This document shows positions 1 through 64,000 of a DNA stretch of 64,000 nucleotides, in pieces. The stretch spans positions 11,839 to 75,838 of the forward strand of contig JAGCTE010000035.1 in the NCBI GenBank assembly GCA_017963805.1, given 5' to 3'. The notes under the pieces are model-generated. The model made no database searches. It had not been told where the DNA came from and worked only from the letters and a program-made list of their open reading frames with translations. The number at the start of each line of letters is the position of its first letter. Position 1 is the stretch's first letter. The position numbers and the translations under genes were made by a program. The DNA is from a bacterium. GTDB taxonomy: Bacteria > Auribacterota > UBA3054.

Positions 1-15
1 TTTGTTTTGGTCAAT

Positions 16-765
16 TTAGAACTTGACCAGTTTCTCGAAGGAATCAGCCTTCAGGGCCGCGCCGCCGATAAGGCCGCCGTCAATGTCCGGCTGGGCCAAA
101 AGGGAAGCGACGTTCTCGGGCTTCATAGAACCTCCGTACTGGATGACGACGGCGTCCGCGGTCTCCTTGTCCCAAATCTGGGAGATGAGGTTGCGGACGA
201 AGGCGTGGACGGCCTCGGCCTGCTCGGCCGTGGCGGTCTTGCCGGTGCCGATGGCCCAGACGGGCTCATAGGCAACGATGGTGCCCTTCATTTCCTCGGC
301 GGTAAGGCCGACGAAACCTTCCCTCACCTGCTTTTCGACGACGGCTTCGGTCGCGCCGCTTTCGCGGTCCGCCAAAGTTTCGCCGATGCAGACGATCGGC
401 TTAAGGCCGATAGAGTGGGCTTTCTTGAGTTTCTTGTTGACGGTCTCGTTCGTCTCGCCGAAATACTGGCGGCGTTCGGAGTGGCCGATGATGACGTATT
501 CGGCGCCGGCTTCCTTGAGCATTTCGCCGCTCACTTCGCCGGTGAAGGCGCCGGAGGTTTCCCAGTACATGTCCTGGGCGCCGACTTTGACGTTGGAGCC
601 TTTCAGGATGTCGGCCACCGATTTCACGGCCGTGAAGACGGGGCAGACTATTATTTTGACGTTCTCAACGCCGGCCACTTTCTCTTTGATCTCGCTGGCC
701 AGGGCGACGGCTTCGGCAACCGTCTTGTTCATTTTCCAGTTGCCGGCAATAACGGGTGTTCTCAT
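16..765 (-). CDS. tpiA: triosephosphate isomerase
   Basis: Full-length TIM-barrel sequence with classical motifs (AGNWKMN, IGHSERR, AYEPVWAIGTG, IQYGGS); about 249 aa. Confidence 0.95.
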   Translation of the reverse strand: MRTPVIAGNWKMNKTVAEAVALASEIKEKVAGVENVKIIVCPVFTAVKSVADILKGSNVKVGAQDMYWETSGAFTGEVSGEMLKEAGAEYVIIGHSERRQYFGETNETVNKKLKKAHSIGLKPIVCIGETLADRESGATEAVVEKQVREGFVGLTAEEMKGTIVAYEPVWAIGTGKTATAEQAEAVHAFVRNLISQIWDKETADAVVIQYGGSMKPENVASLLAQPDIDGGLIGGAALKADSFEKLVKF

Positions 766-771
766 TTTTCC

Positions 772-924
772 TTACTGTTCGAATTTGGTTTTGGGCAGGC
801 CGTAAACGGTCTGGCCTTCTTTATAACGATTCTGTTTTCTGAGCAGATCGATGCGCTCAAGACGTTTCAGGACGTTGCGCTTTTTGGTGATGCCGCCGCG
901 CCCGAAGCTGGGATGTCTGGACAT
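772..924 (-). CDS. small basic protein (50 aa), possibly ribosome- or nucleic-acid-associated; unidentified
   Basis: Found by hand and absent from the ORF track. ATG at 924 runs down to TAA at 772-774 and translates to MSRHPSFGRGGITKKRNVLKRLERIDLLRKQNRYKEGQTVYGLPKTKFEQ. It is Lys/Arg-rich, non-hydrophobic, and lies immediately downstream of tpiA, where secG is often found. Confidence 0.45.
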   Translation of the reverse strand: MSRHPSFGRGGITKKRNVLKRLERIDLLRKQNRYKEGQTVYGLPKTKFEQ

Positions 925-957
925 AAGATTATCTCCTTTAATTTATTTTGTTGTTAA

Positions 958-1683
958 TTAAAAATCTTCTATGGGTTGGTTGGTCATGATCTGCAGGACC
1001 TGGTCCTGCTCCATCACGACGCGGTCTTCGATCTCTTTTTCCTCGTTGACAAAGATCCACATCTCGCGTTTGCGGGAGGAGAAGTCGGCGGACTTGCGGA
1101 CGCTCGTCGGCTCGCCCCAGGCGGCCTTCACTTCCTCGGCCTTCATTCCGACCCTAAGCCCCTTGTTTTTCTTGAAGGTCTCGATGTCCTTGACTTCTTC
1201 CGCGTTGTACCACTTGCCGTCGTATTTGACTTTGCCCTGTTTCTTCATCTCGGCGTCGTACTTCAGTTCGGCGACCTGGTTGGTCGGAAGCCATTTGCCC
1301 TGGTAGAGGTCGAGGCCCTTGGCGCGGTTCTCCAATTCCGTCTTGCGTTCGGGAGTCACGAAGATCTCTTTGCCTTCCGGGCTGGTGTATTTCACCAGAC
1401 CGAGCTCCTGCTTCTGCTTTTCGATCTCGGCTTTCCTTTCGGCCAGCTTCGTCTCATAGAGCTCGGGGTTGAGAGCCTTTATGGAAGGCAGGGTCATGTT
1501 GTCCCATTTCAAAAAGACCGTCATGCCTTTGCTCTTGTCTTTCAGCTTGACGCCGTCGTTGTCCATGTCGAGGACCTCGCCGGAATAGGTCTTCTTGTTG
1601 TTCATAGTGATAGTTTCCGCGTAAACGCAAACAGAAGCGGCGATGAGGACCGCCAAAAGACCGAAGAAAAGTTTGTTTTTCAT
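958..1683 (-). CDS. secreted hypothetical protein (signal peptide, Lys/Glu-rich)
   Basis: N-terminal signal peptide MKNKLFFGLLAVLIAASVCVYA. The 241-aa body is charged and has no recognisable catalytic motifs. Confidence 0.55.
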   Translation of the reverse strand: MKNKLFFGLLAVLIAASVCVYAETITMNNKKTYSGEVLDMDNDGVKLKDKSKGMTVFLKWDNMTLPSIKALNPELYETKLAERKAEIEKQKQELGLVKYTSPEGKEIFVTPERKTELENRAKGLDLYQGKWLPTNQVAELKYDAEMKKQGKVKYDGKWYNAEEVKDIETFKKNKGLRVGMKAEEVKAAWGEPTSVRKSADFSSRKREMWIFVNEEKEIEDRVVMEQDQVLQIMTNQPIEDF

Positions 1684-1898
1684 TTGAGAGTCTCCTTCAC
1701 AGTACGTTTTACAATTTCATTATACACTATGTTAGGGATAAATAGTCTACCAAAAGGGCCTTTGGAAGTCAAAACGCCGCCTTCAGGGGGCCTCGGGGAC
1801 AAGACCTTGGGGAAGCCTTGCTCTTTTTCCACTATATATGGTACAATGACACAATAATAATCAAACAAACATTTAACCCTTGTAGGAGAGGATTAATT

Positions 1899-3164
1899 AT
1901 GCGTAAGGTTTACCTTTTAGGCGTCATAGCCGTTTTCTCAGGCATGGCGCTCGGCGCGATATTGGAAAACACCAATATCCAGGTGGAGATCAACGGCGAC
2001 GGAAAGGTCGGTGCTCTGGCCTACAAAGTTGACATCCAGAACAACAATGTCAACGACGCCTCCATGCGCCTGAAATCTTCCGGCACGAACGTTGAGACTC
2101 AGAGAGTGCCCGGTTCCGAGAAAGTTTATCCCAAGAGCCAGCTCTTCGTCGGCTACGGCGCCGGGATCTTCTCGAATCTCTTCATTTTCACCGTGGCCAA
2201 CATCCCCGATGAGAACAACGCCGTCAACCAGGTCAACATCATCACTTCCCGCGAGAGCACCAATCTGAACGTCGCCCACTATGTGGACGCCGACGTTTAC
2301 GGCACCATCGAGAACGACTACGCCGAGCCCTACAACTCCGCCAACTACGTCGTCACGACCCAGGAGACCAAGGACCGCTACGTGGGCTTCACCGGCCGCT
2401 GCTCCTCGCTCGCCCCCGCGAGCTTCATGATCGGCGACATGGAGAAAGTCGCCCTGCAGGTCCAGACTTCCGTTCTGCCCAACACGATCCAGACGAACGA
2501 GTCCCCGAACCTCGCCTCCGCGCTCGCTTACCCGCAGCAGAACGTCGACCGGGAAGCCGTCAGGGTCACCTCGAAACTGATGATCGGCGTCAACAACACC
2601 GAGATCCAGCAGCTGACGAACACCGACAACGCGCCGGTCTATTTCAAGGGCTACGGCACCCTGACCGACCAGAAGGTCAGCTTCAGCCAGAAGTTCAAAA
2701 AGTCCCTGACCGACACCCTCAAGATCTCCTTCAACGTCGACATGACCGACCACGCTTCCGTGATGGCTAATCTCGCCGACTTCGACATCGCTTTCTACGT
2801 CGGAAGCGACCTCTTCTTCCTGCCCGGCGACGGAACGGAAACGAAAGTCAAGAAGAACCAGCGCCTCCACAAAGTCGTCGATCCCAAGGGCGGCGTCAAG
2901 AAGCTTGAGATCAAGACCAAGAAAGACGGCCGCATGAAAGTGACCTTCGCCATCAGCAAAGCCACGATCGGCGGAGCCACCGGTCTGAACGCCCAGTCCG
3001 CCACCGGCAAGGGCCGCCAGATGTTCCTGCCCTTCACCTACGCCATGATCGGCACCTCCGCCACCGACACCGCCAAGAAGGGCAAAGTCTGGATCGCCTC
3101 CGGCAGCTTCCCCATCAGCGTGGACGTCAAGCAGGGCAAGAACGCCAAAGGAAAATTGAAATAA
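1899..3164 (+). CDS. secreted/outer-membrane hypothetical protein
   Basis: ATG at 1899 preceded by an aggagag RBS. Signal peptide MRKVYLLGVIAVFSGMALGA. The 421-aa body is beta-rich and Asn/Thr-rich. A possible extended -10 TGGTACAAT lies at about 1841-1849. Confidence 0.6.
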   Translation: MRKVYLLGVIAVFSGMALGAILENTNIQVEINGDGKVGALAYKVDIQNNNVNDASMRLKSSGTNVETQRVPGSEKVYPKSQLFVGYGAGIFSNLFIFTVANIPDENNAVNQVNIITSRESTNLNVAHYVDADVYGTIENDYAEPYNSANYVVTTQETKDRYVGFTGRCSSLAPASFMIGDMEKVALQVQTSVLPNTIQTNESPNLASALAYPQQNVDREAVRVTSKLMIGVNNTEIQQLTNTDNAPVYFKGYGTLTDQKVSFSQKFKKSLTDTLKISFNVDMTDHASVMANLADFDIAFYVGSDLFFLPGDGTETKVKKNQRLHKVVDPKGGVKKLEIKTKKDGRMKVTFAISKATIGGATGLNAQSATGKGRQMFLPFTYAMIGTSATDTAKKGKVWIASGSFPISVDVKQGKNAKGKLK

Positions 3165-4060
3165 GCAAACTGCCTGAAAACAACTTCGGGCCGCCCATAA
3201 AGTGGTTTGAAGAATATCTGCGCGTTGAGAAAGGTCTGGCGCGCAATACCTGCGAAGCCTACCGAAGCGATTTGGTAGGCTTCGCCGCCTATTGCGAAAG
3301 ACACGGCCTTTCCGACTGGAACGACGTCACGCCCGACACCATCACCGATTACCTGGGCGAACGCTACGAAGAGCGCGTGGCGACGGCCACGGCGGCCAGG
3401 GAACTCATCAGCCTGAGGATGTTCTACCGTTTCGGCGTCGAGGAAAAGCAGCTGAAAACGGACGTCCCGAAACTGGTCGAATCGCCGAAACTGGCGAAAG
3501 TGCTGCCGCACGTCCTGACCGAAGAGGAAGTGTCGCGCCTTCTGGCGGCGCCCGACAAGGAAACGCCAAGCGGACTGCGCGACGCCGCCATGCTCGAACT
3601 GCTCTACGCCACGGGCTTGCGCGTCAGCGAACTGGTGAAGCTGAAAAAAGGCGAGATGGACCTTGAGGAAGGGTATCTTCAGGTCACCGGCAAGGGCAAC
3701 AAGACGAGGATCGTGCCCATAGGCAAGGTCGCCTGCGAGGCGGTGAAAAAATACTTGTCGACGCGCTGCGAGGAGCCGAGGATGAAAGAGGCTTTCCTTA
3801 CGCGCCTAGGGAAGCCCATGACAAGGATAAACTTCTGGATGCGCATCAAAAAGTACGCCCAGGAAGCCGACATCCAAAAAGACATCTCGCCGCACGTTTT
3901 GAGGCACAGCTTCGCCACCCACCTGATCATCCACGGCGCCGACCTTAGGGTGGTGCAGGAGATGCTCGGCCATTCCTCGGTCGTCACTACGGAAAAATAT
4001 ACGCACGTGGAATACAGCCACCTCAAGAAACTGCACAAAAAATTCCATCCCCACGGCTGA
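3155..4060 (+). CDS. xerD: tyrosine site-specific recombinase XerD-like
   Basis: C-terminal catalytic region matches XerD closely (RHSFATHLIIHGADLRVVQEMLGHSSVVTTEKYTHV, LRDAAMLELLYATGLRVSEL). The N-terminal core-binding domain motif IKWFEEYLRVEKGLARNTCEAYRSDL sits upstream of the TTG (3272) used by the ORF track. No ATG/GTG/TTG exists in frame between the upstream stop and that motif. The 5' end is therefore approximate: a non-canonical start (ATT 3155, ATA 3161 or CTG 3170) or a sequencing error. Confidence 0.75.
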   Translation: MEISKLPENNFGPPIKWFEEYLRVEKGLARNTCEAYRSDLVGFAAYCERHGLSDWNDVTPDTITDYLGERYEERVATATAARELISLRMFYRFGVEEKQLKTDVPKLVESPKLAKVLPHVLTEEEVSRLLAAPDKETPSGLRDAAMLELLYATGLRVSELVKLKKGEMDLEEGYLQVTGKGNKTRIVPIGKVACEAVKKYLSTRCEEPRMKEAFLTRLGKPMTRINFWMRIKKYAQEADIQKDISPHVLRHSFATHLIIHGADLRVVQEMLGHSSVVTTEKYTHVEYSHLKKLHKKFHPHG

Positions 4061-4089
4061 TCTGCCCTTAGGCCCCGCTTCGCCCTTTG

Positions 4090-4101
4090 TTTTGCTATAA
4101 T
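4090..4101 (+). promoter_or_regulatory. putative extended -10 promoter element TTTTGCTATAAT upstream of the glycosyltransferase operon
   Basis: TGcTATAAT in an AT-rich intergenic region about 30 nt upstream of ATG 4132. The same 12-mer recurs at 19249 and 58403. Confidence 0.35.
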
Positions 4102-4131
4102 AAATAAATACTGATTTATTATTATGGCGAT

Positions 4132-7100
4132 TTGAAAATGCGAAAAGTTTCTATCATTATATTGACGTGGAACGGGCTAGGCTACACCAAGCGCTGCCTT
4201 GACACCCTTAGGCGCTACACCGTTCATCCTAATTACACGATCTACGTGTCCGACAACGGCAGCACGGACGGCACTGTCGAGTACCTGAAGAGCCAGAAGG
4301 ATATAAAGTGCGTTTTCAACAATGCCAATTTGGGCTTTCCCAAGGGCAACAACGTCGCCATAAAGTTGACTCCTCCCGATTCCGACATCCTCCTTCTCAA
4401 CAACGACACCGAGATATTGGAAGAGAAAGGGGATTGGCTTACCAAGATGCAGGAAGCGGCCTACGAATCGCCTGAAGTAGGCGTGGTCGGCTGCCGCCTT
4501 GTGAGAGCCAACGGGCTTTTGCAGCACCTGGGGGCCTGGATGCCCGTCGGGCCCTACTGGGGACAGCAGGTGGCGTCCAACGAGGCGAACCTCAACCAGT
4601 ATCCCTTCAATTCCGAAGTTGAGAGCGTCGTCTTCGCCTGCGCTTACATCAAAAGGGAAGTCATAGACAAGGTGGGCCTGCTTTGCGAGGACTTCTTCGC
4701 TTACTTCGAGGACACGGATTACTGTCTGAGGGCCAAAGCCGCCGGCTACAAGACCGTTTGTTGCGGCGCGGCCACCGTAGTCCACCACGAGAACGTCTCC
4801 ACCAAGGAGAACAAGGTCAGCCACAACGATATTTTCCTTAAGTCGCAGGGGATCTTCAAGAAAAAATGGGCCAAGACCTGCGAAGGACGCTACAATCAGA
4901 GCGTCAACTGGCTCTCCACCGTCTCCAGGCCGCACGGCTACGCCATGAGTTCAAAAGAGATGCTATTGCACCTGGACGCCCAGAACGTGGCGGTCTCTTA
5001 CCGCTACCTCTACGGCGCCGGCACGGTATTTCCCCTGGAAGAACCAGAAATGTCGCCCTATTACAACGTCAACGTCATGAAGGCCAGGGCCATTGATCCC
5101 AAGGCTCCCTGCGTGGTCTACGGCCAGGGCGACGCTTTCGTCACGAAGAAGACTGAGGGCATCGGCAATTACAGAATCGGCTACACCATGCTGGAAGTGA
5201 CGGGGCTCCCCAAGGAATGGGTGGAGCACTGCAACAAGATGGACGAAGTCTGGGTGCCGAGCCTCTTCAACCTTGAGACCTTCAAAAATTCCGGCGTGAA
5301 GGTTCCCATCCATCTCATGCCGCTGGGCGTCGACACCAATTACTTCAACCCGCTCATCAAGAAATTCCCGGTGAGCGGCGACTTCAAATTCCTGACGGTC
5401 TTCGAGTGGGGCGAGCGCAAGGCCCCGGAAGACCTCATCAAAGCTTTCAACCGCACCTTCAGGGCCAAGGAGCCGGTCGTTCTGCTGTGCAAAGCGAACT
5501 GCACCGACCCGAGCGTCAACGTTCCCGAGATCATAAGGGGCTTGAACCTCGACCCCGAGGGCGGCAGGATAGAGTTCATCTTCAACAAATATCTGCCTTA
5601 TTACCAGCTCGGAAGTCTCTACCGCTCCGCCGACTGTTTCGTTTTGTCGACCAGGGGAGAAGGCTGGGGCATGCCCATTCTGGAAGCCATGGCCTGCGGA
5701 CTGCCAGTCATCGCCACCAACTGGAGCGCCCAGACGACCTTCATGAACAGCTACAACGCTTATCCTCTGCAGGTCAAAAAGCTCATACCCGCCGTGGCGA
5801 AATGCCCCTACTACAAGGGATTCCAGTGGGCCGAACCGGACAGCGAGCATTTGTCCGCCCTGATGCGCCATGTCTTCGAGAACCAGGAAGAGGCGCGCAT
5901 GAAAGGCCTAAGGGCGGCCGAAGACGTAAAGAACAACTGGACCTTCACGCACACCGCCGCGAGGATCGCCAAGCGGCTTTCCGAGATACAAAAGAAAGAT
6001 TTGAGCTTCCCGGCCTACGTTCCTTATCCCGCCAAGAAGAGAGTGGCCCTCGACGTCAGCCGCGGGATAGGCGAGCAGATAACCGGCATCGGGCGCCACA
6101 TCCTCAATCTGGCGAGAGGACTGGGCGAATTTCCGCCCGAGGACATGGAGTTCACGCTGCTTCCCGGCTTCACTAGTTTCACGCATCCCGAGTATCTGAA
6201 GCGCTTCGACTTCATTTGCCCGGACTCCGGGAACCTCAACCTTTGGCGCGGCGTGACGCCGGCTTTCGTATCCAAGGATTCCACGGTTCCGGGAACAGAC
6301 CTCGTCCACTCCACCGGCTGGACCACGCCTGAATTCGAGGGCCCCATCCTTTCCACGATCTACGATCTTTCCTTTTTGACGCACCCTCATTTTCACACGA
6401 AGGAGACGATCGAGTTCTGCACGAAGAACATCAGGGAATCCATCAAGAAAGGCGCTTTCTTCACCTGCATCTCCGAGCATACCAGGCGCGACCTGATGGA
6501 AATTTTGAAAGTGCCCGCGGAGCGTTGCGGCGTCAACTACTGCTCTTATGACGAAAGGAAATTCAAGAAGGCAAGCGCCGATCTTATCGCGGGCGTCAGG
6601 AAAAAATATCAACTTCCGGAACGCTTCGCGCTCTTTTTGGCCAGCATGGAGCCGAGAAAAAATCTGGCAAGCGTGGTGGAGGCCTGGCTTGGCGAAAAGA
6701 TAGAGCTTCCGCTTATCGTGGCCGGCGCCCAGGGCTGGCTCAACGACAAGCTGAAAGAAAGGATAGAGAGCTCCAAAGGCCGCATCGCGCCCATAGGCTA
6801 CGTTGACGAAAACGACCTGGCGCCTCTTTACAGCGCCGCGCGTCTTCTGGTCTATCCTTCCATTTACGAAGGCTTCGGACTGCCTGTTCTGGAGGCCATG
6901 GCCTGCGGGACGCCCAGCGTTACGACCAACGTCGCTTCGCTTCCGGAAGTGGCGGGCGGCGCCGCGCTTCTAATAGACGATCCCAAGGACGTCGCTTCTC
7001 TCGCCAACGCCGTGAGAAAACTCGATGAAGACGAAGGCCTAAGGAAGGCTTTGATCGCCGCCGCGCCTGGTCAGGTCGCGAAATTCTCATTGAAGAAGAC

Positions 7101-7158
7101 CACATCAGAAGCGGCGGAACAGTACCGCGCCATACTTGAAAAAGGGAGGTTGTTTTAA
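4132..7158 (+). CDS. multidomain glycosyltransferase (N-terminal GT2-like, two C-terminal GT4/group-1 domains)
   Basis: N-terminal segment VSIIILTWNGLGYTKRCLDTLRRY...YVSDNGSTDGT with an FEDTDYCLRA DxD-like motif (GT2 fold). Two E-x7-E type GT4 motifs: EGWGMPILEAMACGLPVIATNWSA and EGFGLPVLEAMACGTPSVTTNVASLPEVAGG. The stop overlaps the next start (TAATG). Confidence 0.85.
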   Translation: MKMRKVSIIILTWNGLGYTKRCLDTLRRYTVHPNYTIYVSDNGSTDGTVEYLKSQKDIKCVFNNANLGFPKGNNVAIKLTPPDSDILLLNNDTEILEEKGDWLTKMQEAAYESPEVGVVGCRLVRANGLLQHLGAWMPVGPYWGQQVASNEANLNQYPFNSEVESVVFACAYIKREVIDKVGLLCEDFFAYFEDTDYCLRAKAAGYKTVCCGAATVVHHENVSTKENKVSHNDIFLKSQGIFKKKWAKTCEGRYNQSVNWLSTVSRPHGYAMSSKEMLLHLDAQNVAVSYRYLYGAGTVFPLEEPEMSPYYNVNVMKARAIDPKAPCVVYGQGDAFVTKKTEGIGNYRIGYTMLEVTGLPKEWVEHCNKMDEVWVPSLFNLETFKNSGVKVPIHLMPLGVDTNYFNPLIKKFPVSGDFKFLTVFEWGERKAPEDLIKAFNRTFRAKEPVVLLCKANCTDPSVNVPEIIRGLNLDPEGGRIEFIFNKYLPYYQLGSLYRSADCFVLSTRGEGWGMPILEAMACGLPVIATNWSAQTTFMNSYNAYPLQVKKLIPAVAKCPYYKGFQWAEPDSEHLSALMRHVFENQEEARMKGLRAAEDVKNNWTFTHTAARIAKRLSEIQKKDLSFPAYVPYPAKKRVALDVSRGIGEQITGIGRHILNLARGLGEFPPEDMEFTLLPGFTSFTHPEYLKRFDFICPDSGNLNLWRGVTPAFVSKDSTVPGTDLVHSTGWTTPEFEGPILSTIYDLSFLTHPHFHTKETIEFCTKNIRESIKKGAFFTCISEHTRRDLMEILKVPAERCGVNYCSYDERKFKKASADLIAGVRKKYQLPERFALFLASMEPRKNLASVVEAWLGEKIELPLIVAGAQGWLNDKLKERIESSKGRIAPIGYVDENDLAPLYSAARLLVYPSIYEGFGLPVLEAMACGTPSVTTNVASLPEVAGGAALLIDDPKDVASLANAVRKLDEDEGLRKALIAAAPGQVAKFSLKKTTSEAAEQYRAILEKGRLF

Positions 7159-8864
7159 TGCCAGAATACAAAGATTTCGACATGCGCGTTGAAGAGATGG
7201 AAACGGAGCAGCTTTTGCGCCGCGTGAAATTCCATCTGGAAAACCCCGACGCGCAGACGATCCGGCCTTCTAAGGAGACGCCCAAGGCCCAAGACTTCGA
7301 CAATCTCCATCTCGGCAACGAGATGTATTTCCAGCTCGACTACGCCGCCAAGATCTACGATCCGAGGACGGTCCCCCAGAACACCAGGTTCCGCCGCATA
7401 AAGGGCCTCCTCATGCGCGTCATGCGCCTTTACGCCACGCGCCAAGTGGAATTCAACGCCACGGTCGTCAAGCTTCTCAATATGTTCCAGGACCGCTTCG
7501 AGGAAACGGTCGAGCGCTTCAATTATTTCAGAAGCGCGGAAGTGAGGAACGAGGAAGCCCTGAGGGTCATCGACTCCAGGCTTGAAAAACTCGAGGAATG
7601 GGGCGCAAAGATAAACGATATCGCCAGCGGCGTCGCGGCGGTCCAGGACCGTCTGCAGGGTTTGGAGAACGCGGTCCGCGCCCTGGCTGATTCCGGCGAG
7701 GCCGCGGCAAAAAGATTGGCGGCCGCCGACGAGGGTGTAAAGGCTGTTGCGAAGCGCCTTGATTCCGCCGACGAGAGTATCAAGGCGATCGGCAAGACCA
7801 ACGAAGAGACCGCCAAGAGACTGGCGGCCGCTGACGAGGGTGTAAAGGCTGTTGCGAAGCGCCTTGATTCCGCCGACGAGAGTATCAAGGCTCTCGGCCA
7901 GACCAACGAGGAAACGGCCAAGAGACTGGCGGCCGCGGACGAGGGCATCAAAAATTTGGGATCCGTCAGCGAACAGGCGGCCGCGCGCCTCTTTTCCATC
8001 GAGGCCGGTTTCAAGGAGCTGCACGGGCTCGTGGACGACCTGCAGCTTAGGAACGCGGCCATTGGCGGCGTCTTCTCCGAACTGAAGGAGAAACTCGCCA
8101 GCGGAAACTTCACCGTGACCGCGGGCGGAAAGAAGGAAGCCGCGCCCAGCGTGATCGACGATTTCGAGAAAGCCTGGCAAAGCGCCGATTACGAGCTCTT
8201 CGAAGACGAGAGCAGGGGAGATGTCGCGGACATCAGGGAACGCCTGGGATTTTACGTTCCTATGCTTGAAAAGGCCGCCCTTGGCGGAGGGATCGTCGCC
8301 GACCTTGGCTGCGGCCGCGGCGAATTGCTTGAGCTTCTGAAGGAGAAGGGAGTGGCGGCCCTCGGCATCGACAACAACGAAGCCGCGGTCATAAGGGGCA
8401 AAAAGGCCGGCCTTGATATGGAATGCAAAGACCTCTTCTCTTACCTTAGGGAAGCGAAAGAGGGAAGTTTGGCGGCCGTCACCGCCATGCACGTGATAGA
8501 GCACATGACTCCTTCCGAGCAGGGTGAATTCCTCGCCCTGTCGCTCAAGGCCCTAAAGCCCGGCGGCCTCATCGCCATGGAAACTCCCAACATCATGAAT
8601 CTGCACGTGGCCTCCTGCGACTTCTACAGCGACATAACGCACGTCAGGCCCGTCCATCCGGTCGCTTTAAGGAACCGCATGAAGCAGATGGGCTACAAGG
8701 ATATCGACATCAAGTTCCTCCATCCCTTCCCGGAAAGCGAACAGCTTATATTGGACGCTCCCGGGCTGAGCGGGGATGCGAAAAAGAATTTTGAAAAGAT
8801 AAACGATCTAATCTGGGGATGCCGCGACTGCGTCATCCTCGCAACCAAAAAGGAAAAAATATGA
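7158..8864 (+). CDS. coiled-coil repeat protein fused to a class I SAM-dependent methyltransferase domain
   Basis: N-terminal charged helical region with tandem 35-aa repeats (AKRLAAADEGVKAVAKRLDSADESIKA...). C-terminal MTase motif I DLGCGRGELLELL and a post-I region (LKPGGLIAMETPN). Translationally coupled to the upstream GT (TAATG) and to galE (ATGA). Confidence 0.8.
   Translation: MPEYKDFDMRVEEMETEQLLRRVKFHLENPDAQTIRPSKETPKAQDFDNLHLGNEMYFQLDYAAKIYDPRTVPQNTRFRRIKGLLMRVMRLYATRQVEFNATVVKLLNMFQDRFEETVERFNYFRSAEVRNEEALRVIDSRLEKLEEWGAKINDIASGVAAVQDRLQGLENAVRALADSGEAAAKRLAAADEGVKAVAKRLDSADESIKAIGKTNEETAKRLAAADEGVKAVAKRLDSADESIKALGQTNEETAKRLAAADEGIKNLGSVSEQAAARLFSIEAGFKELHGLVDDLQLRNAAIGGVFSELKEKLASGNFTVTAGGKKEAAPSVIDDFEKAWQSADYELFEDESRGDVADIRERLGFYVPMLEKAALGGGIVADLGCGRGELLELLKEKGVAALGIDNNEAAVIRGKKAGLDMECKDLFSYLREAKEGSLAAVTAMHVIEHMTPSEQGEFLALSLKALKPGGLIAMETPNIMNLHVASCDFYSDITHVRPVHPVALRNRMKQMGYKDIDIKFLHPFPESEQLILDAPGLSGDAKKNFEKINDLIWGCRDCVILATKKEKI
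7710..7960 (+). repeat. in-frame tandem repeat, period 105 bp, about 2.4 copies, inside the methyltransferase gene
   Basis: Near-identical units begin at about 7710, 7815 and 7920 (aagagactggcggccgc(c/t/g)gacgagggtgtaaaggctgttgcgaagcgccttgattccgccgacgagagtatcaaggc...). Confidence 0.85.
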
Positions 8865-9820
8865 TCCTTCTTACCGGTGGAGCCGGCTACATTGGCAGTC
8901 ATTGTGTGAAACGTCTTATGTCGAAAGGTTACGAGGTAGCCGTGCTTGACAATTTGTCCCGCGGTTTCCGCGACGCGGTGGTTACGCCCTATTTCTACGA
9001 GGGCGACATTGGCGACAGAGCCATTTTGGAAAAGATCTTCACCGAACACAAGATCGAAGCCGTCATGCACTTCTCCGCTTTCGCCGCGGTGGGAGAGTCC
9101 GTCGAGCACCCCGACATGTATTACAAGAACAACGTGGCCCAGACGCTGACGCTCATCACCGCCTGCCGCGATTTCGGCGTCAACAACTTCATCTTCTCGT
9201 CCACCTGCGCGACCTACGGCGACGTCAAGAAGGTCCCCATTAGCGAAGACACGCCGATCGCCCCTCTCAACCCTTACGGCTGGTCCAAGCGCATGGTCGA
9301 GCTTATCCTCGACGACTTTAGCAAGGCCTACGGCATGCACTACTGCATCTTCCGCTACTTCAACGCCGCGGGCGCCGACCCGGAAGGCCAGCTTAGGGAA
9401 CGCCACGATCCCGAGACGCACCTCATCCCGCTTGTCCTTCAGGTCGCCCAGGGAAAACGCCAGAGCATCAAAGTCTTCGGCACGGATTATCCCACGCCCG
9501 ACGGCACTTGCATCAGGGACTACATCCACGTGGACGATCTTTCCGAAGCGCACATCCTCGGCTTGGAATACCTGAAGAGGGAAAAGAAGAACGGCATCTT
9601 CAATCTCGGAAGCGAGAACGGCTTCTCCGTCCGCGAGGTCATCGACGTCTGCCGCAAGGTGACGGGAAAAGAGATCCCGGAAGTCATGGTCGAACGCCGC
9701 CCGGGCGACGCGCCGAAACTGGTCGCCGATTCCACGAAAGCCAAGACCATACTTGGCTGGCAGCCCAAGGAGAGCGAGCTCGAATACATCGTCGAAACCG
9801 CTTGGAAAAGCATGAAATGA
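8861..9820 (+). CDS. galE: UDP-glucose 4-epimerase
   Basis: MILLTGGAGYIGSH Rossmann motif, YxxxK (YGWSKRMVE) and full-length GalE similarity. ATG 8861 overlaps the upstream stop (ATGA). Confidence 0.9.
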   Translation: MILLTGGAGYIGSHCVKRLMSKGYEVAVLDNLSRGFRDAVVTPYFYEGDIGDRAILEKIFTEHKIEAVMHFSAFAAVGESVEHPDMYYKNNVAQTLTLITACRDFGVNNFIFSSTCATYGDVKKVPISEDTPIAPLNPYGWSKRMVELILDDFSKAYGMHYCIFRYFNAAGADPEGQLRERHDPETHLIPLVLQVAQGKRQSIKVFGTDYPTPDGTCIRDYIHVDDLSEAHILGLEYLKREKKNGIFNLGSENGFSVREVIDVCRKVTGKEIPEVMVERRPGDAPKLVADSTKAKTILGWQPKESELEYIVETAWKSMK

Positions 9821-9835
9821 TCAACTGGTGAAACT

Positions 9836-11653
9836 ATGAAAAAAATTATCCCGCTTCTGGCCGCCTTCGCTTTCGCGCTGACGCTTTCATCCTTCGCGGA
9901 AGAGAGCAATACGGTCGCGAAAGCCTCCGTCGACATGCCGGCCATCACTCAGGCGATCCACCGCGTTACGCTTGACAACTGGACGCCCAAGAAATTCGAG
10001 CAGCTGTCCACCGCCGTTGCCCAGAACCCGCCGTACGCCTACTATGTCCTGGCGCTGACGCAGTGGATGGTCAACAACTACGACCCGGCCAAGATCAAGG
10101 AAGAGTCCTGGTGCTCGATGGTGGGGCTTCAGCGCTGGTGCACGTTCCTCCACGCGCACAGAAGGGAGCTGGCGAACCTTGACAAGAGGTTCCTCAACTA
10201 CATCATGTCGAACAGGGACTTCACGGAGAACTTCTTCGAGGCCTACTCCTCAAAGGACAACCTTGAGGGCGTCATGCGCATTCTCCAGGAGTACTATCTC
10301 CAGCGCCCCAAGACCTTCCCGAAATACAACAGGCTTGCCATCGCCCTTGCCATCGTCTGGGACCATCCGCGTCCCTCCAAGCCGCACGGGCAGGTGCCTG
10401 ACAGCGCGGTCGTGCAGAACAACGACACCGATCTGGAACGCTACGACTTCTGGGTGCAGTCCAACGAAAAAGGCCTTATAGAGTGCGACTTCACCAAGAC
10501 AGACCCCGGCATCATAAAATTCATCGTCAACGCCAACGCTCCCGTATCCGAACTGGCCTGGGCCCAGCAGCACACCCATTACACCAGGAGCAGGCTCGGC
10601 AACGCCTACGGTTCCATTCACTACGTCTACGAGCGCGTGGAAAAGGGCCAGTACAGCTGGCCGCACGAGATCTATTCTCTCAAAGAGATCAAGAAAAGAG
10701 GCGGCATCTGCTGCGACCAGGCTTACTATTCCTCGACGGTCGGCAAAGCCGGCGGCGTTCCGACGCTTTATTTCGGCGGTTCCGGCCGCGTCGGCTGGCA
10801 CGCCTGGCTCGGATACCTCAAGGACAACGACACGTGGGATCTGGAATGCGGACGCTATTCCTCCCAGAACTACGTGGTCGGGCACGCCCAGGATCCCCAG
10901 ACCGACGAGAACATGACCGACCATCAGCTCCTGCTTCTGACCGACGATGTTTACACCAAGGAAGACTACAAGCAGGCCAACCGCATGGTCTACATGTCGC
11001 ACGTTTTCTCCTTCACGAAGTATCCCGAAAGGGCGCTGGAAATAATCGACAACGCCATAAAGCTGGCGCCGAAGAACGTCTACGCCTGGAACTTCAAGAC
11101 GCAGCTATTGGAGAAGACGAACTCCACAAACCTTGTCGCCCATCTTGACGCCATGATAGGCCAGTTCCGCTACGTCGAGGACATCACGGCCGCCTGCCGC
11201 CAGAAGCTCATCAAGGCCGCCATGGCCGCCGGCAACGAAGAGCTGGCCGTTCAGATGGAGAAGAAGATCATCGACACGACGAAAAAGGACCGCTACGACC
11301 TCAGCCTCAAGGTCTACCGCGACCGCGCCACCCAGCTGATGAGCGAAGGCAAATGGAAAGAGGCCGGCGACGAGGTCAGGAAATTCGTCAAGAAATTCAA
11401 CAAGGAGGCCGCGGACTGCATGAGCATCACGGCCTGGTTCGTAAGGGCTTCCATAAGCAACGACCAGATCACGGAAGCCAACAAGACTTTCCGCAACTTC
11501 AAATCCTGCGTGGATTGGAACGACAGGTTCTTCAAGCAGATCAGGGAAATGACGCTGGCGCTTGGCAAAGAAGTCGACGAAGCCAACAGGGTCCACAGCC
11601 GCAAGCAGGCAAGCGGCGGCAAGTCCAACGAAGAGGAAGAAGAAGAAGAGTAA
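9836..11653 (+). CDS. secreted protein with a possible transglutaminase-like cysteine-peptidase core and an acidic C-terminal tail
   Basis: Signal peptide MKKIIPLLAAFAFALTLSSFA. Cys-His pattern (RGGICCDQAYYSS...GRVGWHAWLGY...D) reminiscent of the transglutaminase-like fold. C-terminus ends in EEEEEEE. Confidence 0.55.
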   Translation: MKKIIPLLAAFAFALTLSSFAEESNTVAKASVDMPAITQAIHRVTLDNWTPKKFEQLSTAVAQNPPYAYYVLALTQWMVNNYDPAKIKEESWCSMVGLQRWCTFLHAHRRELANLDKRFLNYIMSNRDFTENFFEAYSSKDNLEGVMRILQEYYLQRPKTFPKYNRLAIALAIVWDHPRPSKPHGQVPDSAVVQNNDTDLERYDFWVQSNEKGLIECDFTKTDPGIIKFIVNANAPVSELAWAQQHTHYTRSRLGNAYGSIHYVYERVEKGQYSWPHEIYSLKEIKKRGGICCDQAYYSSTVGKAGGVPTLYFGGSGRVGWHAWLGYLKDNDTWDLECGRYSSQNYVVGHAQDPQTDENMTDHQLLLLTDDVYTKEDYKQANRMVYMSHVFSFTKYPERALEIIDNAIKLAPKNVYAWNFKTQLLEKTNSTNLVAHLDAMIGQFRYVEDITAACRQKLIKAAMAAGNEELAVQMEKKIIDTTKKDRYDLSLKVYRDRATQLMSEGKWKEAGDEVRKFVKKFNKEAADCMSITAWFVRASISNDQITEANKTFRNFKSCVDWNDRFFKQIREMTLALGKEVDEANRVHSRKQASGGKSNEEEEEEE

Positions 11654-11677
11654 AAATCAAAAAAACAGGAGACGTCA

Positions 11678-14600
11678 ATGAGAATGCACCTTCCCTTGGC
11701 GGCGCTGATCGTTTTCGGCGCTGTTAGCCTAGTTCACGCCGAAACGCCCGCTCCCAATCCCGAACACGCCGCGCTCTGCCGCCGGGCCGCCGCGGAAGGC
11801 ATGGTCCTTCTTGAAAACAAAAAGAACGCCCTGCCTTTGCTCAAAGGCGAAAGGATCACTCTCGTAGGAAAAGCCCAGATCCATTTTTCCCAGACCGGCA
11901 CGGGCAGCGGCGACGTCAACGCCTATTATTCCGTAAACTTCCTTATGGGCGCGGAGGCAAGGGAAAAAGAAGGCGATATCACGATCTGCAAGGAATTGTC
12001 CGACAAATACAAAGCCGACGAAAATTACTTTCCGACCATTGAAGAGCTGAAAGAGGCGGCCGACAAATATCCCGCCGCTTTCGTCTTCATCTCCCGCAAC
12101 TGCGGCGAGAACACCTCCAGGCATCTGACAAAAGGCGACTACTACCTTACCGACGACGAGGAGAAGCTTCTTGACCTTACGACGAAGGCCGGCTTTTACA
12201 AAGTCATAGTGGTCGTCAACAGCGGAGCGCTGATCGATCTCTCATTCATGGACCGCTATTCAATAGACGCGCTCATCCTGGCCTGGCAGCCCGGCATGGA
12301 AGGCGGCAACGCCTTCTGGGACGTCGCGCTCGGCGACGTTCCGCCCTGCGGCAAACTATCCGACACCATCCCCAAAAGCTACGGCGATTACCCCTCCTCC
12401 TCCTGTTACAGGGAAAGCAGGGAATACAGCGAATACAGAGAGGACGTTTACGTCGGCTACCGCTATTTCGAGACCTTCGATCCCAGGGGCTTGAAAGTCC
12501 GCTATCCCTTCGGCTACGGCCTAACCTACACCAGCTTCCTTTACGAATACGTCAACCCCTCCTTCGACAAGGACAATTTCGTCATCGAAGCGAAAGTGAA
12601 GAACAGCGGAAGGAGAGCGGGCCGCGAGGTCCTGCAGGTCTATTATTCCCGTCCCAAGGGACGTTTCGGCAGCCCGGCCATTGAGCTTGGCGCCTACAAG
12701 AAGACGAAACTTCTGCAGCCCGGCGAAAGCGAAGTCGTAAAGATCTCCTTCCCGATAAACCAGATGAGGAGCTTTGACGAAGAGGCCAACTGCTATGTAA
12801 TGGAAAGCGGCGAATACAATTTCTACTTCGGCAATTCCGTTGTGGACGCCAGGCTGAAGGGCTCCTTGGGCAACTACACCATGTCCTGTCCCAGCACATT
12901 GGAAAAATGCATTGCCAAGCTTCCCCCGCCCGTTCTTTTGTCCAGCGTTCTGAAAGCCGACGGAACATATGATCTGCCCTATAGGGGAAAACTGGAAGAT
13001 CAGGAAGCGCTCGGCCTTATCAAGGACGACGGGCAACCCGTTTCGCCCTTCTGCTTCAGGCTGCGCTCCTGGAACGCCTGGGTCGGCAACGGGCTCGATT
13101 TCACGTATTTCTCGGGGCTGACTCTTCCGAAAGACAACTGGGTGGAGTATTTGATACATATTTCCGAGGCGAAAGAGCACAAGCTCTATATATCTCTCCC
13201 TCGCGAGGCGAAACTGGCCGCCGCTTTGGACACGGGATCTTATGATGACGCGGTCGTTGCCGCGGAAGAACAATCGCTTAACGCGAAGGTGTGGCGTTTC
13301 TACGCCGCCCCCGGTTATCACAGGCTGAAGATCAAAAACCTGAGCCCGGAAGAACACGCCGTAATTTCAAGCCTGGCCATCGACAGCGGCAGCGGCCCCG
13401 GCAATTGGAGACTTTCCAACACCCTTCCCGAAGGCAAAGAAATGTCCTTTGAGGAAGTCGTCAAAGATCCCCAAAAAATGGGCGAGTTCTTAGATTCGCT
13501 GACGATAGAGGACTTCGCCCGCCTAAACAGCGGGCAGGGCAGCGGCGTAAGCCCCACCGGCAGCGTGGGCGCCATGGGGGACCGCGAAGTGGAAGCGCTG
13601 CACACCGCGGACGGACCGGCGGGCTTGCGCCTCAACGCGCCCCAGACCGCCTGGCCTGTGGAAGCGCTTTTAGCCTGCACCTGGGACACGGAGCTCCTCT
13701 ACAAGATCGGCGAGGCCATAAGGGATGAAATGGCCAAAGCCGGCGTCGCCGTCTGGCTGGCGCCGGGACTCAACATTCACAGAGATCCCCTTTGCGGCCG
13801 CAACTTCGAGTACTATTCCGAAGATCCCTACCTGACTGGAACGCTGGCCGCCGCCATCATAAAGGGCGTGCAGAGCAAGGGCGACCGCGGCGTCGAGATG
13901 AAGCACCTTTGCGCCAACAACCGCGAGGAAAACCGCCTTAACAACGATTCCAGAGTGAGCGTCAGAGCGCTGAGGGAAATTTACCTCAGAGCTTTCGAGA
14001 TCGCCGTGAAGGAGGCCCAGCCCTGGGCGATCATGTGCTCTTACAACTGCTTCAACGGCATCCACACCTCCGAATCGAAAGCGCTTTTGACAGATCTTCT
14101 GAGGAAAGAGTGGGGCTTCAAAGGCTTCGTCACGACCGACTGGGGCAGCCAGAGCGTTTGCTGGAAAGAGATCAAGGCCGGCTGCAACGTGCAGATGCCC
14201 TGGGGCGAGAGCAGGGAGCTTATCGCGGCCTACAAAGCCGGGCTTATCTCGCTTGACGAACTGAAGAGCAGCACCGAAAAGATCCTTGCCATAGCGGCCC
14301 AATATATGAGACTAATGCCGAAGCAGCCGGTCAAAACGACCGAGCAGCCGGAGGGCGATGTTTGGCGATTGAAGGGTACGGAAGCCGGCAGGATAAGCTC
14401 CGGCATAGGCCGCGAAGCCTGCCAGGACGAAACGGACGGCGGCGAAAACCTTACGCACGTCAGCGCCAAGAGCGCCTATATGGAATTCAAGCTCAACGTT
14501 CAGCGGGGAGGCAAATACAACGTCAGCATCCGCTTCTCCTCGCCCGACGGCACGGGAAAAGTTAAGATCAGTTTGAACGGCGAAGAGCGGTATGTCTGGG

Positions 14601-14749
14601 AAAACACCGTCAAGACCGGCAACTGGCAAGCCTGGCAGACCGCGGAGAACGTAACGTCCCTGGAACTTCCCGAAGGCGAGCAGATACTTAGGTTCACCGC
14701 CCTGGACGGCCTCTTCAACATAAACTACGTCGACCTTACCAAAGAATAA
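11678..14749 (+). CDS. glycoside hydrolase family 3 (beta-glucosidase/xylosidase-like) with permuted domain order and a C-terminal CBM-like domain
   Basis: Signal peptide. A GH3 C-terminal-domain-like segment comes first (VVVNSGALIDLSF...ILAWQPGMEGGNA). A Fn3-like segment follows (VKNSGRRAGREVLQVYYS...). The GH3 N-terminal catalytic-domain-like segment comes late (KHLCANNRE...GFKGFVTTDWGS). The final ~120 aa form a beta-sandwich CBM-like tail (INYVDL). Confidence 0.8.
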   Translation: MRMHLPLAALIVFGAVSLVHAETPAPNPEHAALCRRAAAEGMVLLENKKNALPLLKGERITLVGKAQIHFSQTGTGSGDVNAYYSVNFLMGAEAREKEGDITICKELSDKYKADENYFPTIEELKEAADKYPAAFVFISRNCGENTSRHLTKGDYYLTDDEEKLLDLTTKAGFYKVIVVVNSGALIDLSFMDRYSIDALILAWQPGMEGGNAFWDVALGDVPPCGKLSDTIPKSYGDYPSSSCYRESREYSEYREDVYVGYRYFETFDPRGLKVRYPFGYGLTYTSFLYEYVNPSFDKDNFVIEAKVKNSGRRAGREVLQVYYSRPKGRFGSPAIELGAYKKTKLLQPGESEVVKISFPINQMRSFDEEANCYVMESGEYNFYFGNSVVDARLKGSLGNYTMSCPSTLEKCIAKLPPPVLLSSVLKADGTYDLPYRGKLEDQEALGLIKDDGQPVSPFCFRLRSWNAWVGNGLDFTYFSGLTLPKDNWVEYLIHISEAKEHKLYISLPREAKLAAALDTGSYDDAVVAAEEQSLNAKVWRFYAAPGYHRLKIKNLSPEEHAVISSLAIDSGSGPGNWRLSNTLPEGKEMSFEEVVKDPQKMGEFLDSLTIEDFARLNSGQGSGVSPTGSVGAMGDREVEALHTADGPAGLRLNAPQTAWPVEALLACTWDTELLYKIGEAIRDEMAKAGVAVWLAPGLNIHRDPLCGRNFEYYSEDPYLTGTLAAAIIKGVQSKGDRGVEMKHLCANNREENRLNNDSRVSVRALREIYLRAFEIAVKEAQPWAIMCSYNCFNGIHTSESKALLTDLLRKEWGFKGFVTTDWGSQSVCWKEIKAGCNVQMPWGESRELIAAYKAGLISLDELKSSTEKILAIAAQYMRLMPKQPVKTTEQPEGDVWRLKGTEAGRISSGIGREACQDETDGGENLTHVSAKSAYMEFKLNVQRGGKYNVSIRFSSPDGTGKVKISLNGEERYVWENTVKTGNWQAWQTAENVTSLELPEGEQILRFTALDGLFNINYVDLTKE

Positions 14750-14756
14750 GCGCTTG

Positions 14757-14796
14757 CAAAAAAAAGAGCCCGCTTGAAGCGGGCTCTTTTTTTTAT
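14757..14796. terminator. bidirectional rho-independent terminator between convergent GH3 and lpxA genes
   Basis: aaaaaaaagagcccgc-ttgaa-gcgggctcttttttttat: a perfect 9-bp GC stem flanked by an A-run and a T-run. Confidence 0.75.
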
Positions 14797-14805
14797 CGCG
14801 CCAAT

Positions 14806-15576
14806 TCACCTTGTCAGGCCGCGCTCGCATTTGGTTAGAAAGTCGGCCAGTTCCATGATCTCCGGAACGTCCTGGTATTCCTGTTTGAGTTTTTCCACGG
14901 CTTCCTTCAGCTTCAGCTCCTGGCGGAAGATGATCTTGTAGGCCTGGTTCATCTTCTGGATGGTCTCGTCGGGGATGCCGAGTCTGCTCATCCTAACTCT
15001 ATTGATGGTGGCGCATCTTGGCGGCACGCCGTCCACGAGCGTAAAGGGAGCGACGTCCATGGTGACTTTCGTGCAGCCGCCGATCATGGCCATCTTTCCG
15101 ATGCGGCAGAACTGGTGCACGCCCGCCATGCCGCTAAGGACGGCGTAGTCGCCGACCTGGACGTGCCCGGCCAAGGTCGCGGCGTTGCTCATTATGATGT
15201 TGTCGCCAAGTATGCATTCGTGGGCGATATGGCAGTAGGCCATGATGAGATTGTGGTTGCCGACGATGGTCTTGCTGCCGTCTTGGGTGGCGCAGTGGAT
15301 GGTGGCGAATTCCCTTACGACGTTGTCGTTGCCTATTTCAAGGTAGCACTTGTTGCCTTCCTTGTATTTGAGGTCCTGGGTCTTCTGCCCGATGGCCGCC
15401 ATCGGGAAGAAGGTGTTGCGTTCGCCGATGGTCGTTAGGCCGTCTATGACGACGTGGCTCTTAAGGACGCAGCCGGCGCCGATTCTGACGTTCTCGCCGA
15501 TCACGCAATAAGGTCCTATTTCAACGTCCGGGGCAATCTGCGCGCCCGGGCTGATGACTGCGGTTGGATGGATCAT
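14806..15576 (-). CDS. lpxA: acyl-ACP--UDP-N-acetylglucosamine O-acyltransferase
   Basis: Hexapeptide-repeat left-handed beta-helix with the MIHPTAVISPGAQI start and a helical C-terminal domain typical of LpxA. Confidence 0.93.
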   Translation of the reverse strand: MIHPTAVISPGAQIAPDVEIGPYCVIGENVRIGAGCVLKSHVVIDGLTTIGERNTFFPMAAIGQKTQDLKYKEGNKCYLEIGNDNVVREFATIHCATQDGSKTIVGNHNLIMAYCHIAHECILGDNIIMSNAATLAGHVQVGDYAVLSGMAGVHQFCRIGKMAMIGGCTKVTMDVAPFTLVDGVPPRCATINRVRMSRLGIPDETIQKMNQAYKIIFRQELKLKEAVEKLKQEYQDVPEIMELADFLTKCERGLTR

Positions 15577-15583
15577 GGGGGCT

Positions 15584-16060
15584 TTATTCCTTTTCTGCTT
15601 TTTCTTCTTTGTTCATCACGACGGCGAAGGCCAGCTCTCCCTCGGCGACTTTCTGGCCGTCGACGGAGGCGACCGCTTTGCATTTGCCCATGGTGGAGCG
15701 CATGGAGATGATGTCGATCCTTAAGTGAAGCTGATCGCCAGGCTGGACGGGCTTTCTGAACTTCACCTTGTCCATCGTGAGGAAGTAGGGGATGAGCCCC
15801 TTGAACCTCGGGTTGGACAAAACGACGATGGCCGCGGCCTGGGCCAAGGATTCCATGATAAGGACGCCCGGCATGACGGGCTGTCCGGGGAAGTGGCCGA
15901 CGAAGAAAGGCTCGTTCATGGTCACGTTCTTGATGGCGTCGACGTAGGTGTCGCAGTCGGTGGCCACGACTCTGTCGACTAAGAGGAAGGGAGGACGGTG
16001 CGGCAATAACGCCATGATGTCCTGGATATTGAGGCTGATAGGAGCTTTGGATTCTTCCAT
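15584..16060 (-). CDS. fabZ: 3-hydroxyacyl-ACP dehydratase
   Basis: [11 protein letters not shown] and [20 protein letters not shown] hotdog-fold motifs. Confidence 0.95.
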
Positions 16061-16081
16061 GATCTTTAGAAAATGTTTATG

Positions 16082-16960
16082 TTAATTTTTGTTAGCCAGG
16101 GCGAAGAGCGCCGCCGCGGCTTTGTTGTTCAGGGTGTGTCCGGAGCGGGAGGATATGACGTGGGCTTTCAGCCTTCTTCCCGTCAGGGCGAGGTCGCCTA
16201 TAAGGTCCATCACTTTGTGGCGGACGAACTCGTCTTCGTAGCGGAGGCCGTCCTTGCTTAGGATGGCGTTGTCCGTTATGACGATGGCGTTGTTAAGGGA
16301 GCCGCCTTTTATGAGGCCTCTGGAAAGCAGGGCCGACAGTTCGCTGTAAAGGGCGAAGGTCCTGCTCGGCGCGATGTTCTTGAGGAAGTTCTCCTCGTTG
16401 ACGACCGTTTCGAAAAACTGCGTGCCGATGACGGGATGAGGATACGTCATGGTGTAAGAGATCTTGTATTCGTCGGCGGGGAGTATCTCTATCGTCGCGT
16501 CGCCCTGCTCGACTTTGATGGGTTCCTTTACCGTAAGCTCGGGGAGCCTTTCCGCTTCGAGTTCAACCAGGCCGGCCTCCTTCAAGGTCTCGGCGAACTG
16601 AATGCCGCTGCCGTCCATCAAAGGAGTCTCCATGGCCGTCGCCTCGACGAAAAGGTTGTCTATTCCGAGGCAGTAGATGGAGGCCATAAGATGCTCAACG
16701 GTCAATACCACGATGGGAACAGGCTGCGGGGATTGCGGGACCTGGAGCAGTCTGCCGATCGTGGTGCTGCGGTCGGTGTTGAGTACGGAAGGCACCATAG
16801 CCGGGAAGGCCACGCCGCCCGGGATGGGAAGATCCGTCCTTTTGAAGACGATCCCGGTGTTGGCGGGGGCCGGAAGGAACCTTAAGGATGTGATCTCGCC
16901 GGAGTGAAGCCCGATGCCGCTGATCTTGGCTTCCCTGGCGATGGTTGTCTGTTTGGTCAT
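16082..16960 (-). CDS. lpxC: UDP-3-O-acyl-N-acetylglucosamine deacetylase
   Basis: MTKQTTIAREAKISGIGLHSG, and HTLNN near the C-terminus; full length, about 292 aa. Confidence 0.93.
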   Translation of the reverse strand: MTKQTTIAREAKISGIGLHSGEITSLRFLPAPANTGIVFKRTDLPIPGGVAFPAMVPSVLNTDRSTTIGRLLQVPQSPQPVPIVVLTVEHLMASIYCLGIDNLFVEATAMETPLMDGSGIQFAETLKEAGLVELEAERLPELTVKEPIKVEQGDATIEILPADEYKISYTMTYPHPVIGTQFFETVVNEENFLKNIAPSRTFALYSELSALLSRGLIKGGSLNNAIVITDNAILSKDGLRYEDEFVRHKVMDLIGDLALTGRRLKAHVISSRSGHTLNNKAAAALFALANKN

Positions 16961-18015
16961 TTGTTTTCTTTGGCTTTGGCTAATTCTTCTTTCAACCTGG
17001 CGACTTCCTTTTCCAGATCGTGGAGTTCCTTCAGTATCTGGGGGAGCCTCACGACGACGCTCTCGCGCTTCTTGTAGGTGATGTGCGGAGTGGCGGGTGA
17101 GCCGATGTAGAAGCCTTTTTCATGGATGTCTTTGGTGACGCCGCACTGTCCGCCTATGATGACGTCGTCGCAGATCTCGATGTGGCCGTTCAAACCGGCC
17201 TGGCCGGCTAAGATGACGCGGTTGCCGATCTTGGTCGAACCGCTCATGGCGGAGCAGCCGCACATGACGGAGTCCTCGCCGATCTCGCAGTTGTGGGCGA
17301 TCTGGCAGAGGTTGTCTATTTTGGCGCCGCGCTTGACGATCGTGGTGTCGAGCCTGGCCCTGTCGATGCAGGTGTTGGCGCCTATTTCGACGTCGTCGCC
17401 GATACTGACGTTGCCGATCTGCGGGACTTTCTCGCGCCTGCCGTTGATCTCGAGGTAGCCGAAACCGTCGGCTCCGATGACCGTCCCCGGATGGATGGTG
17501 ACGCGGTTTCCTATCTTGATGCGTTCCCTTATCGTCACGTGCGGATAGAGGAAACTGTCGTTGCCGATCTCGGTGAAGTGGCCGACGTAGCAGAAGGCGC
17601 CTATAACGCAGTTGTCGCCTATCGTCGCGCCTTCCTCTATGACGGCGTAGGGCTGGACGGAGACGTTCTTGCCCAAAACGGCGGAGGGGGATACGACGGC
17701 GGTCGGATGCACGCCGGGCGCGAATTCGACCTTAGGCGGAGCGACCTTCTCCAAAAGCTTCTGCAGGGCCAGCTGCGGGTCGGGGACGATGATGAGCGCC
17801 GGCGGGCAGTTCTCGGGGATCTTGAGGCTCGCCCTCACCAGAACGGCGGCCGCTTTGGTCGTCATCAGCGAGGGGATGTACTTCTCAACGTTCAGAAAGG
17901 TGATGTCGCCGGGTTTGGCTTCGTTGATGCCGCCGAAACCGGAGACTACGGTGTTGGGGTCGCCTTTCACTTCGGCTTCCAAAAGACCTGCTATGACGGA
18001 AACGGGGATTTCCAT
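16957..18015 (-). CDS. lpxD: UDP-3-O-(3-hydroxyacyl)glucosamine N-acyltransferase
   Basis: Hexapeptide repeats and an N-terminal LpxD-type domain; a 4-nt overlap with lpxC. Confidence 0.9.
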   Translation of the reverse strand: MEIPVSVIAGLLEAEVKGDPNTVVSGFGGINEAKPGDITFLNVEKYIPSLMTTKAAAVLVRASLKIPENCPPALIIVPDPQLALQKLLEKVAPPKVEFAPGVHPTAVVSPSAVLGKNVSVQPYAVIEEGATIGDNCVIGAFCYVGHFTEIGNDSFLYPHVTIRERIKIGNRVTIHPGTVIGADGFGYLEINGRREKVPQIGNVSIGDDVEIGANTCIDRARLDTTIVKRGAKIDNLCQIAHNCEIGEDSVMCGCSAMSGSTKIGNRVILAGQAGLNGHIEICDDVIIGGQCGVTKDIHEKGFYIGSPATPHITYKKRESVVVRLPQILKELHDLEKEVARLKEELAKAKENK

Positions 18016-18033
18016 TTATTTGTTCCTTATTTG

Positions 18034-18570
18034 TTATTTGCCCAAGGGGAGTTTGCTTCTCAGTTTGTCCAGTTCCTCGTCGTACTGGCGGTTCAGCTCG
18101 TTGGTGACTTCTTTGGTGTAGTCTTTGACGACCTTCTGGTCGAGGTAGAGGATGGCTTTAAGGTCAAGCATAAGGGAGACGTTGTCCCTGGCGCCGATCC
18201 TTTCTATGATGGCGCGGATCTTGCCCGCTATGCGCTCCATGTCGTGGCTATGCTGGGCCGTGATCTCTTCCGTGGCCTGCTCTTTGAAGCGCTCGATGCG
18301 GTCGAAGTCCCTGGCGTACTGTTCCCTTAGGGCCGCGCTCTTTTCCGCGGAAAGGGCGGAGATCTGGGCTTCCAGCTTGTCCAGCTGCGCTGTCATCTGG
18401 GCGATCTCATCGGTCCTTAGGTCGCGCTTGGTCAGGGCCTTCCTTTCGCATTCCTTAAACTCTTTGCTGCCCTGCAGCACGTCCTCGGTGTTGACGTATG
18501 CGAAGCTTAGGGCGTACGAGTTCAACGCGAGGACGGAAACAAAAAAAGCGGTGAATATCTTATTCTTCAT
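18034..18570 (-). CDS. skp: OmpH/Skp-family periplasmic chaperone
   Basis: Signal peptide plus a long coiled-coil helical body; its position directly upstream of lpxD is canonical for skp. Confidence 0.75.
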   Translation of the reverse strand: MKNKIFTAFFVSVLALNSYALSFAYVNTEDVLQGSKEFKECERKALTKRDLRTDEIAQMTAQLDKLEAQISALSAEKSAALREQYARDFDRIERFKEQATEEITAQHSHDMERIAGKIRAIIERIGARDNVSLMLDLKAILYLDQKVVKDYTKEVTNELNRQYDEELDKLRSKLPLGK

Positions 18571-18572
18571 AA

Positions 18573-19124
18573 TTATTTTACGCGGTTGGGGGTCTTGCTC
18601 TGGCGTTCTTTTTCCCTGGCGTAGTCGTCGTTCAGTTTCAAAACGACGTCGTCGGTCAGGTCTTTCATTTCGGAACGGTCAAGGTACACTATGGCCTTGA
18701 GGTCTATGACAAGGGTGTATTTGTCCTTCTGGCCGATCTCTTCAATGACTCTTTTCAGCTTGTTGGCGATCCTGTTGAGGTCCAATGATCGCTGCTCCCT
18801 AAGGGATTTGTCGGTGTCCTCGGCGAAGCGGCTGGCCCTGGCTATCAGGGCCTGGTACTTGGCTTCCTCCTCCTGGCGCTTGGCTTCGGAAAGGACTTTC
18901 AGCTTGTCGCCGAGGGCGTCTATCTCGCTGGTCATTTTTCTCAGCTCCTCTTCCTTGTCGTCCTGGATGTCGAGCAGCGCGAGGGAGCAGTCCTTGTATT
19001 CCCGGCTGTTGTTCAGGGCCGTTTCGGTGTCGACGTAGGCTATTTTCGGGGCTTTCACGTCGGACGCGAAGGCTCCCGCCGCCAAGGCGAGCGAAAGGAG
19101 CGGCAAAAGCAGTTTAACCGGCAT
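18573..19124 (-). CDS. second OmpH/Skp-family periplasmic chaperone (paralog)
   Basis: Same architecture as the adjacent skp; a tandem paralog. Confidence 0.72.
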   Translation of the reverse strand: MPVKLLLPLLSLALAAGAFASDVKAPKIAYVDTETALNNSREYKDCSLALLDIQDDKEEELRKMTSEIDALGDKLKVLSEAKRQEEEAKYQALIARASRFAEDTDKSLREQRSLDLNRIANKLKRVIEEIGQKDKYTLVIDLKAIVYLDRSEMKDLTDDVVLKLNDDYAREKERQSKTPNRVK

Positions 19125-19248
19125 AGTTCCTTGTTTCTCCGTTTTACATTAATTTGACTTAACTTGTTGATTATACCATAACGGGGAAGAAAGCGTCGAG
19201 GGCCTTGGAGGCGCGGGCTTTTTGGCTTCCCTTTGGCGGGGGAAACGA

Positions 19249-19261
19249 TTTTTGCTATAAT
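19249..19261 (+). promoter_or_regulatory. putative extended -10 element TTTTTGCTATAAT for the membrane-protein operon
   Basis: TGcTATAAT about 28 nt upstream of ATG 19289, in the divergent intergenic region shared with the skp-lpx operon. Confidence 0.35.
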
Positions 19262-19288
19262 CACTATCACTGATTAACTGGAGAAAGT

Positions 19289-20059
19289 ATGGATCACGCG
19301 ACGCTGCCTATCATAATATTCATTCTGCTGTTTTCCGGCTTCATTATCACCATGATAATGCTGACGAAGCGGGGGAAAGAGGTCTTTTTGCGCCCCATCA
19401 ACGGGCTCAAGGTCATAGACGACGCCATCGGAAGAGCCGCCGAAGAGGACAGGCCCATCATGTTCAATCTGGGCTTCGACGACCTCTCGGTCAACCTTTT
19501 CTGCTCCCTGGCCGTCATGGGCTACGTCGTAAGGAAGGCCGCGAAGCTCTCGATGCCGGTCTACGTTCCTTTGGCCCAGCCTTTGGCCTACGCCATGGCT
19601 GAGGAGTTTTGGAAAGACGGATACGCGGCGATGGGCAAGGAAGGCATGTTCGCGGTCGAAGACTGCCTCAGGTACATGTCGTCCAACCAGTCGGCCCTGG
19701 GCGCCGGCATCGCCGGCTGGATCAAAAGGGACCATGTGGGCGCGAACTTCATGTTCGGCACCTACGGCTTCGAATCGATGATGCTGGCGGAAGCGGGCCA
19801 GCAGGCCGGGGCTTTCCAGATCGCCTGCACGCCGAGCTTCTACCAGGTGCCCTTTTTCATGGTCTCCTGCGATTATACGGTCTTCGGCGAGGAGTTCTAC
19901 GCCGCGGGCGCCTACTTCAACCGCGACCCTGTTCTGACGGGAAGCCTTGTGGGCCAGGACTATTCGAAGCTTGTGCTTCTTATCCTCATCGTCTTGGGCA
20001 GCCTGCTTCTGACTATTTTCCAGACGACCGATTACCTGCGTCTTTTGTTACAGTGGTGA
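19289..20059 (+). CDS. hypothetical membrane protein (first gene of a 4-gene operon)
   Basis: N-terminal TM helix (LPIIIFILLFSGFIITMIML), a C-terminal TM helix, and a soluble middle region. No motif recognised. Confidence 0.55.
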   Translation: MDHATLPIIIFILLFSGFIITMIMLTKRGKEVFLRPINGLKVIDDAIGRAAEEDRPIMFNLGFDDLSVNLFCSLAVMGYVVRKAAKLSMPVYVPLAQPLAYAMAEEFWKDGYAAMGKEGMFAVEDCLRYMSSNQSALGAGIAGWIKRDHVGANFMFGTYGFESMMLAEAGQQAGAFQIACTPSFYQVPFFMVSCDYTVFGEEFYAAGAYFNRDPVLTGSLVGQDYSKLVLLILIVLGSLLLTIFQTTDYLRLLLQW

Positions 20060-20065
20060 CAGATT

Positions 20066-21706
20066 ATGAGCAAACGCAATATTCTTAAAATAATCGCTTT
20101 TGTGGTCGGGCTGTACTTCTTTTTGGAGTACATCCTGCCGGAGAAGGTGGGCGGCGACTTCGACTCCTACGAGGTGGGGAGCCCGGTCTGCGTCGAGAAA
20201 GACGGGAAGAAGCTGCAGTTCTACGTTGGCAATTACTACAAAGGCCGCGGGATCATCGGCCGCATGGTCAAGGTTTCCGGCAAATGGAGAAAGGATGCCG
20301 AGCCCTGTTTGCAGCGCTCGCTCTTTCTGAAGTTCGACCAGTACGGACTGACCGACCCGGACGTCGCTTTGTCGCCGGAAGGCTTGACGCTTCTGTACCT
20401 CGGGCAGAACGAAAAGGAGCCGGTGCTTTGCTACGCCGTCAGCTCCGACGACGGCCAGACTTTCAAAAAGAAAGGCCCGGTGGTGCTGTCGACCAACGAC
20501 GTCTTTCAAACTTTCGAGAACGCGCCCAACGGCCTAATACCCGACAGGATCAAGGCTTTCGCCGCCGATTACAAAGGAGGCGTCTGGGACGTTTACCTTT
20601 TCACCATGACTTACCGCGTCTGGCGCGCGACAGGGCCGGATCTCAAGCATTTGAAGTTGGACGGGGAGCCGCTTTCCGCCTCCGCCCTGACGGAAAAATC
20701 CCCCAATTCCTTCGACGTTTTCACGGAGGGAGGATCCCCGGTCCTCGTTTACGTCATGGACAGGGAGATCATAGAGTTCAGGAAGAGCGGTTCCGATTGG
20801 ACGCCTAAAAGCTGGAAGGCGCCTTTAGGCAACGGCACGAACGACACTGTCTACGCGGGCGGCCGTATCGATCCCGGCGACGGCACGCTTTACCTCGGAA
20901 CGAAGAAGATGCAGAAGGCCCGTCCCATCGACTCGCCTTACGAAACGGCGCTCTGCGCCGTCAGCCTGCGCGACAAGGGAAACGGCGAGCCGCTGGCCCC
21001 CGAGATGACGGTCTACAAGAAAGTGGGCGCCTCTCCCAGGCCGACGTACCTTTCCTACGGCACCGAGTGGGCCGGCAAGTTCCTGACGGTCGTAGGCTCG
21101 TTCGCGATCTTCATCGCGATGATAAACCTGATGCTCTTCCACGGAAAAAAGATCTACCAGAGCGCCCTCAATTACAACGCGCCGGTCGGGGAGGAGAAGC
21201 TTCCCGGCGGCGGAGCGCCAATGAGGAACTTTTTGAAGAACGCCGGCTACAGCGCGGTCTTTTTGGTCTTCTTGGCCGTCATGATCGTCTGCGCCCTTAA
21301 GGGCCAGACCGACGAGGCGAAAGGCACGATCTGGAAGACCTCCTTCGACTTTTTGTTCAACGCCATCCAGGCGCCCATGGGCAGCGCGGTCTTCTCGATG
21401 ATCACCTTCTACATGATCAGCGCCGCCTACCGTTCCTTCAAAGTCAGGAGCCTGGAAGCGGGCTTCCTTATGGCGGCCGCCATCGTCTGCATGGTCGGAC
21501 AGATGCCGATCGGCGAACTTTTGGCGTCTTTCGTGCCGGAAGGCTGGAAGCTCCTGCAGCTTCCCTGGCTGTCCGGAAAGCTCCTTAGCGTGCTGAACGC
21601 CGCGGCCTACAGGGCGGTGCTTATCGGCACTCTGATTGGCAGCGTGGCGATATCTTTGCGAATCTGGCTCGGACTCGATAACAGCGTATATTCGTCGGTG
21701 GATTGA
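20066..21706 (+). CDS. hypothetical polytopic membrane protein with a periplasmic domain carrying a BNR-like motif
   Basis: N-terminal TM helix, a ~330-aa extracytoplasmic domain containing SSDDGQTF (BNR/Asp-box-like), then about 5 C-terminal TM helices. Confidence 0.55.
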   Translation: MSKRNILKIIAFVVGLYFFLEYILPEKVGGDFDSYEVGSPVCVEKDGKKLQFYVGNYYKGRGIIGRMVKVSGKWRKDAEPCLQRSLFLKFDQYGLTDPDVALSPEGLTLLYLGQNEKEPVLCYAVSSDDGQTFKKKGPVVLSTNDVFQTFENAPNGLIPDRIKAFAADYKGGVWDVYLFTMTYRVWRATGPDLKHLKLDGEPLSASALTEKSPNSFDVFTEGGSPVLVYVMDREIIEFRKSGSDWTPKSWKAPLGNGTNDTVYAGGRIDPGDGTLYLGTKKMQKARPIDSPYETALCAVSLRDKGNGEPLAPEMTVYKKVGASPRPTYLSYGTEWAGKFLTVVGSFAIFIAMINLMLFHGKKIYQSALNYNAPVGEEKLPGGGAPMRNFLKNAGYSAVFLVFLAVMIVCALKGQTDEAKGTIWKTSFDFLFNAIQAPMGSAVFSMITFYMISAAYRSFKVRSLEAGFLMAAAIVCMVGQMPIGELLASFVPEGWKLLQLPWLSGKLLSVLNAAAYRAVLIGTLIGSVAISLRIWLGLDNSVYSSVD

Positions 21707-22590
21707 TTATGGCTGAAGAAAACAAGAAACGCTCGATTTGGGACAGGATCCAGTTCTGCGATCCGAGAATTCTCTACGCGCTCTTCGCGGTGGTGGTCAT
21801 AGGCTTCGAGATGATCCAGATCAAGATGCCCGTGCCGAACCCCGTCTGGGTGGGAAAGCTCTACGATAGGATAGAGAATCTTCCGCCCGACAAGGCGGTC
21901 CTTATCGACTGCGACTACGGCGCCGGCAACCGCGGCGAATGCGAAGGCCAGTTCAAGGCTGTCATCCAGCACCTCTTCGCCCGCAACATAAAATTCATGG
22001 TCGTGACCTGGACGACGAACGTGGAAGGCCAGAAGCTCGGCCGCCAGGTGCTTGACGAGGTCGCCAAGAAGATGAACAAGGTGGACGGCGAGGATTACGT
22101 TATGTTCCAGGCAATCGTCAACGCCGGGGGCGTGACGCTGCAAAGTTTGGCCAAAGACATCCACGGCTTCGTCGTCAAGGACATCAACGGGCGCGATCTT
22201 GGCGACATCCCGATGATGAAGAATTTCCGCTCCATCGCGGACGTGTCGCTCATTTACCGCGTGGCCTACTCCTGGGGCGGCGTCCCCTGGATCGGCTTCG
22301 TGCAGTCCGTCTACGGCACGCCTTTGGCGGCCGGGTCCGCCGGCATCGAAAGCTCGACGGCTTACCCGTACCTGGATTCCGGGCAGCTTTGCGGGCTCTT
22401 GGCCGGTGCGGCCGGCGCCGCGGCTTATGAGAAGCGCGTGATGGAAGCCGGGATCGTGGCGGAGACGGGCATCGGCACCAAGACCGTGAGCGTCCAGTCG
22501 TTCGCGACGCTCTTTGTGGTCGTATCGATTCTTATCAGCAATTTCGCCATGTTCATGTCCAAGTGGCAGGCGCGCAAAGGCAGGGCTTAA
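21703..22590 (+). CDS. hypothetical membrane-anchored protein
   Basis: Start overlaps the upstream stop by 4 nt. One N-terminal TM helix, one C-terminal TM helix, and a Gly/Ala-rich segment. Confidence 0.5.
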   Translation: MIMAEENKKRSIWDRIQFCDPRILYALFAVVVIGFEMIQIKMPVPNPVWVGKLYDRIENLPPDKAVLIDCDYGAGNRGECEGQFKAVIQHLFARNIKFMVVTWTTNVEGQKLGRQVLDEVAKKMNKVDGEDYVMFQAIVNAGGVTLQSLAKDIHGFVVKDINGRDLGDIPMMKNFRSIADVSLIYRVAYSWGGVPWIGFVQSVYGTPLAAGSAGIESSTAYPYLDSGQLCGLLAGAAGAAAYEKRVMEAGIVAETGIGTKTVSVQSFATLFVVVSILISNFAMFMSKWQARKGRA

Positions 22591-22602
22591 GGAGGGCTGA
22601 CC

Positions 22603-23439
22603 ATGCAAAAATTCACAGGCAAAGTTTTCTGGATGATCCTTGGCGCGCTGGTTCTCGCCTTGGCGATCTTCGGCGAATTCAGATCGGGGAGCATGCCTTC
22701 CGTCGCCGCAAGGGTGAAAGACCTCGACCTTCCGAGCTTGGGCGTTTACCGCCTGCAGACCTGGGTCGCGGCGCTCTCCTGCATCGCCGTCTACAGCTTC
22801 CTCTTCAAGGAGAATCCTTTCTACCGCTTCTTCGAGCACGCGCTATTAGGCTGCGCCACAGGGTACAGCTGCGCCGTGGTCATGCGCCAGAATCTCTACA
22901 GCCAGTGGCTCGTCCCGATCAAGAAATCGGTCATGAACGTCATGGCTAACGGCTATACGCCGGAGGACGCGGCGACCATCGCCCTTATCTTCGCGGGCGT
23001 CATCGGGCTTCTGTGGTACTTCCAGTACAGCAAAAAATATTTCTGGGTCAGCCGCATCGCCATGTGCATTTCCCTGGGCGCCGGCGCGGGGCTCGCTTTC
23101 AAGGACACTTTCAACCAGCTGATCCCGCAGATCACCGGCACCTTCAAGAACGTCTGCCCCACGGAATACGTCATGCCGGGCGCCAGCCTCCTCGACCGTT
23201 TCTACATGGGCTGCGAGAACGCCATTTTCGTAATAGGCACCGTTTCCGTCCTGATGTACTTCTTCTTCGCCTTCGGCAACAAGAACCCGATCGTGAAGAG
23301 CAGTTCGAAGATTGGCCGCTGGTACCTTATGATCGCCCTGGGCGCCTTCTTCGGCAACACCTTCATGTCAAGGCTTTCCGCCCTAATAGAGCGCGTCCAC
23401 TTCCTGATGGCCGAGTGGTTGCTAATAAGTCAGATGTAG
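22603..23439 (+). CDS. hypothetical polytopic membrane protein
   Basis: About 7 predicted hydrophobic helices; last gene of the operon. Confidence 0.5.
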   Translation: MQKFTGKVFWMILGALVLALAIFGEFRSGSMPSVAARVKDLDLPSLGVYRLQTWVAALSCIAVYSFLFKENPFYRFFEHALLGCATGYSCAVVMRQNLYSQWLVPIKKSVMNVMANGYTPEDAATIALIFAGVIGLLWYFQYSKKYFWVSRIAMCISLGAGAGLAFKDTFNQLIPQITGTFKNVCPTEYVMPGASLLDRFYMGCENAIFVIGTVSVLMYFFFAFGNKNPIVKSSSKIGRWYLMIALGAFFGNTFMSRLSALIERVHFLMAEWLLISQM

Positions 23440-23499
23440 CCGCCGTTTGAGTATTTTTTTGACTTTTGTTATTATGTAAGGGCTATGGAGGAGTAGAGC

Positions 23500-23988
23500 A
23501 TGATCGGACACAGCAACAACAGAATAGAGGCGGCTGTCGCCAACGGCACTGCTTACATAAAGATATTCGGGCGCGGGACGTTCCAGACCGTTGCTGATTT
23601 CCGTGATTTTGTCAAAAGGAGCCTCGACGACGGCCTGGCCGTCTTCATCGACCTTTCCAACTGCGAGACGCTCGACTCCACCTTCATAGGGACGCTGGTC
23701 GCGCTTTGCATGAAGTCGAAAAAGGAAGGCGAATGCATGCTGAAGCTTTTCAACGTCTCCGACCATGTCAAGAATATTTTCGCGACCCTCGGCTTGCAGG
23801 GCATCCTTGACGTCAGGGACGCCGTTCCCTCGGAGGGAGGCGACTTTTCGCCCATAGACTGCACGGCTCATGACAAGGTCGAGATCACAGACCTTATGCT
23901 GGACGCGCACCTCACCCTTTCAAGAATAAACGAGCGCAACGCTGTGGAATTCAAAGACGTGGTCGAATTCCTCAAGCAGCAGCGTTGA
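23500..23988 (+). CDS. STAS-domain protein (anti-sigma-factor antagonist-like)
   Basis: The conserved phosphorylatable serine context DLSNCETLDSTFIGTLV matches SpoIIAA/RsbV-type STAS. Confidence 0.72.
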   Translation: MIGHSNNRIEAAVANGTAYIKIFGRGTFQTVADFRDFVKRSLDDGLAVFIDLSNCETLDSTFIGTLVALCMKSKKEGECMLKLFNVSDHVKNIFATLGLQGILDVRDAVPSEGGDFSPIDCTAHDKVEITDLMLDAHLTLSRINERNAVEFKDVVEFLKQQR

Positions 23989-24009
23989 GACGTTCATAGG
24001 GCTTTCGCG

Positions 24010-25467
24010 ATGAATATTCTTCCGATTGCCGTTTCCCTGCTGCTGGCCTTCCTTTTCGTTCTCGCCCTTGTGAAGGCGGCCCGCTCCAAAAGGCTCGCGA
24101 GAAAAGCCGAAAAACACGCCGCGCGCGTAAAGGAGGCGGAGGAGAGTCTGGTCAGCCTTTTCGGCCACGTTTCCCAGACGGTCAGGACTTACTACGAGGA
24201 CAGGAACGTCAATAGCGGAGAGCTCAGGGCCGCCTTGGTAAGCCACTTCACCACGTCCGCCCAAAAGAGCTTCACGAGCGGCTGCGCCGCCTATTTCGCC
24301 TACGACGGGGAGCAGGGGACGCTGAAGCTTTCCGAGTGCTCCGGCATTTTCCCCAGCTGCCTGGACATCAGCGAAGAGAAGCTTAAGCTCGTGGCCGGCA
24401 ACGACGCCAAGCTTTTGGAATATTTGAAGAGCACTTCCTTCCCGCTGCACCTTACGCCTTTCGCCGCGGCCGTCGACCAGAAGCGCGTGGTGGTCTTGGG
24501 GAAGAACGAGTGCGAAGAGAAGGTGCGCTACAAGGTTTACGCCCTTTGGGGCATGCTTGTGGTTCCCGTCCGCTCCCAGGGCGCCGTCACGGGCGTTCTG
24601 GTAATCGCGAACAAATCCCACAAAGACCAGTATGACAGCGAGGATGTGGAGCTGGCCCGCGGCATGTCCGAAATCGTCAGCTGGACGCTCAACTACCTCG
24701 CCATGATCGAAGGCGTAAGGGAGAAGGCCAGCGTGGACAGTCAATTGGAGACCGCCGCCAGCATCCAGAACCACCTTCTGCCGAAATCGAGGGCGCAGAT
24801 GGGGATCGTGGAGGCGGAGGCCTTCTACAAGACGGCTTACCGCGTGGGCGGGGATTACTTCGACTTCATCGAGGTGGACGAGGATCACCTTGGCATTCTG
24901 GTGGCGGACGTTTCCGGCAAAGGCATCCCGGCCGGGCTTGTCATGGCGTCCACCAGGGCTCTGATGTCCGCGCTCTCCAAGAACGTTCTCTCGCCCTCCA
25001 AACTTCTGACCGATCTGAACACGCACCTCATCCAGCTGATCCCGGAGGAAATGTTCGTCACGGCGAGCTACGCCGTGATAAACACAAAAACCGGCGAGAT
25101 GCTCTGCGCCGAGGCCGGGCACGAGCCGTTTTTGGCGGCTCTGGGAGGCCAGCCCGTCAGAGTGTGCGAAAACAGGGGAATGGTGCTCTCCATACTTGAC
25201 AGCGAGATCTTCGGGCCGTCCCTAAAGGACAACTCTTACCAGCTGCAGAAAGGCGACATGGTGCTTTTCTACACGGACGGCGCCGTGGAAGCCTTGAATC
25301 GCAGGAAAGAGGAGTTCACGCGCGAAAGATTGTCCGTGGCCTTGGAGAACGCCAGGAATCTTTCCCCTTACGAAGCGCTTCTCGCGATCCAGGGGCGTTT
25401 GGCGAAATTCACGGAGGGCGAACCGCCTTACGACGACATCACTCTCGTGGCCGTCAAGATCAATTAG
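24010..25467 (+). CDS. PP2C-type serine phosphatase (RsbU/SpoIIE family) with N-terminal TM helix and GAF-like sensor domain
   Basis: N-terminal TM helix. The central region looks GAF-like. The C-terminal SpoIIE/PP2C motifs are GGDYFDF, ILVADVSGKGIPAGL and FYTDGAVEA. Confidence 0.85.
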   Translation: MNILPIAVSLLLAFLFVLALVKAARSKRLARKAEKHAARVKEAEESLVSLFGHVSQTVRTYYEDRNVNSGELRAALVSHFTTSAQKSFTSGCAAYFAYDGEQGTLKLSECSGIFPSCLDISEEKLKLVAGNDAKLLEYLKSTSFPLHLTPFAAAVDQKRVVVLGKNECEEKVRYKVYALWGMLVVPVRSQGAVTGVLVIANKSHKDQYDSEDVELARGMSEIVSWTLNYLAMIEGVREKASVDSQLETAASIQNHLLPKSRAQMGIVEAEAFYKTAYRVGGDYFDFIEVDEDHLGILVADVSGKGIPAGLVMASTRALMSALSKNVLSPSKLLTDLNTHLIQLIPEEMFVTASYAVINTKTGEMLCAEAGHEPFLAALGGQPVRVCENRGMVLSILDSEIFGPSLKDNSYQLQKGDMVLFYTDGAVEALNRRKEEFTRERLSVALENARNLSPYEALLAIQGRLAKFTEGEPPYDDITLVAVKIN

Positions 25468-27044
25468 CCCGGACTCTCTTCCTTGAAGCCCTTGAACTGA
25501 AGCGCCTCCAAGATCTGGCGCTCCTCTATTTTTTCGATATTGCCGAGGTCTGCTATCGTTCTTGCCACCCTCAGTATCCTCGTGTAAGTCCTTGCCGACA
25601 GGGCGAGCTTTGTCACGGCGAACCTAAGGGCGGTCTCCGCTTCCTTTGTGAGAGGGCAGAATTTCTGCGCGGCGGCGCTGTTGAGCTGCGCGTTGTTTCT
25701 AAGCCTTGTCTTTTTGTAGCGCTCGAGCTGGATGCTCCTCGCCCTCATGCAGCGCTCCCTTATGCTTTTCGAGCTTTCCGGCGCCTCTTTGCCCGTCAGC
25801 TCCTCATAGGGGACGAAAGGCATCTCGACGTGCATGTCGATGCGGTCCATAAGAGGCCCGGAGACGCGGGCGCGGTAGCTTTCCACGGCGCGGCGGGGGC
25901 AAGTGCATTTCTTGACAGGATGCCCGAGGTACCCGCAGGGGCAGGGGTTCATGGCGGCCACCAGCATAAAGCAGGCCGGGAAGGTCACCGAGCCGGCTAC
26001 TCTCACGATGTTTACGAAACCGTCTTCCAAGGGCTGGCGCAGGGCTTCCAGCACGTTCTTGGCGAACTCCGGGAACTCGTCCAGGAAGAGGACGCCGTTG
26101 TGGGCCAGAGAGACTTCGCCGGGCTCGATCTGAAGCCCGCCGCCGATAAGGCCGGAGAGGGAGACGGAGTGGTGGGGAGACCTGAAGGGACGCCGGATCA
26201 TTTGCCTGATATCCTTGGGGACCAGGCCTTTCGCCGAATAGATCTGCATGCTCTCTATTAGCTCCTCTTCCGAAAGGGGAGGCAGGATGGTCGGCAGCCT
26301 TCTGGCCAGGAGCGTTTTCCCGGAGCCCGGCGGCCCGAAAAGCAAAAGATTGTGGCCGCCGGCGGAGGCGATCTCGGCCGCTCTTCTGGCGGCGAGCTGG
26401 CCTTTGACCTCGGAAAAATCGCAGTCGTAATCGCAGGCCGCGGCTTCCAGGAGATTGCGGTCGAACGCGACGGAAGGGCTTTTCGCCGGCGCAAGGTAAG
26501 CCGCTAGCGCCTCCATGAAATTCCCGGCCGGGATGACGACGAGGTCTTTCACCAGCGAGGCTTCCCTAGAATTGCTTTTGGGGACTATGAGATAGCGGAA
26601 GCCCAGCTTTTTGGCGGCCACCGCGCAGCTGATGACGTTTCTGACGGCGCGCAGGTTTCCGTCCAGCGAGAGTTCGCCTATCGCGGCGATCTTGCTTTCC
26701 GCCGAAGCGGGGTCGAGGTCTTTCTGGTGCCCGGACCAGGCGGCAAGGCAGAGCGCGATGGGAAGGTCGAAAGCCGGCCCGTGCTTTTTAAGGTCCGCGG
26801 GCGCCAGGCTTATGATGATCTCGCCCTTGGGGTAGCGCAATCCTGCGTGCAGCATGGCGCTGCGGACCCTTTCCTTGCTTTCCCTTACGGCGGTGTCGGG
26901 AAGGCCTATGATGGAGGTCGACTGCTTGTCATCCTCCAATTCCAGCCCGTAGTCCGCGTTTTTCCCGTCGAAAACGTTGACTTCGATGGTGACCAGCCGG
27001 GCCTGGGAGCCGTAGGAGGCGAAAGAATAAGCTTTGGTTAACAT
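25464..27044 (-). CDS. comM: YifB/ComM family Mg-chelatase-like AAA+ ATPase
   Basis: Walker A LLLFGPPGSGKTLLARRL, Mg-chelatase-type sensor motifs, and the C-terminal ChlI-like domain. Confidence 0.9.
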   Translation of the reverse strand: MLTKAYSFASYGSQARLVTIEVNVFDGKNADYGLELEDDKQSTSIIGLPDTAVRESKERVRSAMLHAGLRYPKGEIIISLAPADLKKHGPAFDLPIALCLAAWSGHQKDLDPASAESKIAAIGELSLDGNLRAVRNVISCAVAAKKLGFRYLIVPKSNSREASLVKDLVVIPAGNFMEALAAYLAPAKSPSVAFDRNLLEAAACDYDCDFSEVKGQLAARRAAEIASAGGHNLLLFGPPGSGKTLLARRLPTILPPLSEEELIESMQIYSAKGLVPKDIRQMIRRPFRSPHHSVSLSGLIGGGLQIEPGEVSLAHNGVLFLDEFPEFAKNVLEALRQPLEDGFVNIVRVAGSVTFPACFMLVAAMNPCPCGYLGHPVKKCTCPRRAVESYRARVSGPLMDRIDMHVEMPFVPYEELTGKEAPESSKSIRERCMRARSIQLERYKKTRLRNNAQLNSAAAQKFCPLTKEAETALRFAVTKLALSARTYTRILRVARTIADLGNIEKIEERQILEALQFKGFKEESPG

Positions 27045-27155
27045 GTCTCTTTTGTTTTTGGTTGGGGGCAGGCTAGGATAATTTTAAAATTTGAAGGGCC
27101 GGAAGGGAAGGATTTTATGAAACGCTAGCGATCGTGATGGAAACAGGGCGAAGCG

Positions 27156-27184
27156 TTGACACAACCGGCGTTAAATAGTAAAAT
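27156..27184 (+). promoter_or_regulatory. sigma70-like promoter for frr (TTGACA-17-TAAAAT)
   Basis: ttgaca at 27156-27161, a 17-nt spacer, taaaat at 27179-27184, then an RBS aaggag about 35 nt downstream. Confidence 0.5.
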
Positions 27185-27223
27185 TTAATAATAATGTAAA
27201 CCTATACCCTTTAAGGAGTGTCT

Positions 27224-27784
27224 ATGCCTTACAAAGCACAGATCAAAGAGCTGCAGACAAGCATGCAGAAAGCCTTGGACCATTTGACCTACCAGTTCAA
27301 GGAGATCAGGACCGGCAAAGCTTCGCCGGGCCTCGTCGAGGACATCAAGGCCGAATATTACGGCGCCATGACGCCCATCAAAAGTTTGGCCAACATCACT
27401 GTCCCCGAGCCCAGGACGCTCAAGATCGAGCCTTTCGACGTCAACAGCGTCCAGGCCATCTGCCGCGCCATCCAAGCCTCGCCCATCGGGATCACGCCCG
27501 TTGACGACGGCCGCGTGATAAGGCTGCCCATGCCGGAATTGACCGAGGAGCGCCGCCGCGATCTCACCAAGCTGACGAAAAAGTACAGCGAGGAGACGAA
27601 AGTAAACCTGCGCAACCTGCGCCGCGACACCATAGAGAAGCTCAAAAAGATGGAAAAGGACAAAGTCCTGACGGAAGACCAGCGCAAGCAGGGCGAGAAG
27701 AGCGTGCAGACGGAAACCGATAACTTCAGCAAGAAAGTCGATGATCTCGTCAAGGCCAAAGACAACGAGATCATGACGCTGTAA
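27224..27784 (+). CDS. frr: ribosome recycling factor
   Basis: Full-length RRF similarity, 186 aa. ATG 27224 has ideal RBS spacing; the ORF track starts two codons earlier at a GTG. Confidence 0.93.
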   Translation: MPYKAQIKELQTSMQKALDHLTYQFKEIRTGKASPGLVEDIKAEYYGAMTPIKSLANITVPEPRTLKIEPFDVNSVQAICRAIQASPIGITPVDDGRVIRLPMPELTEERRRDLTKLTKKYSEETKVNLRNLRRDTIEKLKKMEKDKVLTEDQRKQGEKSVQTETDNFSKKVDDLVKAKDNEIMTL

Positions 27785-27804
27785 AAAAATAAGGAGTAAA
27801 AATC

Positions 27805-29007
27805 ATGGCATTAAACGTTGAGATCTCTCCCAGAAAGGGAGGAGGACTTGTGGTAGCGCCGAAAGGGCGCCTTGACAGCGTAACGGCTCCCGACTTTGAA
27901 GAGGCTGTTGACGGAATTTTGAAAGACAAGGTGAAGGTCATAATCCTCGACCTTGGCAGCGTTGATTTCCTGTCCAGCGCGGGCATCAGGGTCATCTTCA
28001 AGCTGCAGAAGGGCGTTCTTGGCAACCGCGGCGTAGTTGTAGTTTCCAAGCCGCAGCCGCAGGTCGCCAGGGTGCTTGAAATCGTGCGCGCCATGCCCAA
28101 GGAGCAGATCTTCGAGAATACGGAAGAGGCTGACAAGTACCTCGCGGCCATCCAGGAACAGGAAGTGGAAAGAGTCGCCAGCCAAAAGAGCGCGAACACC
28201 GTCGTCAGCGCGAACCTCAAGATCGAGGTCACCCCGAGAAAAGAAGGCGGCGTGATCATTTCCCCGACCGGACGTCTCGACACCATAACGGCCCCGGAAC
28301 TCGAGGCCGTCGTTGACAAGATCTTGGCGGAGAAGATCTGCATCGTCATCCTGAACATGGAAGGCGTGACTTTCATCAGCAGCGCCGGCATCAGAGTCAT
28401 CTTCAAGCTGCAAAAAGGCGTTCTGAAAGAGAAGGGCGTGGTCATCGTCAGCAAGCCGCAGCCGCAGGTCGCCAGGGTGCTGGAAGTCGTGAGGGCTCTG
28501 CCGAGCGACAAGATCTTCGAAGACATCGAAGCCGCCGACAAGTACCTCGCCATGCTCCAGCAGAAAGAGCTGGAGAAGCTGGCTTCCAAAGCGGTCGAGA
28601 AGATGTCCGTTGAGCCGAAGGCTGTCGAGAACGACAATCTGAAAGTCACCGTCGCGCCCAGGGAACCGAGAGGCTACACCGTCTCCCTCAAGGGCCGCCT
28701 TGACAGCATCACTTCCCCCGACTTCGAGAAGGTCGTCGAAACGATCATTTCCGCGGAAGCCAAGATCATCATCCTCAACCTGGCCGAACTGGTCTTCTTG
28801 AGCAGCGCCGGCATCAGAGTCATCTTCAAGCTCCAGAAAGGCGTCCTGCAGAGGAAGGGCGTGGTCGTCATATCTAAGCCGCAGCCTCAGGTCGCCAAGG
28901 TCATCGAGATCATCCGCGCCCTGCCGGCCGAGCAGGTCTTCGCCAGCGACGAGGAAGCCGACGCCTATTTGGCCAAGATCCAGCGCCAGGAACTCGGAGA
29001 AGTGTAA
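27805..29007 (+). CDS. triple tandem STAS-domain protein (three anti-sigma-antagonist-like repeats in one polypeptide)
   Basis: Three ~133-aa repeats, each with the motif GRLDS(V/I)T(A/S)PDFE...II(L/I)(D/N)L...F(L/I)SSAGIRVIFKLQKGVL...VVVSKPQPQVA(R/K)V(L/I)E(I/V)VRA(M/L)P. Each repeat keeps the SSAG serine. Confidence 0.8.
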   Translation: MALNVEISPRKGGGLVVAPKGRLDSVTAPDFEEAVDGILKDKVKVIILDLGSVDFLSSAGIRVIFKLQKGVLGNRGVVVVSKPQPQVARVLEIVRAMPKEQIFENTEEADKYLAAIQEQEVERVASQKSANTVVSANLKIEVTPRKEGGVIISPTGRLDTITAPELEAVVDKILAEKICIVILNMEGVTFISSAGIRVIFKLQKGVLKEKGVVIVSKPQPQVARVLEVVRALPSDKIFEDIEAADKYLAMLQQKELEKLASKAVEKMSVEPKAVENDNLKVTVAPREPRGYTVSLKGRLDSITSPDFEKVVETIISAEAKIIILNLAELVFLSSAGIRVIFKLQKGVLQRKGVVVISKPQPQVAKVIEIIRALPAEQVFASDEEADAYLAKIQRQELGEV

Positions 29008-29011
29008 AGGA

Positions 29012-30868
29012 ATGCCCGGCCACGGCTTCGTAAGAGTCTGCGCGGCCGTTCCGCGCCTTGTTTTGGGCGACTGCGCTGAAAACGCAGCCAACATATCGGC
29101 CCTCGCGAAGGAGGCCGCGAAAGGAAGGGCGCAGCTTGCGGTCTTCCCGAGGCTCTCCCTTACCGGGGCGACCTGCGGCGACCTTTTCAGGCAGCCGAGC
29201 ATAGCCAAGCGCGCGCTTTCCGCCCTCAGGGAGCTGATCGCCAAGCTTGCCAAAGTTGACGCGGTCTGCGTCGTGGGCCTTCCCGTTCTTCTTGAGGGAA
29301 GGCTCTACGACGCCGGGTGCGTTTTCCAAAAGGGCAGGATATTGGGGATCGAACTGAACACGCTGCCGAAAGACGGAGCTTTCCGCGTTCCGGAAAAAGG
29401 TTTTCCTGGCTTTTTCAAGATCATGTCCCAGAGCGTGCTTTGCGGGACCGACCTTGTCTTCCGGTCGGAATCTTTTTCTTTCACCGTCGGCTTCGACAGC
29501 GAGCTTTCCGCCCCTTCCCAGATCCTTGCCAGGCGCGCCTCTTACGGCGAAGTGATCGCCGTGGTCGGCGCCGTTCCCGAACTGGCGGGCTCTTTTGAAA
29601 AATTTAAGTGCGCCGCTTCCTCTTTGTCCGGACTTTGGAAAAGGGGGCTGGTCTTTGCTTCCTCCGCTTCCGGAGAATCCAGCACGGACAATTTCTACGC
29701 CGGAAGAGCTTTCGTTTTTGAGGAAGGCAGAATGCTGGCCGGCCAAAAGCAGTTCCAGGCCGAAGAGACTCTGACAAGCGCCGACCTTGACTGCGAGTTT
29801 TTAAGGTTCGAGCGCCCGCCGGAAGTGCCCCCCGGCGAAAACGTCTCCCTCTTCTCCGTATCAGAATTGAAGGACCCCAAGCCCAGCCTCGCTTTGAATC
29901 CTTTCATCCCGGACGACGAACTGGAACGCGACGCGAGATGCGAAGAGATCTTTTCCATCCAGTGCGGAGGCCTTGCCCGCCGCATGGCGCACACGAAGGC
30001 GAAGAGAGCCGTTGTCGGCGTCTCTGGCGGCCTCGACTCGACGCTCGCTTTGCTCGCGGCCCGCGAGGCCCAGGGGCTGCGAGGCCTTGGCCCGGAAACG
30101 ATCCTCGGCATCACGATGCCCTGCTTCGGGACTTCCTCCCGCACGAAGAGCAACGCCTGCGAATTGATGGAGGAGCTTGGCATAGAATTCAGAACCATCG
30201 ACATCAAGGGTTCCCTGGAGCGCCATTTCAAGGACATCTCGCATCCCGGCGATCTTCACGACGCGGCTTATGAGAACGCCCAGGCCAGGGAACGCACGCA
30301 GATCCTTATGGACGTCGCCAACAGCGAAGGCGGCTTGGCCATAGGCACGGGCGACCTTTCCGAGGCGGCGCTCGGCTGGGCGACCTACGGCGGCGACCAG
30401 ATGGCGATGTACAACGTCAACTGCGGCATCCCGAAAACGCTTGTCCGGGCGGTCGTCGCTTGGTACGCGAAATTGGTCGGCGGCAGGATAGAAAAGATCC
30501 TTTCCGACATCATCGCCACGCCGATCAGCCCGGAGCTTCTGCCGGCTGTGAAAGGGAAGGCCTCCCAGAAGACCGAGGATTCCGTCGGCCCTTACGAGCT
30601 TCACGATTTCTTCATCTACCATATGCTAAGGCGCGGCGCTTCGCCGGAAAAGCTTCTCTTCCTCGCGGAGAGAGCTTTTTCCAAACGCTACGGCAAGGAA
30701 AAGATCAAAGAGTGCCTTCGGATCTTCCTTTCCCGCTTCTTCAGCCAGCAGTTCAAGCGTTCCTGCTCCCCGGACGGAGTGGGCACGGGAAGCGTCTCGC
30801 TTTCTCCGCGCGCCGGCTTGAAAATGCCTTCCGACATTTCCTTCGCGCCCTGGCTGGACAAGTTATGA
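29012..30868 (+). CDS. nadE: glutamine-dependent NAD+ synthetase
   Basis: N-terminal CN-hydrolase domain and C-terminal NAD synthetase domain with the PP-loop VVGVSGGLDSTLA. Confidence 0.9.
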   Translation: MPGHGFVRVCAAVPRLVLGDCAENAANISALAKEAAKGRAQLAVFPRLSLTGATCGDLFRQPSIAKRALSALRELIAKLAKVDAVCVVGLPVLLEGRLYDAGCVFQKGRILGIELNTLPKDGAFRVPEKGFPGFFKIMSQSVLCGTDLVFRSESFSFTVGFDSELSAPSQILARRASYGEVIAVVGAVPELAGSFEKFKCAASSLSGLWKRGLVFASSASGESSTDNFYAGRAFVFEEGRMLAGQKQFQAEETLTSADLDCEFLRFERPPEVPPGENVSLFSVSELKDPKPSLALNPFIPDDELERDARCEEIFSIQCGGLARRMAHTKAKRAVVGVSGGLDSTLALLAAREAQGLRGLGPETILGITMPCFGTSSRTKSNACELMEELGIEFRTIDIKGSLERHFKDISHPGDLHDAAYENAQARERTQILMDVANSEGGLAIGTGDLSEAALGWATYGGDQMAMYNVNCGIPKTLVRAVVAWYAKLVGGRIEKILSDIIATPISPELLPAVKGKASQKTEDSVGPYELHDFFIYHMLRRGASPEKLLFLAERAFSKRYGKEKIKECLRIFLSRFFSQQFKRSCSPDGVGTGSVSLSPRAGLKMPSDISFAPWLDKL

Positions 30869-30928
30869 ATTCTCGTTTTTCTCATCCGATTTTATGGTAA
30901 AATACTAATGAGAAAGTAGAGAAAGACA

Positions 30929-33900
30929 ATGAATGACAGTACTCTGAAAAGACCTTCGGGGGTGGCTTTGCTGGCTGTGCTGACCGTTCTGACGGTCCTC
31001 TCCCTTTTAGCAGCCACCTTCGCTTCCATGATGACCATGGAGGAGCAGGCGGGAAGCATCAGTCTTAACCGCTCGCAGTCCGATATGCTCGCCCAATCCG
31101 CCATCGAGCACGTTTACGGCCTGCTGCGCCAGGACTCCATCGACAGCCCGGAATACGACGGCTACGACGAATCCTGGTCCCAGACTTTCAAGCCGCGCCA
31201 GGGTGAGGAGCGCGTAAACGTCGAGGGCGACAAGGGCGGCGATTACGCCTGGGCCCGCTGGATCTACGTCAGGGACAACACCGGGCGCCCGATCGGCCGC
31301 TACGCGGTCATGGTCGAGGACGAGCACGCCAAGATCAACCTTCACACGGCGACCGCTCTCGGCTCCAAGCAGCAGAACGAAGGCTTCGGAACTTTCGAAG
31401 CGATGCTGACGGACGGCGACAAAAGGGGACTGCCTTTGACCATAGAAGCCGGCAAGCGCATTTTGAAATACCGCTACGGCAGGGACGAAAGGCCCGGCCA
31501 GGCCAACGTTGACGACAACCTTACCGTCACGCAGTACGGCAGCGACTCCATCGACAACAACGCCAACGGACGCTACGACGAAGACGGCGAAGGCGTGGAC
31601 GAGCCCGAGGAATACAATCCCAGCCGCCTTGTCTGGGACGACATGGCCTTCCAGTCCCTTAGGGAAGCCTTGGCGGTCGCCATGGGCGGCGAACCGACCA
31701 GCCTTTCCCAGGTCAACGCCTTCAAGCACCTCGCCACGCTTTGGAACACTTCGCAGGAGCTCTACTATGAAAAGTCCGCGAAGGCCCTGAGGCGCTCCCT
31801 TGACATAAACCACGCGGAACTAAAGCAGCTCAGGCGCGCCCTGAGGAACGCCAACAACGAGTCCGCTTTCGAGCCTTCCTCCTCCAAAATGCGCGCCCTG
31901 CTCGTCAACCTTTTGGACTACACCGACGAGAACCATACGCTCACGACCGTCGACAGCACCTACGGCGTGGAGTCGATCTGCTTCAACGAGATCATGGCGC
32001 ACGACGGCAGCTGGATCCGTGAGACCGACTGGTGCGGCTGGGGATTCCCGAGCCAATCCGGAAGCGGCGCCTCCGTCCCGGAGCACGTGCTTTCCGCCAA
32101 CCAGTTCTACGGCCACCGCTACAAGGACATGGGCAGCGTTTTCCGCTGGCGTTTCAGCAATGTCAAAAAACGGGGCAACGACTGGGAACTGAAGATCGAA
32201 AGGCCGCGCCGCCAGGCCCCGCGCTTCGACGAGTTTGTCAACACTGAAGTGAAAGGCTGGTATGAGGACCAGTGGAAGGGGGCGACCTGCATAGTCTACA
32301 ACGCCAAGAGCGAGAGCAAGGGTTTCTCCATTACCAGAAGCCAGGGCGGAAAAGGGCGCGAGTTCACCATAAAGGGCTACAGCGAAGGCAACAAATTCAT
32401 GGAGGACGTTTCCTCCAACCTCGTCAACGCCACCGTCAAGCTATACAGCACCTGGACGCACGACGGCGCCATGTGGTGCGACGACCCGATGCAGACGGAG
32501 ATCTTCTACTTCCGCCCGCTGAACCGCAAGCAGGAGAAGTATTATTACCGCGTCTACAACGCGAGCCAGGCTTTCATTCCCTCCATAGGCTACGGAAAAT
32601 CCAGCGTCAGGGAAATGGACATGGACGGCATTCCCGCCCGCTACAGCGTCCAGCAGGAGGAAAAGGACAAGAAGAACCACTACCTCCTGAAATACCCCTA
32701 CAAGGAAGGCAAGGCCCAGAAGCCTTCCAAGGAAGGCTACATCGAGGTGGTCGTGACTTCTTCCAAGAAATGCCGCCACTCCGGTTCCGGCAGGAAAGGC
32801 AAGAATATCAACTACAGCGACGCCATGTATTTCATCAGGCCCGATATCGTCGAGCTCATCAACATCTCCTCGTACCCCATAAGCCTGCGCAACTGGCAGG
32901 TCGTGGTCAACACAGGTTTGGAAGCCGAGCTTCTTGCCACCGTTGACAAGGCGGACCACTACAGCAAGGCCCGCAGCGGCTTCTACGAAGACCCGAACCC
33001 GATAATAGAGCCGAACGGATATTTTTACCTGACCAACAACAGGGAGATCTTCGACATCGAATACTGCGGCGGCAACGGCAACTACGGCCGCAGCCAGAAG
33101 ACGGTCATCCCGGTCTACGAGCTTCCCGACGAGGACTGGGGCATCCTCTACGACGTGACGAAGGTCAAGGGCGACTACATCACGGTCTCCGGCGCCAACT
33201 GGCATCACGACCAGCTGGAAGGCGAGCTTATCGAGTTCGTGTCCGACCGCCAGCCCACCGCCAAGGCGGATATTCCCAACGGCATGATCAAGTATGTTTA
33301 CGGCAACAACAGCAACAGGCTTGACCTTAACGGCAGCGACCCGGCCGGCAGCGGATTGAAAGTCGGCGACAAGATCAGGGTCAGGGGCCTTCCGCGCCAG
33401 GGCGGTTTCGTCTCCTTCACGCTTAAGAACGAATACGGCCAGGTCGCGGCCAGAACTACGGAATACGGCTCCGTCGACGAAGAGGAATTCGGATATTCAA
33501 CCGAAAAGGACGACCCGGCCCACTACACCTGGAAGAAACACTCGAAGCCGACTTTCGGCGGCACCCTAAGGGAAGCCGAGAGCCGCAGGATGAGAAGCCA
33601 GTCGAAGAACAACCAGACGCACATCAAGAACGCCGGCATGGCGAACATCTCCGAAATACAGAAGATCAAGACGGGCGACGACTGGGAGAACGTCGGCGGC
33701 GGCTCCAGGTCCGATCTGAAGACCATGAAAGCGGTCGGCAAATATTTCACGACCGCCGGCATCAGGCTCGACGCGGAGGAGGAAGGCGTTCATCTTTCCG
33801 GCTGGGCTCCCGCTTTCGGAAAGGTAGTTTCCGCGAACGGCGACGTTATGTCCATAGAGGGCGTCAGCTGGGAACCTGACACCTGGAAAGGGCACACGCT

Positions 33901-34882
33901 GCGCGTCATGACAGGCGCCCAGAGAGAGGAGAAGATCCCAATCGTCAGCAGCTCCAAGACCGGCATTACCGTCGACGGCCTGACCTCTCCTTCCGAACTG
34001 CAGCTGAAGCTCAAGAAAGGCGACATGGTGAGCGTCGGCCCGGGCTACGCCACGCCCTTTTACTACGCCACGAAAGACGGCGAGGCCGGCGAATGGGAAT
34101 GGCGTGACAAAGGCCTTGAGAAGGCCGACTACGGGCTTTACATCTTCGGGTTGAACGACGCCATCGACACGACGGAATTCCTCGAGGAGAACCACAACGC
34201 CGAGATGGAAGTCTTCATCTTCAACTACGAGACCGGCGAATACGACGCCCTGCCTCTCGGTTCCGACGAACTGAGGAACGCCGCGGACGATCCCTATCTC
34301 GTCGGCTCCAACAGGAAGCGCATCCGCTACGACAAGAACGACAGGGCTTACTGCGGCATTATCCACGCCTCTCACATCTCCGCCAAAGGCGGCATCAAAG
34401 TGAAGATAATACCCCATAACCTTTCCGGCGTCGACTCCTCCGGCAAGGCCTGGCTCGATTACGTTTACCTTGCGCCGGGCCCGACGGCCGGCCGCATAAA
34501 CGTCAACACCGCCGAGGAACGCATCCTGACCTCTCTTAAAGGCATCTCGCCGGCTCTGGCCCGCAACATCGCCAGAGGCATCGACAATTACGGCAGCGCT
34601 TCTTTGAAACCTTATAAGAACTCCACGGATCTTCTGAACGTCAAGGGCTTCACGCCCGAGATCTACGGCCCGATCGCCAACCTTGTGACCACGAGGAGCG
34701 ACCAGTTCAGGGTCCGCGTCATAACCCAGACCATCACGAAACTCTCCAAGGACGACTTCTTCAACGAGAATGCCGGCGACAGGATCACCTCGCAGTCCGC
34801 CATCGACATGATAGTCGACCGCAGCGACGCCCTTGGCGAGGACGGAGCAAATTTCCGCGTTATTTCCCGCGAATTCGAATAA
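30929..34882 (+). CDS. giant GspK/T2SS-K-like pseudopilin-family protein (1317 aa)
   Basis: Prepilin-like N-terminus (KRPSGVALLAVLTVLTVLSLLAATFA, no Glu5, as in GspK). Early DEHAKINLHTA motif (GspK DExxKINxN-like). C-terminal GRINVNTAEERILTSLKGISPALARNIARGI helix-hairpin-helix region. A ~900-aa insert of unknown domains lies between. A promoter-like TGGTAAAAT sits upstream. Confidence 0.7.
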   Translation: MNDSTLKRPSGVALLAVLTVLTVLSLLAATFASMMTMEEQAGSISLNRSQSDMLAQSAIEHVYGLLRQDSIDSPEYDGYDESWSQTFKPRQGEERVNVEGDKGGDYAWARWIYVRDNTGRPIGRYAVMVEDEHAKINLHTATALGSKQQNEGFGTFEAMLTDGDKRGLPLTIEAGKRILKYRYGRDERPGQANVDDNLTVTQYGSDSIDNNANGRYDEDGEGVDEPEEYNPSRLVWDDMAFQSLREALAVAMGGEPTSLSQVNAFKHLATLWNTSQELYYEKSAKALRRSLDINHAELKQLRRALRNANNESAFEPSSSKMRALLVNLLDYTDENHTLTTVDSTYGVESICFNEIMAHDGSWIRETDWCGWGFPSQSGSGASVPEHVLSANQFYGHRYKDMGSVFRWRFSNVKKRGNDWELKIERPRRQAPRFDEFVNTEVKGWYEDQWKGATCIVYNAKSESKGFSITRSQGGKGREFTIKGYSEGNKFMEDVSSNLVNATVKLYSTWTHDGAMWCDDPMQTEIFYFRPLNRKQEKYYYRVYNASQAFIPSIGYGKSSVREMDMDGIPARYSVQQEEKDKKNHYLLKYPYKEGKAQKPSKEGYIEVVVTSSKKCRHSGSGRKGKNINYSDAMYFIRPDIVELINISSYPISLRNWQVVVNTGLEAELLATVDKADHYSKARSGFYEDPNPIIEPNGYFYLTNNREIFDIEYCGGNGNYGRSQKTVIPVYELPDEDWGILYDVTKVKGDYITVSGANWHHDQLEGELIEFVSDRQPTAKADIPNGMIKYVYGNNSNRLDLNGSDPAGSGLKVGDKIRVRGLPRQGGFVSFTLKNEYGQVAARTTEYGSVDEEEFGYSTEKDDPAHYTWKKHSKPTFGGTLREAESRRMRSQSKNNQTHIKNAGMANISEIQKIKTGDDWENVGGGSRSDLKTMKAVGKYFTTAGIRLDAEEEGVHLSGWAPAFGKVVSANGDVMSIEGVSWEPDTWKGHTLRVMTGAQREEKIPIVSSSKTGITVDGLTSPSELQLKLKKGDMVSVGPGYATPFYYATKDGEAGEWEWRDKGLEKADYGLYIFGLNDAIDTTEFLEENHNAEMEVFIFNYETGEYDALPLGSDELRNAADDPYLVGSNRKRIRYDKNDRAYCGIIHASHISAKGGIKVKIIPHNLSGVDSSGKAWLDYVYLAPGPTAGRINVNTAEERILTSLKGISPALARNIARGIDNYGSASLKPYKNSTDLLNVKGFTPEIYGPIANLVTTRSDQFRVRVITQTITKLSKDDFFNENAGDRITSQSAIDMIVDRSDALGEDGANFRVISREFE

Positions 34883-34901
34883 CCAACCTTTATCTTACAC
34901 G

Positions 34902-37028
34902 ATGAAAAAACTCGGCCTTTTATTTCTGCTGATATTTTTTGCCAGTTTCAATTCCTACGCCCTGCGTATCTACGGCCTTTACATGGCCGAGGCGAACGTC
35001 AGGGACGACGGCAACCGTTACTACCAGGACACGATGTTCTCGACTTATCCTCCGAGCGCCGCGTTCAACGGCTGCGTGGACGTACTTGTCATGAAAGGCT
35101 GGTATTGTTTCGGCAACAACTGGGAATACGAACCCGTTGACAGCAACGTCCTCGACAAAGGACAGAAGGCCCAGTACGAAAACATGGGCAAGTGCGGCGG
35201 CGTAACGATAAAGAGGCTGGATCCCAACGTCTACGATCAGCTGAACGGCATGACGGGGCAAACTGCCGAAGCCGGCACTCCGGAAGGCTACATCGGCGCC
35301 GCCAACATGCGCCGCACCCTGCTCTTCAAAAACGCCGTCCTTGAAGAGGGGACGAACTACTTCACGATCGTCTGCCCCCAGGCCAACGAGCTGATGTACA
35401 GCGCCATGGTCGGCTTGTATCTTTCTGAAAAAGACACCTGGAGCACGGGCGTCATCCCGCCGGAAGGCACGGAGCCCGACCTTTGCGCCAAGGAAGCCGG
35501 CGCCGGCACCCAGGACATGGAAGGGGAGTACGTCTGCGGCGCTCCCAATCCCAGGAAGGACGTGTCGTATTTCAACCAGGCGAACATAAAGATGGAGCAC
35601 CCGACGCTCTACTGCGTGAAAGGCGATTACAGGATAAGCATTCCCTTCTTCTACATGGCCGGCACCAACGGCGACGAAGTGAATCCCGACGGCCTTACCT
35701 CGCCTCCGTCTCCCGGCTGGGTGGCGGAAGGCAGCCTTGATCCCGGCTGGGCGCTTGCCCACACCTCCGGAAACGAGGTCGCCTACCTTGCCGTAGTCGT
35801 CTCCAAAGAGAGCACGGTTCCTTCCCTTTCGACGCCTTCCGTCGTGATCCCGCCCCTGAGCTCCGACGGCTGCGTTCTTATGGAGAACCTCGGCGCCGGC
35901 AGTTTCAGCTACACCGCCAGCACCACGAGCAGCTGGCTCACGCTGGACAGCGAGACCGCTTCCGGCAGCGTCAGCATGCAGCAAAAGATCCAATTCACCG
36001 TCAACAGAAACGGCCTCGCTCCCGGCCGCTATGTCAGCACGATCGACATTGACCTCGGCAGTTTCGGAGTGATGACGGCCAAGGTGACGATGATCGTGGA
36101 GAAGCCCAAGACCGGCGCCGTGCGTTTGAAAGGATTGTACATTATGAGCAACGACGGCGAGACGCCCTATTACCAGGACACCATGATCAAGTCGCTGACG
36201 CCCTCTTACAATTTCGACGGCGGCTGCATGGATATCCTTCTCGCGAACGGGATCTACCTTTTCGGCAACGAGGCTGATTTCGAACTCTGCCCCTATTACG
36301 ATTACTTGGTCGCGAACGCGCTGGACCCCGGACGCCCCGCCGCCTATGACGAGGCCGGCAGCTTCCAGGTCACGAACGTTGTCTATTGCCTGCAGCCCGA
36401 GAGATACGACCTGATCAACCAGGCTGTCGACAACGGCGAGCATCCCACCGCCTCCTCGATCTCCGAATACGTGAAGTTTTCCGGCCTTACCAAAAAGGAG
36501 CTCGACTGCTACCTTAATGTTGGCACCAACCGTTTCACGCTCATTCTTCCGGAAGCCAGCGAATTCGAATCGGAAGAGATGCAGCTGGGCCTTTTCCTTG
36601 GAGAGAGGGTCGCGAGCGGCGCGAAACCCGATCTGGCGGCCAGCGACAGCGAGATACAGTTCGACGCCGAGGGCAAGCTTTACGCCACCTACACCACGGA
36701 AGACCGCACTTACAAATACCCCTTGAACGAATCGGATGTTTTCACCAGATCCACGCTTCAGTGCGACGTTGGCGACTATCATCTTACGCTTACGAAATTC
36801 TTCATCGCGGGCGTCAACAACGAATTCATGAATCCCAGGGGCATGACGAGCCCGGCTGCTCCCGGCTACGTCGCTTCTGGCGGCGACACGACCACGGCCT
36901 GGCCGGTGCACGCTTCGCCGAAGACGGCGCTGGGATATTTTGAAGTGGTGGTGACGGGCGTGCCGGAGCCGGCGGCGCTGGGGTTGCTGGCGCTTGTGGC
37001 GCTGGCGGCTTTCCTCCGCAGGAAGTAA
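34902..37028 (+). CDS. PEP-CTERM sorting-domain surface protein with internal duplication and a BACON-like beta domain
   Basis: ATG 34902. Signal peptide MKKLGLLFLLIFFASFNSYA. Two copies of a ~300-aa module (LRIYGLYMAE...YYQDTM... and VRLKGLYIMS...YYQDTM...). C-terminus VTGVPEPAALGLLALVALAAFLRRK is a canonical PEP-CTERM. Confidence 0.75.
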   Translation: MKKLGLLFLLIFFASFNSYALRIYGLYMAEANVRDDGNRYYQDTMFSTYPPSAAFNGCVDVLVMKGWYCFGNNWEYEPVDSNVLDKGQKAQYENMGKCGGVTIKRLDPNVYDQLNGMTGQTAEAGTPEGYIGAANMRRTLLFKNAVLEEGTNYFTIVCPQANELMYSAMVGLYLSEKDTWSTGVIPPEGTEPDLCAKEAGAGTQDMEGEYVCGAPNPRKDVSYFNQANIKMEHPTLYCVKGDYRISIPFFYMAGTNGDEVNPDGLTSPPSPGWVAEGSLDPGWALAHTSGNEVAYLAVVVSKESTVPSLSTPSVVIPPLSSDGCVLMENLGAGSFSYTASTTSSWLTLDSETASGSVSMQQKIQFTVNRNGLAPGRYVSTIDIDLGSFGVMTAKVTMIVEKPKTGAVRLKGLYIMSNDGETPYYQDTMIKSLTPSYNFDGGCMDILLANGIYLFGNEADFELCPYYDYLVANALDPGRPAAYDEAGSFQVTNVVYCLQPERYDLINQAVDNGEHPTASSISEYVKFSGLTKKELDCYLNVGTNRFTLILPEASEFESEEMQLGLFLGERVASGAKPDLAASDSEIQFDAEGKLYATYTTEDRTYKYPLNESDVFTRSTLQCDVGDYHLTLTKFFIAGVNNEFMNPRGMTSPAAPGYVASGGDTTTAWPVHASPKTALGYFEVVVTGVPEPAALGLLALVALAAFLRRK

Positions 37029-37056
37029 GCGCCGCTTAGCTTTTGCTCAGAAAAAA

Positions 37057-37111
37057 ACGACCCCTCTTGATTTTACTTCGTAACAAAATCTTGAGGGGGT
37101 TGTTTTTTTCT
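37057..37111 (+). terminator. rho-independent terminator after the PEP-CTERM gene
   Basis: acgacccctcttgatttt-acttcgtaac-aaaatcttgagggggttgttttttt: a 14-bp stem with one 2-nt mismatch, then a T-run. Confidence 0.55.
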
Positions 37112-37124
37112 TCGCTCACTAACG

Positions 37125-37333
37125 CGATTGTTGTCTCGGACGAAAAGTTATGTTCCCTTGGCGAACCGCATTCGCTGAGTTCGCTTACGGGAGCATAACT
37201 TTTTTCGTCCTCGACAAAACTCAAGTTGGACGCTGGAAAGCCGCAGTGCGAGCTAGGCACATACCCCTAAGCGAACTCACGGAGGACGCAAATCAAGGCC
37301 ATGCGCGCGTAGTCCGTGAGCGAGGGGTATGTG
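37125..37333. repeat. two adjacent long imperfect palindromes (hairpin I 37125-37204; hairpin II 37238-37333)
   Basis: Hairpin II has perfect 21-bp arms (gcgagctaggcacatacccct / aggggtatgtgcctagctcgc), extended by ctcacgga / tccgtgag. Hairpin I pairs cggacgaaaagttatg with cataacttttttcgtcc and has a nested gcgaac/gttcgc pair. Confidence 0.6.
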
Positions 37334-37424
37334 CCTAGCTCGCGCTGTAAGTGTTACTCAGCGAAGCCTGTTTGCCAAGGGCGCATGCCTTTTGCGAAGC
37401 GGAAAAACAATTGAGCGGAAAGGC

Positions 37425-39092
37425 TTACTTCAGCACTGCGCCTTGGCTCGCGCTCGTCGCATGCTTTTGATAGCGCGCCATCCACCCGAAGTTCAGGCGC
37501 GGTTCGGGCGGCTGCCATTCGGCTTTGCGCTTAGAGATCTCTTCAGGGGAGAGCTCAGCTTCCAGCTTCTGCGCGTTGATGTCTATGCTGATCATGTCGC
37601 CTTCTTTCAGAAGGCCGATGAGCCCGCCCGAGGCCGCTTCCGGGCTTACGTGCCCTATGCAGGCGCCTCTCGTGCCGCCGGAGAAGCGGCCGTCGGTGAT
37701 CAAAGCCACTTTGTCGCCCAGACCCTGGCCCATGATGTAAGAGGTGGGGGCGAGCATTTCCTGCATGCCGGGGCCGCCTTTGGGGCCTTCGTAGCGGATG
37801 ACGACGACGTCGCCTGGTTTAACTTTGCCGGCCAAAATTCCTTCGCAGGCTTCTTCCTGGGATTCGAAGATGACGGCCGGGCCGCGGTGCGCCATCATTT
37901 TGGGATCGACGCCCACGGATTTGACGACGGCGCCTTCGGGGGCGAGGTTGCCCCAGAGGACGGTGAGCCCTCCTCTTTTCGCGTAAGCGTTGGAGAGTTC
38001 CCTGATGCAGGCTTTGTCCTTGCTTTCCTTGCCCTTTATGTTTTCGCCCAGGGTCTTGCCGGTGACGGTCGGGCAGTCGAGGTTGAGCGAGCCTTCTATT
38101 TTGCTGATCTCGCAAAGGATCGCGGAGACTCCGCCGGCAGCGTCCACGTCCTCCATGTGATACGAGCAGGAGGGACTGACTTTGCAGATGGTGGGGACCC
38201 TTTTGCTGACCTCGTCGATGCGCTTGAGGTCGAAGCCTAAGCCCGCTTCCTTGGCGATGGCAAGGGAGTGCAGGATGGTGTTCGAGGAGCCGCCCATGGC
38301 CATGTCGAGGGTAAGGGCGTTCTCTAGGGAAGCGTCGGTTATTATGTCCTTGGGGCGCAAGTTTTCCTTTACCATTTCCACGATGCGGCGCCCGGCGGCT
38401 TTCCAAAGCTCCTTCCTTTCAGGGTAGACGGCGGGGATGGAGCCGTTGCCGGGGAGCGCGATGCCTAAGGCTTCGCAAAGGCAGTTCATGGAGTTGGCTG
38501 TGAACATGCCGGAGCAGGAGCCGACGCCCGGGCAGGATTCGCATTCGACTTCCTCGAGCTGGGCGTCATTTATGATATTCTGGCTGCGGGCGCCGACGGC
38601 CTCGAAGATGCTGATGAGGTCGAGGGCTTTCTTTCCGTCCTTACTGTGGCCGGCCAGCATAGGTCCTCCGGAAGCGAAGATGGTCGGGATGTTGACTCTC
38701 AAAATGCCCATCAGCATGCCGGGGACGATCTTATCGCAGTTGGGAATGCAAATAACGCCGTCGAAGCAGTGCGCTCTTAACATCGTTTCTACGGAGTCGG
38801 CTATGATCTCCCTGGAGGGCAGGGAGTATTTCATGCCCTCGTGCCCCATGGCGATGCCGTCGCAGACGCCTATGGTGTTGAATTCGAAGGGGACGCCGCC
38901 GGCTTCCTTGATCGCTTCCTTTACTATTTTGCCGACTTCCTGAAGATGGGCGTGCCCGGGGATGATGCCGACGTAAGAATTGCAGACGGCGATGAAGGGC
39001 TTCTTTAAGTCCTCGCGGCTGACGCCGCAGGCATTGAAGAGCGCGCGGTGCGGGGCGCGTTCCAGACCGACTTTCACAGAATCGCTTCTCAT
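37425..39092 (-). CDS. ilvD: dihydroxy-acid dehydratase
   Basis: Full-length IlvD/EDD family ([24 protein letters not shown], Fe-S cysteine ligands); 555 aa. Confidence 0.95.
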
Positions 39093-39239
39093 AATTTTTC
39101 CTGACTGGGTTGATTTGCAGTCTGATCAAGGGAGATTTTACCATAAATCATCCCGTCCCTTTTGACGGGGTGTCTGTTCGTTGAATAAAAAAGGTGATTA
39201 TTGTAAAATTTAAAGGTTAACACTAGGATTTTTTGGAGT

Positions 39240-42200
39240 ATGAAACGAGTTTTCGGAAATACATCCGCCCCTAGGGGCGTGGCGCTTTTGATGGTACTGA
39301 CGGTCCTTACCGTCCTTTCGATCCTTTCCGCGACTTTCGCGACTTTCATCGGCTTGGAGAGCCAGTCCGGCGCCATAAGCGTCGGGCAGACGCAGTCGGA
39401 CATGCTCGCTCAGTCCGCCCTGCAGCACGCTTACGGCCTTCTCAGGGAAGACTATTACAATTCCTCGGCCTACGACGATTACAGCGAATCCTGGTCCCAG
39501 ACCTTCAAGCCCAAAAAAGGGGACCAGGCCGTCGATATGGACGGAACTTACGGCGACAAGACGCACATGTCGCGCTGGATCTACGTCAGGGACGCCAACG
39601 AAAGGATAATCGGCCGTTACGCCGTCATGGTCGAGGACGAGCTCGCGAAGATCAACGTCAACACCGCGACCGCCCTGAGCAGGAAAGAGCAGAACGAGGG
39701 CTTCGGCACTTTCGAAGTGATGCTGACCGGCGAGAACGGCAAAGCCGGCCTGCCGATCTCCCCCGAGGCTGGCAAGAACATTCTTTCCTACCGCTACGGC
39801 CGCGACCAGAAACCCGGCCAGGCGAACGTCGACGACAACCTGAACGCCTCCCAGTACTCTTCGGACGAGATAGACAACAACGCCAACCTTCTCGTGGACG
39901 AGAGGGACGAGGGCGTGGACGAGCCGGAGGAATACAACCCCGACCATCTGGTCTGGGACGACAAGGCTTTCCTTAACATGAGGGAAGTCATTTCGCTTAT
40001 CGCTCCCAACAAGCAGAACCTCAGCCGTTCTCTGGAGAACGCCATCAAGCACTACGCGACCATCACCTCCCGCTCCCAGGAAAGCTATTTCGACGAGACG
40101 TCCGGAAAGGTTTTCCGCCAGCTGAACATCAACAACTCCGACATGAAGCAGCTGAGAAGGGTGATGCGAAACTCCAATCTGGAATACAATTTCGAGAATT
40201 CTTCGACCGCCCTGCGCGAACTGGTCGTCAACATGGCGGACTACACCGACGAGAACCACGTTTTGTCCACCATCGAGAGCACGTACGGCATCGAGGCCGT
40301 CTGCTTCAACGAGATCATGGCGCATGACGGCAGCTGGATCGTGGAGACGGACCACCAGGGCTACGGCAGGAAAGACGAGAACAGCTACCACGTGATGTTC
40401 GCCAACCGCATTTACTCCGGCAACTGGGACTACGACCGCACGGAGTTCATCCCCGGCTCCATGCGCACATACTGGCGCATAAAGGATGTCAGGACGTCCG
40501 GGAACAGGGCGGAAATAAAACTTGACAATCCCATGTACACGAGCGGCGACTACAACACCTTCATGAAAGCGGAGGTCGACGGCTGGCTGAAGGACCAGTG
40601 GAAGAACGCCACGTGCATTATTCATCACGTGACAGGGCAAAGGTCCGCCGTGAGCAAGGGATTTGAGATCGAAGGCAACTCCGCCGGCAATTCCAAGAGC
40701 ATAACCATAAGGGTGTCGGGCGGTCTGGAATCATTTTTGGACGGCGTCAAGACCAACACCGCCAACGACAGGATAAGCATCTGGTCGCACTGGATGTGCT
40801 CAGCGGCTGTCTGGACCGACCGCAAGGAGCAGACGGGCCTTTTCTACACCAGGCCGAACACTCCGAAACAGGAAAAATTCTACTACCTCATCTACAGCGC
40901 CAACCAGGCTTTCAAAAACAACTGGTGCGGTTTCAAGCGCTCCGACCTGAGGGAAATGGACATGGACGGAATTCCTTCCAAGTATTCCGTCACGCAGGAG
41001 GACAAGGATAAACGCGGCAACTACCTGCTGCGCTACAAGTACAAGGACGGCAAGCCGCAGAAACCGAATCACAACGGCTTCCTTTCGCTTTATCTGACTT
41101 CTTCCAGAAGGTGCAAGAAGTCCGGCGCGAACCAGTCCGGCAAAAACGTCAACAGCAGCGACGCGCTCTACTTTTTCCGCCCCGACATCGTCGAGCTCAT
41201 CAACATCAGCTCCGCCCCGATCTCCTTGCGGAACTGGTCGGTCGTGGTCAACACCGGCGTGGAGTCGTACGACCTTGCGCGGATAGACAAGGCCGAGCAT
41301 TACAGCAAGGCTTACGGCGGCTATTACGACGATCCCAACCCCCTGATCGCCCCCGGCGGCTATTTCTACCTCACTTCCAACAAGCAGATCTTCGACATCG
41401 AATACTGCAAGGGAACGGGCGGCTACGGCCACAACAAGGAGAACGAGATCCCGGTCTTTGAGCTTCCCGCGGACGACTGGGGCATCCTGTACGACGTGAC
41501 AAAAGTTTCCGGCTACAACTACGGGCACAGCTACATTACCGTGACGGGCGCCGACTGGAAGAAGGACCAGCTTAAGGGCGAGATCATCGAGTTCGTCTCC
41601 ACGCGTCACCCCAGAGGCGGCTACGACGCGCCGAACGGCATGTTCAAATACGTTTACAACAACACTTCGCACGTCATCGACATCGGCGTGGGCGACGCTG
41701 TCAACAGCGGTTTGGAAGCCGGCGACCAGATCCGCGTGAGGGGCCTGCCGCGCCAGGGCGGTTTCGTCTCCTTCACCTTGAAGAACGAGTACGGCCAGAT
41801 CGCCGCCCGCACGACGGAATACGGCAGCCTTACCAAGGACGAGATCGGTTTCTCAACGGAAAAATCCGACCCGGCCCACTATATCTGGCACTCTGTGAGC
41901 GCCCCGACTTTCGGCGGCACAATAGACAAGGCCAAGAGCCGCGCTTTCAGGAAGCACAGCTTAACGCACATCAAGAACAACCATCTTGCCAACGTCGGCG
42001 AAGTTCTCAACGTAAGGACGGCCGACTCCTGGTCGACCGTCGGCACGAAAGGCCGCGGCGGCGTAAAGACCCTGAAGGCCTTGAGCAAATATTTCACCAC
42101 TTCCGGTATCCGCCTTGACAGCGAAGAGGAAGGCGTTCACCAGAGCGGCTGGAAAGCGGCTTTCGGCGAAGTGAGCCACGCCAACGGCGACAACATCAGC

Positions 42201-43232
42201 GTCAAGGAAGCCGCCTGGTCGCCGAACGCCTGGACGGGACAGACGATGCGCGTTCTCTCCGGACCTTTCAAGGGCGAGAAGATCCCGATCAAGTCCAACA
42301 CCGGCAACGGCGTTTTGGTGGAAGGGCTCTCGGCTCCCAACGAGAAGCAATTGAGGCTCAAGAAAGGCGACCTTATCAGCGTCGGCCCGGGATACGCGAC
42401 GGCCATGTACTACACCGACAAGGAAGGCGACGAGGGAATTTGGGAATGGGAGAACAAGGGGCTTCTGAAGAGCGACTACGGTCTCTACGTCTTCGGGCTC
42501 AACGACTCCATAAAGACCACCGAGTTCCTCGAGGAGAACCACAACGCCACAATAGAAGTTTACGCTTACAATTTCGCCAAAGGCGAATACGACAGGCTTC
42601 CTCTGCCGGACGACAGGATGCGCATCACAAGCGACAATCCCTACCTTATGGGCAGCCAGACCCAGCGCTTGCAGATCGACAAGAACGACAGAGTCTACTG
42701 CGGCCTGATCCACGCCGCGCACATTTCCCCGAGGGGCGGCATCCGCCTTAAGATCGTTCCCCACAACCTGAGAGGCCAGGAAACTTCCGGCAAAGCCTGG
42801 TTCGACTACGCTTTCCTCGCTCCCGGACAGACTAGCGGGAAAATAAACATCAACACCGCCACTCCGCGCGTTTTAGCCGCGCTTAAGGGCGTGACGCCGG
42901 CTATCGCGGCGGCCATCGAGAAAGGCTTAGACCGTTCCGGCAACAAGATCAAGCCCTACAAGAACACCGCGGACATCCTCGACATCCAGGGCATGACGCC
43001 GGCGATCTTCAGCGAGATCTCCAACCTTATCACCGTCAGGAGCGACCAGTACCGCATCAAGGTCATGGCCGATTCCGTTGAGAAAGTGACGAACGACCCG
43101 CAGTTCGACGAAGCGAAGGGCGACAAAGTCATCGCGCGTTCCATCATGGACGTCATCGTCGACAGAAGCGACCTGGCGCAAAGCGCGGAAGACAACGGCA
43201 AGGCCCAATTTAAGGTGATTTCCAAGGAATAG
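39240..43232 (+). CDS. giant GspK/T2SS-K-like pseudopilin-family protein (1330 aa), paralog of 30929..34882
   Basis: N-terminus APRGVALLMVLTVLTVLSILSATFA. DELAKINVNTA motif. C-terminal GKININTATPRVLAALKGVTPAIAAAIEKGL. About 60-65% identity to the first copy along the whole length. TTGTAAAAT -10-like upstream. Confidence 0.7.
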   Translation: MKRVFGNTSAPRGVALLMVLTVLTVLSILSATFATFIGLESQSGAISVGQTQSDMLAQSALQHAYGLLREDYYNSSAYDDYSESWSQTFKPKKGDQAVDMDGTYGDKTHMSRWIYVRDANERIIGRYAVMVEDELAKINVNTATALSRKEQNEGFGTFEVMLTGENGKAGLPISPEAGKNILSYRYGRDQKPGQANVDDNLNASQYSSDEIDNNANLLVDERDEGVDEPEEYNPDHLVWDDKAFLNMREVISLIAPNKQNLSRSLENAIKHYATITSRSQESYFDETSGKVFRQLNINNSDMKQLRRVMRNSNLEYNFENSSTALRELVVNMADYTDENHVLSTIESTYGIEAVCFNEIMAHDGSWIVETDHQGYGRKDENSYHVMFANRIYSGNWDYDRTEFIPGSMRTYWRIKDVRTSGNRAEIKLDNPMYTSGDYNTFMKAEVDGWLKDQWKNATCIIHHVTGQRSAVSKGFEIEGNSAGNSKSITIRVSGGLESFLDGVKTNTANDRISIWSHWMCSAAVWTDRKEQTGLFYTRPNTPKQEKFYYLIYSANQAFKNNWCGFKRSDLREMDMDGIPSKYSVTQEDKDKRGNYLLRYKYKDGKPQKPNHNGFLSLYLTSSRRCKKSGANQSGKNVNSSDALYFFRPDIVELINISSAPISLRNWSVVVNTGVESYDLARIDKAEHYSKAYGGYYDDPNPLIAPGGYFYLTSNKQIFDIEYCKGTGGYGHNKENEIPVFELPADDWGILYDVTKVSGYNYGHSYITVTGADWKKDQLKGEIIEFVSTRHPRGGYDAPNGMFKYVYNNTSHVIDIGVGDAVNSGLEAGDQIRVRGLPRQGGFVSFTLKNEYGQIAARTTEYGSLTKDEIGFSTEKSDPAHYIWHSVSAPTFGGTIDKAKSRAFRKHSLTHIKNNHLANVGEVLNVRTADSWSTVGTKGRGGVKTLKALSKYFTTSGIRLDSEEEGVHQSGWKAAFGEVSHANGDNISVKEAAWSPNAWTGQTMRVLSGPFKGEKIPIKSNTGNGVLVEGLSAPNEKQLRLKKGDLISVGPGYATAMYYTDKEGDEGIWEWENKGLLKSDYGLYVFGLNDSIKTTEFLEENHNATIEVYAYNFAKGEYDRLPLPDDRMRITSDNPYLMGSQTQRLQIDKNDRVYCGLIHAAHISPRGGIRLKIVPHNLRGQETSGKAWFDYAFLAPGQTSGKININTATPRVLAALKGVTPAIAAAIEKGLDRSGNKIKPYKNTADILDIQGMTPAIFSEISNLITVRSDQYRIKVMADSVEKVTNDPQFDEAKGDKVIARSIMDVIVDRSDLAQSAEDNGKAQFKVISKE

Positions 43233-43283
43233 TCCCCCTAAACTATGATATAATGTTCCTTAATAACCAAATAAGGAACAGCT

Positions 43284-44978
43284 ATGGACCTCACTCTTAA
43301 AAAACTGCCGAATTATGACGGTGTGAAAGGACCTTTGGTCTTCGTCATCATGGACGGCGTCGGGATCTTCAAAGGCTCCAAAGAGGGCTATCCCGGCAAC
43401 GCTTATGAAGCCGCCGAGCCTAAAACTCTCCACGCTTTAATAGACAACGAAAAGATCTCAACCAGGCTGCAGGCGCACGGCACCGCCGTCGGCATGCCGA
43501 GCGACGCCGACCAGGGCAACAGCGAGGTCGGCCACAACGCCATGGGCGCCGGCAGAGTCTTCGACCAGGGCGCGAGCCTTGTCGCGAAAGCCATCGCTGA
43601 AAAGAAGATCTACGAAGGCGAGGGCTGGAAGAAAATTATCGGCAACGCCCTTGATAACAAGGCCCCCATCCATTTCATCGGCCTCCTTTCCGACGGAAAC
43701 GTGCACTCCAACATCGCGCACCTTATCGCGATGATAGGGGAGTGCGACGAGAAGGGCGTCGAGCAAGTCTACATTCACACCCTGCTGGACGGCCGCGACG
43801 TTCCGCCGCTTTCCGCTCTTCGCTATATCGGCGAACTCGAAGACTACCTCTGGTCTTTGAGGCGCCAGGCTGAAGCCAGCGGCAAGACGAGAAAATACTT
43901 CATCGCTTCCGGCGGCGGCCGCATGGTCACGACCATGGACCGCTACGAAGCGGACTGGTCGATCGTCGAAAGGGGCTACAACGCCCACGTCCTCGGCGAA
44001 GGCGCGAAATTCCCCAACGCCATGGAAGCCATAAAGGAACTGAGGATCTCCTCCAAACAGGACGACCAGTATCTCCCGGCTTTCGTCGTCAGCGATCCCA
44101 ATGATCCGACCAAGCCTCTGACCACCATCAACGATGGAGACTCCGTAGTCTTCTTCAATTTCCGCGGCGACCGCGCCCTCGAGATCAGCCGCGCCCTGAC
44201 GGAAGAGAATTTCAAGGGTTTCCAGAGAAAGAGATTCCCGAAGGTCGTTTACGCCGGCATGATGGAATACGACGGCGACACGCACATGCCGCCCGTCTAC
44301 CTCGTCAGTCCTCCGCAAATAGACCGCACCGTCTCGGAATACCTCTCCTACAACAAAGTCTCCCAATACGCCATCAGCGAAACGCAGAAGTTCGGCCACG
44401 TCACTTATTTCTGGAACGGCAACAACTCCTCCAAGTTCGACGACGAACTGGAGACCTGGCAGGAGATAGAATCCGACAAGATCCCCTTCGACCAGGCGCC
44501 GAGAATGAAAGCCATCGAAGTTGCCACCGCGTTGGTCGCGGCCATCAAGAGCGGCAAATACAAATTCCTGCGCTGCAACCTGGCCAACGGCGACATGGTA
44601 GGGCATACGGGCTCCATGGCGGCCGCCACGGAGGCCGTGAGGGCCGTCGATGAGGCCGTAGCCATGATCTATGCCGCTACCAAAGAAATGGGCGGAACGT
44701 TGGTCCTCACCGCCGACCACGGCAACTGCGAGCAGATGATCTCCTGCAACAAGAAGACCGGCGAACCGGAAATGGGCGCCGGCGGACAATACAAGCAGCT
44801 AACCAGCCACACCCTGAATCCCGTGCCGTTCGTCATAGCCGGTCCCGACACCGCCCGCTACGAACTGGCCGAGACCAAAAACAAACCGGGGCTCGGCAAC
44901 ATCGCCTCCACGCTTCTCGCGCTCCTTGGCTTCGAGAAGCCGGAAGGCTACTTCGATTCTTTAATCTCCATTAAATAA
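43284..44978 (+). CDS. gpmI: 2,3-bisphosphoglycerate-independent phosphoglycerate mutase
   Basis: MDGVG...GNSEVGHNAMGAGR metal-binding motifs, and a length (564 aa) typical of long-form iPGM. TGATATAAT extended -10 upstream. Confidence 0.88.
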   Translation: MDLTLKKLPNYDGVKGPLVFVIMDGVGIFKGSKEGYPGNAYEAAEPKTLHALIDNEKISTRLQAHGTAVGMPSDADQGNSEVGHNAMGAGRVFDQGASLVAKAIAEKKIYEGEGWKKIIGNALDNKAPIHFIGLLSDGNVHSNIAHLIAMIGECDEKGVEQVYIHTLLDGRDVPPLSALRYIGELEDYLWSLRRQAEASGKTRKYFIASGGGRMVTTMDRYEADWSIVERGYNAHVLGEGAKFPNAMEAIKELRISSKQDDQYLPAFVVSDPNDPTKPLTTINDGDSVVFFNFRGDRALEISRALTEENFKGFQRKRFPKVVYAGMMEYDGDTHMPPVYLVSPPQIDRTVSEYLSYNKVSQYAISETQKFGHVTYFWNGNNSSKFDDELETWQEIESDKIPFDQAPRMKAIEVATALVAAIKSGKYKFLRCNLANGDMVGHTGSMAAATEAVRAVDEAVAMIYAATKEMGGTLVLTADHGNCEQMISCNKKTGEPEMGAGGQYKQLTSHTLNPVPFVIAGPDTARYELAETKNKPGLGNIASTLLALLGFEKPEGYFDSLISIK

Positions 44979-44988
44979 GAGGCAACTC

Positions 44989-45930
44989 ATGAAAAACGTT
45001 TTAATTTTTACGCTTCTGCTTTTCGGCGCGCTGACCATTTTCGCCGCTGAGGAAAAAGAAACGGAAACGGCTACCGCTGAAAAACAGGAAACCACCAAAC
45101 AGGAAGTAAAACCGAATATGAAAGATTTTTCCTACTCCCTAGGCTACGAGATGTACACCAACAACAAAAAGTACAAACTCGTCCTTTCCCCTGAAAAATT
45201 AATAGAAGGCATCGACGACGGCTACGCCAACGCCGCGCCGAAATTCAAGCAGGACGACGTGAAGGCCCAGCACGTGGCTTTCATGGCGCACATGCAGGCC
45301 GACGGCGAATCCGATTTCAAGGATGAAAAAGGCATCCTCAGCTACTTCACCGGCTTCCAGGTCGGAAAGAACTTTACCGCCAACGGCATCGACTCCCTTG
45401 ACAAGAACGAGATCTTAGCCGGCATCAAAGACGCCGAAGAGGGCAAGGAGCCCCGCCTCGACGAGGCCGGCCGCAAGGCCTCTATGGCGGCCATGGACGA
45501 AGTGGTGAAAGCCAAGGCCAAAGCCAAAGCTGAAGCTGTCAAAGTCGAAAGCAAGAAATTCCTCGAAGAGAACGCCAAGAAGGAAGGCGTCAAGGTGACC
45601 GAATCCGGACTCCAGTACACGGTCATCAAAGAAGGCGAAGGCGCCAAGCCGAAAGCCACCGACACCGTGAAAGTCCACTACAAAGGCACGCTCGTCGACG
45701 GCAAGGAATTCGACAGCTCTTACAAGCGCGGCGAACCCATCTCCTTCCCTCTTAACGGCGTCATCAAAGGCTGGACCGAAGGCTTGCAGCTCATGCCGGT
45801 CGGCTCCACCTACCGCTTCTTCATCCCCAGCGATCTCGGCTACGGCGACAGAGGCGCGGGCGCTGACATCCCCGGCGGAGCGGCCCTTATCTTCGACGTT
45901 GAACTTATAGAGATCAATCCCGAAAAATAA
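44989..45930 (+). CDS. FKBP-type peptidyl-prolyl cis-trans isomerase (FkpA-like, secreted)
   Basis: Signal peptide, an N-terminal helical dimerisation domain, and the C-terminal FKBP core (VKVHYKGTLVDGKEFDSSYKRGEPISFPLNGVIKGWTEGLQLMPVGS...DLGYGDRG). Confidence 0.85.
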   Translation: MKNVLIFTLLLFGALTIFAAEEKETETATAEKQETTKQEVKPNMKDFSYSLGYEMYTNNKKYKLVLSPEKLIEGIDDGYANAAPKFKQDDVKAQHVAFMAHMQADGESDFKDEKGILSYFTGFQVGKNFTANGIDSLDKNEILAGIKDAEEGKEPRLDEAGRKASMAAMDEVVKAKAKAKAEAVKVESKKFLEENAKKEGVKVTESGLQYTVIKEGEGAKPKATDTVKVHYKGTLVDGKEFDSSYKRGEPISFPLNGVIKGWTEGLQLMPVGSTYRFFIPSDLGYGDRGAGADIPGGAALIFDVELIEINPEK

Positions 45931-45951
45931 AACCCAAACAACAAAACCAAA

Positions 45952-47163
45952 ATGACGAAGCCTTTCAACGCTAAAAAAATAGCGGAAAACGTTTACTGGG
46001 TGGGCGCCATCGACTGGCAGCTCGCCGATTTTCACGGCTACAAAACGGAACGCGGCACGACCTACAACGCTTTCCTTATTCTGGGCGAAAAAATAACGTT
46101 GATAGACACCGTCAAAAGGCCCTACATGGAAGAGATGCTCTCCCGCATCTCTTCCATCGTGGACCCAACAAAGATCGACATAATCGTCTCCAACCACGCG
46201 GAGCTCGACCATACCGGCTGTCTTCCCGAAATGATAAAGCTTGCCGCCCCGGAAAAAGTCTACGCTTCCCCAATGGGCGTTAAAGCCATAGACGATCTTT
46301 TCCACGGCCAAGTCAAAGCCGAAGCGGTCATAGACAAGGGAACAATAGATCTCGGCGACTTTCATCTGACCTGCCTGGAAACAAGGATGATCCATTGGCC
46401 GGACTCAATGTTCAGCTATCTCAACGAAAGACAGCTGCTCTTCTCCCAGGACGCCTTCGGCATGCACCTCGCCACCGCGAAACTTTTCGCCGACGAGAAC
46501 TGCCCGGACCTTCTCAAAAGAGAATCCGACAAATACTTCGCCAACATCGTACTCCCTTACGCCAAAATGGTTGGCGCGACATTAACAAAATTCAAAGCTC
46601 TGAATCTTCCTGTCTCCATGATCGCTCCCGATCACGGCCCCATCTGGCGCACCCAGGAAGACATTCAGAAAGTCCTCTCCTGGTACGACAATTACGTCGC
46701 CCAGCCCTTCACTAAGAAGGTCGTCATCATCTACGACACCATGTGGGGCAGCACCCAACGCCTTGCCTCCGCCTTCGCGGAAGGCGTGGAAGCGGAAGGC
46801 TGCGTCCCCAGAGTCATCTGCCTAAAGAGCACCGACCGCTCCGAAGTCATGCGCGAACTTATGAACGCCGGCGCCTTGGCCGTAGGCTCCTGCACCATGA
46901 ACAACGGCATCTTCCCGACGGTGGCCGACTGCCTTACCTACATCAAAGGCCTGAAGCCCCAGAACATCCTTGGCGCCATCTTCGGCTCCTACGGTTGGAA
47001 CCTTCTGGCCTTCGAGGAACTGAAAGCCTACTTCGAGAAAGCCGGCATCCCCTTGGTTCTTCCCAACGTCCAGGCCAAGATGATCCCCGATGAGGAAAAA
47101 CTCCTCGAGGCTTATGAAAACGGCCGCGCCTTGGCCAAAGAGCTCTTAACCAAGATCAGCTGA
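45952..47163 (+). CDS. flavodiiron protein (FprA family: metallo-beta-lactamase + flavodoxin domains)
   Basis: N-terminal MBL fold with the HAELDHTG diiron motif. C-terminal flavodoxin-like domain (VIIYDTMWGSTQRLA). Confidence 0.85.
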   Translation: MTKPFNAKKIAENVYWVGAIDWQLADFHGYKTERGTTYNAFLILGEKITLIDTVKRPYMEEMLSRISSIVDPTKIDIIVSNHAELDHTGCLPEMIKLAAPEKVYASPMGVKAIDDLFHGQVKAEAVIDKGTIDLGDFHLTCLETRMIHWPDSMFSYLNERQLLFSQDAFGMHLATAKLFADENCPDLLKRESDKYFANIVLPYAKMVGATLTKFKALNLPVSMIAPDHGPIWRTQEDIQKVLSWYDNYVAQPFTKKVVIIYDTMWGSTQRLASAFAEGVEAEGCVPRVICLKSTDRSEVMRELMNAGALAVGSCTMNNGIFPTVADCLTYIKGLKPQNILGAIFGSYGWNLLAFEELKAYFEKAGIPLVLPNVQAKMIPDEEKLLEAYENGRALAKELLTKIS

Positions 47164-47813
47164 TGGAAGATCTTCTCCCCAAGATCATATTTTTCCTCAT
47201 ACTGCTCTTCAACATCTCCTGGCACGAGAGCGCCCACGCCCTCGTCGCCCACTGGTGCGGCGACGACACCGCCAAGAACCTTGGCCGTATCTCCTTGAGC
47301 CCCATCCCTCACATCGACATCTGGGGCACTCTCATAATTCCTCTCATCAACATTTTCACTCCCGGCGCTTTCGCTCTTGTAGGCTGGGGCAAGCCCGTAC
47401 CCGTCAATCCCTACAACCTCAAAAACCCGAGAAGGGACGACGTTCTTGTAGCGTTGGCCGGGCCTTTTTCCAACCTCGTATTGGCGGTCGCGGTGCTCTT
47501 GATCGTCAGGCTGCTCCCGTTGATACCCGAGCAGCAGGGCAGCATCTTCTTCCAATACCTTATTTTCCCCATGGCGGCCATGAGCATGATGCTCTGCCTT
47601 TTCAACCTTCTTCCCATACCGCCGCTGGACGGCTCGCACCTCCTCTTCAGCTTCCTCCCGCAAAGCCTCAGGCAGTACTACGGCAAAATAAGCCTCATAA
47701 GCTTCATCCTGATGATCGTCCTCATTAACACGCCTGTCTGGCGTTACTTCGGAATGATCATCCAGAAAATTATCTTATTTGGCCTCCGCACCATAAGTGG
47801 CGTAAACTTCTAA
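47163..47813 (+). CDS. M50-family (site-2 protease-like) membrane zinc metalloprotease
   Basis: HESAHALVAH (HExxH) within a TM helix, plus further TM helices. The stop/start overlaps the upstream gene (TGATG). Confidence 0.7.
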   Translation: MEDLLPKIIFFLILLFNISWHESAHALVAHWCGDDTAKNLGRISLSPIPHIDIWGTLIIPLINIFTPGAFALVGWGKPVPVNPYNLKNPRRDDVLVALAGPFSNLVLAVAVLLIVRLLPLIPEQQGSIFFQYLIFPMAAMSMMLCLFNLLPIPPLDGSHLLFSFLPQSLRQYYGKISLISFILMIVLINTPVWRYFGMIIQKIILFGLRTISGVNF

Positions 47814-47938
47814 ATTTACTTAAATAAAACATTATTGCCTTTATTTTCGGAACCCTTTTTGGTAGAATCCCCTCTACCTAAAATGAAATATTGTCCCTAC
47901 GGGACAAACAAAACCAACAACAACCAAAAGGGTAAAAA

Positions 47939-49579
47939 ATGAAAAAAGGATTGATCTTTATGGCGCTCTGCCTCTGCTTGGCCGCCGTAACGTCTTTTTC
48001 CGCCACCGTCTGGACCAGCGACGTCGCCTTCGACGGCACGCCGACCTCTGACACAGTAGTTCTTAAACCCACCGACAACATCGGCTACAGCACCGCTCTT
48101 GTCGGCGGTGAGTGGAAATGCGTGACTATCAAAGTTAACGATGTGACGGATCCTACCGTTCAAATACCTAATAGCGGTACCATTTTTCAAACTCCTAACG
48201 AAAATGTAGAATTTGAAGGCTCTTTTACCTGGAACTACATTTCCTTGAATCTTCCCAAAACTGACACTTACAAGATAGAGGAGACAGCAGAATCTACTTC
48301 AGATTATAATATAACCTCTCGCTATTTCACCATTGTCCCCGAACCTACGGTATTGCTTTTTGCTGGTATCCTCGGCGTGTTCTTCCTCCGCCGCCGCGCG
48401 AAAGCCCTTCTGGCGGTCCTAGCCGCGGTTGCCCTTTGCTCCTTCAGCGCTAATGCCACGACCACGGTCTCTTCGGTTAACTGCTTACAACTTTTCCCAG
48501 TCCATAGAGAAGTAGTCATCAATTACACCATTACCACCGACTATGAAGGCGACCTCAACATCAAGTTCTACGGCAGCACGGACAAGGGCGCCACGACCTT
48601 TGATCTGGCCGACAAGGGCACTCTGACAAAGGACGGCGCCAGCGGTAAGATCACTACCGGCTCCGGCACCTACAAGACCATCTGGACGCCCGATTCCACG
48701 CTGAACAACGTTACCGGCACCATCAGGATCGGTGTGGAAGCGGAAGAGTACGTTCCTCCCAAGACCTACATGGTCCTTGATGTGGATCACAACACGGTGA
48801 CTTATCTCGACGATCCTCCCTCCGGCGGTTTCAACAACAATACCTACAAAGGCACCAAGATGGCTTTCAGGTACGTTGAGCCCGGCACCTTCACTATGGG
48901 CAGCCCGAACAATGAATTAGGACATAAATCTGACGAGACCCAACATTCAGTTACCTTGACCAAGGGCTTTTATATCGGCATCTTTGAAGTCACGGAATAT
49001 CAGTACGACCAGGTGAATTACAGTCCTTTAAGCATGTACAAGCCGAAAATAAACGTAGGTTATTCCGATATTCGTGGTTCCAGCGCCGGGGCGGGCTGGC
49101 CCGCCAGCAGTGCTGTGGACAGCGGTTCTTACCTTGGAAAGCTGCGTGCCGCTACCGGACTTAATTTCGACTTGCCCACGGAAGCCCAGTGGGAGTACGC
49201 CTGCCGCGCCAACACTACCACGGCTCTCAACAGTGGAAAGAATCTGTCTAGCCAGTGGGATGATTGCCCTGAAATGGACGAAGTCGGATGTTATGACGGC
49301 AATTATATGTCGCTTGTGGAAGGCGGCCGCTTTAATGCCAATGCTTGGGGAATATATGACATGCACGGCAACGCTATTGAACACTGCCTTGACTGGTACT
49401 CCGCGGATCTTGGCAGCGCGGCGGTGACCGATCCCAAAGGCCCCAGCGCGGGAAGCGTAAGAGTGGTGAGAGGCGGCGGCGCCCAAAGAGACGCGTGGTA
49501 CTGCCGTTCGGCCTGCCGCCAGGGGAACGCTCAAACCAACCAGGAATACGGCTTCCGCATTGTTCTGGTGGTCGAATGA
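47939..49579 (+). CDS. fusion protein: N-terminal secreted domain with internal PEP-CTERM motif, second signal-like helix, C-terminal FGE/SUMF1-fold domain
   Basis: Signal peptide. VPEPTVLLFAGILGVFFLRRRAK at residues ~133-156 is directly followed by ALLAVLAAVALCSFSANA. The FGE-fold hallmarks are GTFTMGSP, LPTEAQWEYACRA, RVVRGGG...YCRSACRQG and GFRIVLV. A TGGTAGAAT -10-like element lies upstream. Confidence 0.75.
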   Translation: MKKGLIFMALCLCLAAVTSFSATVWTSDVAFDGTPTSDTVVLKPTDNIGYSTALVGGEWKCVTIKVNDVTDPTVQIPNSGTIFQTPNENVEFEGSFTWNYISLNLPKTDTYKIEETAESTSDYNITSRYFTIVPEPTVLLFAGILGVFFLRRRAKALLAVLAAVALCSFSANATTTVSSVNCLQLFPVHREVVINYTITTDYEGDLNIKFYGSTDKGATTFDLADKGTLTKDGASGKITTGSGTYKTIWTPDSTLNNVTGTIRIGVEAEEYVPPKTYMVLDVDHNTVTYLDDPPSGGFNNNTYKGTKMAFRYVEPGTFTMGSPNNELGHKSDETQHSVTLTKGFYIGIFEVTEYQYDQVNYSPLSMYKPKINVGYSDIRGSSAGAGWPASSAVDSGSYLGKLRAATGLNFDLPTEAQWEYACRANTTTALNSGKNLSSQWDDCPEMDEVGCYDGNYMSLVEGGRFNANAWGIYDMHGNAIEHCLDWYSADLGSAAVTDPKGPSAGSVRVVRGGGAQRDAWYCRSACRQGNAQTNQEYGFRIVLVVE

Positions 49580-49610
49580 TTTGAATAATAATTCATAAGG
49601 AGATAAGAAA

Positions 49611-51302
49611 ATGTTAAAAAGCAAGTACCTTCTGGCTTTAAGCCTCTGTTTCGCCGCGGCGGCGCTTTTCGCCGGCGAGGCTGAACTCTGGTCCGGCTCT
49701 TTTACTTTCAAGGGCCAAGAGATCAATCAAGAAGAACCGCTTCTGCTCAAGACGAGCGACAAGATCGCTTACTCCAGCATTCTGGCTAAAGGCGATCCTG
49801 AGGCTCTCAAGATCGATGTGGTGGACGTCAACGATCCTTCCATTAACGTGACGCTTTTCAACAACACCAGCGGCAGGGCCGTGGAAGGCTCCTTCGTTTG
49901 GGATTACACCCAGCCGCAGTTCGACGACTTCAACCAGTTCAGCAGCTACGTTATCACCGAAACGGTGACCGCCAGCCAGGAGACCAAAGCTTATCCGCGC
50001 ACGATCAACCTCGTTCCGGAACCGGCCGTGCTGATCCTCATCGGCATCGTCGGTGCTTTCTTCCTGCGCCGCCGCGCCAAGGCTCTGCTCGCTGTTCTGG
50101 CTCTGGCCGCGCTCTGCGCCTCTAACGCCTCCGCTTTCTGCTATGTCACGAAAGTCGACTGCCTGCAGCTCTTCCCGTTCTCCAGGACCGTCGTCATCAA
50201 CTACACGGTCGAGTCCGACAGCACGGAAATTTTCAACGTCAAGTTCTACGGCTCCACCGATGACGGCGAGACGGTCTTCGACCTGTCTGAGAAAGGAACG
50301 CTTGCCAACGACGGCGCCAAAGGCTTACTCATTAGCGCCGGCGACCACAAGACGCTCTGGACTCCCGACGAGAGCTTCTATGAGACCGATACCGATAACA
50401 TGAAGGTTAAGGTCAAGATAGAGGAAAGAGACGGAATGCCTTATTACGTCTATGATCTTGAGACCGGAGAATACACTTACGTCGACAAGGATCCTTCCGG
50501 TGAATGGTCCGACGAATACAAGACCACCAAGATGGTCTTCGCCTACGTCCCGGCCGGTTCCTTCACCATGGGCAGCCCTGCCGGTGAAATTGGTCGTCAG
50601 GCTAACCAGGAAATCCAGCACACCGTCACCATCACCAAGCCTTTCTTCATGGGCGTGTTCGAAGTGACGCAGAAGCAGTACGAGCTTATTGCCGGCTCCA
50701 ACCCCTCTGAGAGCAAGGGCGACAATCGTCCCGTTGAGCAGGTTTCTTACGACATGATCCGCGGTTCTGTGAAGGGCGCACAGTGGCCCGCTAACAACGA
50801 AGTGGACGAAGATTCCTTCCTTGGCAAACTCCGTGCTCAGACCGGCAAAGTTTACGATCTGCCCACGGAAGCCCAGTGGGAGTACGCCTGCCGCGCTACT
50901 ACGGGAACGGCGCTCAACACCGGCAAGGATCTTACCGACGAGTGCCAGTGCCCCAATATGGATGAAGCTGGCCGCTATGCTTGGGACACGAACGATGGCA
51001 AGGGCGATATCTATTATCGTAAGCACACCGTCGTTGGCTGTTATCTGCCCAACCAGTGGGGCCTCTACGACTGCCACGGCAACGTCGCTGAGATCTGCCT
51101 TGACTGGGCCTATACCAGGTCGAGCGCTGATCCGCAGGTCGACCCTGTCGGTCCCGCCACGGGCACCACGCGTATGATTCGCGGCGGCGGCAACATCGAT
51201 GACGCCGAGTACTGCCGTTCCGCTACCCGCGGATCGAGTGTTTGGCCTACCACCGCCAACTACAACGTCGGCTTCCGTCTGGTCGTTCCCTTCGAAGACT
51301 AA
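49611..51302 (+). CDS. paralog of 47939..49579 (internal PEP-CTERM + FGE/SUMF1-fold domain)
   Basis: Same architecture: LVPEPAVLILIGIVGAFFLRRRAKALLAVLALAALCASNASA, GSFTMGSP, LPTEAQWEYACRA, MIRGGG...YCRSATRG, GFRLVV. Confidence 0.75.
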   Translation: MLKSKYLLALSLCFAAAALFAGEAELWSGSFTFKGQEINQEEPLLLKTSDKIAYSSILAKGDPEALKIDVVDVNDPSINVTLFNNTSGRAVEGSFVWDYTQPQFDDFNQFSSYVITETVTASQETKAYPRTINLVPEPAVLILIGIVGAFFLRRRAKALLAVLALAALCASNASAFCYVTKVDCLQLFPFSRTVVINYTVESDSTEIFNVKFYGSTDDGETVFDLSEKGTLANDGAKGLLISAGDHKTLWTPDESFYETDTDNMKVKVKIEERDGMPYYVYDLETGEYTYVDKDPSGEWSDEYKTTKMVFAYVPAGSFTMGSPAGEIGRQANQEIQHTVTITKPFFMGVFEVTQKQYELIAGSNPSESKGDNRPVEQVSYDMIRGSVKGAQWPANNEVDEDSFLGKLRAQTGKVYDLPTEAQWEYACRATTGTALNTGKDLTDECQCPNMDEAGRYAWDTNDGKGDIYYRKHTVVGCYLPNQWGLYDCHGNVAEICLDWAYTRSSADPQVDPVGPATGTTRMIRGGGNIDDAEYCRSATRGSSVWPTTANYNVGFRLVVPFED

Positions 51303-51326
51303 GACATAAGGAACCATCGCTGAAAA

Positions 51327-51361
51327 GACGGCCGACCGCTTTTGCGGCCGGCCTTTTTTTG
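51327..51361 (+). terminator. GC-rich hairpin terminator (family member 1)
   Basis: gacggccgaccgc-tttt-gcggccggcc followed by a T7 run. Confidence 0.65.
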
Positions 51362-51403
51362 TTAAAATATAAGCGTATCATTACAATCCACCCAGGGAAA
51401 GAT

Positions 51404-52249
51404 ATGAGAAAGTTTGTAGTTTTTGCGCTTTTCGCGGCGCTGTCGGTTTGTGGTATGCTTTTCGCGGACAATGATCTTAGCGAAAACGGTTCGGTCGTAA
51501 TAAAAAAGGACACGCTCGTCTATAAGGGAAAAGCCTTGAAGCCCGCCGTGAAAGTTTATTGCGGTGGGAACAAGCCTCTGAAGCAAAAGAAGGAGTATAC
51601 GCTTTCCTTTGAAAACAACGATCAGATCGGGACAGCCAGAGCGGTGGCGACCGGCGCGGGGAAATATAGCGGCCAGGCGGTTGGGGAATTCACGATCAAT
51701 CCGGGCCCGGTGAAAATAAAGAAACTTAAAAGCATCGAGTCGGGATTCGAGGCTAGTTGGAAGCCCTCCTCGGGCGTAGACGGCTATGAGCTTCTTTACA
51801 CCGCTCCCGACGAGTCCCAGTCCGGCAGCCTTTTGGTGGCAGGCGAGCAGTCCTCAAGCGTCCAGGTCACGAGGCTCGTGCCGAACACGACCTATCAGGT
51901 GTGTCTGCGCTCCTACAAGAAAGTGGACGGCAAGAATTATTACTCCGCCTGGAGCAAGGCCAAGAAATTTACCGTGGCGAAAAGCAAGGATCCTGACGAC
52001 GGTGGTGACGACGATATTGATGACGGGCCGGCTTTCGCGGAAAAATACATGGTCGTCGACCTTGCCAGCGGGTCCAGCGATCCGGTCACGGATCCGGTAG
52101 GACCTGCCGAAGGTTATTTACGCATCCTTCGCGGCGGCAGCTACTATTTCTATCCGAAAGAAAGCCGCTCGGCTTACCGGAGCCGCTATAGCCGCACCGA
52201 CAACTACAACAACGACTCCGGCATCCGCGTAGTTCTGGTTTTGGGATAG
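51404..52249 (+). CDS. secreted Fn3-like protein with only the extreme C-terminal piece of an FGE/SUMF1 domain (internally deleted paralog)
   Basis: ATG 51404 (MRKFVVFALFAALSVCG). The YMVVDL motif is followed directly by SSDPVTDPVGPAEGYLRILRGGSYY...SGIRVVLV. Compared with the two upstream paralogs, about 200 aa of FGE core are missing. Confidence 0.65.
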   Translation: MRKFVVFALFAALSVCGMLFADNDLSENGSVVIKKDTLVYKGKALKPAVKVYCGGNKPLKQKKEYTLSFENNDQIGTARAVATGAGKYSGQAVGEFTINPGPVKIKKLKSIESGFEASWKPSSGVDGYELLYTAPDESQSGSLLVAGEQSSSVQVTRLVPNTTYQVCLRSYKKVDGKNYYSAWSKAKKFTVAKSKDPDDGGDDDIDDGPAFAEKYMVVDLASGSSDPVTDPVGPAEGYLRILRGGSYYFYPKESRSAYRSRYSRTDNYNNDSGIRVVLVLG

Positions 52250-52270
52250 AATTGGCTTCTGGCGATCCAA

Positions 52271-52310
52271 AGCGGCCGGCCGCGTTCCGCGGCCGGTCGC
52301 TTTGCTGTTT
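52271..52310 (+). terminator. GC-rich hairpin terminator (family member 2)
   Basis: gcggccggccgc-gttcc-gcggccggtcgc, then ttt. Confidence 0.55.
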
Positions 52311-52312
52311 AA

Positions 52313-52400
52313 GTCTTAAAAACGTGTAAATTTGGCCTTGTCTTACCTCTTAAAAACGTGTAAATTCAGCCATCTCTGACCTCTTAAAAACGTGCAAGAG
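52313..52400 (+). repeat. three direct repeats phased at exactly 34 bp (ctcttaaaaacgtgtaaatt core) upstream of a promoter
   Basis: Copies start at 52313 (gtcttaaaaacgtgtaaatt), 52347 (ctcttaaaaacgtgtaaatt) and 52381 (ctcttaaaaacgtgcaagag). Confidence 0.8.
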
Positions 52401-52402
52401 TA

Positions 52403-52431
52403 TTGACTTTTTAAGTTGTAAATACTACAAT
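52403..52431 (+). promoter_or_regulatory. sigma70-like promoter TTGACT-17-TACAAT driving the AAA ATPase gene
   Basis: ttgact at 52403-52408, a 17-nt spacer, tacaat at 52426-52431, RBS aggaga at 52443-52448, ATG at 52454. Confidence 0.55.
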
Positions 52432-52453
52432 AGTCGCAAAATAGGAGATAATT

Positions 52454-53797
52454 ATGCTTTTTAAGAGAAAGATCTATGAAAAACTCCTCGAATGGAAGCG
52501 CCGATCCAAAGGCAGAACCGCCCTTTTGATAGAGGGAGCCAGACGCGTTGGCAAGAGCACTATTGTTGAAGTATTCGGTAAAAACGAATACAAGTCTTAC
52601 GTTATCGTGGACTTCATGAAGCCGAACAAAAAAGTGCTTTCAGCCATCCTTGACCATCCTGACGATCTGAGCGTTTTTTTCAACGAGCTTTCCTTCGCCT
52701 ATAATGTCGTTTTGCACGAAAGAGAAACCTTGATCGTCTTCGACGAGGTGCAGCGCTGTCCTGAGGCCAGGCAACTATTGAAAGCGCTTGTGGGGGACGG
52801 ACGCTACGATTACGTAGAGACCGGTTCGCTTATTTCCATAAGGATGAACGTGAAGGATATCACCATCCCGTCGGAGGAAGAAGCCATCGGAATGTATCCG
52901 ATGGACTTTGAGGAATACTTGTGGGCGATAGGTGACAAGGTCACTTTTCCCGCCATCAAAAAGGCTTTCGAGGAAAGACGTCCTATGGGAAGAAGTTTCC
53001 ATGAAACGGCTATGCACCGCTTCCGGGAATATCTTCTGGTAGGCGGCATGCCGCAAGCTGTCGATAAGTTTATCGAGACGCGAAATCTTGGCGAAGTTGA
53101 CATGGTGAAAAGATCTATTCTCAGACTATACCACAACGATATTGCCAAATACGCCGGAAAAGACGCCGCGAAGGTCAGGCGAGTTTTTGATGGCATTCCC
53201 GGTCAGCTTTCCAAAAAGGAAAAGAAATATTCCTTGGCTTCTTTGGACAAAGAGGCCAGATACAGGAATTACGAGGAAGCCTTTCTTTGGCTCGACGAGG
53301 CGAAAGTCGCTAACATAGCGTACAACGCCACTGATCCCAGCGTCGCTCTTTCCCTGAACGAGGACGACTCAACTTTAAAAGTCTATCTTCTGGACACCGG
53401 ACTGATGATCTCGCAGACGCTGGGAGACCGCCCGTACACGGAGAGCAGCATCTACAGCGAAGTTTATTCCGGAGACCTTTACATAAACGAGGGAATGATC
53501 ATGGAGAATTACATCGCGCAGGCTTTTTCCTGCAGCGAGAGAAAGCTCTTCTTCTATTCCCGCTACGACCTTAGCAGCGCCGAAAACAGAATGGAGATCG
53601 ATTTCCTGATCCGCCGCGGAGACAAGATATGCCCTGTGGAGGTAAAAAGTGGAAATTACCGTTCACACTTGTCTCTTGATAAATTCAAGAAAAAATTCAA
53701 GAAGCGCATCGGAGAAACATTCATTCTTTACACCAAAGACGTCATGCTAAAGGACGACATAATCCATTTGCCATTGTATATGGCTATGTTTTTGTAA
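52454..53797 (+). CDS. COG1373-type AAA+ ATPase (AAA_14 + DUF4143-like)
   Basis: Walker A GARRVGKST, Walker B LIVFDEV, and a C-terminal DUF4143-like region. Confidence 0.78.
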   Translation: MLFKRKIYEKLLEWKRRSKGRTALLIEGARRVGKSTIVEVFGKNEYKSYVIVDFMKPNKKVLSAILDHPDDLSVFFNELSFAYNVVLHERETLIVFDEVQRCPEARQLLKALVGDGRYDYVETGSLISIRMNVKDITIPSEEEAIGMYPMDFEEYLWAIGDKVTFPAIKKAFEERRPMGRSFHETAMHRFREYLLVGGMPQAVDKFIETRNLGEVDMVKRSILRLYHNDIAKYAGKDAAKVRRVFDGIPGQLSKKEKKYSLASLDKEARYRNYEEAFLWLDEAKVANIAYNATDPSVALSLNEDDSTLKVYLLDTGLMISQTLGDRPYTESSIYSEVYSGDLYINEGMIMENYIAQAFSCSERKLFFYSRYDLSSAENRMEIDFLIRRGDKICPVEVKSGNYRSHLSLDKFKKKFKKRIGETFILYTKDVMLKDDIIHLPLYMAMFL

Positions 53798-53810
53798 AGA
53801 ACGATCGTAA

Positions 53811-54134
53811 TATTGCAAATTCAACCAGGGAGCCGGCCGAGGCGGTTACAGCGAGGGGCACACCGCGGTTGGTTTTTATATTCCGAATTCCTGGGGCCTC
53901 TACGACATGCACGGCAACGTTTGGGAGATGTGTCTGGATTGGTGGGGGGACCCCGGAAGCTATACCAGCGATCCGGTCACGGATCCGGTGGGCGCCGCCG
54001 AAGGTACCAGCCGCCATATGCGCGGCGGTTCACAAGCCAACCCTGCGGGCGAATGCCGATCGGCGTACCGAGCCGGCAACGGCCCGAATGACCGCTATGA
54101 ATTCGTCGGCTTCCGCGTAGTTCTGGTCCCTTAA
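53811..54134 (+). pseudogene. 3' remnant of an FGE/SUMF1-fold paralog (no start; about 105 C-terminal residues)
   Basis: The frame opens at 53811 and reads NQGAGRGGYSEGHTAVGFYIPNSWGLYDMHGNVWEMCLDWW...SDPVTDPVGAAEG...ECRSAYRAG...GFRVVLVP. This aligns with the C-termini of the 47939 and 49611 proteins. The 24-nt string agcgatccggtcacggatccggt is shared with 52085-52108. Confidence 0.65.
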
Positions 54135-54162
54135 AGCGAAGTTGAGCGTTGAGCGCATTGAA

Positions 54163-54200
54163 AGCGACCGGCCGTTTCCGCGGCCGGTCGTTTGTTTTTA
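54163..54200 (+). terminator. GC-rich hairpin terminator (family member 3)
   Basis: cgaccggccg-tttcc-gcggccggtcg, then tttgttttt. Confidence 0.65.
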
Positions 54201-54232
54201 TTACCCATGTGTGATATAATACCCATGGGTAA
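54201..54232 (+). promoter_or_regulatory. perfect 9-bp inverted repeat (TTACCCATG-N14-CATGGGTAA) enclosing an extended -10 (TGATATAAT): putative operator/promoter of the downstream HTH gene
   Basis: ttacccatg at 54201-54209 and catgggtaa at 54224-54232, with tgatataat at 54212-54220 between them; 25 nt upstream of ATG 54258. Confidence 0.55.
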
Positions 54233-54257
54233 TAAATAATACACGGTGGGTGAAAAC

Positions 54258-55646
54258 ATGAAAAAGACTGTTGAGATCATAAATGAGCTTAGGGCCTACG
54301 AAAGTGAGCGCGAATGGTTCGAGTTCAAACTGAATTGGTCTAACGCCAAGGAGATTGGGGAATACATATCCGCCCTCGCCAACAGCGCCGCCTACGAGGG
54401 ATGCAAAAACGGCTATCTAGTTTGGGGAATAAACAATAAGACGTATGGAGTGGAGGGAACGACTTTTAACCCGAACAGTGAGGTCAAAGGTGAACCATTG
54501 AAGCATTTTTTGGCCAGACAATTGTATCCGGAAAATAATTTCAATTTCGACGAAACTGTTATCGACGGCAAGCGCGTTGTTCTGCTGACGATCCCCGCGG
54601 CCAAAATCTCTCCCTTAAGTTTCAACGATGAGAGATTCATACGCATTGGCTCGAGCAAAGAGAAGATCAGGAAGTATCCTGAAAAAGTATCCTTCTTGTT
54701 TCAAATTCTCAGAACGGGATTCCCGACAATGGAGAACACGCCCTCAGATTTCCAGGACCTGACATTCGAGAAACTGTTCATGTATTACGGTGCGAAGGGA
54801 CTTCCTTTAAATCGGACAACTTTCAAGCGTAATCTTGGTTTGCTGACGGAAGACGGCAAGTACAATATTCTGGCGCAGCTTTTGTCAGACGATTCCCATA
54901 TGTCTATAAGGGTGGCGCTTTTCTCGGGCAAGACGAAAGCGGACATGATGTTCGCGGTTAGGGAATTCGGCAATCAGTGCTTGCTTTACACTCTGGACGA
55001 CATTCTTCGTTACGGAGACGTTCTGAACGTTATGCAGGCGGACGAAAGGGACCGCGTGGTGGAGAGAAAGGAAGTGCCTTTGTTCGAGAGCGATGCTTTT
55101 CGCGAGGCGGTCATAAACGCGTTCGTGCACAACGCCTGGGTTACGAAGAACGAGCCTATGATCACGGTCTTTTCCGACAGGATAGAGATACTCTCAAGAG
55201 GTACGCTCGCGCCTGAACAGACAATGGAAGGATTTTATTCCGGGGTATCCGTCCCGGTAAACAAAAAGCTATCCGATCTCTTCTTGCAGCTACATATAAG
55301 CGAGCGGACAGGCAGAGGCGTTCCCACGATCGTCAAAGCCTACGGCAAGAAAGCCTATGAATTCCTGGAGAACGCCATAGTGGTGAAGATCCCCTTCAAT
55401 TGGATCAACGTGATGGGGGAGAGATCCGGGAGCAAAAACAAGCAGAAACCACTGTCCAAGACGCAGCAAAAGATCCTGACGCTGATAAAGGAAAATCCCA
55501 GCATCACCAAGGCTTTGGTTGCGGAAGCCCTTTACCTCGGAAAGACCACCGTGGACAACGGTTTCTCTGTTCTGAAGGACAGCGGCTACATCGAGAGAGT
55601 TGGCTCGAGGAAAAAAGGCTACTATAAGATCCTGAAAGATGATTGA
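54258..55646 (+). CDS. COG2865-type protein: AlbA_2/Schlafen-like DNA-binding domain + HATPase_c_4-like + C-terminal winged HTH
   Basis: N-terminal EFKLNW...IGEYISALANSAAYEGCKNGYLVWGI (AlbA_2 signature). C-terminal KTQQKILTLIKENPSITKALVAEALYLGKTTVDNGFSVLKDSGYIERVG (wHTH). The start could instead be GTG 54246. Confidence 0.75.
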   Translation: MKKTVEIINELRAYESEREWFEFKLNWSNAKEIGEYISALANSAAYEGCKNGYLVWGINNKTYGVEGTTFNPNSEVKGEPLKHFLARQLYPENNFNFDETVIDGKRVVLLTIPAAKISPLSFNDERFIRIGSSKEKIRKYPEKVSFLFQILRTGFPTMENTPSDFQDLTFEKLFMYYGAKGLPLNRTTFKRNLGLLTEDGKYNILAQLLSDDSHMSIRVALFSGKTKADMMFAVREFGNQCLLYTLDDILRYGDVLNVMQADERDRVVERKEVPLFESDAFREAVINAFVHNAWVTKNEPMITVFSDRIEILSRGTLAPEQTMEGFYSGVSVPVNKKLSDLFLQLHISERTGRGVPTIVKAYGKKAYEFLENAIVVKIPFNWINVMGERSGSKNKQKPLSKTQQKILTLIKENPSITKALVAEALYLGKTTVDNGFSVLKDSGYIERVGSRKKGYYKILKDD

Positions 55647-55654
55647 GGTAATTA

Positions 55655-55690
55655 AGCGACCGGCCGCCATCGCGGCCGGTCGTTTTTTAG
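55655..55690. terminator. GC-rich hairpin terminator (family member 4), bidirectional between convergent genes
   Basis: gcgaccggccgc-catc-gcggccggtcg, then tttttt. Confidence 0.7.
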
Positions 55691-56568
55691 AAGGTCAGGA
55701 CGGACTGGATGTCTGGAGAGTTCGTGAAGAGCATGGTCAGGCGGTCGATGCCTAGGGCGGTGCCGGCGGAAGGTGGGAAGGTCTTCATGGCTTCCAGGAA
55801 AGTGTTGGGGAAGGGGTAGGGCTGCATGTTGTTCTGCGCCCTGCGTTGCTGCTCTGTTTCGATATTCTGGCGCTGCTTTTCCCAGTCGGCCAGCTCCGTG
55901 CAGCCGTTGGCGAGCTCGAGCCCCGCGATGTAAAGCTCGAAGCGCTGGCCCAGGTTCTGGTCGCCTTGGCAGGCGGCGGACATGGGGCAGTATTTGACGG
56001 GGTAGTCGGAAAGGAATGTCGGCTTGTTCCATCCGAGGTTGGGTTCTATCAGCCTTCCCATTTCCTCGTCGAACTGGAAGTCGTCTGTTGGGGCGGGATG
56101 CCCCGCGAATTTGCGGTAGGCCTCGTCTACTTTTATGTCTTCCCAGTTGGAGAAGAGGTCGATCTCTTTGTCACCGCGCTCGATTGTTTTGGTGTTAAGG
56201 ACTTCCGCGATGAAGCGGATGAGCTTTACTGTGTCTTCTTTGAGTTGGGTGTAGTCAGAGTGGGCGCGGTACCATTCCAGCATGGTGAATTCTTCCCGGT
56301 GGCGGGAGCCGTGCTCGTTTTTGCGGAAGCATTTCGTTATCTGGAAGATCTTCTGGGCGCCCTGGGCCAAAAGGGGCTTCATATAAACTTCCGGGCTCGT
56401 GATGAGGAAACCATTTTCGGTTTTTACGGCCTCAATGTTGGCTTCCGGGAGAGGCTCGGTGGTTATGATAGGCGTCTCCACTTCCAGAAAGCCTTCCAGA
56501 TGGAAAAAAGAACGCGCCGCCCGAATGATCTCGGAGCGGCGCGCAAGATTTTGGAACTTAACGGTCAT
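55687..56568 (-). CDS. epmA: EF-P lysine34 lysyltransferase (class II aaRS-like, GenX/PoxA)
   Basis: Class II aminoacyl-tRNA-synthetase core without an anticodon domain (FFHLEGFLEVETPI, KCFRKNE, REEFTMLEWY, GLELANG). The adjacency to efp is canonical. Confidence 0.85.
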   Translation of the reverse strand: MTVKFQNLARRSEIIRAARSFFHLEGFLEVETPIITTEPLPEANIEAVKTENGFLITSPEVYMKPLLAQGAQKIFQITKCFRKNEHGSRHREEFTMLEWYRAHSDYTQLKEDTVKLIRFIAEVLNTKTIERGDKEIDLFSNWEDIKVDEAYRKFAGHPAPTDDFQFDEEMGRLIEPNLGWNKPTFLSDYPVKYCPMSAACQGDQNLGQRFELYIAGLELANGCTELADWEKQRQNIETEQQRRAQNNMQPYPFPNTFLEAMKTFPPSAGTALGIDRLTMLFTNSPDIQSVLTF

Positions 56569-56570
56569 CC

Positions 56571-57137
56571 TTACTTCGTGGAGACTCTGGCGAGGTATTC
56601 GCCCGTCCTGGTGTCGATCCTGATGACGTCGCCTTCGTTGACGAAGAGGGGGACCTTGATTTCAAGGCCGGTCTCCATGGTCGCGGGCTTCGTGGCGTTG
56701 GTGGCGGTGTCGCCCTTGACGCCCGGGTCGGAACGAGTAACTTTCATTTCCACAAAGGAGGGGAGAGTGACGTCGATCACCATCTCGTTGTAGAGGGTGC
56801 CGTCCACTTCCATGTTCTCCATGAGGTAGTCCTTCTTGTCTTCCATCAGTTCGGCGTTCACGGAGTAGTTCTCGAAAGTCTCGGGATCCATGAAGACGTA
56901 GTTCGTGCCGTCGAAGTAGGAATACTGCAGCTTCAGGTTGCTGACGTTGGCGGGCTGGAACTTGTCGTTGGAACGATAGGATTTGTCGATGGAGTAGCCG
57001 GTCAGCAAATTTTTCATGCGGACGCGGTAGATGGCCTGGCCTTTGCCGGGTTTGCTGAACTCAAAGTCAGTGATGATGTAGGGTTCGCCTTCGAGTTCGA
57101 TCTTGATGCCTTTTTTGAGGTCGCTGGCTTCGTACAT
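56571..57137 (-). CDS. efp: elongation factor P
   Basis: 188-aa EF-P with the KPGKGQA loop (Lys34 equivalent). The ORF track's longer N-terminal extension is unlikely; MYEASDLKKG is the conserved start. Confidence 0.9.
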   Translation of the reverse strand: MYEASDLKKGIKIELEGEPYIITDFEFSKPGKGQAIYRVRMKNLLTGYSIDKSYRSNDKFQPANVSNLKLQYSYFDGTNYVFMDPETFENYSVNAELMEDKKDYLMENMEVDGTLYNEMVIDVTLPSFVEMKVTRSDPGVKGDTATNATKPATMETGLEIKVPLFVNEGDVIRIDTRTGEYLARVSTK

Positions 57138-57284
57138 AAGTTTTCTTTCTTTTTGGTTAATTGTTGCCGTAATTATAGCAGAAGGTGATTTTAGGCGCAA
57201 TATGTTCGGCACTTGCTCCTTAAGGGCGAAAAGACTAAAATTCTAGGCGGTTCATTATATTTTTTTAATTTCACAGGAGAAAGC

Positions 57285-58190
57285 ATGAAACCTACTCTTC
57301 TTATTCTGGCGGCCGGCATGGGCAGCCGTTACGGCGGATTGAAACAGATCGACTCTATGGGCCCCTCCGGGGAAGTCATCATGGATTATTCCATTTTCGA
57401 CGCCATCAGAGCCAATTTCGGCAAGATCGTTTTCGTTATCAGGCATGACTTCGAGGAAGAATTCAGAGTCAAAGTCGGCAACAAATACGCGCACATGCTG
57501 CCGGTGGAATACGCCTTCCAGGATCTCAACGACATCCCGGCTGGATTCAAGGTCCCACCTGGCCGCGAGAAACCCTGGGGCACCAGCCACGCCATTCTGT
57601 CCGCCAGAAACGTCATCAAAGAGCCATTCGCCATGGTGAACGCCGACGACTTCTACGGCGCCGAATCCTACGAGATCGTGGGGGACTACCTTTCCAAGGT
57701 CGACCCCGCGACCAACGAATGGTGCATGTCCGGCTACAAGCTCTGCAACGTTCTCTCTGAATACGGCGGCGTGACGAGAGCCATCTGCCGCACGGACGAG
57801 AACGACTACCTGACCAGGATCGAGGAAATGTTCAAGATCGTTAAGGACGGCGACCACTGCAAAGGCTGCAACAAGGCCGAGGAATGGCGCGAGATCGGCC
57901 TGCAGGATCTTACCAGCATGAACTTCTTCGGCTTCACGCCGGGCATCTTCAAGCTCCTGGAAGAAGGCTTCGTGACGTTTTTGGAAAAGGAAGGCACGGC
58001 CATGAAGTCCGAGTACCTCATCCCGACTTCCGTCAACGATCTTATCGGCGCCGGAAAGGGACACCTGAAATGCCTGGCTACCAACGGAAAGTGGTTCGGC
58101 GTCACCTATCCCGAAGACAAGCCTATCGTTCAAAAGAACATTCAGGCGCTCGTGGATGCCGGCAAGTATCCCACTCCGCTCTTCAAGTAA
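57285..58190 (+). CDS. sugar-phosphate nucleotidyltransferase family protein
   Basis: ATG 57285 after an aggaga RBS. N-terminal LILAAGMGSRYGGLKQ (the G-x-G-x-R NTP_transferase signature). Confidence 0.7.
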   Translation: MKPTLLILAAGMGSRYGGLKQIDSMGPSGEVIMDYSIFDAIRANFGKIVFVIRHDFEEEFRVKVGNKYAHMLPVEYAFQDLNDIPAGFKVPPGREKPWGTSHAILSARNVIKEPFAMVNADDFYGAESYEIVGDYLSKVDPATNEWCMSGYKLCNVLSEYGGVTRAICRTDENDYLTRIEEMFKIVKDGDHCKGCNKAEEWREIGLQDLTSMNFFGFTPGIFKLLEEGFVTFLEKEGTAMKSEYLIPTSVNDLIGAGKGHLKCLATNGKWFGVTYPEDKPIVQKNIQALVDAGKYPTPLFK

Positions 58191-58207
58191 GCGCAAAGAT
58201 CCGAAAA

Positions 58208-58240
58208 AAGGAAAAGCCGCGGTCACCCGCGGCTTTTTTA
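58208..58240 (+). terminator. rho-independent terminator
   Basis: aaaagccgcgg-tcacc-cgcggctttttt. Confidence 0.7.
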
Positions 58241-58246
58241 ATTATT

Positions 58247-58322
58247 TGGTGCGCCATCTAGGATTCGAACCTAGGACCCATTGATTAAGAGTCAATTGCT
58301 CTACCAGCTGAGCTAATGGCGC
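58247..58322 (-). tRNA. tRNA-Lys (anticodon CTT)
   Basis: Reverse complement is GCGCCAT-TA-GCTCAGCTGGTAGAGC-A-ATTGA-CTCTTAA-TCAAT-GGGTC-CTAGGTTCGAATCCTAG-ATGGCGC-A-CCA. Canonical cloverleaf with a 7/7 acceptor stem, TTCGAAT T-loop, encoded CCA, and anticodon loop CTCTTAA. Confidence 0.9.
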
Positions 58323-58402
58323 TTCGATTCAATTAAGTAGCGAAAAGTGTACTACAACCCAGTCTGAAAGTCAAGTGGGGCAGAGTTAAGGGCGGTCTTA
58401 AT

Positions 58403-58414
58403 TTTTGCTATAAT
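58403..58414 (+). promoter_or_regulatory. putative extended -10 element TTTTTGCTATAAT upstream of yhcH-like/pfkA
   Basis: TGcTATAAT about 31 nt upstream of ATG 58446; this is the third occurrence of the same 12-mer in the window. Confidence 0.35.
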
Positions 58415-58445
58415 AAACTATTACTTACCTAAAATTAGAAAAAAT

Positions 58446-58928
58446 ATGTACTTCGGCAATTATTCCATTCTTTCCTCCCTTCCGGGGGACGGGAAGATCT
58501 GGGAGAAGACGGGGGAAGTTTTGGAACTTCTTCCCACTCTTCCTCTGGGCAGGACGGATATCATCCCGGGCGTCATGTACGTCAACAAGGAGGAATATTC
58601 CAGCAAGGATCCGGCGCTTCTGCGCCCGGAGGTGTACCATCGCTTCATAGACGTGCAGACCGTTCTGCAGGGGATGGAGCTCGTGCGCTGCTACCTTCCG
58701 GCGGAGCTGACGGAAGACACGCCGTATGACGAGGCGAAGGACCTTGGCTTCTATAAGGCCGGGGCCGCGGCCTGCCAGTCGGGGATACTCGATCCCGGGC
58801 ACATCGCCGTCATCCCGCCCTTTGAAGCCCACGCTTCCCAGATGTGGGTCTTCGAGGGCGAAAGTTTGCCGATAAAAAAGGCGGTGATAAAGATCGCCGT
58901 TAATTCCGTAATGGAAAACTGGGTGTGA
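58446..58928 (+). CDS. YhcH/YjgK/YiaL-family protein (DUF386)
   Basis: Alignable to E. coli YhcH: HRFIDVQTVLQG vs ARYLDIQIVLKG; IAVIPPFEAH vs VVFYPGEVH; IKKAVIKIA vs VRKAVVKML. Confidence 0.65.
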   Translation: MYFGNYSILSSLPGDGKIWEKTGEVLELLPTLPLGRTDIIPGVMYVNKEEYSSKDPALLRPEVYHRFIDVQTVLQGMELVRCYLPAELTEDTPYDEAKDLGFYKAGAAACQSGILDPGHIAVIPPFEAHASQMWVFEGESLPIKKAVIKIAVNSVMENWV

Positions 58929-58932
58929 TTTT

Positions 58933-59913
58933 ATGGAAAACGCAGTCAAAAAAATAGCCATTCTTACTTCCGGCGGCGACTGTCCCGGGATGAACCCCTG
59001 CATCAGGGCCGCCGTAAGGACGGCCGTGGCCAGGGGGCTTGAGATCTACGGAGTCTACGACGGCCTCCAGGGGCTCATAGACGACCGTTTCGAAAAACTG
59101 AAAGGCACTTTCGCCTCCGGCCTGTCGTCTCTGGGCGGAACGGTCCTCGGGACGGCCAGGAGCGCTGAGTTCATGACGCCGGAAGGAAGGGCGAAGGCGG
59201 CCGAGAACGTAAGGAGGCGCGGCGTGGAGGCGCTCGTCATCATGGGCGGCGACGGCTCCTTCAGGGGAGGCTCCGCCCTGTGCCAGGAGCAGGGGATTCA
59301 TTTCGCCGGGCTCCCCTGCACTATAGACAACGACATGTACGGCACCGACTATACGATAGGCTTCAACACGGCCCTGGACACGATCGTCGAGGCCGTGGAC
59401 AAGGTAAGGGACACCGCGAGGTCGCACCACAGGCTCTTCTTCGTCGAGACCATGGGGCGGTATTCCGGCGCTCTGGCGGTCTCCGCCGCTGTCGCGACCG
59501 GCGCCGACGCAGTTTTGATCCCGGAGACCAAGACGGACCTTCCGGCTTTGGCTGAGAAGATCAAAAAGTCTTTCGCCAGGGCGCACAAGAGTTTCATCGT
59601 CATCGTGGCGGAAGGCGACGAGGCCGGCAACGCCATCACGATAGAGAAGAAGGTGAGGGAGCTATCGGGCGTCGAGGGCAGAGTCTGCGTTTTGGGACAT
59701 GTCCAGAGGGGCGGCTCCCCCTGCGCTTTCGACAGGATTCTAGCTTCGGTCCTTGGCCTCCGCGCCGTGGAAGCGCTCTGCGAAGGCAAAAAGAACATTT
59801 TCCTGGGCGTTCAGGATGAGAAAGTCACCATAACGCCCATCGAAGAGATCATAGGGAAGAAGAAACCTTTCAGGAAGAATTTTTTGGAAGTGGCCGACGT
59901 GCTCTGCACATAG
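58933..59913 (+). CDS. pfkA: ATP-dependent 6-phosphofructokinase
   Basis: ILTSGGDCPGMN, MGG, TIDNDM and GH(V/I)QRGG motifs. Confidence 0.9.
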   Translation: MENAVKKIAILTSGGDCPGMNPCIRAAVRTAVARGLEIYGVYDGLQGLIDDRFEKLKGTFASGLSSLGGTVLGTARSAEFMTPEGRAKAAENVRRRGVEALVIMGGDGSFRGGSALCQEQGIHFAGLPCTIDNDMYGTDYTIGFNTALDTIVEAVDKVRDTARSHHRLFFVETMGRYSGALAVSAAVATGADAVLIPETKTDLPALAEKIKKSFARAHKSFIVIVAEGDEAGNAITIEKKVRELSGVEGRVCVLGHVQRGGSPCAFDRILASVLGLRAVEALCEGKKNIFLGVQDEKVTITPIEEIIGKKKPFRKNFLEVADVLCT

Positions 59914-59927
59914 AAAAGGAACATTAC

Positions 59928-60683
59928 ATGGCTGAAGGAAAACTTTACATCATAGGCGTAGGCCCCGGAGACCCCGAGCTTCTTACCATAAAGGCGTCGC
60001 GCTGCATGGAAATGTGCGACGTTCTCTACCACGACGCCTCCATATCGGAAGAGATACTCTGCTTCGCCCCGAAAACGACGGAAAAGATCCCGCTTTCCGA
60101 CGAGGGCGACGGCGAGACCATCTCCTTTGAGGACGTCAAGGCGGTAATCGACTCCGTGAAAGCGGGTAAAAAAGTCGGCGTGCTCCTGGAAGGCGATCCT
60201 TTCATTTTCGGGATCGGGGCGGAAGTGGCAAGGAAAGCGGTCTCGGCCGGCTTAAAATTCGAGCTGGTGCCGGGCATCACGTCCGCTTCGGCCGCTGCCG
60301 TCTACGCCGGCATTCCCCTGACCTACAGAGGCTACGCCTCGACCCTGGCCTTCGCCATAGGGCATTCAAGTCTGAACAGGCGCTACACCGACGTGGACTG
60401 GCCGAGAGTCGCCGTAGGCATGCAGACTCTTGTCTTCTTCATCAACGAAGAGTCTCTTCCCATGGTGATAGAGAAGCTTCTTGCCAACGGGCGCGACCCG
60501 AGGACGCCGGCGGCCATCGTAAGCTCGGGCACCAGGAAGGACCAGAGCACGATCGCCGGGACGCTTGGGGAGCTGAGGGCTATGACCGAGGACGAGCGCG
60601 AGAGCGCCAAGATCCCGATGCCGGCCGTTTTGATAGTAGGCGACGTAGTGGGCCTGAGATCCGAATTGAAGTGGTTTGAATGA
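59928..60683 (+). CDS. cobA: uroporphyrinogen-III C-methyltransferase-like tetrapyrrole (corrin/porphyrin) methylase
   Basis: KLYIIGVGPGDPELLTIKA, class III SAM-dependent tetrapyrrole methylase fold; about 250 aa. Confidence 0.78.
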   Translation: MAEGKLYIIGVGPGDPELLTIKASRCMEMCDVLYHDASISEEILCFAPKTTEKIPLSDEGDGETISFEDVKAVIDSVKAGKKVGVLLEGDPFIFGIGAEVARKAVSAGLKFELVPGITSASAAAVYAGIPLTYRGYASTLAFAIGHSSLNRRYTDVDWPRVAVGMQTLVFFINEESLPMVIEKLLANGRDPRTPAAIVSSGTRKDQSTIAGTLGELRAMTEDERESAKIPMPAVLIVGDVVGLRSELKWFE

Positions 60684-60684
60684 G

Positions 60685-62289
60685 ATGATGGAAGGAAGCG
60701 AAAGCCAGCGGAAAATGACCAGGGCGGCCGGCGTGAACAGTTTCTTCACGACGCTGAGCCGCATTTTCGGCCTCGTCAGGGACATGCTGATGGCGAATTA
60801 TTTCGGCACCGGCTTCTGCTGCTCCGCTTTTGTCACGGCCTTCACTCTGCCGAACCTATTGAGGAGGCTTTTCGGCGAGGGCGCCCTGGCTTCCGTCTTC
60901 GTTCCGCAGTTCGCCCAGGTCATGCAGGAAAAGGGCAAAGAGGAAGCCTACAAGTGCGCTTCCATGACGCTCTCCTGGCTCGCGGTCATCCTTACTTCCA
61001 TCACGATCGTGGTGGCGGCCGTCGCTTTGGCGTCCGTGCCTTTCCTTGATTTTTCGCCGAAGTGGCGCTTGACGGCGCTTCTTATCGCCGTCATGATGCC
61101 GTACTGCGTTTTCATCTGTTTGACGGCTCTGTGCGGCGCGATGCTCAACACTTTGGGGCATTTCAGCATGCCGGCTCTGGCTCCGGTCTTTTTGAACATC
61201 TGCATCATAACGACGGTCTGGATCGGCGCCTTCTTTAGCAAGACCGGTTCCCAAGTCCATATCTTCTACGCCGCGCTGGGCGTCCTTTTAGGCGGCATAG
61301 CGCAGCTCGCCTTGCAGGTCCCGGAACTCTGGAAAAGGGGATACCGCTTCAAGTTTTCCATTCCCTTGGACCATCCCTTCGTAAAAAAGATCGTGACCGT
61401 CATGATGCCGGCCGTGCTTGGAACAGGCGTGGCTCAGATAAACATCATGGTGGACCGCTACCTCGCCAACTCCGTCAACGAGCGCGGCGCGGCGGTGCTC
61501 TACAACGCCGACAGGCTCGTCGAGTTCCCCTTGGGCATCTTCGGCGTGGCGCTCGCCGTGGCGGCGCTCCCGGTCTTGAGCTTCGCGCACGCCCAGGGCG
61601 ACAAGGACCGCTTCAAGGACGCGCTGGGCTTTTCGCTTAGGCACTCCTCCTTTGTGATGATCCCCGCCATGTGCGGCCTCATTATCCTTGGCGAACCGAT
61701 CATCAGGCTGCTTCTGGAGCACGGCGAATTCACGGCGGAAAGCACGTCTTACACCGCCAGGGCGCTTTTCTATTACACGCTAGGCCTTCCCGGCTTCGCC
61801 ATCGTCAAGATCCTCGTCCCGGCCTTCTACGCCGCCAAGGACACCAAGACGCCCGTTATAATAGGCCTTGCCATGATGGTGCTGAACCTTACGCTGAACC
61901 TTATTCTCATGCACTTCATGGAGGAAAGGGGCCTGGCTCTGGCAACGGCTATCTCAACCTACATCAACATCACGCTTCTTCTGATCTTCCTGAGAAAGAA
62001 ATGCGGGCCCTTAGGCCTTACCAACGTCACGCTCTCCTTTGTCAAGACGATCTTCAGCAGCCTTTTGATGTCGCTGGCCATAATCGCCGCCCTGAAACTA
62101 TTGAGCGACCATCTGCCGCAGCAGGGGACTTTCTTAGCGAAGTTTCTTTTGGTCGTCATACCCGTAATGACCGGCCTTTTTGTCTACGCCGTCTCCGCCC
62201 TCATATTGAAGCAGGACGAATGGAAGGAGCTTTTCAAAGCCTACTTCAGGGGCGCCGGGAAACCAAGAGAAAAATCGAACAACAAATAA
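60685..62289 (+). CDS. murJ: lipid II flippase MurJ/MviN
   Basis: LSRIFGLVRDMLMANYFG...FTLPNLLRRLFGEGALASVFVP and a 14-TM MOP-family topology. ATG 60685 is chosen; the ORF track starts at TTG 60676. Confidence 0.9.
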   Translation: MMEGSESQRKMTRAAGVNSFFTTLSRIFGLVRDMLMANYFGTGFCCSAFVTAFTLPNLLRRLFGEGALASVFVPQFAQVMQEKGKEEAYKCASMTLSWLAVILTSITIVVAAVALASVPFLDFSPKWRLTALLIAVMMPYCVFICLTALCGAMLNTLGHFSMPALAPVFLNICIITTVWIGAFFSKTGSQVHIFYAALGVLLGGIAQLALQVPELWKRGYRFKFSIPLDHPFVKKIVTVMMPAVLGTGVAQINIMVDRYLANSVNERGAAVLYNADRLVEFPLGIFGVALAVAALPVLSFAHAQGDKDRFKDALGFSLRHSSFVMIPAMCGLIILGEPIIRLLLEHGEFTAESTSYTARALFYYTLGLPGFAIVKILVPAFYAAKDTKTPVIIGLAMMVLNLTLNLILMHFMEERGLALATAISTYINITLLLIFLRKKCGPLGLTNVTLSFVKTIFSSLLMSLAIIAALKLLSDHLPQQGTFLAKFLLVVIPVMTGLFVYAVSALILKQDEWKELFKAYFRGAGKPREKSNNK

Positions 62290-62310
62290 CAATCAACATA
62301 AAATTAAATC

Positions 62311-64000
62311 ATGACACGCTTCACTTCCCTAATCGTTGCCATAATTTTGGCCGCCCTCGTTTCGCAAGCCGAAACCGAAAGTCCGATCTTCAACTACGAA
62401 AGACCGACCAACCAGGATCTCCTCAACACCAAGTGCGATCTGGAAACTTATCCCGACGCCGACACAGTCATCATGTTTCTGCATGAAGGCAGCCAGTACC
62501 GGGAAGACGGCACCGGAATTTCCGTCTGCGACGAATGCATCAAAGTCTTGACGGAACCCGGCAAGCGCGACAGCCTTGTCGCCAGCTTAAGCTACAACGC
62601 GGCCTACGGCACCTCTTACTTCGTGAGAGTGACCATCATAAAGCCGGACGGCAGGGAAGTGCCGATTGACGTCACGAAGTCCGAGACCATGATCGACACC
62701 AGCCAGATGAGCTCCAACATCTACGACCCGGCCTCCAAGATCGTGCAGCTTAGCCTGCCCGGCCTGGAAGTGGGGGACATCTACAGGGTGGAGTCCATCG
62801 ACGTCATCAGCAAGGCTAGGATGAAGGACGCCTGGTCCGGCGGCTTCGTCGGCGAATTCATGTCTCCTCTCTTAAAGGAGACCATCGAAGTCTACGCCCC
62901 GAAGGCGAAACCGTTGGCTTACGTAACCAAGCGCTTTGAGATACCCGGCACCATAGTGGAGAAGAAAGAGGAAACCGAAGACACGATCCACTACAGCTGG
63001 GAAGTCAGCAACGTTCCCCAGATCTTCCCGGAACCCGCCATGGCGCCTTTCTACGTCGCCTGCCAGCGCTACTATTTCGGCACCATCCCGAGCTGGGAGG
63101 AGATCTCCAAGTGGTACATTGACCTTTGCGAACCGAGAATGGCCGCGACAACTCCGGAAATGGAGACGCTCGCCAAAGAGCTGACGGAAGGCAAGGAGAC
63201 GATAAGGGAGAAAGCCGAAGCGCTGCACCGCTGGGTCGCCAAGCAGGTCCGCTACAGCGGCCTCACGACCGAGACCGTCGCCCCCGGCTACGAGCCGCAC
63301 GACGTCAAGATAACCTTCGAGAACCGCTACGGCGTCTGCCGCGACAAGGCCGCGCTCCTTTGCACCCTGCACCGCATGGCCGGGCTGGAAGCCTATCCCG
63401 TTTTGATCCTGGTCGGCCCCAAGAAAGACCAGGATTCGCCCAACCCCTGGTTCAACCACGCCATCAACGCGGTCGTTGACGAAAAGGGCGAATACATCAT
63501 CATGGACCCGACGCCCGAGACCGAAAAGAACTTAGTTCCGCCCTACGAAGCGGACACCAGCTACCTCATCTGCAGGCCCGAGGGCGAAACGCTCATGACC
63601 ATGCCCCAGGAGCCGGTCGAGGACAACATGGCGACCGAAGTTTTGAAAGGCAAATTCGACAAGGAAGGCAACCTCATAGCCGAACTGACGAGCGTTTACA
63701 CCGGCATCAACGACACGAACGTCAGAGGCAGCTACCTGAGAGCCAAGGAAGAGGAGAAGAAGGCCATGGTCGAAAGCCTCCTCGGCGCTATTTTCGGCGC
63801 CACCGAGCTTTTCGACTACGAGATCACGCCCAAGGATCTCCACGACATGAGCGAGCCCTTCACCATGAAAATAAAATTCAAGGCGACCGGCCTCATGACG
63901 GAGCAGGACGGCTACTATGTCCTTGACAGCCTTTACTCCATGGCGGCCTACAGCACGGTCTGCCCGATCATCCTCTCCAGGATGTCCACCAGCCTTGACA
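62311..64000 (+). CDS. DUF3857 + transglutaminase-like domain protein (partial; continues beyond the window)
   Basis: Signal peptide MTRFTSLIVAIILAALVSQA. Transglutaminase-like Cys-His-Asp core (YGVCRDKAALLCTLHRMAG...NHAINAVVD). No stop before position 64000. Confidence 0.75.
   Translation, partial: MTRFTSLIVAIILAALVSQAETESPIFNYERPTNQDLLNTKCDLETYPDADTVIMFLHEGSQYREDGTGISVCDECIKVLTEPGKRDSLVASLSYNAAYGTSYFVRVTIIKPDGREVPIDVTKSETMIDTSQMSSNIYDPASKIVQLSLPGLEVGDIYRVESIDVISKARMKDAWSGGFVGEFMSPLLKETIEVYAPKAKPLAYVTKRFEIPGTIVEKKEETEDTIHYSWEVSNVPQIFPEPAMAPFYVACQRYYFGTIPSWEEISKWYIDLCEPRMAATTPEMETLAKELTEGKETIREKAEALHRWVAKQVRYSGLTTETVAPGYEPHDVKITFENRYGVCRDKAALLCTLHRMAGLEAYPVLILVGPKKDQDSPNPWFNHAINAVVDEKGEYIIMDPTPETEKNLVPPYEADTSYLICRPEGETLMTMPQEPVEDNMATEVLKGKFDKEGNLIAELTSVYTGINDTNVRGSYLRAKEEEKKAMVESLLGAIFGATELFDYEITPKDLHDMSEPFTMKIKFKATGLMTEQDGYYVLDSLYSMAAYSTVCPIILSRMSTSLD

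Follow-up and report, generated by a model that had tools for sequence, protein, structure and literature searches.

The DNA analysed here (the window; 64 kb) contains, on the plus strand, one ATG-to-stop ORF of 400 aa without internal stops, whose product (hereafter 3xSTAS) consists of three tandem STAS domains. Its context is one of housekeeping genes (frr and nadE), not an rsb-like operon. Upstream lie the genes for a further STAS protein (STAS162) and a serine phosphatase (GAF-PP2C). The features of the locus are as follows:

23500..23988, plus strand: STAS162, single-domain STAS protein of 162 aa (PF01740, E=2.8e-8; syntenic in 8 genomes)
24010..25467, plus strand: GAF-PP2C, SpoIIE-family serine phosphatase with a hydrophobic N-terminus (PF07228, E=3.8e-43; GAF, E=3.8e-6)
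27156..27184, plus strand: candidate sigma-70-like promoter TTGACA-17-TAAAAT (11/12 matches), upstream of frr
27224..27784, plus strand: frr, ribosome recycling factor, 186 aa (PF01765, E=5.6e-59; adjacency kept in 8 genomes)
27805..29007, plus strand: 3xSTAS gene, ORF including the stop codon (PF01740, three times; TIGR00377, three times; orthologues 71-97% identical)
29012..30868, plus strand: nadE-like gene for a glutamine-dependent NAD+ synthetase (PF02540, PF00795; adjacency kept in 8 genomes)

The start codon of 3xSTAS at 27805 is preceded by an AAGGAG ribosome-binding site, and no terminator was seen between frr and 3xSTAS. Because only 20 nt separate the frr stop codon from the 3xSTAS start, the two genes are probably cotranscribed; nadE, in turn, starts 4 nt past the 3xSTAS stop codon. 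The TTGACA-17-TAAAAT sequence could be the promoter that serves frr, 3xSTAS, and nadE, but it is a consensus match only, the number of such matches in the region being not above chance. Constitutive production of 3xSTAS would follow from its probable cotranscription with frr and nadE.

The original prediction of a single polypeptide made of three tandem STAS domains was borne out by the intact ORF and by both family models that describe such domains. Pfam STAS (PF01740), whose domain count had been proposed as a check, recognized three stretches of the protein (167 bits, cut-off 22.6; E=1.2e-49), as did STAS_2, and the NCBIfam model for anti-sigma factor antagonists (TIGR00377) also matched three stretches (167.3 bits versus a cut-off of 53.45). 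The SpoIIAA equivalog model (TIGR02886) was passed only as the sum over the three domains (122.6 versus 114.75), and 3xSTAS is therefore not counted as a member of that equivalog. Partner-switching antagonists are treated as single-domain proteins (review PMC8256260), and those of the TIGR00377 type comprise ∼110-120 aa; with three domains and 400 aa instead of one domain, 3xSTAS is a variant antagonist-type protein. Its repeats are arranged as follows:

27805..28209, plus strand: repeat 1 (R1; aa 1-135), core aa 1-104, C-terminal helix 106-133, variable linker ∼121-137; GRLD loop aa 21-24 and putative phospho-acceptor Ser58 (HMMER alignment to 1TH8_B)
28210..28632, plus strand: repeat 2 (R2; aa 136-276), core ∼138-240, helix 241-258, variable linker 258-278; Ser193 at the phospho-acceptor position
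28633..29004, plus strand: repeat 3 (R3; aa 277-400), core ∼279-380, helix 382-396; Ser334 at the phospho-acceptor position

A repeat length of ∼133 aa and a period of ∼400 bp had been claimed, which is right on average: self-comparison gave offsets of 135 and 141 aa (405 and 423 nt). The repeats are 55-60% identical to each other at the protein level and 62-66% at the DNA level, where third codon positions differ by ∼50%. Tandem Repeats Finder missed the 400-bp period, the divergence between the DNA copies being too large. F[LI]SSAGIRVIFKLQKGVL is present in R1, R2, and R3, and the claim that each repeat keeps a phosphorylatable serine in an SSAG context also held, S58, S193, and S334 all being at the phospho-acceptor position. 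In the alignment to 1TH8_B, S58 falls on S58 of SpoIIAA and D24 on its D23, to which the aspartates of the GxLD loop in the other repeats (D159 and D300) align as well. The residue preceding the acceptor serine is Ser in the 3xSTAS repeats but Asp in SpoIIAA and RsbV. Neither the SSAGIRVIFKLQKG block nor the GRLD loop varies in any of the three repeats among 22 orthologues; when 123 sequences of the subfamily were compared, the acceptor serine and G21 were the only invariant columns. In addition, the C-terminal helix of the subfamily has a conserved motif of its own (F103, D110, Y112, and Q117) that SpoIIAA and RsbV lack.

An AlphaFold2 (AF2) model of a single repeat was of high quality (pLDDT 95, pTM 0.85), and Foldseek matched it with a probability of 1.00 to SpoIIAA, RsbV, and TM1442 (rmsd 1.3-1.9 Å). 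The best PDB matches were SpoIIAA bound to SpoIIAB (1TID, 1TIL, 1THN, and 1TH8; rmsd 1.5-1.7 Å), and RsbV bound to RsbW (6M36; rmsd 1.3-1.8 Å) was also among the top ones. RsbS (6JHK) was a weaker match than SpoIIAA and RsbV. STAS structures of SLC26 ranked far below SpoIIAA (Foldseek E ∼1e-4 versus 5e-7), and chains of MlaB matched only weakly (E 3e-4 to 1e-3). Together with the Pfam and NCBIfam assignments, the closeness to the SpoIIAA/SpoIIAB and RsbV/RsbW complexes identifies the repeats as antagonist-type STAS domains and not as fragments of SulP or MlaB proteins. Further in line with this, the protein has no Sulfate_transp or other transporter domain, which rules out the STAS domain of an SLC26/SulP transporter, and no Mla genes are found in the neighbourhood, which rules out MlaB. 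A full-length AF2 model built from a 22-orthologue alignment was poor (pLDDT 62, pTM 0.32; linkers below pLDDT 50) and too weak for the domain arrangement to be read from it.

Could the triple-domain ORF be an artefact, that is, wrongly joined single-domain genes, an assembly error, or fragments of SulP/SLC26- or MlaB-type proteins? Assemblies of this repeat can indeed go wrong: on a short contig (L021; hit P0207) the gene is broken over two reading frames, and another (L022; hit P0236) carries a collapsed chimera of R1 and R3, joined at a 40-nt exact match, which is itself most likely an assembly artefact. However, the identical 400-aa protein is encoded on 12 contigs from several samples, and intact orthologues of 398-400 aa are present in eight reference genomes, each of a different species of rumen MAG (UBP3/RGIG). 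Mis-joining of the repeats would, moreover, not be easy because their DNA is so dissimilar. There is no transmembrane domain and no Mla neighbour, and the ranking of the folds, too, speaks against transporter or MlaB fragments. The artefact reading is thus effectively refuted. A further hit (P0221), on a 705-bp contig, matches the N-terminal 157 aa of an orthologue (P0013) and is probably a contig-end fragment.

In all eight rumen MAG species, the 3xSTAS architecture is kept, together with frr upstream, nadE downstream, and the pair of STAS162 and GAF-PP2C. The protein is still 75-78% identical in related genomes whose nadE drops to 51-58%. All three STAS cores are under equal purifying selection at a dN/dS of ∼0.13 (0.12, 0.13, and 0.135 for R1, R2, and R3, respectively), and the linkers are under looser constraint (0.37 and 0.17). 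This bears on the idea that the three domains are packed into a compact pseudo-trimeric unit and function together as one STAS module, in which one or two domains play only a structural part. The conserved lengths of the linkers would fit such a unit, as would the oligomerization of STAS domains in the stressosome core, but all three domains keep the kinase-facing motifs at the same dN/dS and therefore none of them looks degenerate. Moreover, AF2 gave no confident packing between the domains, the linkers being modelled at low confidence, and the linker sequences are variable. We consider a single pseudo-trimeric module improbable.

Orthologous repeats are 66-96% identical, and the repeats share 51-62% identity with each other but at most 48% with any single-domain STAS protein. 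On balance, we favour a history in which a single-domain antagonist of ∼125 aa was triplicated internally, once and long ago, in the ancestor of the rumen UBP3/RGIG lineage and the triple protein has stayed intact since; this history is weighed jointly with the functional reading developed below.

The uniqueness implied by the original prediction stood in part. Among 1.84 billion cluster representatives, only the cluster of 3xSTAS itself was matched over the full length. A profile search with the 123-sequence single-repeat alignment returned essentially only single-domain proteins and no further multi-STAS families, and a literature search for proteins with more than one STAS domain returned only papers on SLC26 dimers. 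Planctomycetes proteins of ∼415 aa, considered as multi-STAS relatives, were rejected as they have just one STAS domain each. Tandem STAS proteins do, however, exist elsewhere, with two domains, with two domains and a kinase, and with three domains and a kinase. Those of the first two kinds (222-274 aa, P0028-P0038 and P0114; and P0092, a kinase+2xSTAS fusion from a Fimbriimonadaceae MAG) share with 3xSTAS the tandem arrangement of antagonist-type domains with LSSAG, but they have two domains, ∼30% identity, and belong to other lineages. The third kind consists of fusions of three tandem STAS domains to HATPase_c_2 (P0098 and P0203-P0205), again with a serine at each acceptor position (LSSAG, LSCSG, and ISSSG). 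Unlike 3xSTAS, they carry a C-terminal RsbW-type kinase domain of their own, and they stem from an organism of 39.5% GC. Their STAS domains are 19-28% identical to the repeats of the window and 29-55% identical among themselves; because they are closer to each other than to the window repeats, they represent an independent multiplication. The family consists of uncharacterized metagenomic proteins, of which only four clusters are known. As far as these searches indicate, the conserved stand-alone triple STAS protein appears to be a rare layout of a well-known regulatory part.

As stated in the original prediction, an RsbW-type kinase is missing from the window: no PF13581 domain was found in the 64 kb (Pfam and hmmscan, covering every plausible gene), nor in the ∼6.7 kb past its end, and no sigma factor was found in the same range. 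The closest single-domain relatives of the repeats are likewise orphan genes. When hits of more than 200 aa outside the own family were collected in an exhaustive search, eight of 10 carried a HATPase_c_2 kinase domain, as fusions of the types kinase+STAS, kinase+2xSTAS, 3xSTAS+kinase, and PP2C+kinase+STAS. A kinase partner for 3xSTAS is thereby indirectly supported, as it is by the conserved presence nearby of a PP2C whose catalytic activity is plausible. Fusions of the last type (P0027, P0088, and P0169) belong to the same STAS subfamily as the window repeats (41-45% identity), with one STAS domain covalently joined to kinase and phosphatase, whereas the STAS domains of the window stand alone and in triplicate. 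This PP2C-kinase-STAS architecture is that of Rv1364c from M. tuberculosis. The 3xSTAS+kinase protein P0098 was rejected as the missing kinase of the lineage, its contig having a GC content of 39.5% versus 56% for the window.

The pair of STAS and GAF-PP2C genes that had been noticed near 3xSTAS is indeed present, GAF-PP2C lying 2.3 kb upstream, and both genes are syntenic in all eight related genomes. The translation of GAF-PP2C contains DVSGKG, TDG, and DDIT, and its metal-binding motifs are intact. It is a candidate phosphatase for STAS162 and/or 3xSTAS. It immediately adjoins STAS162, though, and STAS162, instead of 3xSTAS, may be its real substrate. Judged from sequence, STAS162 and the repeats are of two distinct STAS subfamilies: BLASTP found no similarity between it and the 3xSTAS repeats, and a functional tie between the two is for these reasons only putative. 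STAS162 resembles RssC weakly over its full length, although its NF045506 score (39.7 bits) is far under the cut-off of 250.

Compared with the SpoIIAA and RsbV systems (1TH8, 1TID, and 6M36), the repeats have the same fold (rmsd 1.3-1.8 Å over ∼95 columns), the same GxLD loop, the same acceptor-position serine where helix 2 starts, and a PP2C phosphatase nearby. In contrast, 3xSTAS has three domains per chain instead of one, an extra conserved C-terminal helix in each repeat (aa 106-133 in R1) that SpoIIAA lacks, and no adjoining gene for a kinase/anti-sigma or sigma factor; its gene lies in a housekeeping operon. In the stressosome, many STAS domains of RsbR and RsbS are assembled into a core on which the kinase RsbT docks. 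Those domains are on many separate chains, with N-terminal sensors on RsbR, and the window contains no RsbT- or RsbR-like genes; an assignment of 3xSTAS to the RsbR/RsbS type was rejected, as it has no sensor domain and the window has neither an RsbT nor a PF13581 gene. In fold, too, the repeats resemble SpoIIAA and RsbV more than they do RsbS of the stressosome.

Taken together, we consider it somewhat more probable than its alternatives combined that 3xSTAS, derived from one old triplication, is a trivalent phosphorylatable antagonist that serves partner switching with an unlinked RsbW-type kinase. The protein would be a cytoplasmic chain of three SpoIIAA/RsbV-type domains, each followed by a long helix, with short variable linkers in between. 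An unphosphorylated domain would bind a serine kinase of the RsbW/SpoIIAB type (PF13581) encoded elsewhere in the genome; the kinase would phosphorylate S58, S193, and S334, upon which the modified domain would be let go, and a PP2C phosphatase, for which GAF-PP2C is the obvious candidate, would reset it. From the tethering of three binding and substrate sites in one chain, we infer effects of multivalency: dimeric kinases would be bound with avidity and possibly cross-linked, and full inactivation should need three phosphorylations, which would make the switch sharper or buffer it. The multivalent sink or scaffold and the elaborate network put forward in the original prediction are likewise hypothetical.

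A rather unlikely, albeit serious, alternative is that 3xSTAS acts independently of phosphorylation, as a scaffold or adaptor whose three STAS domains bind a non-kinase protein or a nucleotide and thus form a multivalent platform that is present constitutively and may be tied to the cotranscribed housekeeping genes of translation and NAD synthesis. The lack of kinase and sigma factor genes within the window and directly after it, the tight and conserved packing of the gene between frr and nadE, the orphan state of the single-domain relatives, and the subfamily's own C-terminal helix motif would all be consistent with such a role, for which STAS-only proteins with non-sigma outputs provide a precedent (reviewed in PMC8256260). 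The acceptor serine, however, is invariant in the 123 members of the subfamily and in all three repeats, which is hard to account for without phosphorylation; close homologues are often fused to HATPase_c_2 kinases, and kinase-bound antagonists head the list of structural matches.

Few signalling devices of bacteria are as widely distributed as partner-switching modules. The present finding is limited to a single uncultured rumen lineage and, as it stands, is an annotation-level curiosity that opens no new kind of system. A bolder extension of the trivalent antagonist, which we regard as a long shot, is that 3xSTAS is a purpose-built organizer that cross-links dimeric RsbW-type kinases or other oligomers into an assembly dissolved by phosphorylation, that is, a minimal single-chain counterpart of the stressosome. 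If so, the product of a constitutive frr-nadE operon could couple the state of ATP/NAD or of translation to a switch-like output, and the independent emergence of a kinase-fused 3xSTAS in an unrelated low-GC organism would indicate that threefold valency is favoured by selection. The occurrence of a conserved stand-alone triple antagonist beside an independent 3xSTAS-kinase fusion shows that valency is a variable explored by evolution, and makes 3xSTAS a natural test case for multisite phosphorylation and avidity in partner switches.

The original prediction held that one polypeptide is made of three tandem STAS domains, with a repeat period of about 400 bp and a phosphorylatable serine context kept in each repeat. 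The protein (3xSTAS) is indeed encoded by a single gene:

27805..29007, + strand: 3xSTAS, single ORF from ATG to stop, 400 codons

Counting Pfam domains placed STAS (PF01740) on three separate stretches of 3xSTAS (167 bits versus a cut-off of 22.6; E=1.2e-49), STAS_2 likewise matched three stretches, and the NCBIfam model of the anti-sigma-factor-antagonist superfamily, TIGR00377, matched three times (167.3 bits versus 53.45). Self-comparison of the protein placed successive repeats 135 and 141 residues apart, i.e., 405 and 423 nt, in agreement with the predicted period; from these offsets, the bounds of the repeats were set (R1, aa 1-135; R2, aa 136-276; R3, aa 277-400). The repeats share 55-60% identity at the protein level and 62-66% at the DNA level, with differences at about half of the third codon positions. 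Divergence of this degree marks the copies as old and explains why Tandem Repeats Finder reported no repeat over the 3xSTAS DNA. Long antisense ORFs over 27805..29007 lack support and were dismissed as the usual by-product of a GC content of 56-59%.

When PDB chains were searched by sequence, the matches were exclusively anti-sigma-factor antagonists (4QTP; SpoIIAA 1TH8/1TID/1AUZ; 4HYL; RsfB 8IH8; TM1442). In the HMMER alignment to 1TH8_B, D24 of the query falls on D23 of SpoIIAA and S58 on S58 (context FLSSAG versus FMDSSG), the latter being the residue phosphorylated by SpoIIAB. The serines of the three repeats (S58, S193, and S334) occupy the same register when aligned with B. subtilis SpoIIAA and RsbV; the serine context is preserved in each repeat, as had been proposed. 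The AlphaFold2 model of a single repeat, built from 123 subfamily sequences, reached a pLDDT of 95.2 and a pTM of 0.85. Its top Foldseek matches in the PDB were SpoIIAA bound to its kinase SpoIIAB (1TID, 1TIL, 1THN, and 1TH8; rmsd 1.5-1.7 Å over ∼95 columns) and RsbV of the RsbV/RsbW complex (6M36; rmsd 1.3-1.8 Å), with the STAS domains of SLC26 transporters and MlaB ranking far lower. The assignment to STAS, which had been put forward as open to refutation, thus withstood both searches; the repeats are STAS domains of the antagonist type, and SulP-associated fragments were ruled out. Compared with SpoIIAA, each repeat is extended at its C-terminus by a long helix (in R1, aa 106-133) with a subfamily-specific motif, of which F103, D110, Y112, and Q117 are each at least 90% conserved. 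The subfamily in question comprises widespread STAS proteins of ∼125 aa, for example in MAGs of Ozemobacteraceae, Steroidobacteraceae, and Verrucomicrobiae (123 single-domain relatives were aligned). Its hallmarks are [YF]-[IL]-S-S-x-G, L-Q-P at helix 3, and the conserved C-terminal helix F..S.EE.D.YL...Q, which is absent from SpoIIAA and RsbV. Except for the single-domain format, 3xSTAS fits the antagonist-type STAS family on all features testable here.

A word-indexed search retrieved 26 clusters with 71-97% identity to 3xSTAS. The complete ones measure 398-401 aa; six shorter ones, probably truncated at contig ends, sit on contigs of 1.4-2.5 kb. Scanning one genome per GTDB species yielded eight loci, all in ruminant gut MAGs, namely "Bacterium isolate RGIG..." entries (sheep, goat, yak, and water buffalo) and "bacterium UBP3_UBA3054", which NCBI taxonomy lists as unclassified bacteria. 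That 3xSTAS is an artefact is very improbable and, for practical purposes, excluded, because the identical protein is present on 12 contigs and intact orthologues occur in eight species. Each of the three repeats in 22 aligned orthologues has the block SSAGIRV(I/L)FKLQKG and the GRLD loop without exception, and the variable parts are the two inter-domain linkers (∼aa 121-137 and 258-278). The dN/dS values (Nei-Gojobori, nine genomes) are 0.12, 0.13, and 0.135 for the cores of R1, R2, and R3, versus 0.37 and 0.17 in the linkers; by this measure, no repeat shows decay. The repeats are 51-62% identical to each other versus at most 48% to any single-domain STAS protein, and orthologous repeats are 66-96% identical across species, which is what a single internal triplication predating diversification of the lineage, without subsequent homogenisation, would leave behind.

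Two irregular copies were encountered. On a 1480-bp ENA contig, a 124-aa single-STAS gene (P0236; L022:13-387) lies directly 5′ of the next gene, at the place that nadE takes in the reference genomes. Its first half corresponds to R1 and its second to R3 of an orthologue of the type found at locus L008, the junction falling within an exact R1/R3 match of 40 nt. This is most likely an assembly chimera, a real collapse from three repeats to one by recombination being conceivable. On a 2.3-kb contig (L021:241-1543), the orthologue is split over two reading frames, with ∼125 nt between the matching pieces, which is why the gene caller gave just P0207, a fragment of 180 aa, plus an antisense ORF. 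The split could stem from a frameshift or insertion or from a sequencing error, or the gene could be a pseudogene in one population.

An exhaustive HMMER search (1.84 billion representatives of 50% clusters) returned 5,034 matches to 3xSTAS. Among the best 150 of these, only its own cluster matched over the full length; it and two fragments were followed mostly by single-domain STAS proteins of 120-131 aa that matched one whole repeat with 36-50% identity. Within these best 150, stand-alone 3xSTAS thus appears restricted to this lineage. Tandem STAS in itself is not: two-STAS proteins of 222-274 aa exist, P0114 has two STAS domains, and P0092 (Fimbriimonadaceae MAG) has a kinase and two STAS domains. 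P0098 (L017:854-2545; contig GC 39.5%) and P0203-P0205, 562-608 aa long, carry three STAS domains followed by a C-terminal RsbW-type HATPase_c_2 kinase; this family numbers only four clusters. The P0098 domains are 29-55% identical to each other versus 19-28% to the 3xSTAS repeats, which marks the family as an independent triplication, so threefold STAS arrays arose at least twice. Such a self-contained substrate-kinase fusion appears to be undescribed. A literature search found no paper on a bacterial polypeptide with several STAS domains, all mentions of "two STAS domains" concerning SLC26 transporter dimers; STAS-only proteins are treated as single-domain in their review (PMC8256260).

3xSTAS starts 20 nt past the frr stop codon, preceded by an AAGGAG ribosome-binding site, and a nadE-type NAD synthetase gene starts 4 nt past the 3xSTAS stop codon. 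No terminator-like site was found between the three genes, and a near-consensus promoter-like site (TTGACA-17-TAAAAT; a consensus match only) lies upstream of frr. 3xSTAS is, therefore, probably co-transcribed with housekeeping genes. Another STAS gene and a phosphatase gene are located 2.3 kb upstream, past a divergent comM-like gene, at the end of six closely spaced genes (19289-25467, +) that may form an operon:

19289-20059, + strand: DUF6754 gene, first of the six
20066-21706, 21703-22590, and 22603-23439, + strand: three Pfam-less genes, probably for membrane proteins
23500-23988, + strand: STAS162, 162-aa STAS protein
24010-25467, + strand: GAF-PP2C phosphatase, with GAF domain and hydrophobic N-terminus

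The translated phosphatase has the metal-site motifs DVSGKG, TDG, and DDIT. The order STAS162, GAF-PP2C, comM (opposite strand), frr, 3xSTAS, nadE, 1317-aa protein is identical in all eight species, and 3xSTAS is still 75-78% identical where nadE is down to 51-58%. STAS162 has no BLASTP similarity to 3xSTAS and weakly resembles RssC (39.7 bits versus a cut-off of 250). The DUF6754 protein is unusually strongly conserved (97.7-99.6% identity over the eight species versus 88-98% for frr), and the STAS162/PP2C pair may regulate this membrane module rather than 3xSTAS.

Further features of the stretch are as follows:

∼16-765, - strand: triose-phosphate isomerase tpiA (PF00121), called as two fragments (36 and 165 aa)
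30929-34882, + strand: giant protein of 1317 aa, C-terminal HHH_3, hydrophobic N-terminus
39240-43232, + strand: giant protein of 1330 aa, paralogue of the former, C-terminal HHH_3
52454-53797: AAA_14/DUF4143 ATPase, within a low-GC stretch
54246-55646: Schlafen AlbA_2 + HATPase_c_4 + wHTH protein, within the same stretch

The split of tpiA points to a frameshift, to misassembly, or to a pseudogene. Besides helix-hairpin-helix HHH_3, the only known domain matched in the two giant paralogues is a Lamin-tail-domain, weakly and at the same position in both; the 1317-aa protein is followed by one of 708 aa (as called; 731 aa as scanned) with BACON_2 and PEP-CTERM matches below the Pfam cut-offs. 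GC drops from ∼0.57 to 0.49-0.51 at 52000-56000, and a 75-aa FGE-sulfatase fragment lies between the ATPase and the Schlafen gene; the stretch may be an island that was inserted downstream of a run of FGE-sulfatase genes.

Pfam scans of essentially every plausible gene in the 64-kb window detected neither an RsbW-type kinase (PF13581), in line with the original prediction, nor a sigma factor, and neither was detected in ∼6.7 kb past its end on the same 125-kb contig. The two closest single-domain relatives that could be placed on contigs, like 3xSTAS, have no adjoining kinase. Among the best 150 of the 5,034 matches, 10 exceed 200 aa and do not belong to the 3xSTAS family; PF13581 is present in 8 of these, and P0027, P0039, and P0040 from the word-indexed search also carry it. 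By "Rosetta-stone" logic, in which a fusion in one organism hints that the same proteins cooperate elsewhere, this subfamily would normally work with an RsbW-type kinase.

We therefore lean, by a narrow measure, toward partner switching with an unlinked RsbW-type kinase, based on three intact antagonist-type STAS domains under equal constraint, each with the kinase-facing loop and acceptor serine, tethered by variable linkers, and on PP2C as a conserved neighbor. Each unphosphorylated domain would bind a protomer of the kinase, phosphorylation of S58, S193, or S334 would free that domain, and a PP2C would reset it. Three tethered sites should confer avidity for dimeric kinases, possibly cross-linking them, and complete inactivation should need three phosphorylations. 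That 3xSTAS is instead a scaffold or adaptor independent of phosphorylation, which would suit its housekeeping context and the lack of a kinase in the window or the ∼6.7 kb beyond, is rather unlikely given the invariance of the serine. A compact pseudo-trimer, in which not every STAS domain binds independently, is more doubtful still: the full-length AlphaFold2 model (pLDDT 62, pTM 0.32) has three separate cores, low-confidence linkers, and no confident inter-domain packing, which is compatible with, albeit no proof of, a beads-on-a-string arrangement. Given the double and the kinase-fused triple forms, a triple antagonist is noteworthy to the specialist rather than startling; 3xSTAS is a rare, lineage-restricted, conserved, and uncharacterised form of antagonist-type STAS protein.

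Follow-up and report, generated by a model that had tools for sequence, protein, structure and literature searches.

The window, a 64-kb stretch of DNA from an uncultivated rumen bacterium, contains two giant open reading frames, hereafter gA and gB, both of which are intact and lie on the plus strand, as claimed by an earlier sequence-only reading (Table 1). A gene for a PEP-CTERM surface protein and ilvD (37425-39092, minus strand) are located between them, also in agreement with that reading. The paralogy between gA and gB extends over the full length of both proteins, which are 55% identical and 74% similar, an identity below the 60-65% first put forward. Both genes are under purifying selection (dN/dS 0.05-0.19), with dN/dS values of 0.055-0.19 for gA in comparison with its orthologues and of 0.07-0.12 for gB. 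The gene order gA / PEP-CTERM / ilvD / gB is not conserved, the RGIG7520 orthologues of gA and gB being found on separate contigs of this MAG. Besides, the true start of the PEP-CTERM gene was located at position 34902, 20 nt past the gA stop, and this gene is probably co-transcribed with gA. Its product ends with ...VPEPAALGLLALVALAAFLRRK, in which the PEP motif, the hydrophobic helix, and the basic tail are all present; it reaches 19.4 bits with TIGR02595 (cutoff 16) and is borderline with PF07589 (20.6 vs 20.7).

Table 1. Features of the gA/gB locus, with positions in the window.
Feature	Position	Strand	Evidence
gA, giant GspK-like minor pseudopilin paralogue, 1317 aa	30929..34882	+	ORF; T2SS_GspK, HHH_3, sub-threshold LTD
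PEP-CTERM surface protein, 708 aa, Sec signal, internal duplication, BACON-like middle	34902..37028	+	TIGR02595
gB, giant GspK-like minor pseudopilin paralogue, 1330 aa, 55% identical to gA	39240..43232	+	ORF, profile matches, models
gB residues 1-13, class-III-signal-like leader (MKRVFGNTSAPRG), short, basic, conserved terminal Gly	39240..39278	+	sequence
gB residues 14-74, single long N-terminal alpha-helix, first part hydrophobic, pilin alpha1-like	39279..39461	+	model, invariant positions
gB residues 75-350, GspK N-domain-like region	39462..40289	+	profile and BLASTP alignment; low model confidence
gB residues 361-640, variable beta-rich module, candidate specificity determinant	40320..41159	+	low conservation, model
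gB residues 639-754, lamin-tail-domain (LTD)-like beta-sandwich	41154..41501	+	Pfam LTD E 4e-5, sub-threshold
gB residues 755-1190, more conserved beta modules, including a TTEFLEENHNA motif	41502..42809	+	
gB residues 1199-1264, ININTA motif and ComEA-type HhH domain (GspK C-terminal HhH)	42834..43031	+	
gB residues 1265-1330, terminal beta-strands aligning with the Omnitrophota GspK C-terminal end	43032..43229	+	BLASTP, model, hhalign

At their N-terminus, both proteins display a short basic leader running to a Gly, followed by a hydrophobic helix (MNDSTLKRPSG then VALLA in gA, MKRVFGNTSAPRG then VALLM in gB). A prepilin-like N-terminus devoid of Glu5, as initially noticed, is thereby recovered in the two sequences and extends to 83 unique N-termini of the family, which were picked by a motif requiring Gly, Ala at +2, and [LIVM] at +3 while leaving +1 and +5 unconstrained: position +1 is V or I, position +5 is A, M, T, or S but never E, and L+10 and F+20 are invariant inside the helix. 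Further downstream, both proteins have the early VEDE(H/L)AKIN(L/V)xTA motif and the late GRINVNTA / GKININTA motif with an HhH domain behind it, in line with the first description, and the region of gB spanning residues 75-350 carries the VEDELAKINVNTA motif, an acidic run resembling a Ca site (198-232), and an NxxDYTDENH motif.

The GspK-type architecture proposed for gA and gB is supported by the NCBIfam model NF037980 (T2SS_GspK), which matches gA with 56.2 bits (E 3.8e-15), gB with 63.9 bits (E 2e-17), and 22 of the 22 aligned family members (best E 1e-17), all of them below its curated cutoff of 130. The T2SSK and N_methyl matches anticipated at the termini were not obtained as such, since PF03934 (T2SSK) gives 12.7 and 17.4 bits in gA and gB, below its cutoff of 24.2, and neither protein has an N_methyl match; no match to PF21687 (T2SSK_1st) was found in gA or gB by Pfam profile search either. 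Pfam HHH_3 reaches 32.8 bits in gA and 33.8 bits in gB (cutoff 27). In terms of alignment, residues 12-152 of gB correspond to positions 2-115 of the GspK profile, residues 10-348 align with P0047, a long GspK/PulK from Omnitrophota, with 29% identity (BLASTP, E 7e-32), and residues 1200-1309 align with residues 917-1019 of the same protein (BLASTP, E 6e-8). Residues 1265-1330 of gB are modelled as strands, hhalign coverage running to the last columns, and the C-terminal GspK HhH and strands are kept in all family members. The structure models of gB (m32c900d6cefa and m827d4851eaef), for which the protein was modelled in split pieces, contain both the alpha1-like helix, continuous over residues 15-74, and the ComEA-like HhH. 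In these models of a split protein, whose beta-sheet is incomplete, the GspK-like region has a pLDDT of 40-70 and no GspK chain appears among the top fold matches. Judging from their sequences, gA and gB are homologues of the GspK-class minor pseudopilins.

The frame encloses an insert of about 850-1000 aa, depending on the end point chosen for the GspK frame, and the ComEA-type HhH domain stands C-terminal to this insert, in the C-terminal part of the frame. The sequence-only reading had suggested an adhesin or enzyme module: the enzyme option was rejected, as structure prediction and fold searches show no enzyme fold and only binding-type beta modules. According to the models, the insert is a chain of non-catalytic beta-sandwich modules, namely a fast-diverging module, a lamin-tail domain (LTD), and CBM6/35/36-like jelly-rolls. 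The module of gB residues 361-640 is modelled with a pLDDT of 85-93 and has a family conservation of 0.39 versus about 0.6 elsewhere, a gA/gB identity of 41%, and a dN/dS of up to 0.30. The LTD is matched in 20 of the 22 aligned family members, and gA has a sub-threshold match to it at residues 639-746; in collinear alignment, the LTD of gB corresponds to that of the Omnitrophota GspK family. Finally, at least one CBM6/35/36-like jelly-roll falls within residues 625-1330 of gB, for which the fold searches give no coordinates.

gA and gB belong to a lineage-restricted family of GspK-class minor pseudopilins of 1300-1430 aa, which is represented by three or more paralogues in each genome. This family is rare, a search of 1.84 billion representatives yielding 59 matches, and is restricted to UBA3054/Auribacterota-like MAGs, with 167 matches in about 15 MAGs holding 3 to more than 15 copies each; its genes are often in tandem, tandem arrays being present at 8 loci. 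In the databases, one member is named GspK by NCBI and some are called 'ComE-like DNA-binding protein' by JGI annotations. The initial remark that no secretion or pilus machine lies nearby is true of the window and across the whole family. Indeed, precomputed Pfam annotation of the called genes, direct Pfam scans of unannotated ORFs, and motif scans detected no pilus or T2SS gene in the 64-kb window or the following 8 kb, and no prepilin, GspE-type ATPase, secretin, or PilN homologue was found beside about 129 family genes (about 1.7 Mb of flanks, up to 10 kb each). For the genome carrying gA and gB, no prepilin peptidase, GspI/J partner, or machine is seen within the accessible flanks of up to 10 kb. 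Unlike the family members, shorter and more distant GspK-like matches do directly follow prepilin genes. Type IV pili are encoded by some Auribacterota MAGs (PMC9324843).

With regard to the neighbourhood, the PEP-CTERM gene of the window fits a family-wide pattern of same-strand PEP-CTERM neighbours, which are counted in 32 of 161 cases at gene distance 1 versus 12 of 218 at distance 5 or more, share the strand of the family gene in 31 of the 32 adjacent cases, and are separated from it by gaps down to 8-20 nt. After collapsing the neighbours to families, this enrichment is not significant (6/51 vs 10/179, p 0.13 in the first data set), and an adjacent PEP-CTERM gene is found in only 13 of 40 orthologue groups. 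Other exoprotein genes, too, tend to be same-strand neighbours; the proteins encoded next door include EEP nucleases with an LTD, extracellular proteins adjoining paralogues at 4-5 loci, PL8 lyases, an S8 protease, and LamG/CBM proteins, while housekeeping genes (ilvD, gpmI, sugar kinases) adjoin gB and the third rumen paralogue.

The explanation that we favour, with a confidence somewhat above even, is that the gA/gB family provides interchangeable giant binding subunits for the tip of a fibre whose machine is encoded elsewhere, a function that we infer from the GspK homology, the N-terminus, the insert modules, the selection on the genes, and the traits of the family, together with the place of GspK in the tip complex and the type IV pili of some Auribacterota MAGs. 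The giants would enter the inner membrane via their N-terminal helix, be cut by a prepilin peptidase after the conserved Gly, and dock onto a GspI/GspJ-type base supplied by a machine, type IV filament or T2SS-like, whose genes lie at another place in the genome. We propose that they would cap the fibre in the manner of GspK, so that the insert would form a binding head exposed at the tip of the fibre. Rumen polysaccharide or other polymers, or neighbouring exoproteins, are the predicted ligands, and the paralogues may represent swappable tips with differing specificities. Against a location at the tip speak the absence of a machine, prepilin peptidase, or GspI/J partner from the accessible flanks, the complete lack of linkage to pseudopilin genes, which is exceptional for a GspK, the scores of gA and gB, which are under every curated GspK cutoff, the low pLDDT of the GspK-like region and the lack of a GspK structure among its top fold matches in the split models, and the PEP-CTERM enrichment, which loses significance upon collapsing the neighbours to families.

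It is possible, though rather doubtful, that the giants instead act as alternative GspK proteins capping the periplasmic pseudopilus of a T2SS rather than an extended pilus, and that their insert would recognise the next-door exoproteins and push them through the secretin, thereby linking type II secretion to exosortase-sorted surface proteins. The enrichment of same-strand PEP-CTERM genes beside the giants, the gaps as short as 8-20 nt, and the nature of the neighbours, which are typical secreted enzymes, are consistent with such a role, as are the reported binding of T2SS substrates by the tip complex (PMC6211770) and the variable module 361-640, which could set cargo specificity. However, the housekeeping neighbours of gB and of the third rumen paralogue, the small share of orthologue groups with an adjacent PEP-CTERM gene, and the lack of robustness of the enrichment argue against it, and islands of surface-protein genes may suffice to explain the PEP-CTERM neighbours. 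In a variant that seems quite unlikely, the giants would form a library of swappable caps for one type IV filament or T2SS machine, each paired genetically with its exoproteins, and the variable module would recognise the neighbouring PEP-CTERM or enzyme cargo; pseudopilus-driven export would therefore be coupled to exosortase-sorted surface proteins, which would supply PEP-CTERM proteins with a route across the outer membrane, none having been defined so far to our knowledge.

That the GspK frame is a relic, the N-terminal helix acting as a mere membrane anchor for an envelope binding protein independent of any filament, appears unlikely: while the absence of any prepilin or machine gene from the flanks (about 1.7 Mb), the scores under the curated GspK cutoffs, and a copy number atypically high for tip pseudopilins would fit such a history, the almost invariant Gly / V-I / A / L motif, together with L+10 and F+20, exceeds the constraint that an anchor needs, the C-terminal HhH and strands of GspK are retained by every member, and the frame regions are under purifying selection. 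Very unlikely, in our opinion, is a role as DNA receptor, in which the ComEA-type HhH and the LTD would be the binding sites for extracellular DNA, either on a pilus tip or at the envelope, for uptake or nutrition. This role could account for HHH_3 outscoring T2SSK, for the EEP nucleases with an LTD adjoining several paralogue loci, and for the JGI name of some members, but an HhH motif regularly belongs to GspK, as in the Pfam T2SSK model, and has no known DNA role there, the ComEA model TIGR01259 reaches 17 bits vs 152, the bulk of the conserved mass consists of beta-sandwich/CBM-like modules, and nucleases are neighbours at a few loci only.

Among known systems, the long GspK/PulK proteins of Omnitrophota (about 980-1060 aa; P0047, P0048, P0109) are collinear with the gA/gB family over the full length, hhalign of the two alignments giving a probability of 100% and an E of 5.5e-63 over 951 columns, end to end. 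They share with the family the RG-I/V-ALL N-terminus, the DE..K.N.N motif, the acidic run, the mid LTD, and the HhH with terminal strands, but they are about 300-350 aa shorter and belong to another phylum-level lineage, the gA/gB family having the variable module in addition. Moreover, whereas the gA/gB family is orphan and multi-copy, the Omnitrophota genes are single-copy and have PilN-like genes and two secretins in the same operon (P0047, P0048), the P0048 operon also including GspJ-like and prepilin genes upstream. P0047 and P0048 match the NCBIfam GspK model with E 3e-27 and 5e-24 and, unlike gA and gB, exceed the Pfam T2SSK threshold, P0048 exceeding that of T2SSK_1st too.

The canonical GspK (EpsK/XcpX/PulK; NF037980, PF03934, PF21687; PDB 3CI0, 5VTM) resembles the family by its prepilin-like N-terminus without Glu5, its N-domain profile similarity (E 1e-17), and its HhH-containing domain near the C-terminus. 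It occupies the uppermost position in the tip complex, which is reported to bind T2SS substrates, and it binds calcium (PMC6211770), the family showing an acidic run that resembles a Ca site. Nevertheless, gA and gB are about 4 times larger, with about 1000 aa of beta modules inside the frame, and, whereas the canonical GspK is encoded after gspI/gspJ, the family is not, has several paralogues per genome, and scores under the curated cutoffs.

Another likeness is offered by the Verru_Chthon cassette protein A (TIGR02600, profile length 1296), from a PVC-group lineage, which has about 1300 aa and GspK-like N- and C-terminal segments. TIGR02600 matches gA and gB in their terminal segments only, with 47.6 and 26.5 bits (cutoff 332.3), and sub-threshold N-terminal matches occur in 19 of 22 members, P0038 also matching at profile positions 1200-1253. 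Since the family scores 16-48 bits vs the cutoff of 332, an assignment to this protein was rejected and the inserts are considered unrelated. Protein A is encoded by one of the four genes of a cassette, the other three (B, C, and D) coding for prepilin-type proteins (TIGRFAMs description), and motif scans of the flanks revealed no prepilin-motif ORF beside any family member. In the same way, an assignment to ComEA, a small membrane-anchored competence DNA receptor, was rejected (TIGR01259, 14.5 and 17.4 bits vs the cutoff of 152), the HhH fold being the only common part and the remaining architecture unrelated. Type IV filaments bearing a binding module, at the tip or elsewhere on the fibre, are known from the S. 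sanguinis modular pilins PilB/PilC, from Thermus ComZ, and from PilY1, not a pilin itself, with a PilX-type minor pilin. No match to these systems in sequence or fold turned up, and they share with the family the concept of a pilin-type frame with a grafted binding module, which in gA and gB is much larger and inserted inside the GspK frame rather than appended. The sequence-only reading knew of no description of this arrangement; yet oversized GspK-like proteins already exist in the databases (TIGR02600 and the ~1000-aa Omnitrophota GspK/PulK), and, large GspK-like proteins being already annotated, the gA/gB family is not the first of its sort.

The two giant GspK-like genes of the window, gA and gB, are a real feature, both reading frames being recovered on the forward strand with the boundaries that the sequence-only reading had assigned to them. 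The identity of 60-65% which it had estimated between the two products has to be lowered, since BLASTP over the full length yields 55% identity and 74% similarity. In comparison with orthologues in other rumen MAGs, gA and gB display dN/dS values of 0.05-0.19, at a dS of about 0.8, and both are under purifying selection. As for their surroundings, the window lies on a contig of 125 kb from a metagenome assembly. The bracketing of a PEP-CTERM gene and ilvD by gA and gB does exist in the window but is not conserved, the RGIG7520 orthologues lying on separate contigs; a functional meaning of this bracketing was rejected because ilvD, a housekeeping gene, is read from the opposite strand and because the order is lost in RGIG7520. 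The remaining window and the 8 kb past its end carry housekeeping genes (lpxA/C/D, fabZ, skp, nadE, gpmI, murJ, pfk and others). Precomputed Pfam annotation, direct scans of unannotated ORFs and motif scans all failed to reveal any pilus or secretion gene in the window or in these 8 kb, in agreement with the earlier remark that no such machine is encoded nearby. Scans for sigma-70-like promoters and terminators gave results at or near chance level.

Coordinates of gA, gB and other features of the window (nt)
Feature	Position	Strand	Description
Integrase region	3272-7158		Tyrosine recombinase/integrase gene at 3272-4060
DUF6754 cassette	19289-23439		Four genes
Partner-switching-type module	23500-29007		Three members listed below
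STAS protein	23500-23988		Partner-switching-type module
GAF-SpoIIE phosphatase	24010-25467		Partner-switching-type module
Three-STAS protein	27805-29007		Unusual 400-aa protein with three STAS repeats; partner-switching-type module
gA	30929-34882	+	ORF, 1317 aa
PEP-CTERM protein	start 34902		708 aa; 20 nt past the gA stop; between gA and gB; Sec-type signal, PEP-CTERM tail
ilvD	37425-39092	opposite to gA/gB	Between gA and gB
gB	39240-43232	+	ORF, 1330 aa
FGE-sulfatase array	47939-52249		Three tandem genes
Low-GC stretch	52000-56000		GC 0.49-0.51
AAA_14/DUF4143 ATPase	52454-53797		Within the low-GC stretch
Schlafen-AlbA_2/HATPase_c_4 protein	54246-55646		Within the low-GC stretch

Elsewhere in the window, three secreted FGE-sulfatase (SUMF1-like) proteins of 546, 563 and about 281-336 aa are encoded in a small paralogous array, with a 75-aa FGE fragment further on. 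The low-GC stretch, to be compared with a GC content of about 0.57 in the rest of the window, coincides with the ATPase and Schlafen-type genes and has the look of a small acquired island that may be related to defence. The partner-switching-type module is located just upstream of nadE and gA, while an uncharacterised conserved cassette, made of a gene for a DUF6754 membrane protein followed by three same-strand genes of unassigned family (546, 293 and 278 aa), adjoins the skp/lpx cluster. Finally, the integrase gene directly precedes those for a multi-domain glycosyltransferase of 1006 aa (one GT2 and two GT4 domains) and for a methyltransferase of 568 aa.

At the sequence level, the decisive link to GspK is provided by a family of long GspK proteins from Omnitrophota. 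These proteins of about 1000 aa, named GspK/PulK by NCBI/JGI, score above the Pfam T2SSK threshold and match the NCBIfam GspK model with E-values of 3e-27 and 5e-24 for the two reference proteins P0047 and P0048, the latter being above the T2SSK_1st threshold as well. Their operons comprise a PilN-like gene and two secretins, with GspJ-like and prepilin genes also present upstream in the case of P0048. One Omnitrophota long GspK aligns collinearly with gB over residues 10-348 (E 7e-32) and 1200-1309 (E 6e-8), and the profile-profile comparison of the giant family with the Omnitrophota proteins runs end to end over 951 columns (probability 100%, E 5.5e-63). Together, these alignments establish gA and gB as full-length homologues of machine-encoded GspK proteins, and most of the "insert" is already there in the shorter Omnitrophota form. 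Relatives of P0047, sought in order to find the machine in the genomes of the giant family, were Omnitrophota proteins only. In the P0047 contig and in another Omnitrophota locus (L004), the long GspK and PilN-like genes are followed by two consecutive secretin genes, one for 762-811 aa and a second, carrying an STN domain, for 527-546 aa; such a pair of secretins is unusual.

The GspK architecture initially proposed was partly borne out by HMM searches: the NCBIfam GspK equivalog model matches all 22 aligned family members, but its scores on the N-terminal 150 residues of gA and gB (E 4e-15 and 2e-17) stay below the cutoff of 130 bits, and the Pfam T2SSK match is weak. HHH_3, at the C-terminus, is the only Pfam match above threshold in the two proteins, a lamin-tail domain (LTD) being sub-threshold in mid-protein. 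The N-terminus is of prepilin type. The helix lacking Glu5 that had been noticed after a Gly recurs across 83 unique family sequences, where the Gly is followed by V/I-A-L, residue +5 is A, M, T or S and never Glu, and Leu+10 and Phe+20 are invariant; the structure model shows one unbroken helix over residues 15-74. GspK itself has no Glu5. Searches of PDB sequences with the giant-family and Omnitrophota profiles were uninformative on the N-domain, their matches being confined to the helix-hairpin-helix (HhH) motif (ComEA, EEPD1, and GspK 5vtm at E about 0.7-1).

In terms of structure, gB was modelled as two overlapping pieces, 1-1200 (pLDDT 75) and 625-1330 (pLDDT 76), neither of which can show a complete pilin sheet; confidence is low for the GspK-like N-region, and GspK chains are missing from the top structural matches of these two split models. 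The insert is predicted to be almost wholly beta structure (pLDDT 80-93), and Foldseek searches of the PDB with both models returned generic beta-sandwiches, at a best E of 4e-5. Neither these nor domain searches detected a catalytic fold or domain in the insert, and the enzyme module which had been envisaged was rejected on that account. The insert is instead modular, with an LTD-like domain at about residues 639-754 in 20 of the 22 members. Outside residues 361-640, conservation stays at about 0.6; within them it is 0.39, identity between gA and gB drops to 41% and dN/dS is highest, yet below 0.3. This divergence is consistent with a constant scaffold in which a single module determines specificity.

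The family is narrowly distributed. When 1.84 billion representative proteins were scanned by HMMER for the insert (residues 350-1190), 59 proteins only were retrieved, nearly all of them 1300-1400 aa long or pieces of proteins of that size. Among the GTDB species representatives, 167 matches were found in about 15 MAGs, including RGIG bins from the rumen (with 85-98% identity to gB), UBP3_UBA3054, several bins labelled only "bacterium" and some "Chlamydiota". UBA3054 is placed in the phylum Auribacterota, within the PVC group, and was reported from ruminant gut and digesters (PMC12057145). Copy number is 3 in each rumen genome at the low end and exceeds 15 in one MAG, with tandem arrays of up to four genes. 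Head-to-tail arrays of two to four giants occur at L028 (CAZCLS010000020.1 909-17698), L026, L022, L039, L067, L117, L131 and L132, and the MAG SRP178699_co1_462 contains at least 15 copies or fragments.

In about 1.7 Mb of DNA flanking 129 family genes from GTDB and JGI loci, neither prepilin-motif ORFs nor GspE/PilB-type Walker A motifs were detected, nor were homologues of the secretins, PilN-like and GspJ-like proteins of the reference operons. In contrast, more distant and shorter GspK-like matches found by the same scan (L143-L150, L153) directly follow one to four prepilin genes, with an ATPase nearby as well at L144. Orphan status is therefore a trait of the giant family.

The neighbourhood of the giants is rich in exoproteins, including LamG/CBM proteins, an S8 protease and an EEP nuclease with LTD and PEP-CTERM tail. 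PEP-CTERM-tailed ORFs represent 32 of the 161 neighbours at gene distance 1 versus 12 of the 218 at distance 5 or more (odds ratio 4.3, p 3e-5, uncorrected for relatedness); they are on the same strand as the giant in 31 of the 32 adjacent cases, concern 13 of the 40 orthologue groups and stem from eight unrelated families. Since the enrichment was lost in the first data set once neighbours were collapsed to families (p 0.13), the association of giants with PEP-CTERM genes is only suggestive. At L038 (QMOL01000026.1, 7257-15886), whose MAG bears the label Chlamydiae, a giant is directly followed by a tandem of four genes for PL8 polysaccharide lyases. Besides, a trio recurs beside one giant subfamily (L047, L050, L051, L052, L043): it consists of a PEP-CTERM protein (cluster c28) and two EEP nucleases, one of 600-735 aa that has an LTD and a PEP-CTERM tail and one of 320-335 aa; a link to extracellular DNA is possible.

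In type II secretion systems and the type IV filaments related to them, the fibre is capped by a GspK-type protein, and what the cap touches is central to the choice of substrates or surfaces by these machines. GspK is the top of the GspH-I-J-K tip complex, which nucleates and caps the pseudopilus and has been implicated in substrate binding (PMC6211770). In this context, the giants would be processed at the conserved Gly and would join an I/J-type base built by a machine encoded elsewhere, so that the insert would be displayed as a binding head at the tip of the fibre, with the paralogues as alternative heads. Type IV pili are reported as encoded by some Auribacterota MAGs (PMC9324843).

Three other explanations have to be weighed against such tip heads. 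The giants could be cargo-specific T2SS caps for the exoproteins encoded next door, to which the suggestive PEP-CTERM adjacency is relevant; swappable cargo-paired caps linking pseudopilus export to PEP-CTERM proteins are of lower probability, and would be much more interesting if true. They might also represent a retired pilin frame, now a membrane anchor only, an explanation to be considered along with the orphan status, or a DNA receptor built on the ComEA-type HhH.

The family shows a cap frame with about 110 kDa of binding-type modules; this frame exists in many copies per genome, has diversified in one module and is detached from the machine genes. If, as in the preferred reading of fibre-tip heads, the giants are loaded on a fibre, they would exemplify fibre heads that are naturally interchangeable and would provide a handle on plant-fibre attachment or surface-enzyme export in barely studied rumen and digester polymer degraders (UBA3054/Auribacterota); if not, they clearly illustrate how a pilin frame was recruited to anchor large surface proteins. 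The repeated PEP-CTERM adjacency hints that two envelope systems so far unconnected may be linked.

In the literature searched, no papers were found on the giant family, on the organisation of its genes as multiple orphan copies or on their PEP-CTERM neighbours, nor on GspK with PEP-CTERM, Verru_Chthon or a minor pseudopilin with lamin tail domain. To call the arrangement undescribed was too strong, because curated libraries hold oversized GspK-like proteins and NCBI already names one family member GspK. In concept, the giants are akin to type IV pilins of modular build and to tip adhesins of the PilY1 type. Another close family is TIGR02600 (Verru_Chthon cassette protein A), of ~1300 aa and with GspK-like ends, but its insert is unrelated and the giants score far below its cutoff. 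Canonical GspK comes nearer, second to the Omnitrophota long GspK proteins, which share with the giants both frame and LTD and, unlike them, are shorter, single-copy and encoded within an operon.

Follow-up and report, generated by a model that had tools for sequence, protein, structure and literature searches.

A PEP-CTERM protein carrying a duplicated, undescribed module is encoded beside a giant GspK-like gene in an uncultured ruminant-gut bacterium

The gene at positions 34,902 to 37,028 of the 64-kb window (the whole stretch of DNA analysed, 64,000 nucleotides) is a real gene encoding a secreted protein with a standard C-terminal sorting tag. We consider it probable that the product is exported to the cell envelope of its host, an uncultured diderm from the gut, that it is sorted by an exosortase, that its duplicated modules serve in binding, and that the gene is co-transcribed with the giant GspK-like gene immediately upstream. 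PEP-CTERM proteins are common and almost uncharacterised. As a sorting substrate the present protein is ordinary, and its mild interest lies in an undescribed domain and in the gene pairing. The protein is built of five parts, in the order signal peptide, module N, BACON/Ig-like domain, module C and sorting tail. The features of the locus are as follows.

30929..34882, + strand: giant GspK-like gene 1, 1317 aa, helix-hairpin-helix domain-containing protein (MBP5627262.1), putative upstream operon partner
34883..34901, + strand: 19-nt spacer from the stop of GspK-like gene 1 to the start of the PEP-CTERM gene, no terminator in its sequence
34902..37028, + strand: PEP-CTERM protein gene, 708 aa plus stop (ATG at 34902, stop at 37026-37028)
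34902..34961, + strand: Sec-type signal peptide, aa 1-20 (MKKLGLLFLLIFFASFNSYA/L), from sequence and hydropathy, cleavage site judged by eye
34959..35816, + strand: module copy N, aa 20-305, undescribed beta-rich domain (self-alignment; AF2 pLDDT 94; no Pfam match)
35817..36110, + strand: central BACON/Ig-like beta-sandwich, aa ~306-403 (PF19190, 21.2 bits; Foldseek 3zmr, 2ys4)
36111..36959, + strand: module copy C, aa 404-686, 31-34% identical to copy N
36960..37025, + strand: PEP-CTERM sorting tail (VPEP, TM helix, RRK), aa 687-708 (TIGR02595, 19.5 bits)
37049..37111, + strand: intrinsic-terminator-like hairpin with A-run and U-run flanks (inverted repeat; -30.5 kcal/mol, z = -7.1 by RNA fold)
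37425..39092, - strand: ilvD, dihydroxy-acid dehydratase (PF00920, E 4.6e-138; PF24877, E 6e-79), convergent with the PEP-CTERM gene
39240..43232, + strand: giant GspK-like paralogue 2, 1330 aa, 55% identical to gene 1, with iPGM next

A spurious ORF was ruled out by the conservation of the protein and by dN/dS values of 0.24-0.30 against its orthologues. The gene is under purifying selection, and values of 0.15-0.29 were obtained in both modules, N and C. The protein was conserved in ~15 protein clusters, every one of them from ruminant-gut MAGs; one homologue carries the organism label 'Chlamydiae bacterium'. Together with weak Verru_Chthon matches and the gene content, this label suggests that the host probably belongs to the PVC group. 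At the N-terminus (MKKLGLLFLLIFFASFNSYA/LR), hydropathy and inspection revealed a hydrophobic core at aa 3-24, consistent with the N-terminal signal peptide of PEP-CTERM proteins, and no lipobox cysteine was seen in the signal peptide upon inspection of the sequence. The C-terminus reads VPEPAALGLLALVALAAFLRRK, exactly as given in the original prediction, in which it was taken for a PEP-CTERM sorting signal. VPEP lies close to the C-terminus, at aa 687-690 of 708, and PEP is followed by AALGLLALVALAAFL, then RRK, and then the stop, that is, by a TM helix and a basic cluster. The hydrophobic segment of the tail spans 682-705 by hydropathy, and a helix was predicted at 691-707 by AF2. The prediction was to fall if this tail failed the PEP-CTERM HMM; TIGR02595 passed, its 19.5 bits exceeding the cut-off of 16. 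Pfam PF07589, which detects only 22% of PEP-CTERM instances (PMC1569441), missed its cut-off by 0.1 bit (20.6 against 20.7). The MYXO-CTERM model (TIGR03901) was rejected, since it gave 15 bits against a cut-off of 20 and aa 686-708 contain no Cys. Residues P688, E689 and P690 were invariant in 13 aligned homologues, down to 32% identity, and the PEP motif, TM helix and basic tail were kept in all 13. When homologue tails were scanned alone with TIGR02595, 7 out of 10 reached at least 16 bits, and whole-protein scans reported the model in only one of 13 homologues. The HMM scores of the tail are thus marginal.

As anticipated, no exosortase was found by Pfam and NCBIfam scans in any substantial ORF of the 64-kb window. 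Likewise, none was present in the 2 kb past the left end of the window, a stretch that reaches the contig end after TIM, nor among the polytopic membrane ORFs of related loci; ten such ORFs, drawn from ~1 Mb, proved to be LptF/G, GT4, MlaE, Wzx-like, DsbD and similar proteins. The gene content of the window shows both the outer membrane and the EPS biosynthesis expected of a PEP-CTERM host: LpxA, LpxC, LpxD, OmpH/Skp and MurJ are encoded, and a cluster of GT2 and GT4 glycosyltransferase, methyltransferase and epimerase genes lies at 4-10 kb. PEP-CTERM proteins were described as signal-peptide-bearing, highly diverse proteins of diderm EPS producers (Haft et al. 2006, PMC1569441). We also observed that carbohydrate-active genes (GH3, PL8, GH127, FGE-sulfatase) are abundant in the window and in related loci. 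Such sorting substrates usually occur as multiples per genome. Only one C-terminal PEP tail was found in the 64-kb window; two further VPEP-TM-RRRAK segments, both internal, are located in the ORFs at 47939-49579 and 49611-51302, which argues that the genome has machinery reading the motif.

The internal duplication of ~300 aa that had been proposed was borne out by self-alignment, in which residues 20-301 matched residues 406-685 with 31% identity, 50% positives and E = 9e-36. The motifs LxGLY, YYQDTM, GC[VM]D and FGN are present in both copies, and copy N carries YYQDTM, FGN and GTNxFT. The module had been called cysteine-containing, and GC[VM]D does occur in both copies, but the Cys is conserved in the close rumen clade and not in the wider module family; cysteines were accordingly rejected as a defining trait of the module. 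A recent duplication was also rejected, since the copies are as far apart from each other (34%) as they are from modules in distant proteins, and the duplication is, by this divergence, judged to be ancient. The module is rare, occurring in ~16 of 1.84 billion representative proteins, and a profile search of a 5.8-billion-protein set with the module alignment returned one fragment only. Pfam gave no match. With the confident AF2 model of the module (pLDDT 94, pTM 0.93), Foldseek found no match among the solved structures of PDB (best E 0.12, TM at most 0.16), none in BFVD, and no similarity to any known enzyme fold. The module represents a ~285-aa domain family that has neither a Pfam entry nor a detectable solved homologue, and it could be defined as a new family.

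Proteins contain one to three copies of the module, which is nearly always the last domain ahead of an (I/V)PEP tail. Its neighbours in other proteins are C25-like, HELGH, CARDB and He_PIG domains; there it serves as an accessory domain that separates the sorting tail from domains of peptidase-like, beta-helix-like or Ig type. Across 24 copies, 23-54% identical, residues D24, D41, D66, E144, D186, D201, N96 and N133 (module numbering) were near-invariant or invariant. Conservation falls mainly on D, N, E, Y and G, and no conserved His, Arg or Lys was found in the module. Given the accessory placement in other proteins and a set of residues that suits the binding of a metal or a sugar, the most likely role of the modules is binding or adhesion, to glycan or matrix, and not catalysis, a reading drawn from domain context and residue composition. 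Between the two copies, the predicted BACON-like beta domain was recovered as a BACON/Ig-like domain. BACON_2 (PF19190) matched aa 329-380 with 21.2 bits, under the Pfam cut-off of 25, and the same domain exceeded the cut-off in the relatives P0015, P0016 and P0018 (26.8-39.7 bits). The model of the central domain superposed on the BACON domain of the B. ovatus GH5 enzyme (3zmr) over 101 columns, with an RMSD of 2.9 A and E 9e-5. More than 150 multi-repeat proteins matched this central region only.

The original prediction placed the gene between two giant GspK-like paralogues and called for examining the synteny of the three genes in relatives. The gene is flanked by both giants, but the three form no contiguous block, as the minus-strand ilvD and the terminator intervene, and the block did not hold up in relatives: a 69%-identity lineage (L001-L003) has neither ilvD nor GspK-like gene 2 downstream. 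GspK-like gene 1 was located directly 5' of the PEP-CTERM gene in L001-L006 and L014, that is, in every close relative examined; orthologous gaps measured 11-20 nt, and the pairing was kept down to 57% identity. Since only 19 nt separate the PEP-CTERM gene from GspK-like gene 1, and ilvD and the terminator part it from paralogue 2, only the former is in an operon-like arrangement with it. The two genes are probably co-transcribed, and the hairpin at 37049..37111 is predicted to end their transcription unit. Paralogue 2 has its own upstream region, is followed by the housekeeping iPGM gene and has no PEP-CTERM partner. The repeat-rich intergenic stretch had no second copy in the window and no Rfam match.

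The N-terminus of GspK-like protein 1, KRPSG/VALLAVLTVLTVLSLLA, is pseudopilin-like; the protein also has a weakly matched lamin-tail domain and, at its C-terminus, a helix-hairpin-helix (HHH_3, 32.8 bits, aa 1189-1252). NF037980 (T2SS_GspK) matched its aa 10-160 with E 3.8e-15 and 56 bits; the two giants scored 56.2 and 63.9 bits, as compared with the GspK equivalog cut-off of 130. With TIGR02600 (Verru_Chthon cassette protein A) they gave 47.6 and 26.5 bits, as compared with 332. ORFs for GspG-J-type prepilins were found neither in the window nor in 62 related giant loci. The giants share homology with GspK in their N- and C-terminal parts only; 'GspK-like' is a fair description, and 'GspK' is not.

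The course of events that we propose is that the cleavable N-terminal signal peptide would direct the protein across the inner membrane by Sec, and that the tail of VPEP, TM helix and RRK would hold it there. An exosortase encoded elsewhere in the genome would then cut at PEP, and the passenger, in which the two anciently duplicated ~285-aa modules would be joined by the BACON/Ig-like spacer, would move on to the cell surface or the exopolysaccharide layer. The C-terminal segment might instead be a mere membrane anchor that no exosortase recognises, with the protein tethered to the inner membrane and facing the periplasm, and with a PEP that is coincidental or vestigial. The HMM scores close to threshold would suit this, as would the lack of an exosortase in the window, the 2 kb adjoining it on the left and the membrane ORFs of related loci. 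However, P-E-P is invariant down to 32% identity and recurs in unrelated neighbours of giants while the rest of the tail varies, the tail is always at the extreme C-terminus with a basic end, i.e., the full PEP-CTERM architecture (PMC1569441), and the two other PEP-TM-RRR segments in the window also speak against a simple anchor, which we regard as highly improbable. An unlikely, though somewhat better, alternative concerns the modules, which could be surface-displayed catalytic domains, e.g., a new glycan-degrading or glycan-modifying enzyme. The acidic and polar residues do persist across the 24 diverged copies, no other domain of the rumen-clade protein is a functional candidate, and carbohydrate-active genes are plentiful in the window and in related loci. 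Against this, relatives carry the module as an addition to other putative catalytic domains and repeat it up to three times, as is typical of accessory or binding modules, it lacks conserved His, Arg or Lys, and it resembles no known enzyme fold by Foldseek.

The original prediction further suggested a functional link between the PEP-CTERM protein and the pseudopilin-like giants. In the strongest form of this link, the giant GspK-like pseudopilin would have the protein as a dedicated partner, be it cargo, tip adhesin or anchor; the pilin-like protein, fixed in the inner membrane through its N-terminal helix, would assist in the presentation or export of the exosortase substrate across the outer membrane. 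Such a partnership would extend our preferred explanation, and we regard it as possible but rather doubtful. The two genes are on the same strand with a 19-nt gap and no terminator between them, a strong terminator follows the pair, and all close relatives down to 57% identity keep the pairing. The giants are moreover 'orphans', with no GspG-J-type prepilin genes nearby. However, the whole neighbourhood RRF-STAS-NadE-GspK-PEP is syntenic in the clade, so the conservation of the pair is not specific, and paralogue 2 is without such a partner. The distant module proteins P0016 and P0018 do not adjoin a GspK-like gene (the contig of P0017 consists of that gene alone), and this protein is not adjacent to the distant GspK-like giants; near those giants, other PEP-CTERM genes often occur in the same orientation. 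A survey of the neighbours of giant GspK-like genes in 62 de-duplicated lineages found PEP-tailed genes at 9% of positions +-1, 7% of positions +-2 and 3.6% of positions farther out. All 21 were co-oriented with the giant (21/21), as compared with 68% of all neighbours. The positional enrichment was modest and not significant (Fisher p = 0.08), PEP genes of one locus are not independent, and ~49 of the 62 giants had no PEP-tailed gene within two positions. The enrichment and co-orientation are suggestive, not proven. The conserved pairing with GspK-like gene 1 stands, and the functional link is conjectural. A literature search for a PEP-CTERM/pseudopilin link returned nothing relevant. We know of no established route by which PEP-CTERM proteins cross the outer membrane after exosortase cleavage. 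On a bolder view, giant orphan GspK-like pseudopilins would be part of the route of exosortase substrates from the inner membrane to the surface in PVC-type diderms, forming a recurrent 'giant pseudopilin + PEP-CTERM cargo' module in which the cargo here has an undescribed fold; we consider this improbable.

Taken together, we prefer the explanation of an exosortase-sorted envelope protein with binding modules, co-transcribed with GspK-like gene 1. The locus offers a compact, well-conserved PEP-CTERM example from abundant uncultured ruminant-gut bacteria, and the module family is a candidate glycan- or matrix-binding domain family. A statistical lead comes from PEP-CTERM genes that are co-oriented with, and often beside, giant GspK-like genes in several unrelated lineages. 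If this lead is true genome-wide, it would suggest that exosortase-dependent surface display involves a pilin-like component; if it fails, what remains is a PEP-CTERM surface protein of the ordinary sort whose passenger is unannotated.

In comparison with known systems, the giants share with GspK (NF037980, PF03934) an N-terminal hydrophobic segment of the RG/VALLxVL type and a C-terminal helix-hairpin-helix region, and with Verru_Chthon cassette protein A (TIGR02600) their size (~1300 aa). They differ from GspK in having ~1000 extra residues, including a lamin-tail-like domain, and in the absence of GspG/H/I/J, secretin and ATPase genes nearby (window and 62 related loci), and from both families in their scores (56-64 bits against 130, and 27-48 against 332). 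The central domain resembles BACON domains (PF13004/PF19190; the N-terminal domain of the B. ovatus GH5 xyloglucanase, 3zmr) in being a ~95-aa beta-sandwich with a BACON_2 match that is weak here and significant in homologues, whereas its resemblance to generic PapD-like and Ig folds is just as close and it occurs here as a single-copy spacer between two modules. Like tandem CBM, adhesin and lectin-like domains, the module is mostly beta-strand, has termini suited to tandem insertion, occurs in one to three repeats, is appended to enzymes and Ig domains, and conserves D, N, E and aromatics together with an L..G.N.F[TS][LIV] strand motif; this likeness is by analogy only, as no profile or Foldseek match connects them. 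With the substrates of PEP-CTERM/exosortase systems (EpsH, XrtA-type), the protein has in common a signal peptide, a passenger barely homologous to known proteins, a C-terminus of PEP, TM helix and basic cluster with TIGR02595 above its cut-off, and a diderm host with EPS-type glycosyltransferase genes. It differs from them in that no cognate exosortase was located in the window or the flanking sequence searched, and in its ruminant-gut host, whereas the organisms of the original survey came mostly from soil and sediment (PMC1569441). It further differs in the setting of its gene, which pairs with a giant pilin-like one and does not lie in an EPS locus, and in its passenger, in which an unannotated 285-aa module is duplicated in tandem.

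The PEP-CTERM gene, an ORF at 34902-37028 on the plus strand, begins with ATG and encodes a product of 708 aa, which ends, as the original prediction had read it, in ...VVVTGVPEPAALGLLALVALAAFLRRK followed by the stop. Recognition of this C-terminus by the NCBIfam model TIGR02595 (PEP_CTERM), on which the prediction had been made to depend, was found at aa 687-708, with 19.5 bits as compared with a curated cut-off of 16. The Pfam model PF07589 scored 20.6 against a cut-off of 20.7; it finds only 22% of the instances detected by TIGR02595 (Haft et al. 2006, PMC1569441). TIGR02595, a 24-position model, is itself marginal here, since whole-protein scans reported the window copy alone, and 7 of 10 homologues reached at least 16 bits when isolated 43-45-aa tails were scanned. 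In an alignment of 13 homologues, P688-E689-P690 was invariant, and the TM segment and basic end were retained despite sequence drift. The N-terminus, MKKLGLLFLLIFFASFNSYA/L, was judged by inspection to be a typical Sec signal, and a lipobox is absent. The protein is very probably a genuine PEP-CTERM-type sorted protein. A MYXO-CTERM identity of the tail was rejected, as its score was below the cut-off and the required Cys is absent from the tail.

No substantial ORF of the 64-kb window matched the exosortase or EpsH models, in line with the earlier claim that none is encoded there. Three observations argue indirectly that PEP motifs are read in this organism: PEP is invariant in all homologues, two tandem FGE-sulfatase paralogues have internal VPEP-TM-RRRAK segments, and the gene content is diderm and EPS-capable. 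These paralogues (47939-49579 and 49611-51302, both plus strand; 44% identical) each comprise a signal peptide, a ~110-aa domain, an internal PEP-CTERM-like segment (...IVPEPTVLLFAGILGVFFLRRRAK and ...LVPEPAVLILIGIVGAFFLRRRAK, respectively), a second hydrophobic stretch and an FGE-sulfatase (PF03781) domain. The second stretch (ALLAVLA..LC..) is signal- or lipoprotein-peptide-like. A PEP-CTERM motif in mid-protein is unusual, and the internal segments could have arisen by gene fusion, form a hairpin of two TM segments, or mark a polyprotein that is cleaved. A similar motif, ...GIRVVLVLG, closes a third ORF (51242-52249), which is shorter and contains fn3.

Domain layout of the PEP-CTERM protein
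aa 1-20: signal peptide
aa 20-305: module N
aa ~306-403: Ig-like middle domain
aa 404-686: module C
aa 687-708: PEP-CTERM tail

The predicted internal duplication of ~300 aa was present and well beyond chance, since BLASTP of the N-terminal against the C-terminal half aligned aa 20-301 with aa 406-685 at 31% identity and 50% positives (E = 9e-36). The two copies have in common the motifs LxGLY, YYQDTM, GC[VM]D, FGN and GTNxFT and a closing YxEVVV strand. Modules N and C are 34% identical, and either is 23-39% identical to the modules of distant proteins; the divergence between them is thus as large as that from distant proteins, and the duplication is therefore old. The description of the middle domain as BACON-like proved fair: the window copy scored 21.2 bits with Pfam BACON_2, under the cut-off of 25, and the equivalent domains of three relatives (P0015, P0016 and P0018) scored 26.8-39.7 bits, above it. 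This domain was the most confident region of the full-length AF2 model (pLDDT 75.8), and Foldseek superposed it on 3zmr, a BACON domain of B. ovatus GH5 (101 columns, RMSD 2.9 A, E 9e-5), with PapD-like Ig folds also among the compact matches. When 1.84 billion representative proteins were searched exhaustively, ~160 of 179 matches covered the middle domain only, usually among many repeats.

Full-length matches formed 15 clusters (90% identity) with 31-100% identity to the protein, all of them unnamed or 'hypothetical', and the gene was found in 6 species-representative genomes, which are MAGs from the gastrointestinal tracts of goats, water buffaloes and yaks (isolates RGIG...). In comparison with the orthologues of 63-69% identity, for which dS is near saturation, dN/dS was 0.24-0.30 for the whole gene, 0.15-0.27 for module N, 0.23-0.29 for module C and ~0.48 for the middle domain.

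The ~285-aa module was carried by about 16 of the 1.84 billion representative proteins. None of its 24 copies matched a Pfam family, and a profile built from them matched no PDB sequence. An AF2 model from the alignment of the 24 copies reached pLDDT 94 and pTM 0.93, with about 14 strands and three short helices, and Foldseek found nothing significant for it in PDB (best E 0.12, TM <= 0.16) or BFVD. Residues D24, D41, G77, N96, L128, G131, N133, F135, T136, E144, P173 and G245 (module numbering) were invariant in all copies. The module had been described as cysteine-containing; both window copies do have GC[VM]D, but across the 24 copies cysteines are not conserved beyond the rumen clade of close relatives. 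Proteins carry one to three copies, and the module is nearly always the last domain ahead of an (I/V)PEP-TM-basic tail. It lies downstream of a C25-peptidase-like region in P0035 (weak Pfam match) and of a C25-like region in the related P0024 (itself without Pfam match), of a HELGH/CARDB region in P0031, of a He_PIG Ig domain in P0067, and of long unannotated N-terminal regions in P0021 and P0023. In P0024 and P0035, the C25 (gingipain)-like region is followed by Pro/Thr-rich linkers, the module and a different hydrophobic tail without PEP, so the link between module and exosortase sorting is not strict. The overall pattern of occurrence usually marks an accessory module, for binding or as a stalk, and not a catalytic core, and we give a binding or adhesive role of the PEP-CTERM protein about even chances.

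Gene neighbourhood in the window
27218, plus: RRF
27805, plus: triple-STAS protein
29012, plus: NadE
30929-34882, plus: giant GspK-like #1
34883-34901, plus: spacer, 19 nt
34902-37028, plus: PEP-CTERM gene
37049-37111, plus: hairpin, -30.5 kcal/mol, z = -7.1
37143-37180 / 37356-37393: inverted-repeat arms, 38 nt
37143-37157 / 37189-37203: inverted-repeat arms, 15 nt
37244-37268 / 37323-37347: inverted-repeat arms, 25 nt, 96% complementary
37425-39092, minus: ilvD
39240-43232, plus: giant GspK-like #2
downstream of giant #2, plus: iPGM, FKBP, flavorubredoxin

The gene had been placed in a three-gene block with the two giants, but this block is not contiguous. A hairpin with a 5' A-run and a 3' U-run, as in an intrinsic terminator, and the minus-strand ilvD precede giant #2, and the PEP-CTERM gene forms an operon-like pair with giant #1 only. 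The convergent intergenic region between it and ilvD measures 396 nt as compared with ~125 nt in the orthologous locus L004, and 37121-37393 is dense in nested inverted repeats. This region has no second copy within the window and no Rfam match; either insertion of a small palindromic element (MITE/REP-like) or a structured RNA may account for it.

Giants #1 and #2 share 55% identity from end to end, and are named 'helix-hairpin-helix domain-containing protein' by NCBI (MBP5627262.1, MBP5627265.1). Their N-termini read ...RPSG/VALLAVLTVLTVLSLLA, and the first ~150 residues matched T2SS GspK with E 1e-15 to 1e-17, yet the scores of 56-64 bits stayed below the cut-off of 130; the HhH motif found in GspK is present at their C-termini, and a weak lamin-tail domain lies between the two parts. 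The family (~1300-1450 aa) is sizeable and uncharacterised: a word search gave 52 clusters, and 62 lineages came from metagenomes of rumen, sediment, lakes and hot springs. Its members keep the N-terminal pseudopilin helix, lamin-tail-like domain and C-terminal HhH. No GspG-J, secretin or ATPase gene was found near the giants of the 62 lineages, making them 'orphans', and neither GFTLIE-type prepilin ORFs nor an exosortase were found nearby. Giants sometimes occur in tandem (L092), and the genes after them often encode large proteins with a signal peptide, such as PA14, Laminin_G_3 and PL8 lyases.

Synteny upheld part of the proposed block. All close relatives examined (metagenomic loci L001-L006, 63-69% identity; L014, 57%; L022-L026 and L044) have the giant and the PEP-CTERM gene as a pair, 11-20 nt apart, but L001-L003 do not have ilvD and giant #2 on the downstream side. 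This counts against a specific link, as do the equally syntenic upstream housekeeping genes, the distant module proteins P0016 and P0018, which do not adjoin a giant gene (the P0017 contig holds no neighbouring gene), and the neighbours of distant giants (33-49% identity), namely PA14, Laminin_G_3, PATR, PL8 lyases and unknowns. Several of these neighbours carry terminal PEP-CTERM tails. We surveyed 76 metagenomic giant-family loci, which collapsed into 62 clusters at >= 90% identity, counting complete neighbour genes of at least 100 aa. PEP-tailed genes made up 8 of 87 at +-1 from the giant, 5 of 70 at +-2 and 8 of 224 at +-3 or farther (adjacent versus far, odds ratio 2.7, Fisher p = 0.08), and all 21 were on the giant's strand, as compared with 259 of 381 of all neighbours. 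The association is suggestive, and is weakened because tandem PEP genes within one locus are non-independent, gene calls were crude, the tail detector was regex-based, and the PEP-CTERM background was that of the loci themselves rather than of whole genomes. It seems rather unlikely that the PEP-CTERM protein and the pseudopilin-like protein are specific functional partners.

Elsewhere in the window, GC falls to 0.49-0.51 at ~52000-56000 (~0.57 in the remainder), a stretch that holds an AAA_14/DUF4143 ATPase (52454-53797) and a Schlafen AlbA_2 + HATPase_c_4 + HTH protein (54246-55646) and adjoins a tRNA-Lys (58247-58322); this may be a small islet that was gained by horizontal transfer or serves in defence. 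A XerC/D-type tyrosine recombinase (3272-4060, plus; Phage_integrase, E 3e-52) heads a cluster of GT2/GT4 glycosyltransferase, methyltransferase and epimerase genes (4132-9820), a layout kept in locus L021, and could serve to invert or regulate surface-polysaccharide genes.

In the mechanism that we propose, the PEP-CTERM protein would be exported by Sec via its signal peptide. From family knowledge (PMC1569441) and context, the C-terminal helix would then anchor it temporarily in the inner membrane with RRK cytoplasmic, and an exosortase encoded elsewhere would cleave or transfer it at PEP. The protein would be displayed at the cell surface or within the EPS layer, where the two modules, spaced by the BACON-like domain, may take a glycan or matrix component as ligand; its expression is probably linked with that of giant #1.

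PEP-CTERM passengers are notoriously diverse. Two features, neither of them firmly established, go beyond an ordinary PEP-CTERM substrate: an unannotated, confidently folded module without a detectable solved relative, and the repeated finding of PEP-CTERM genes beside orphan giants and in the same orientation.
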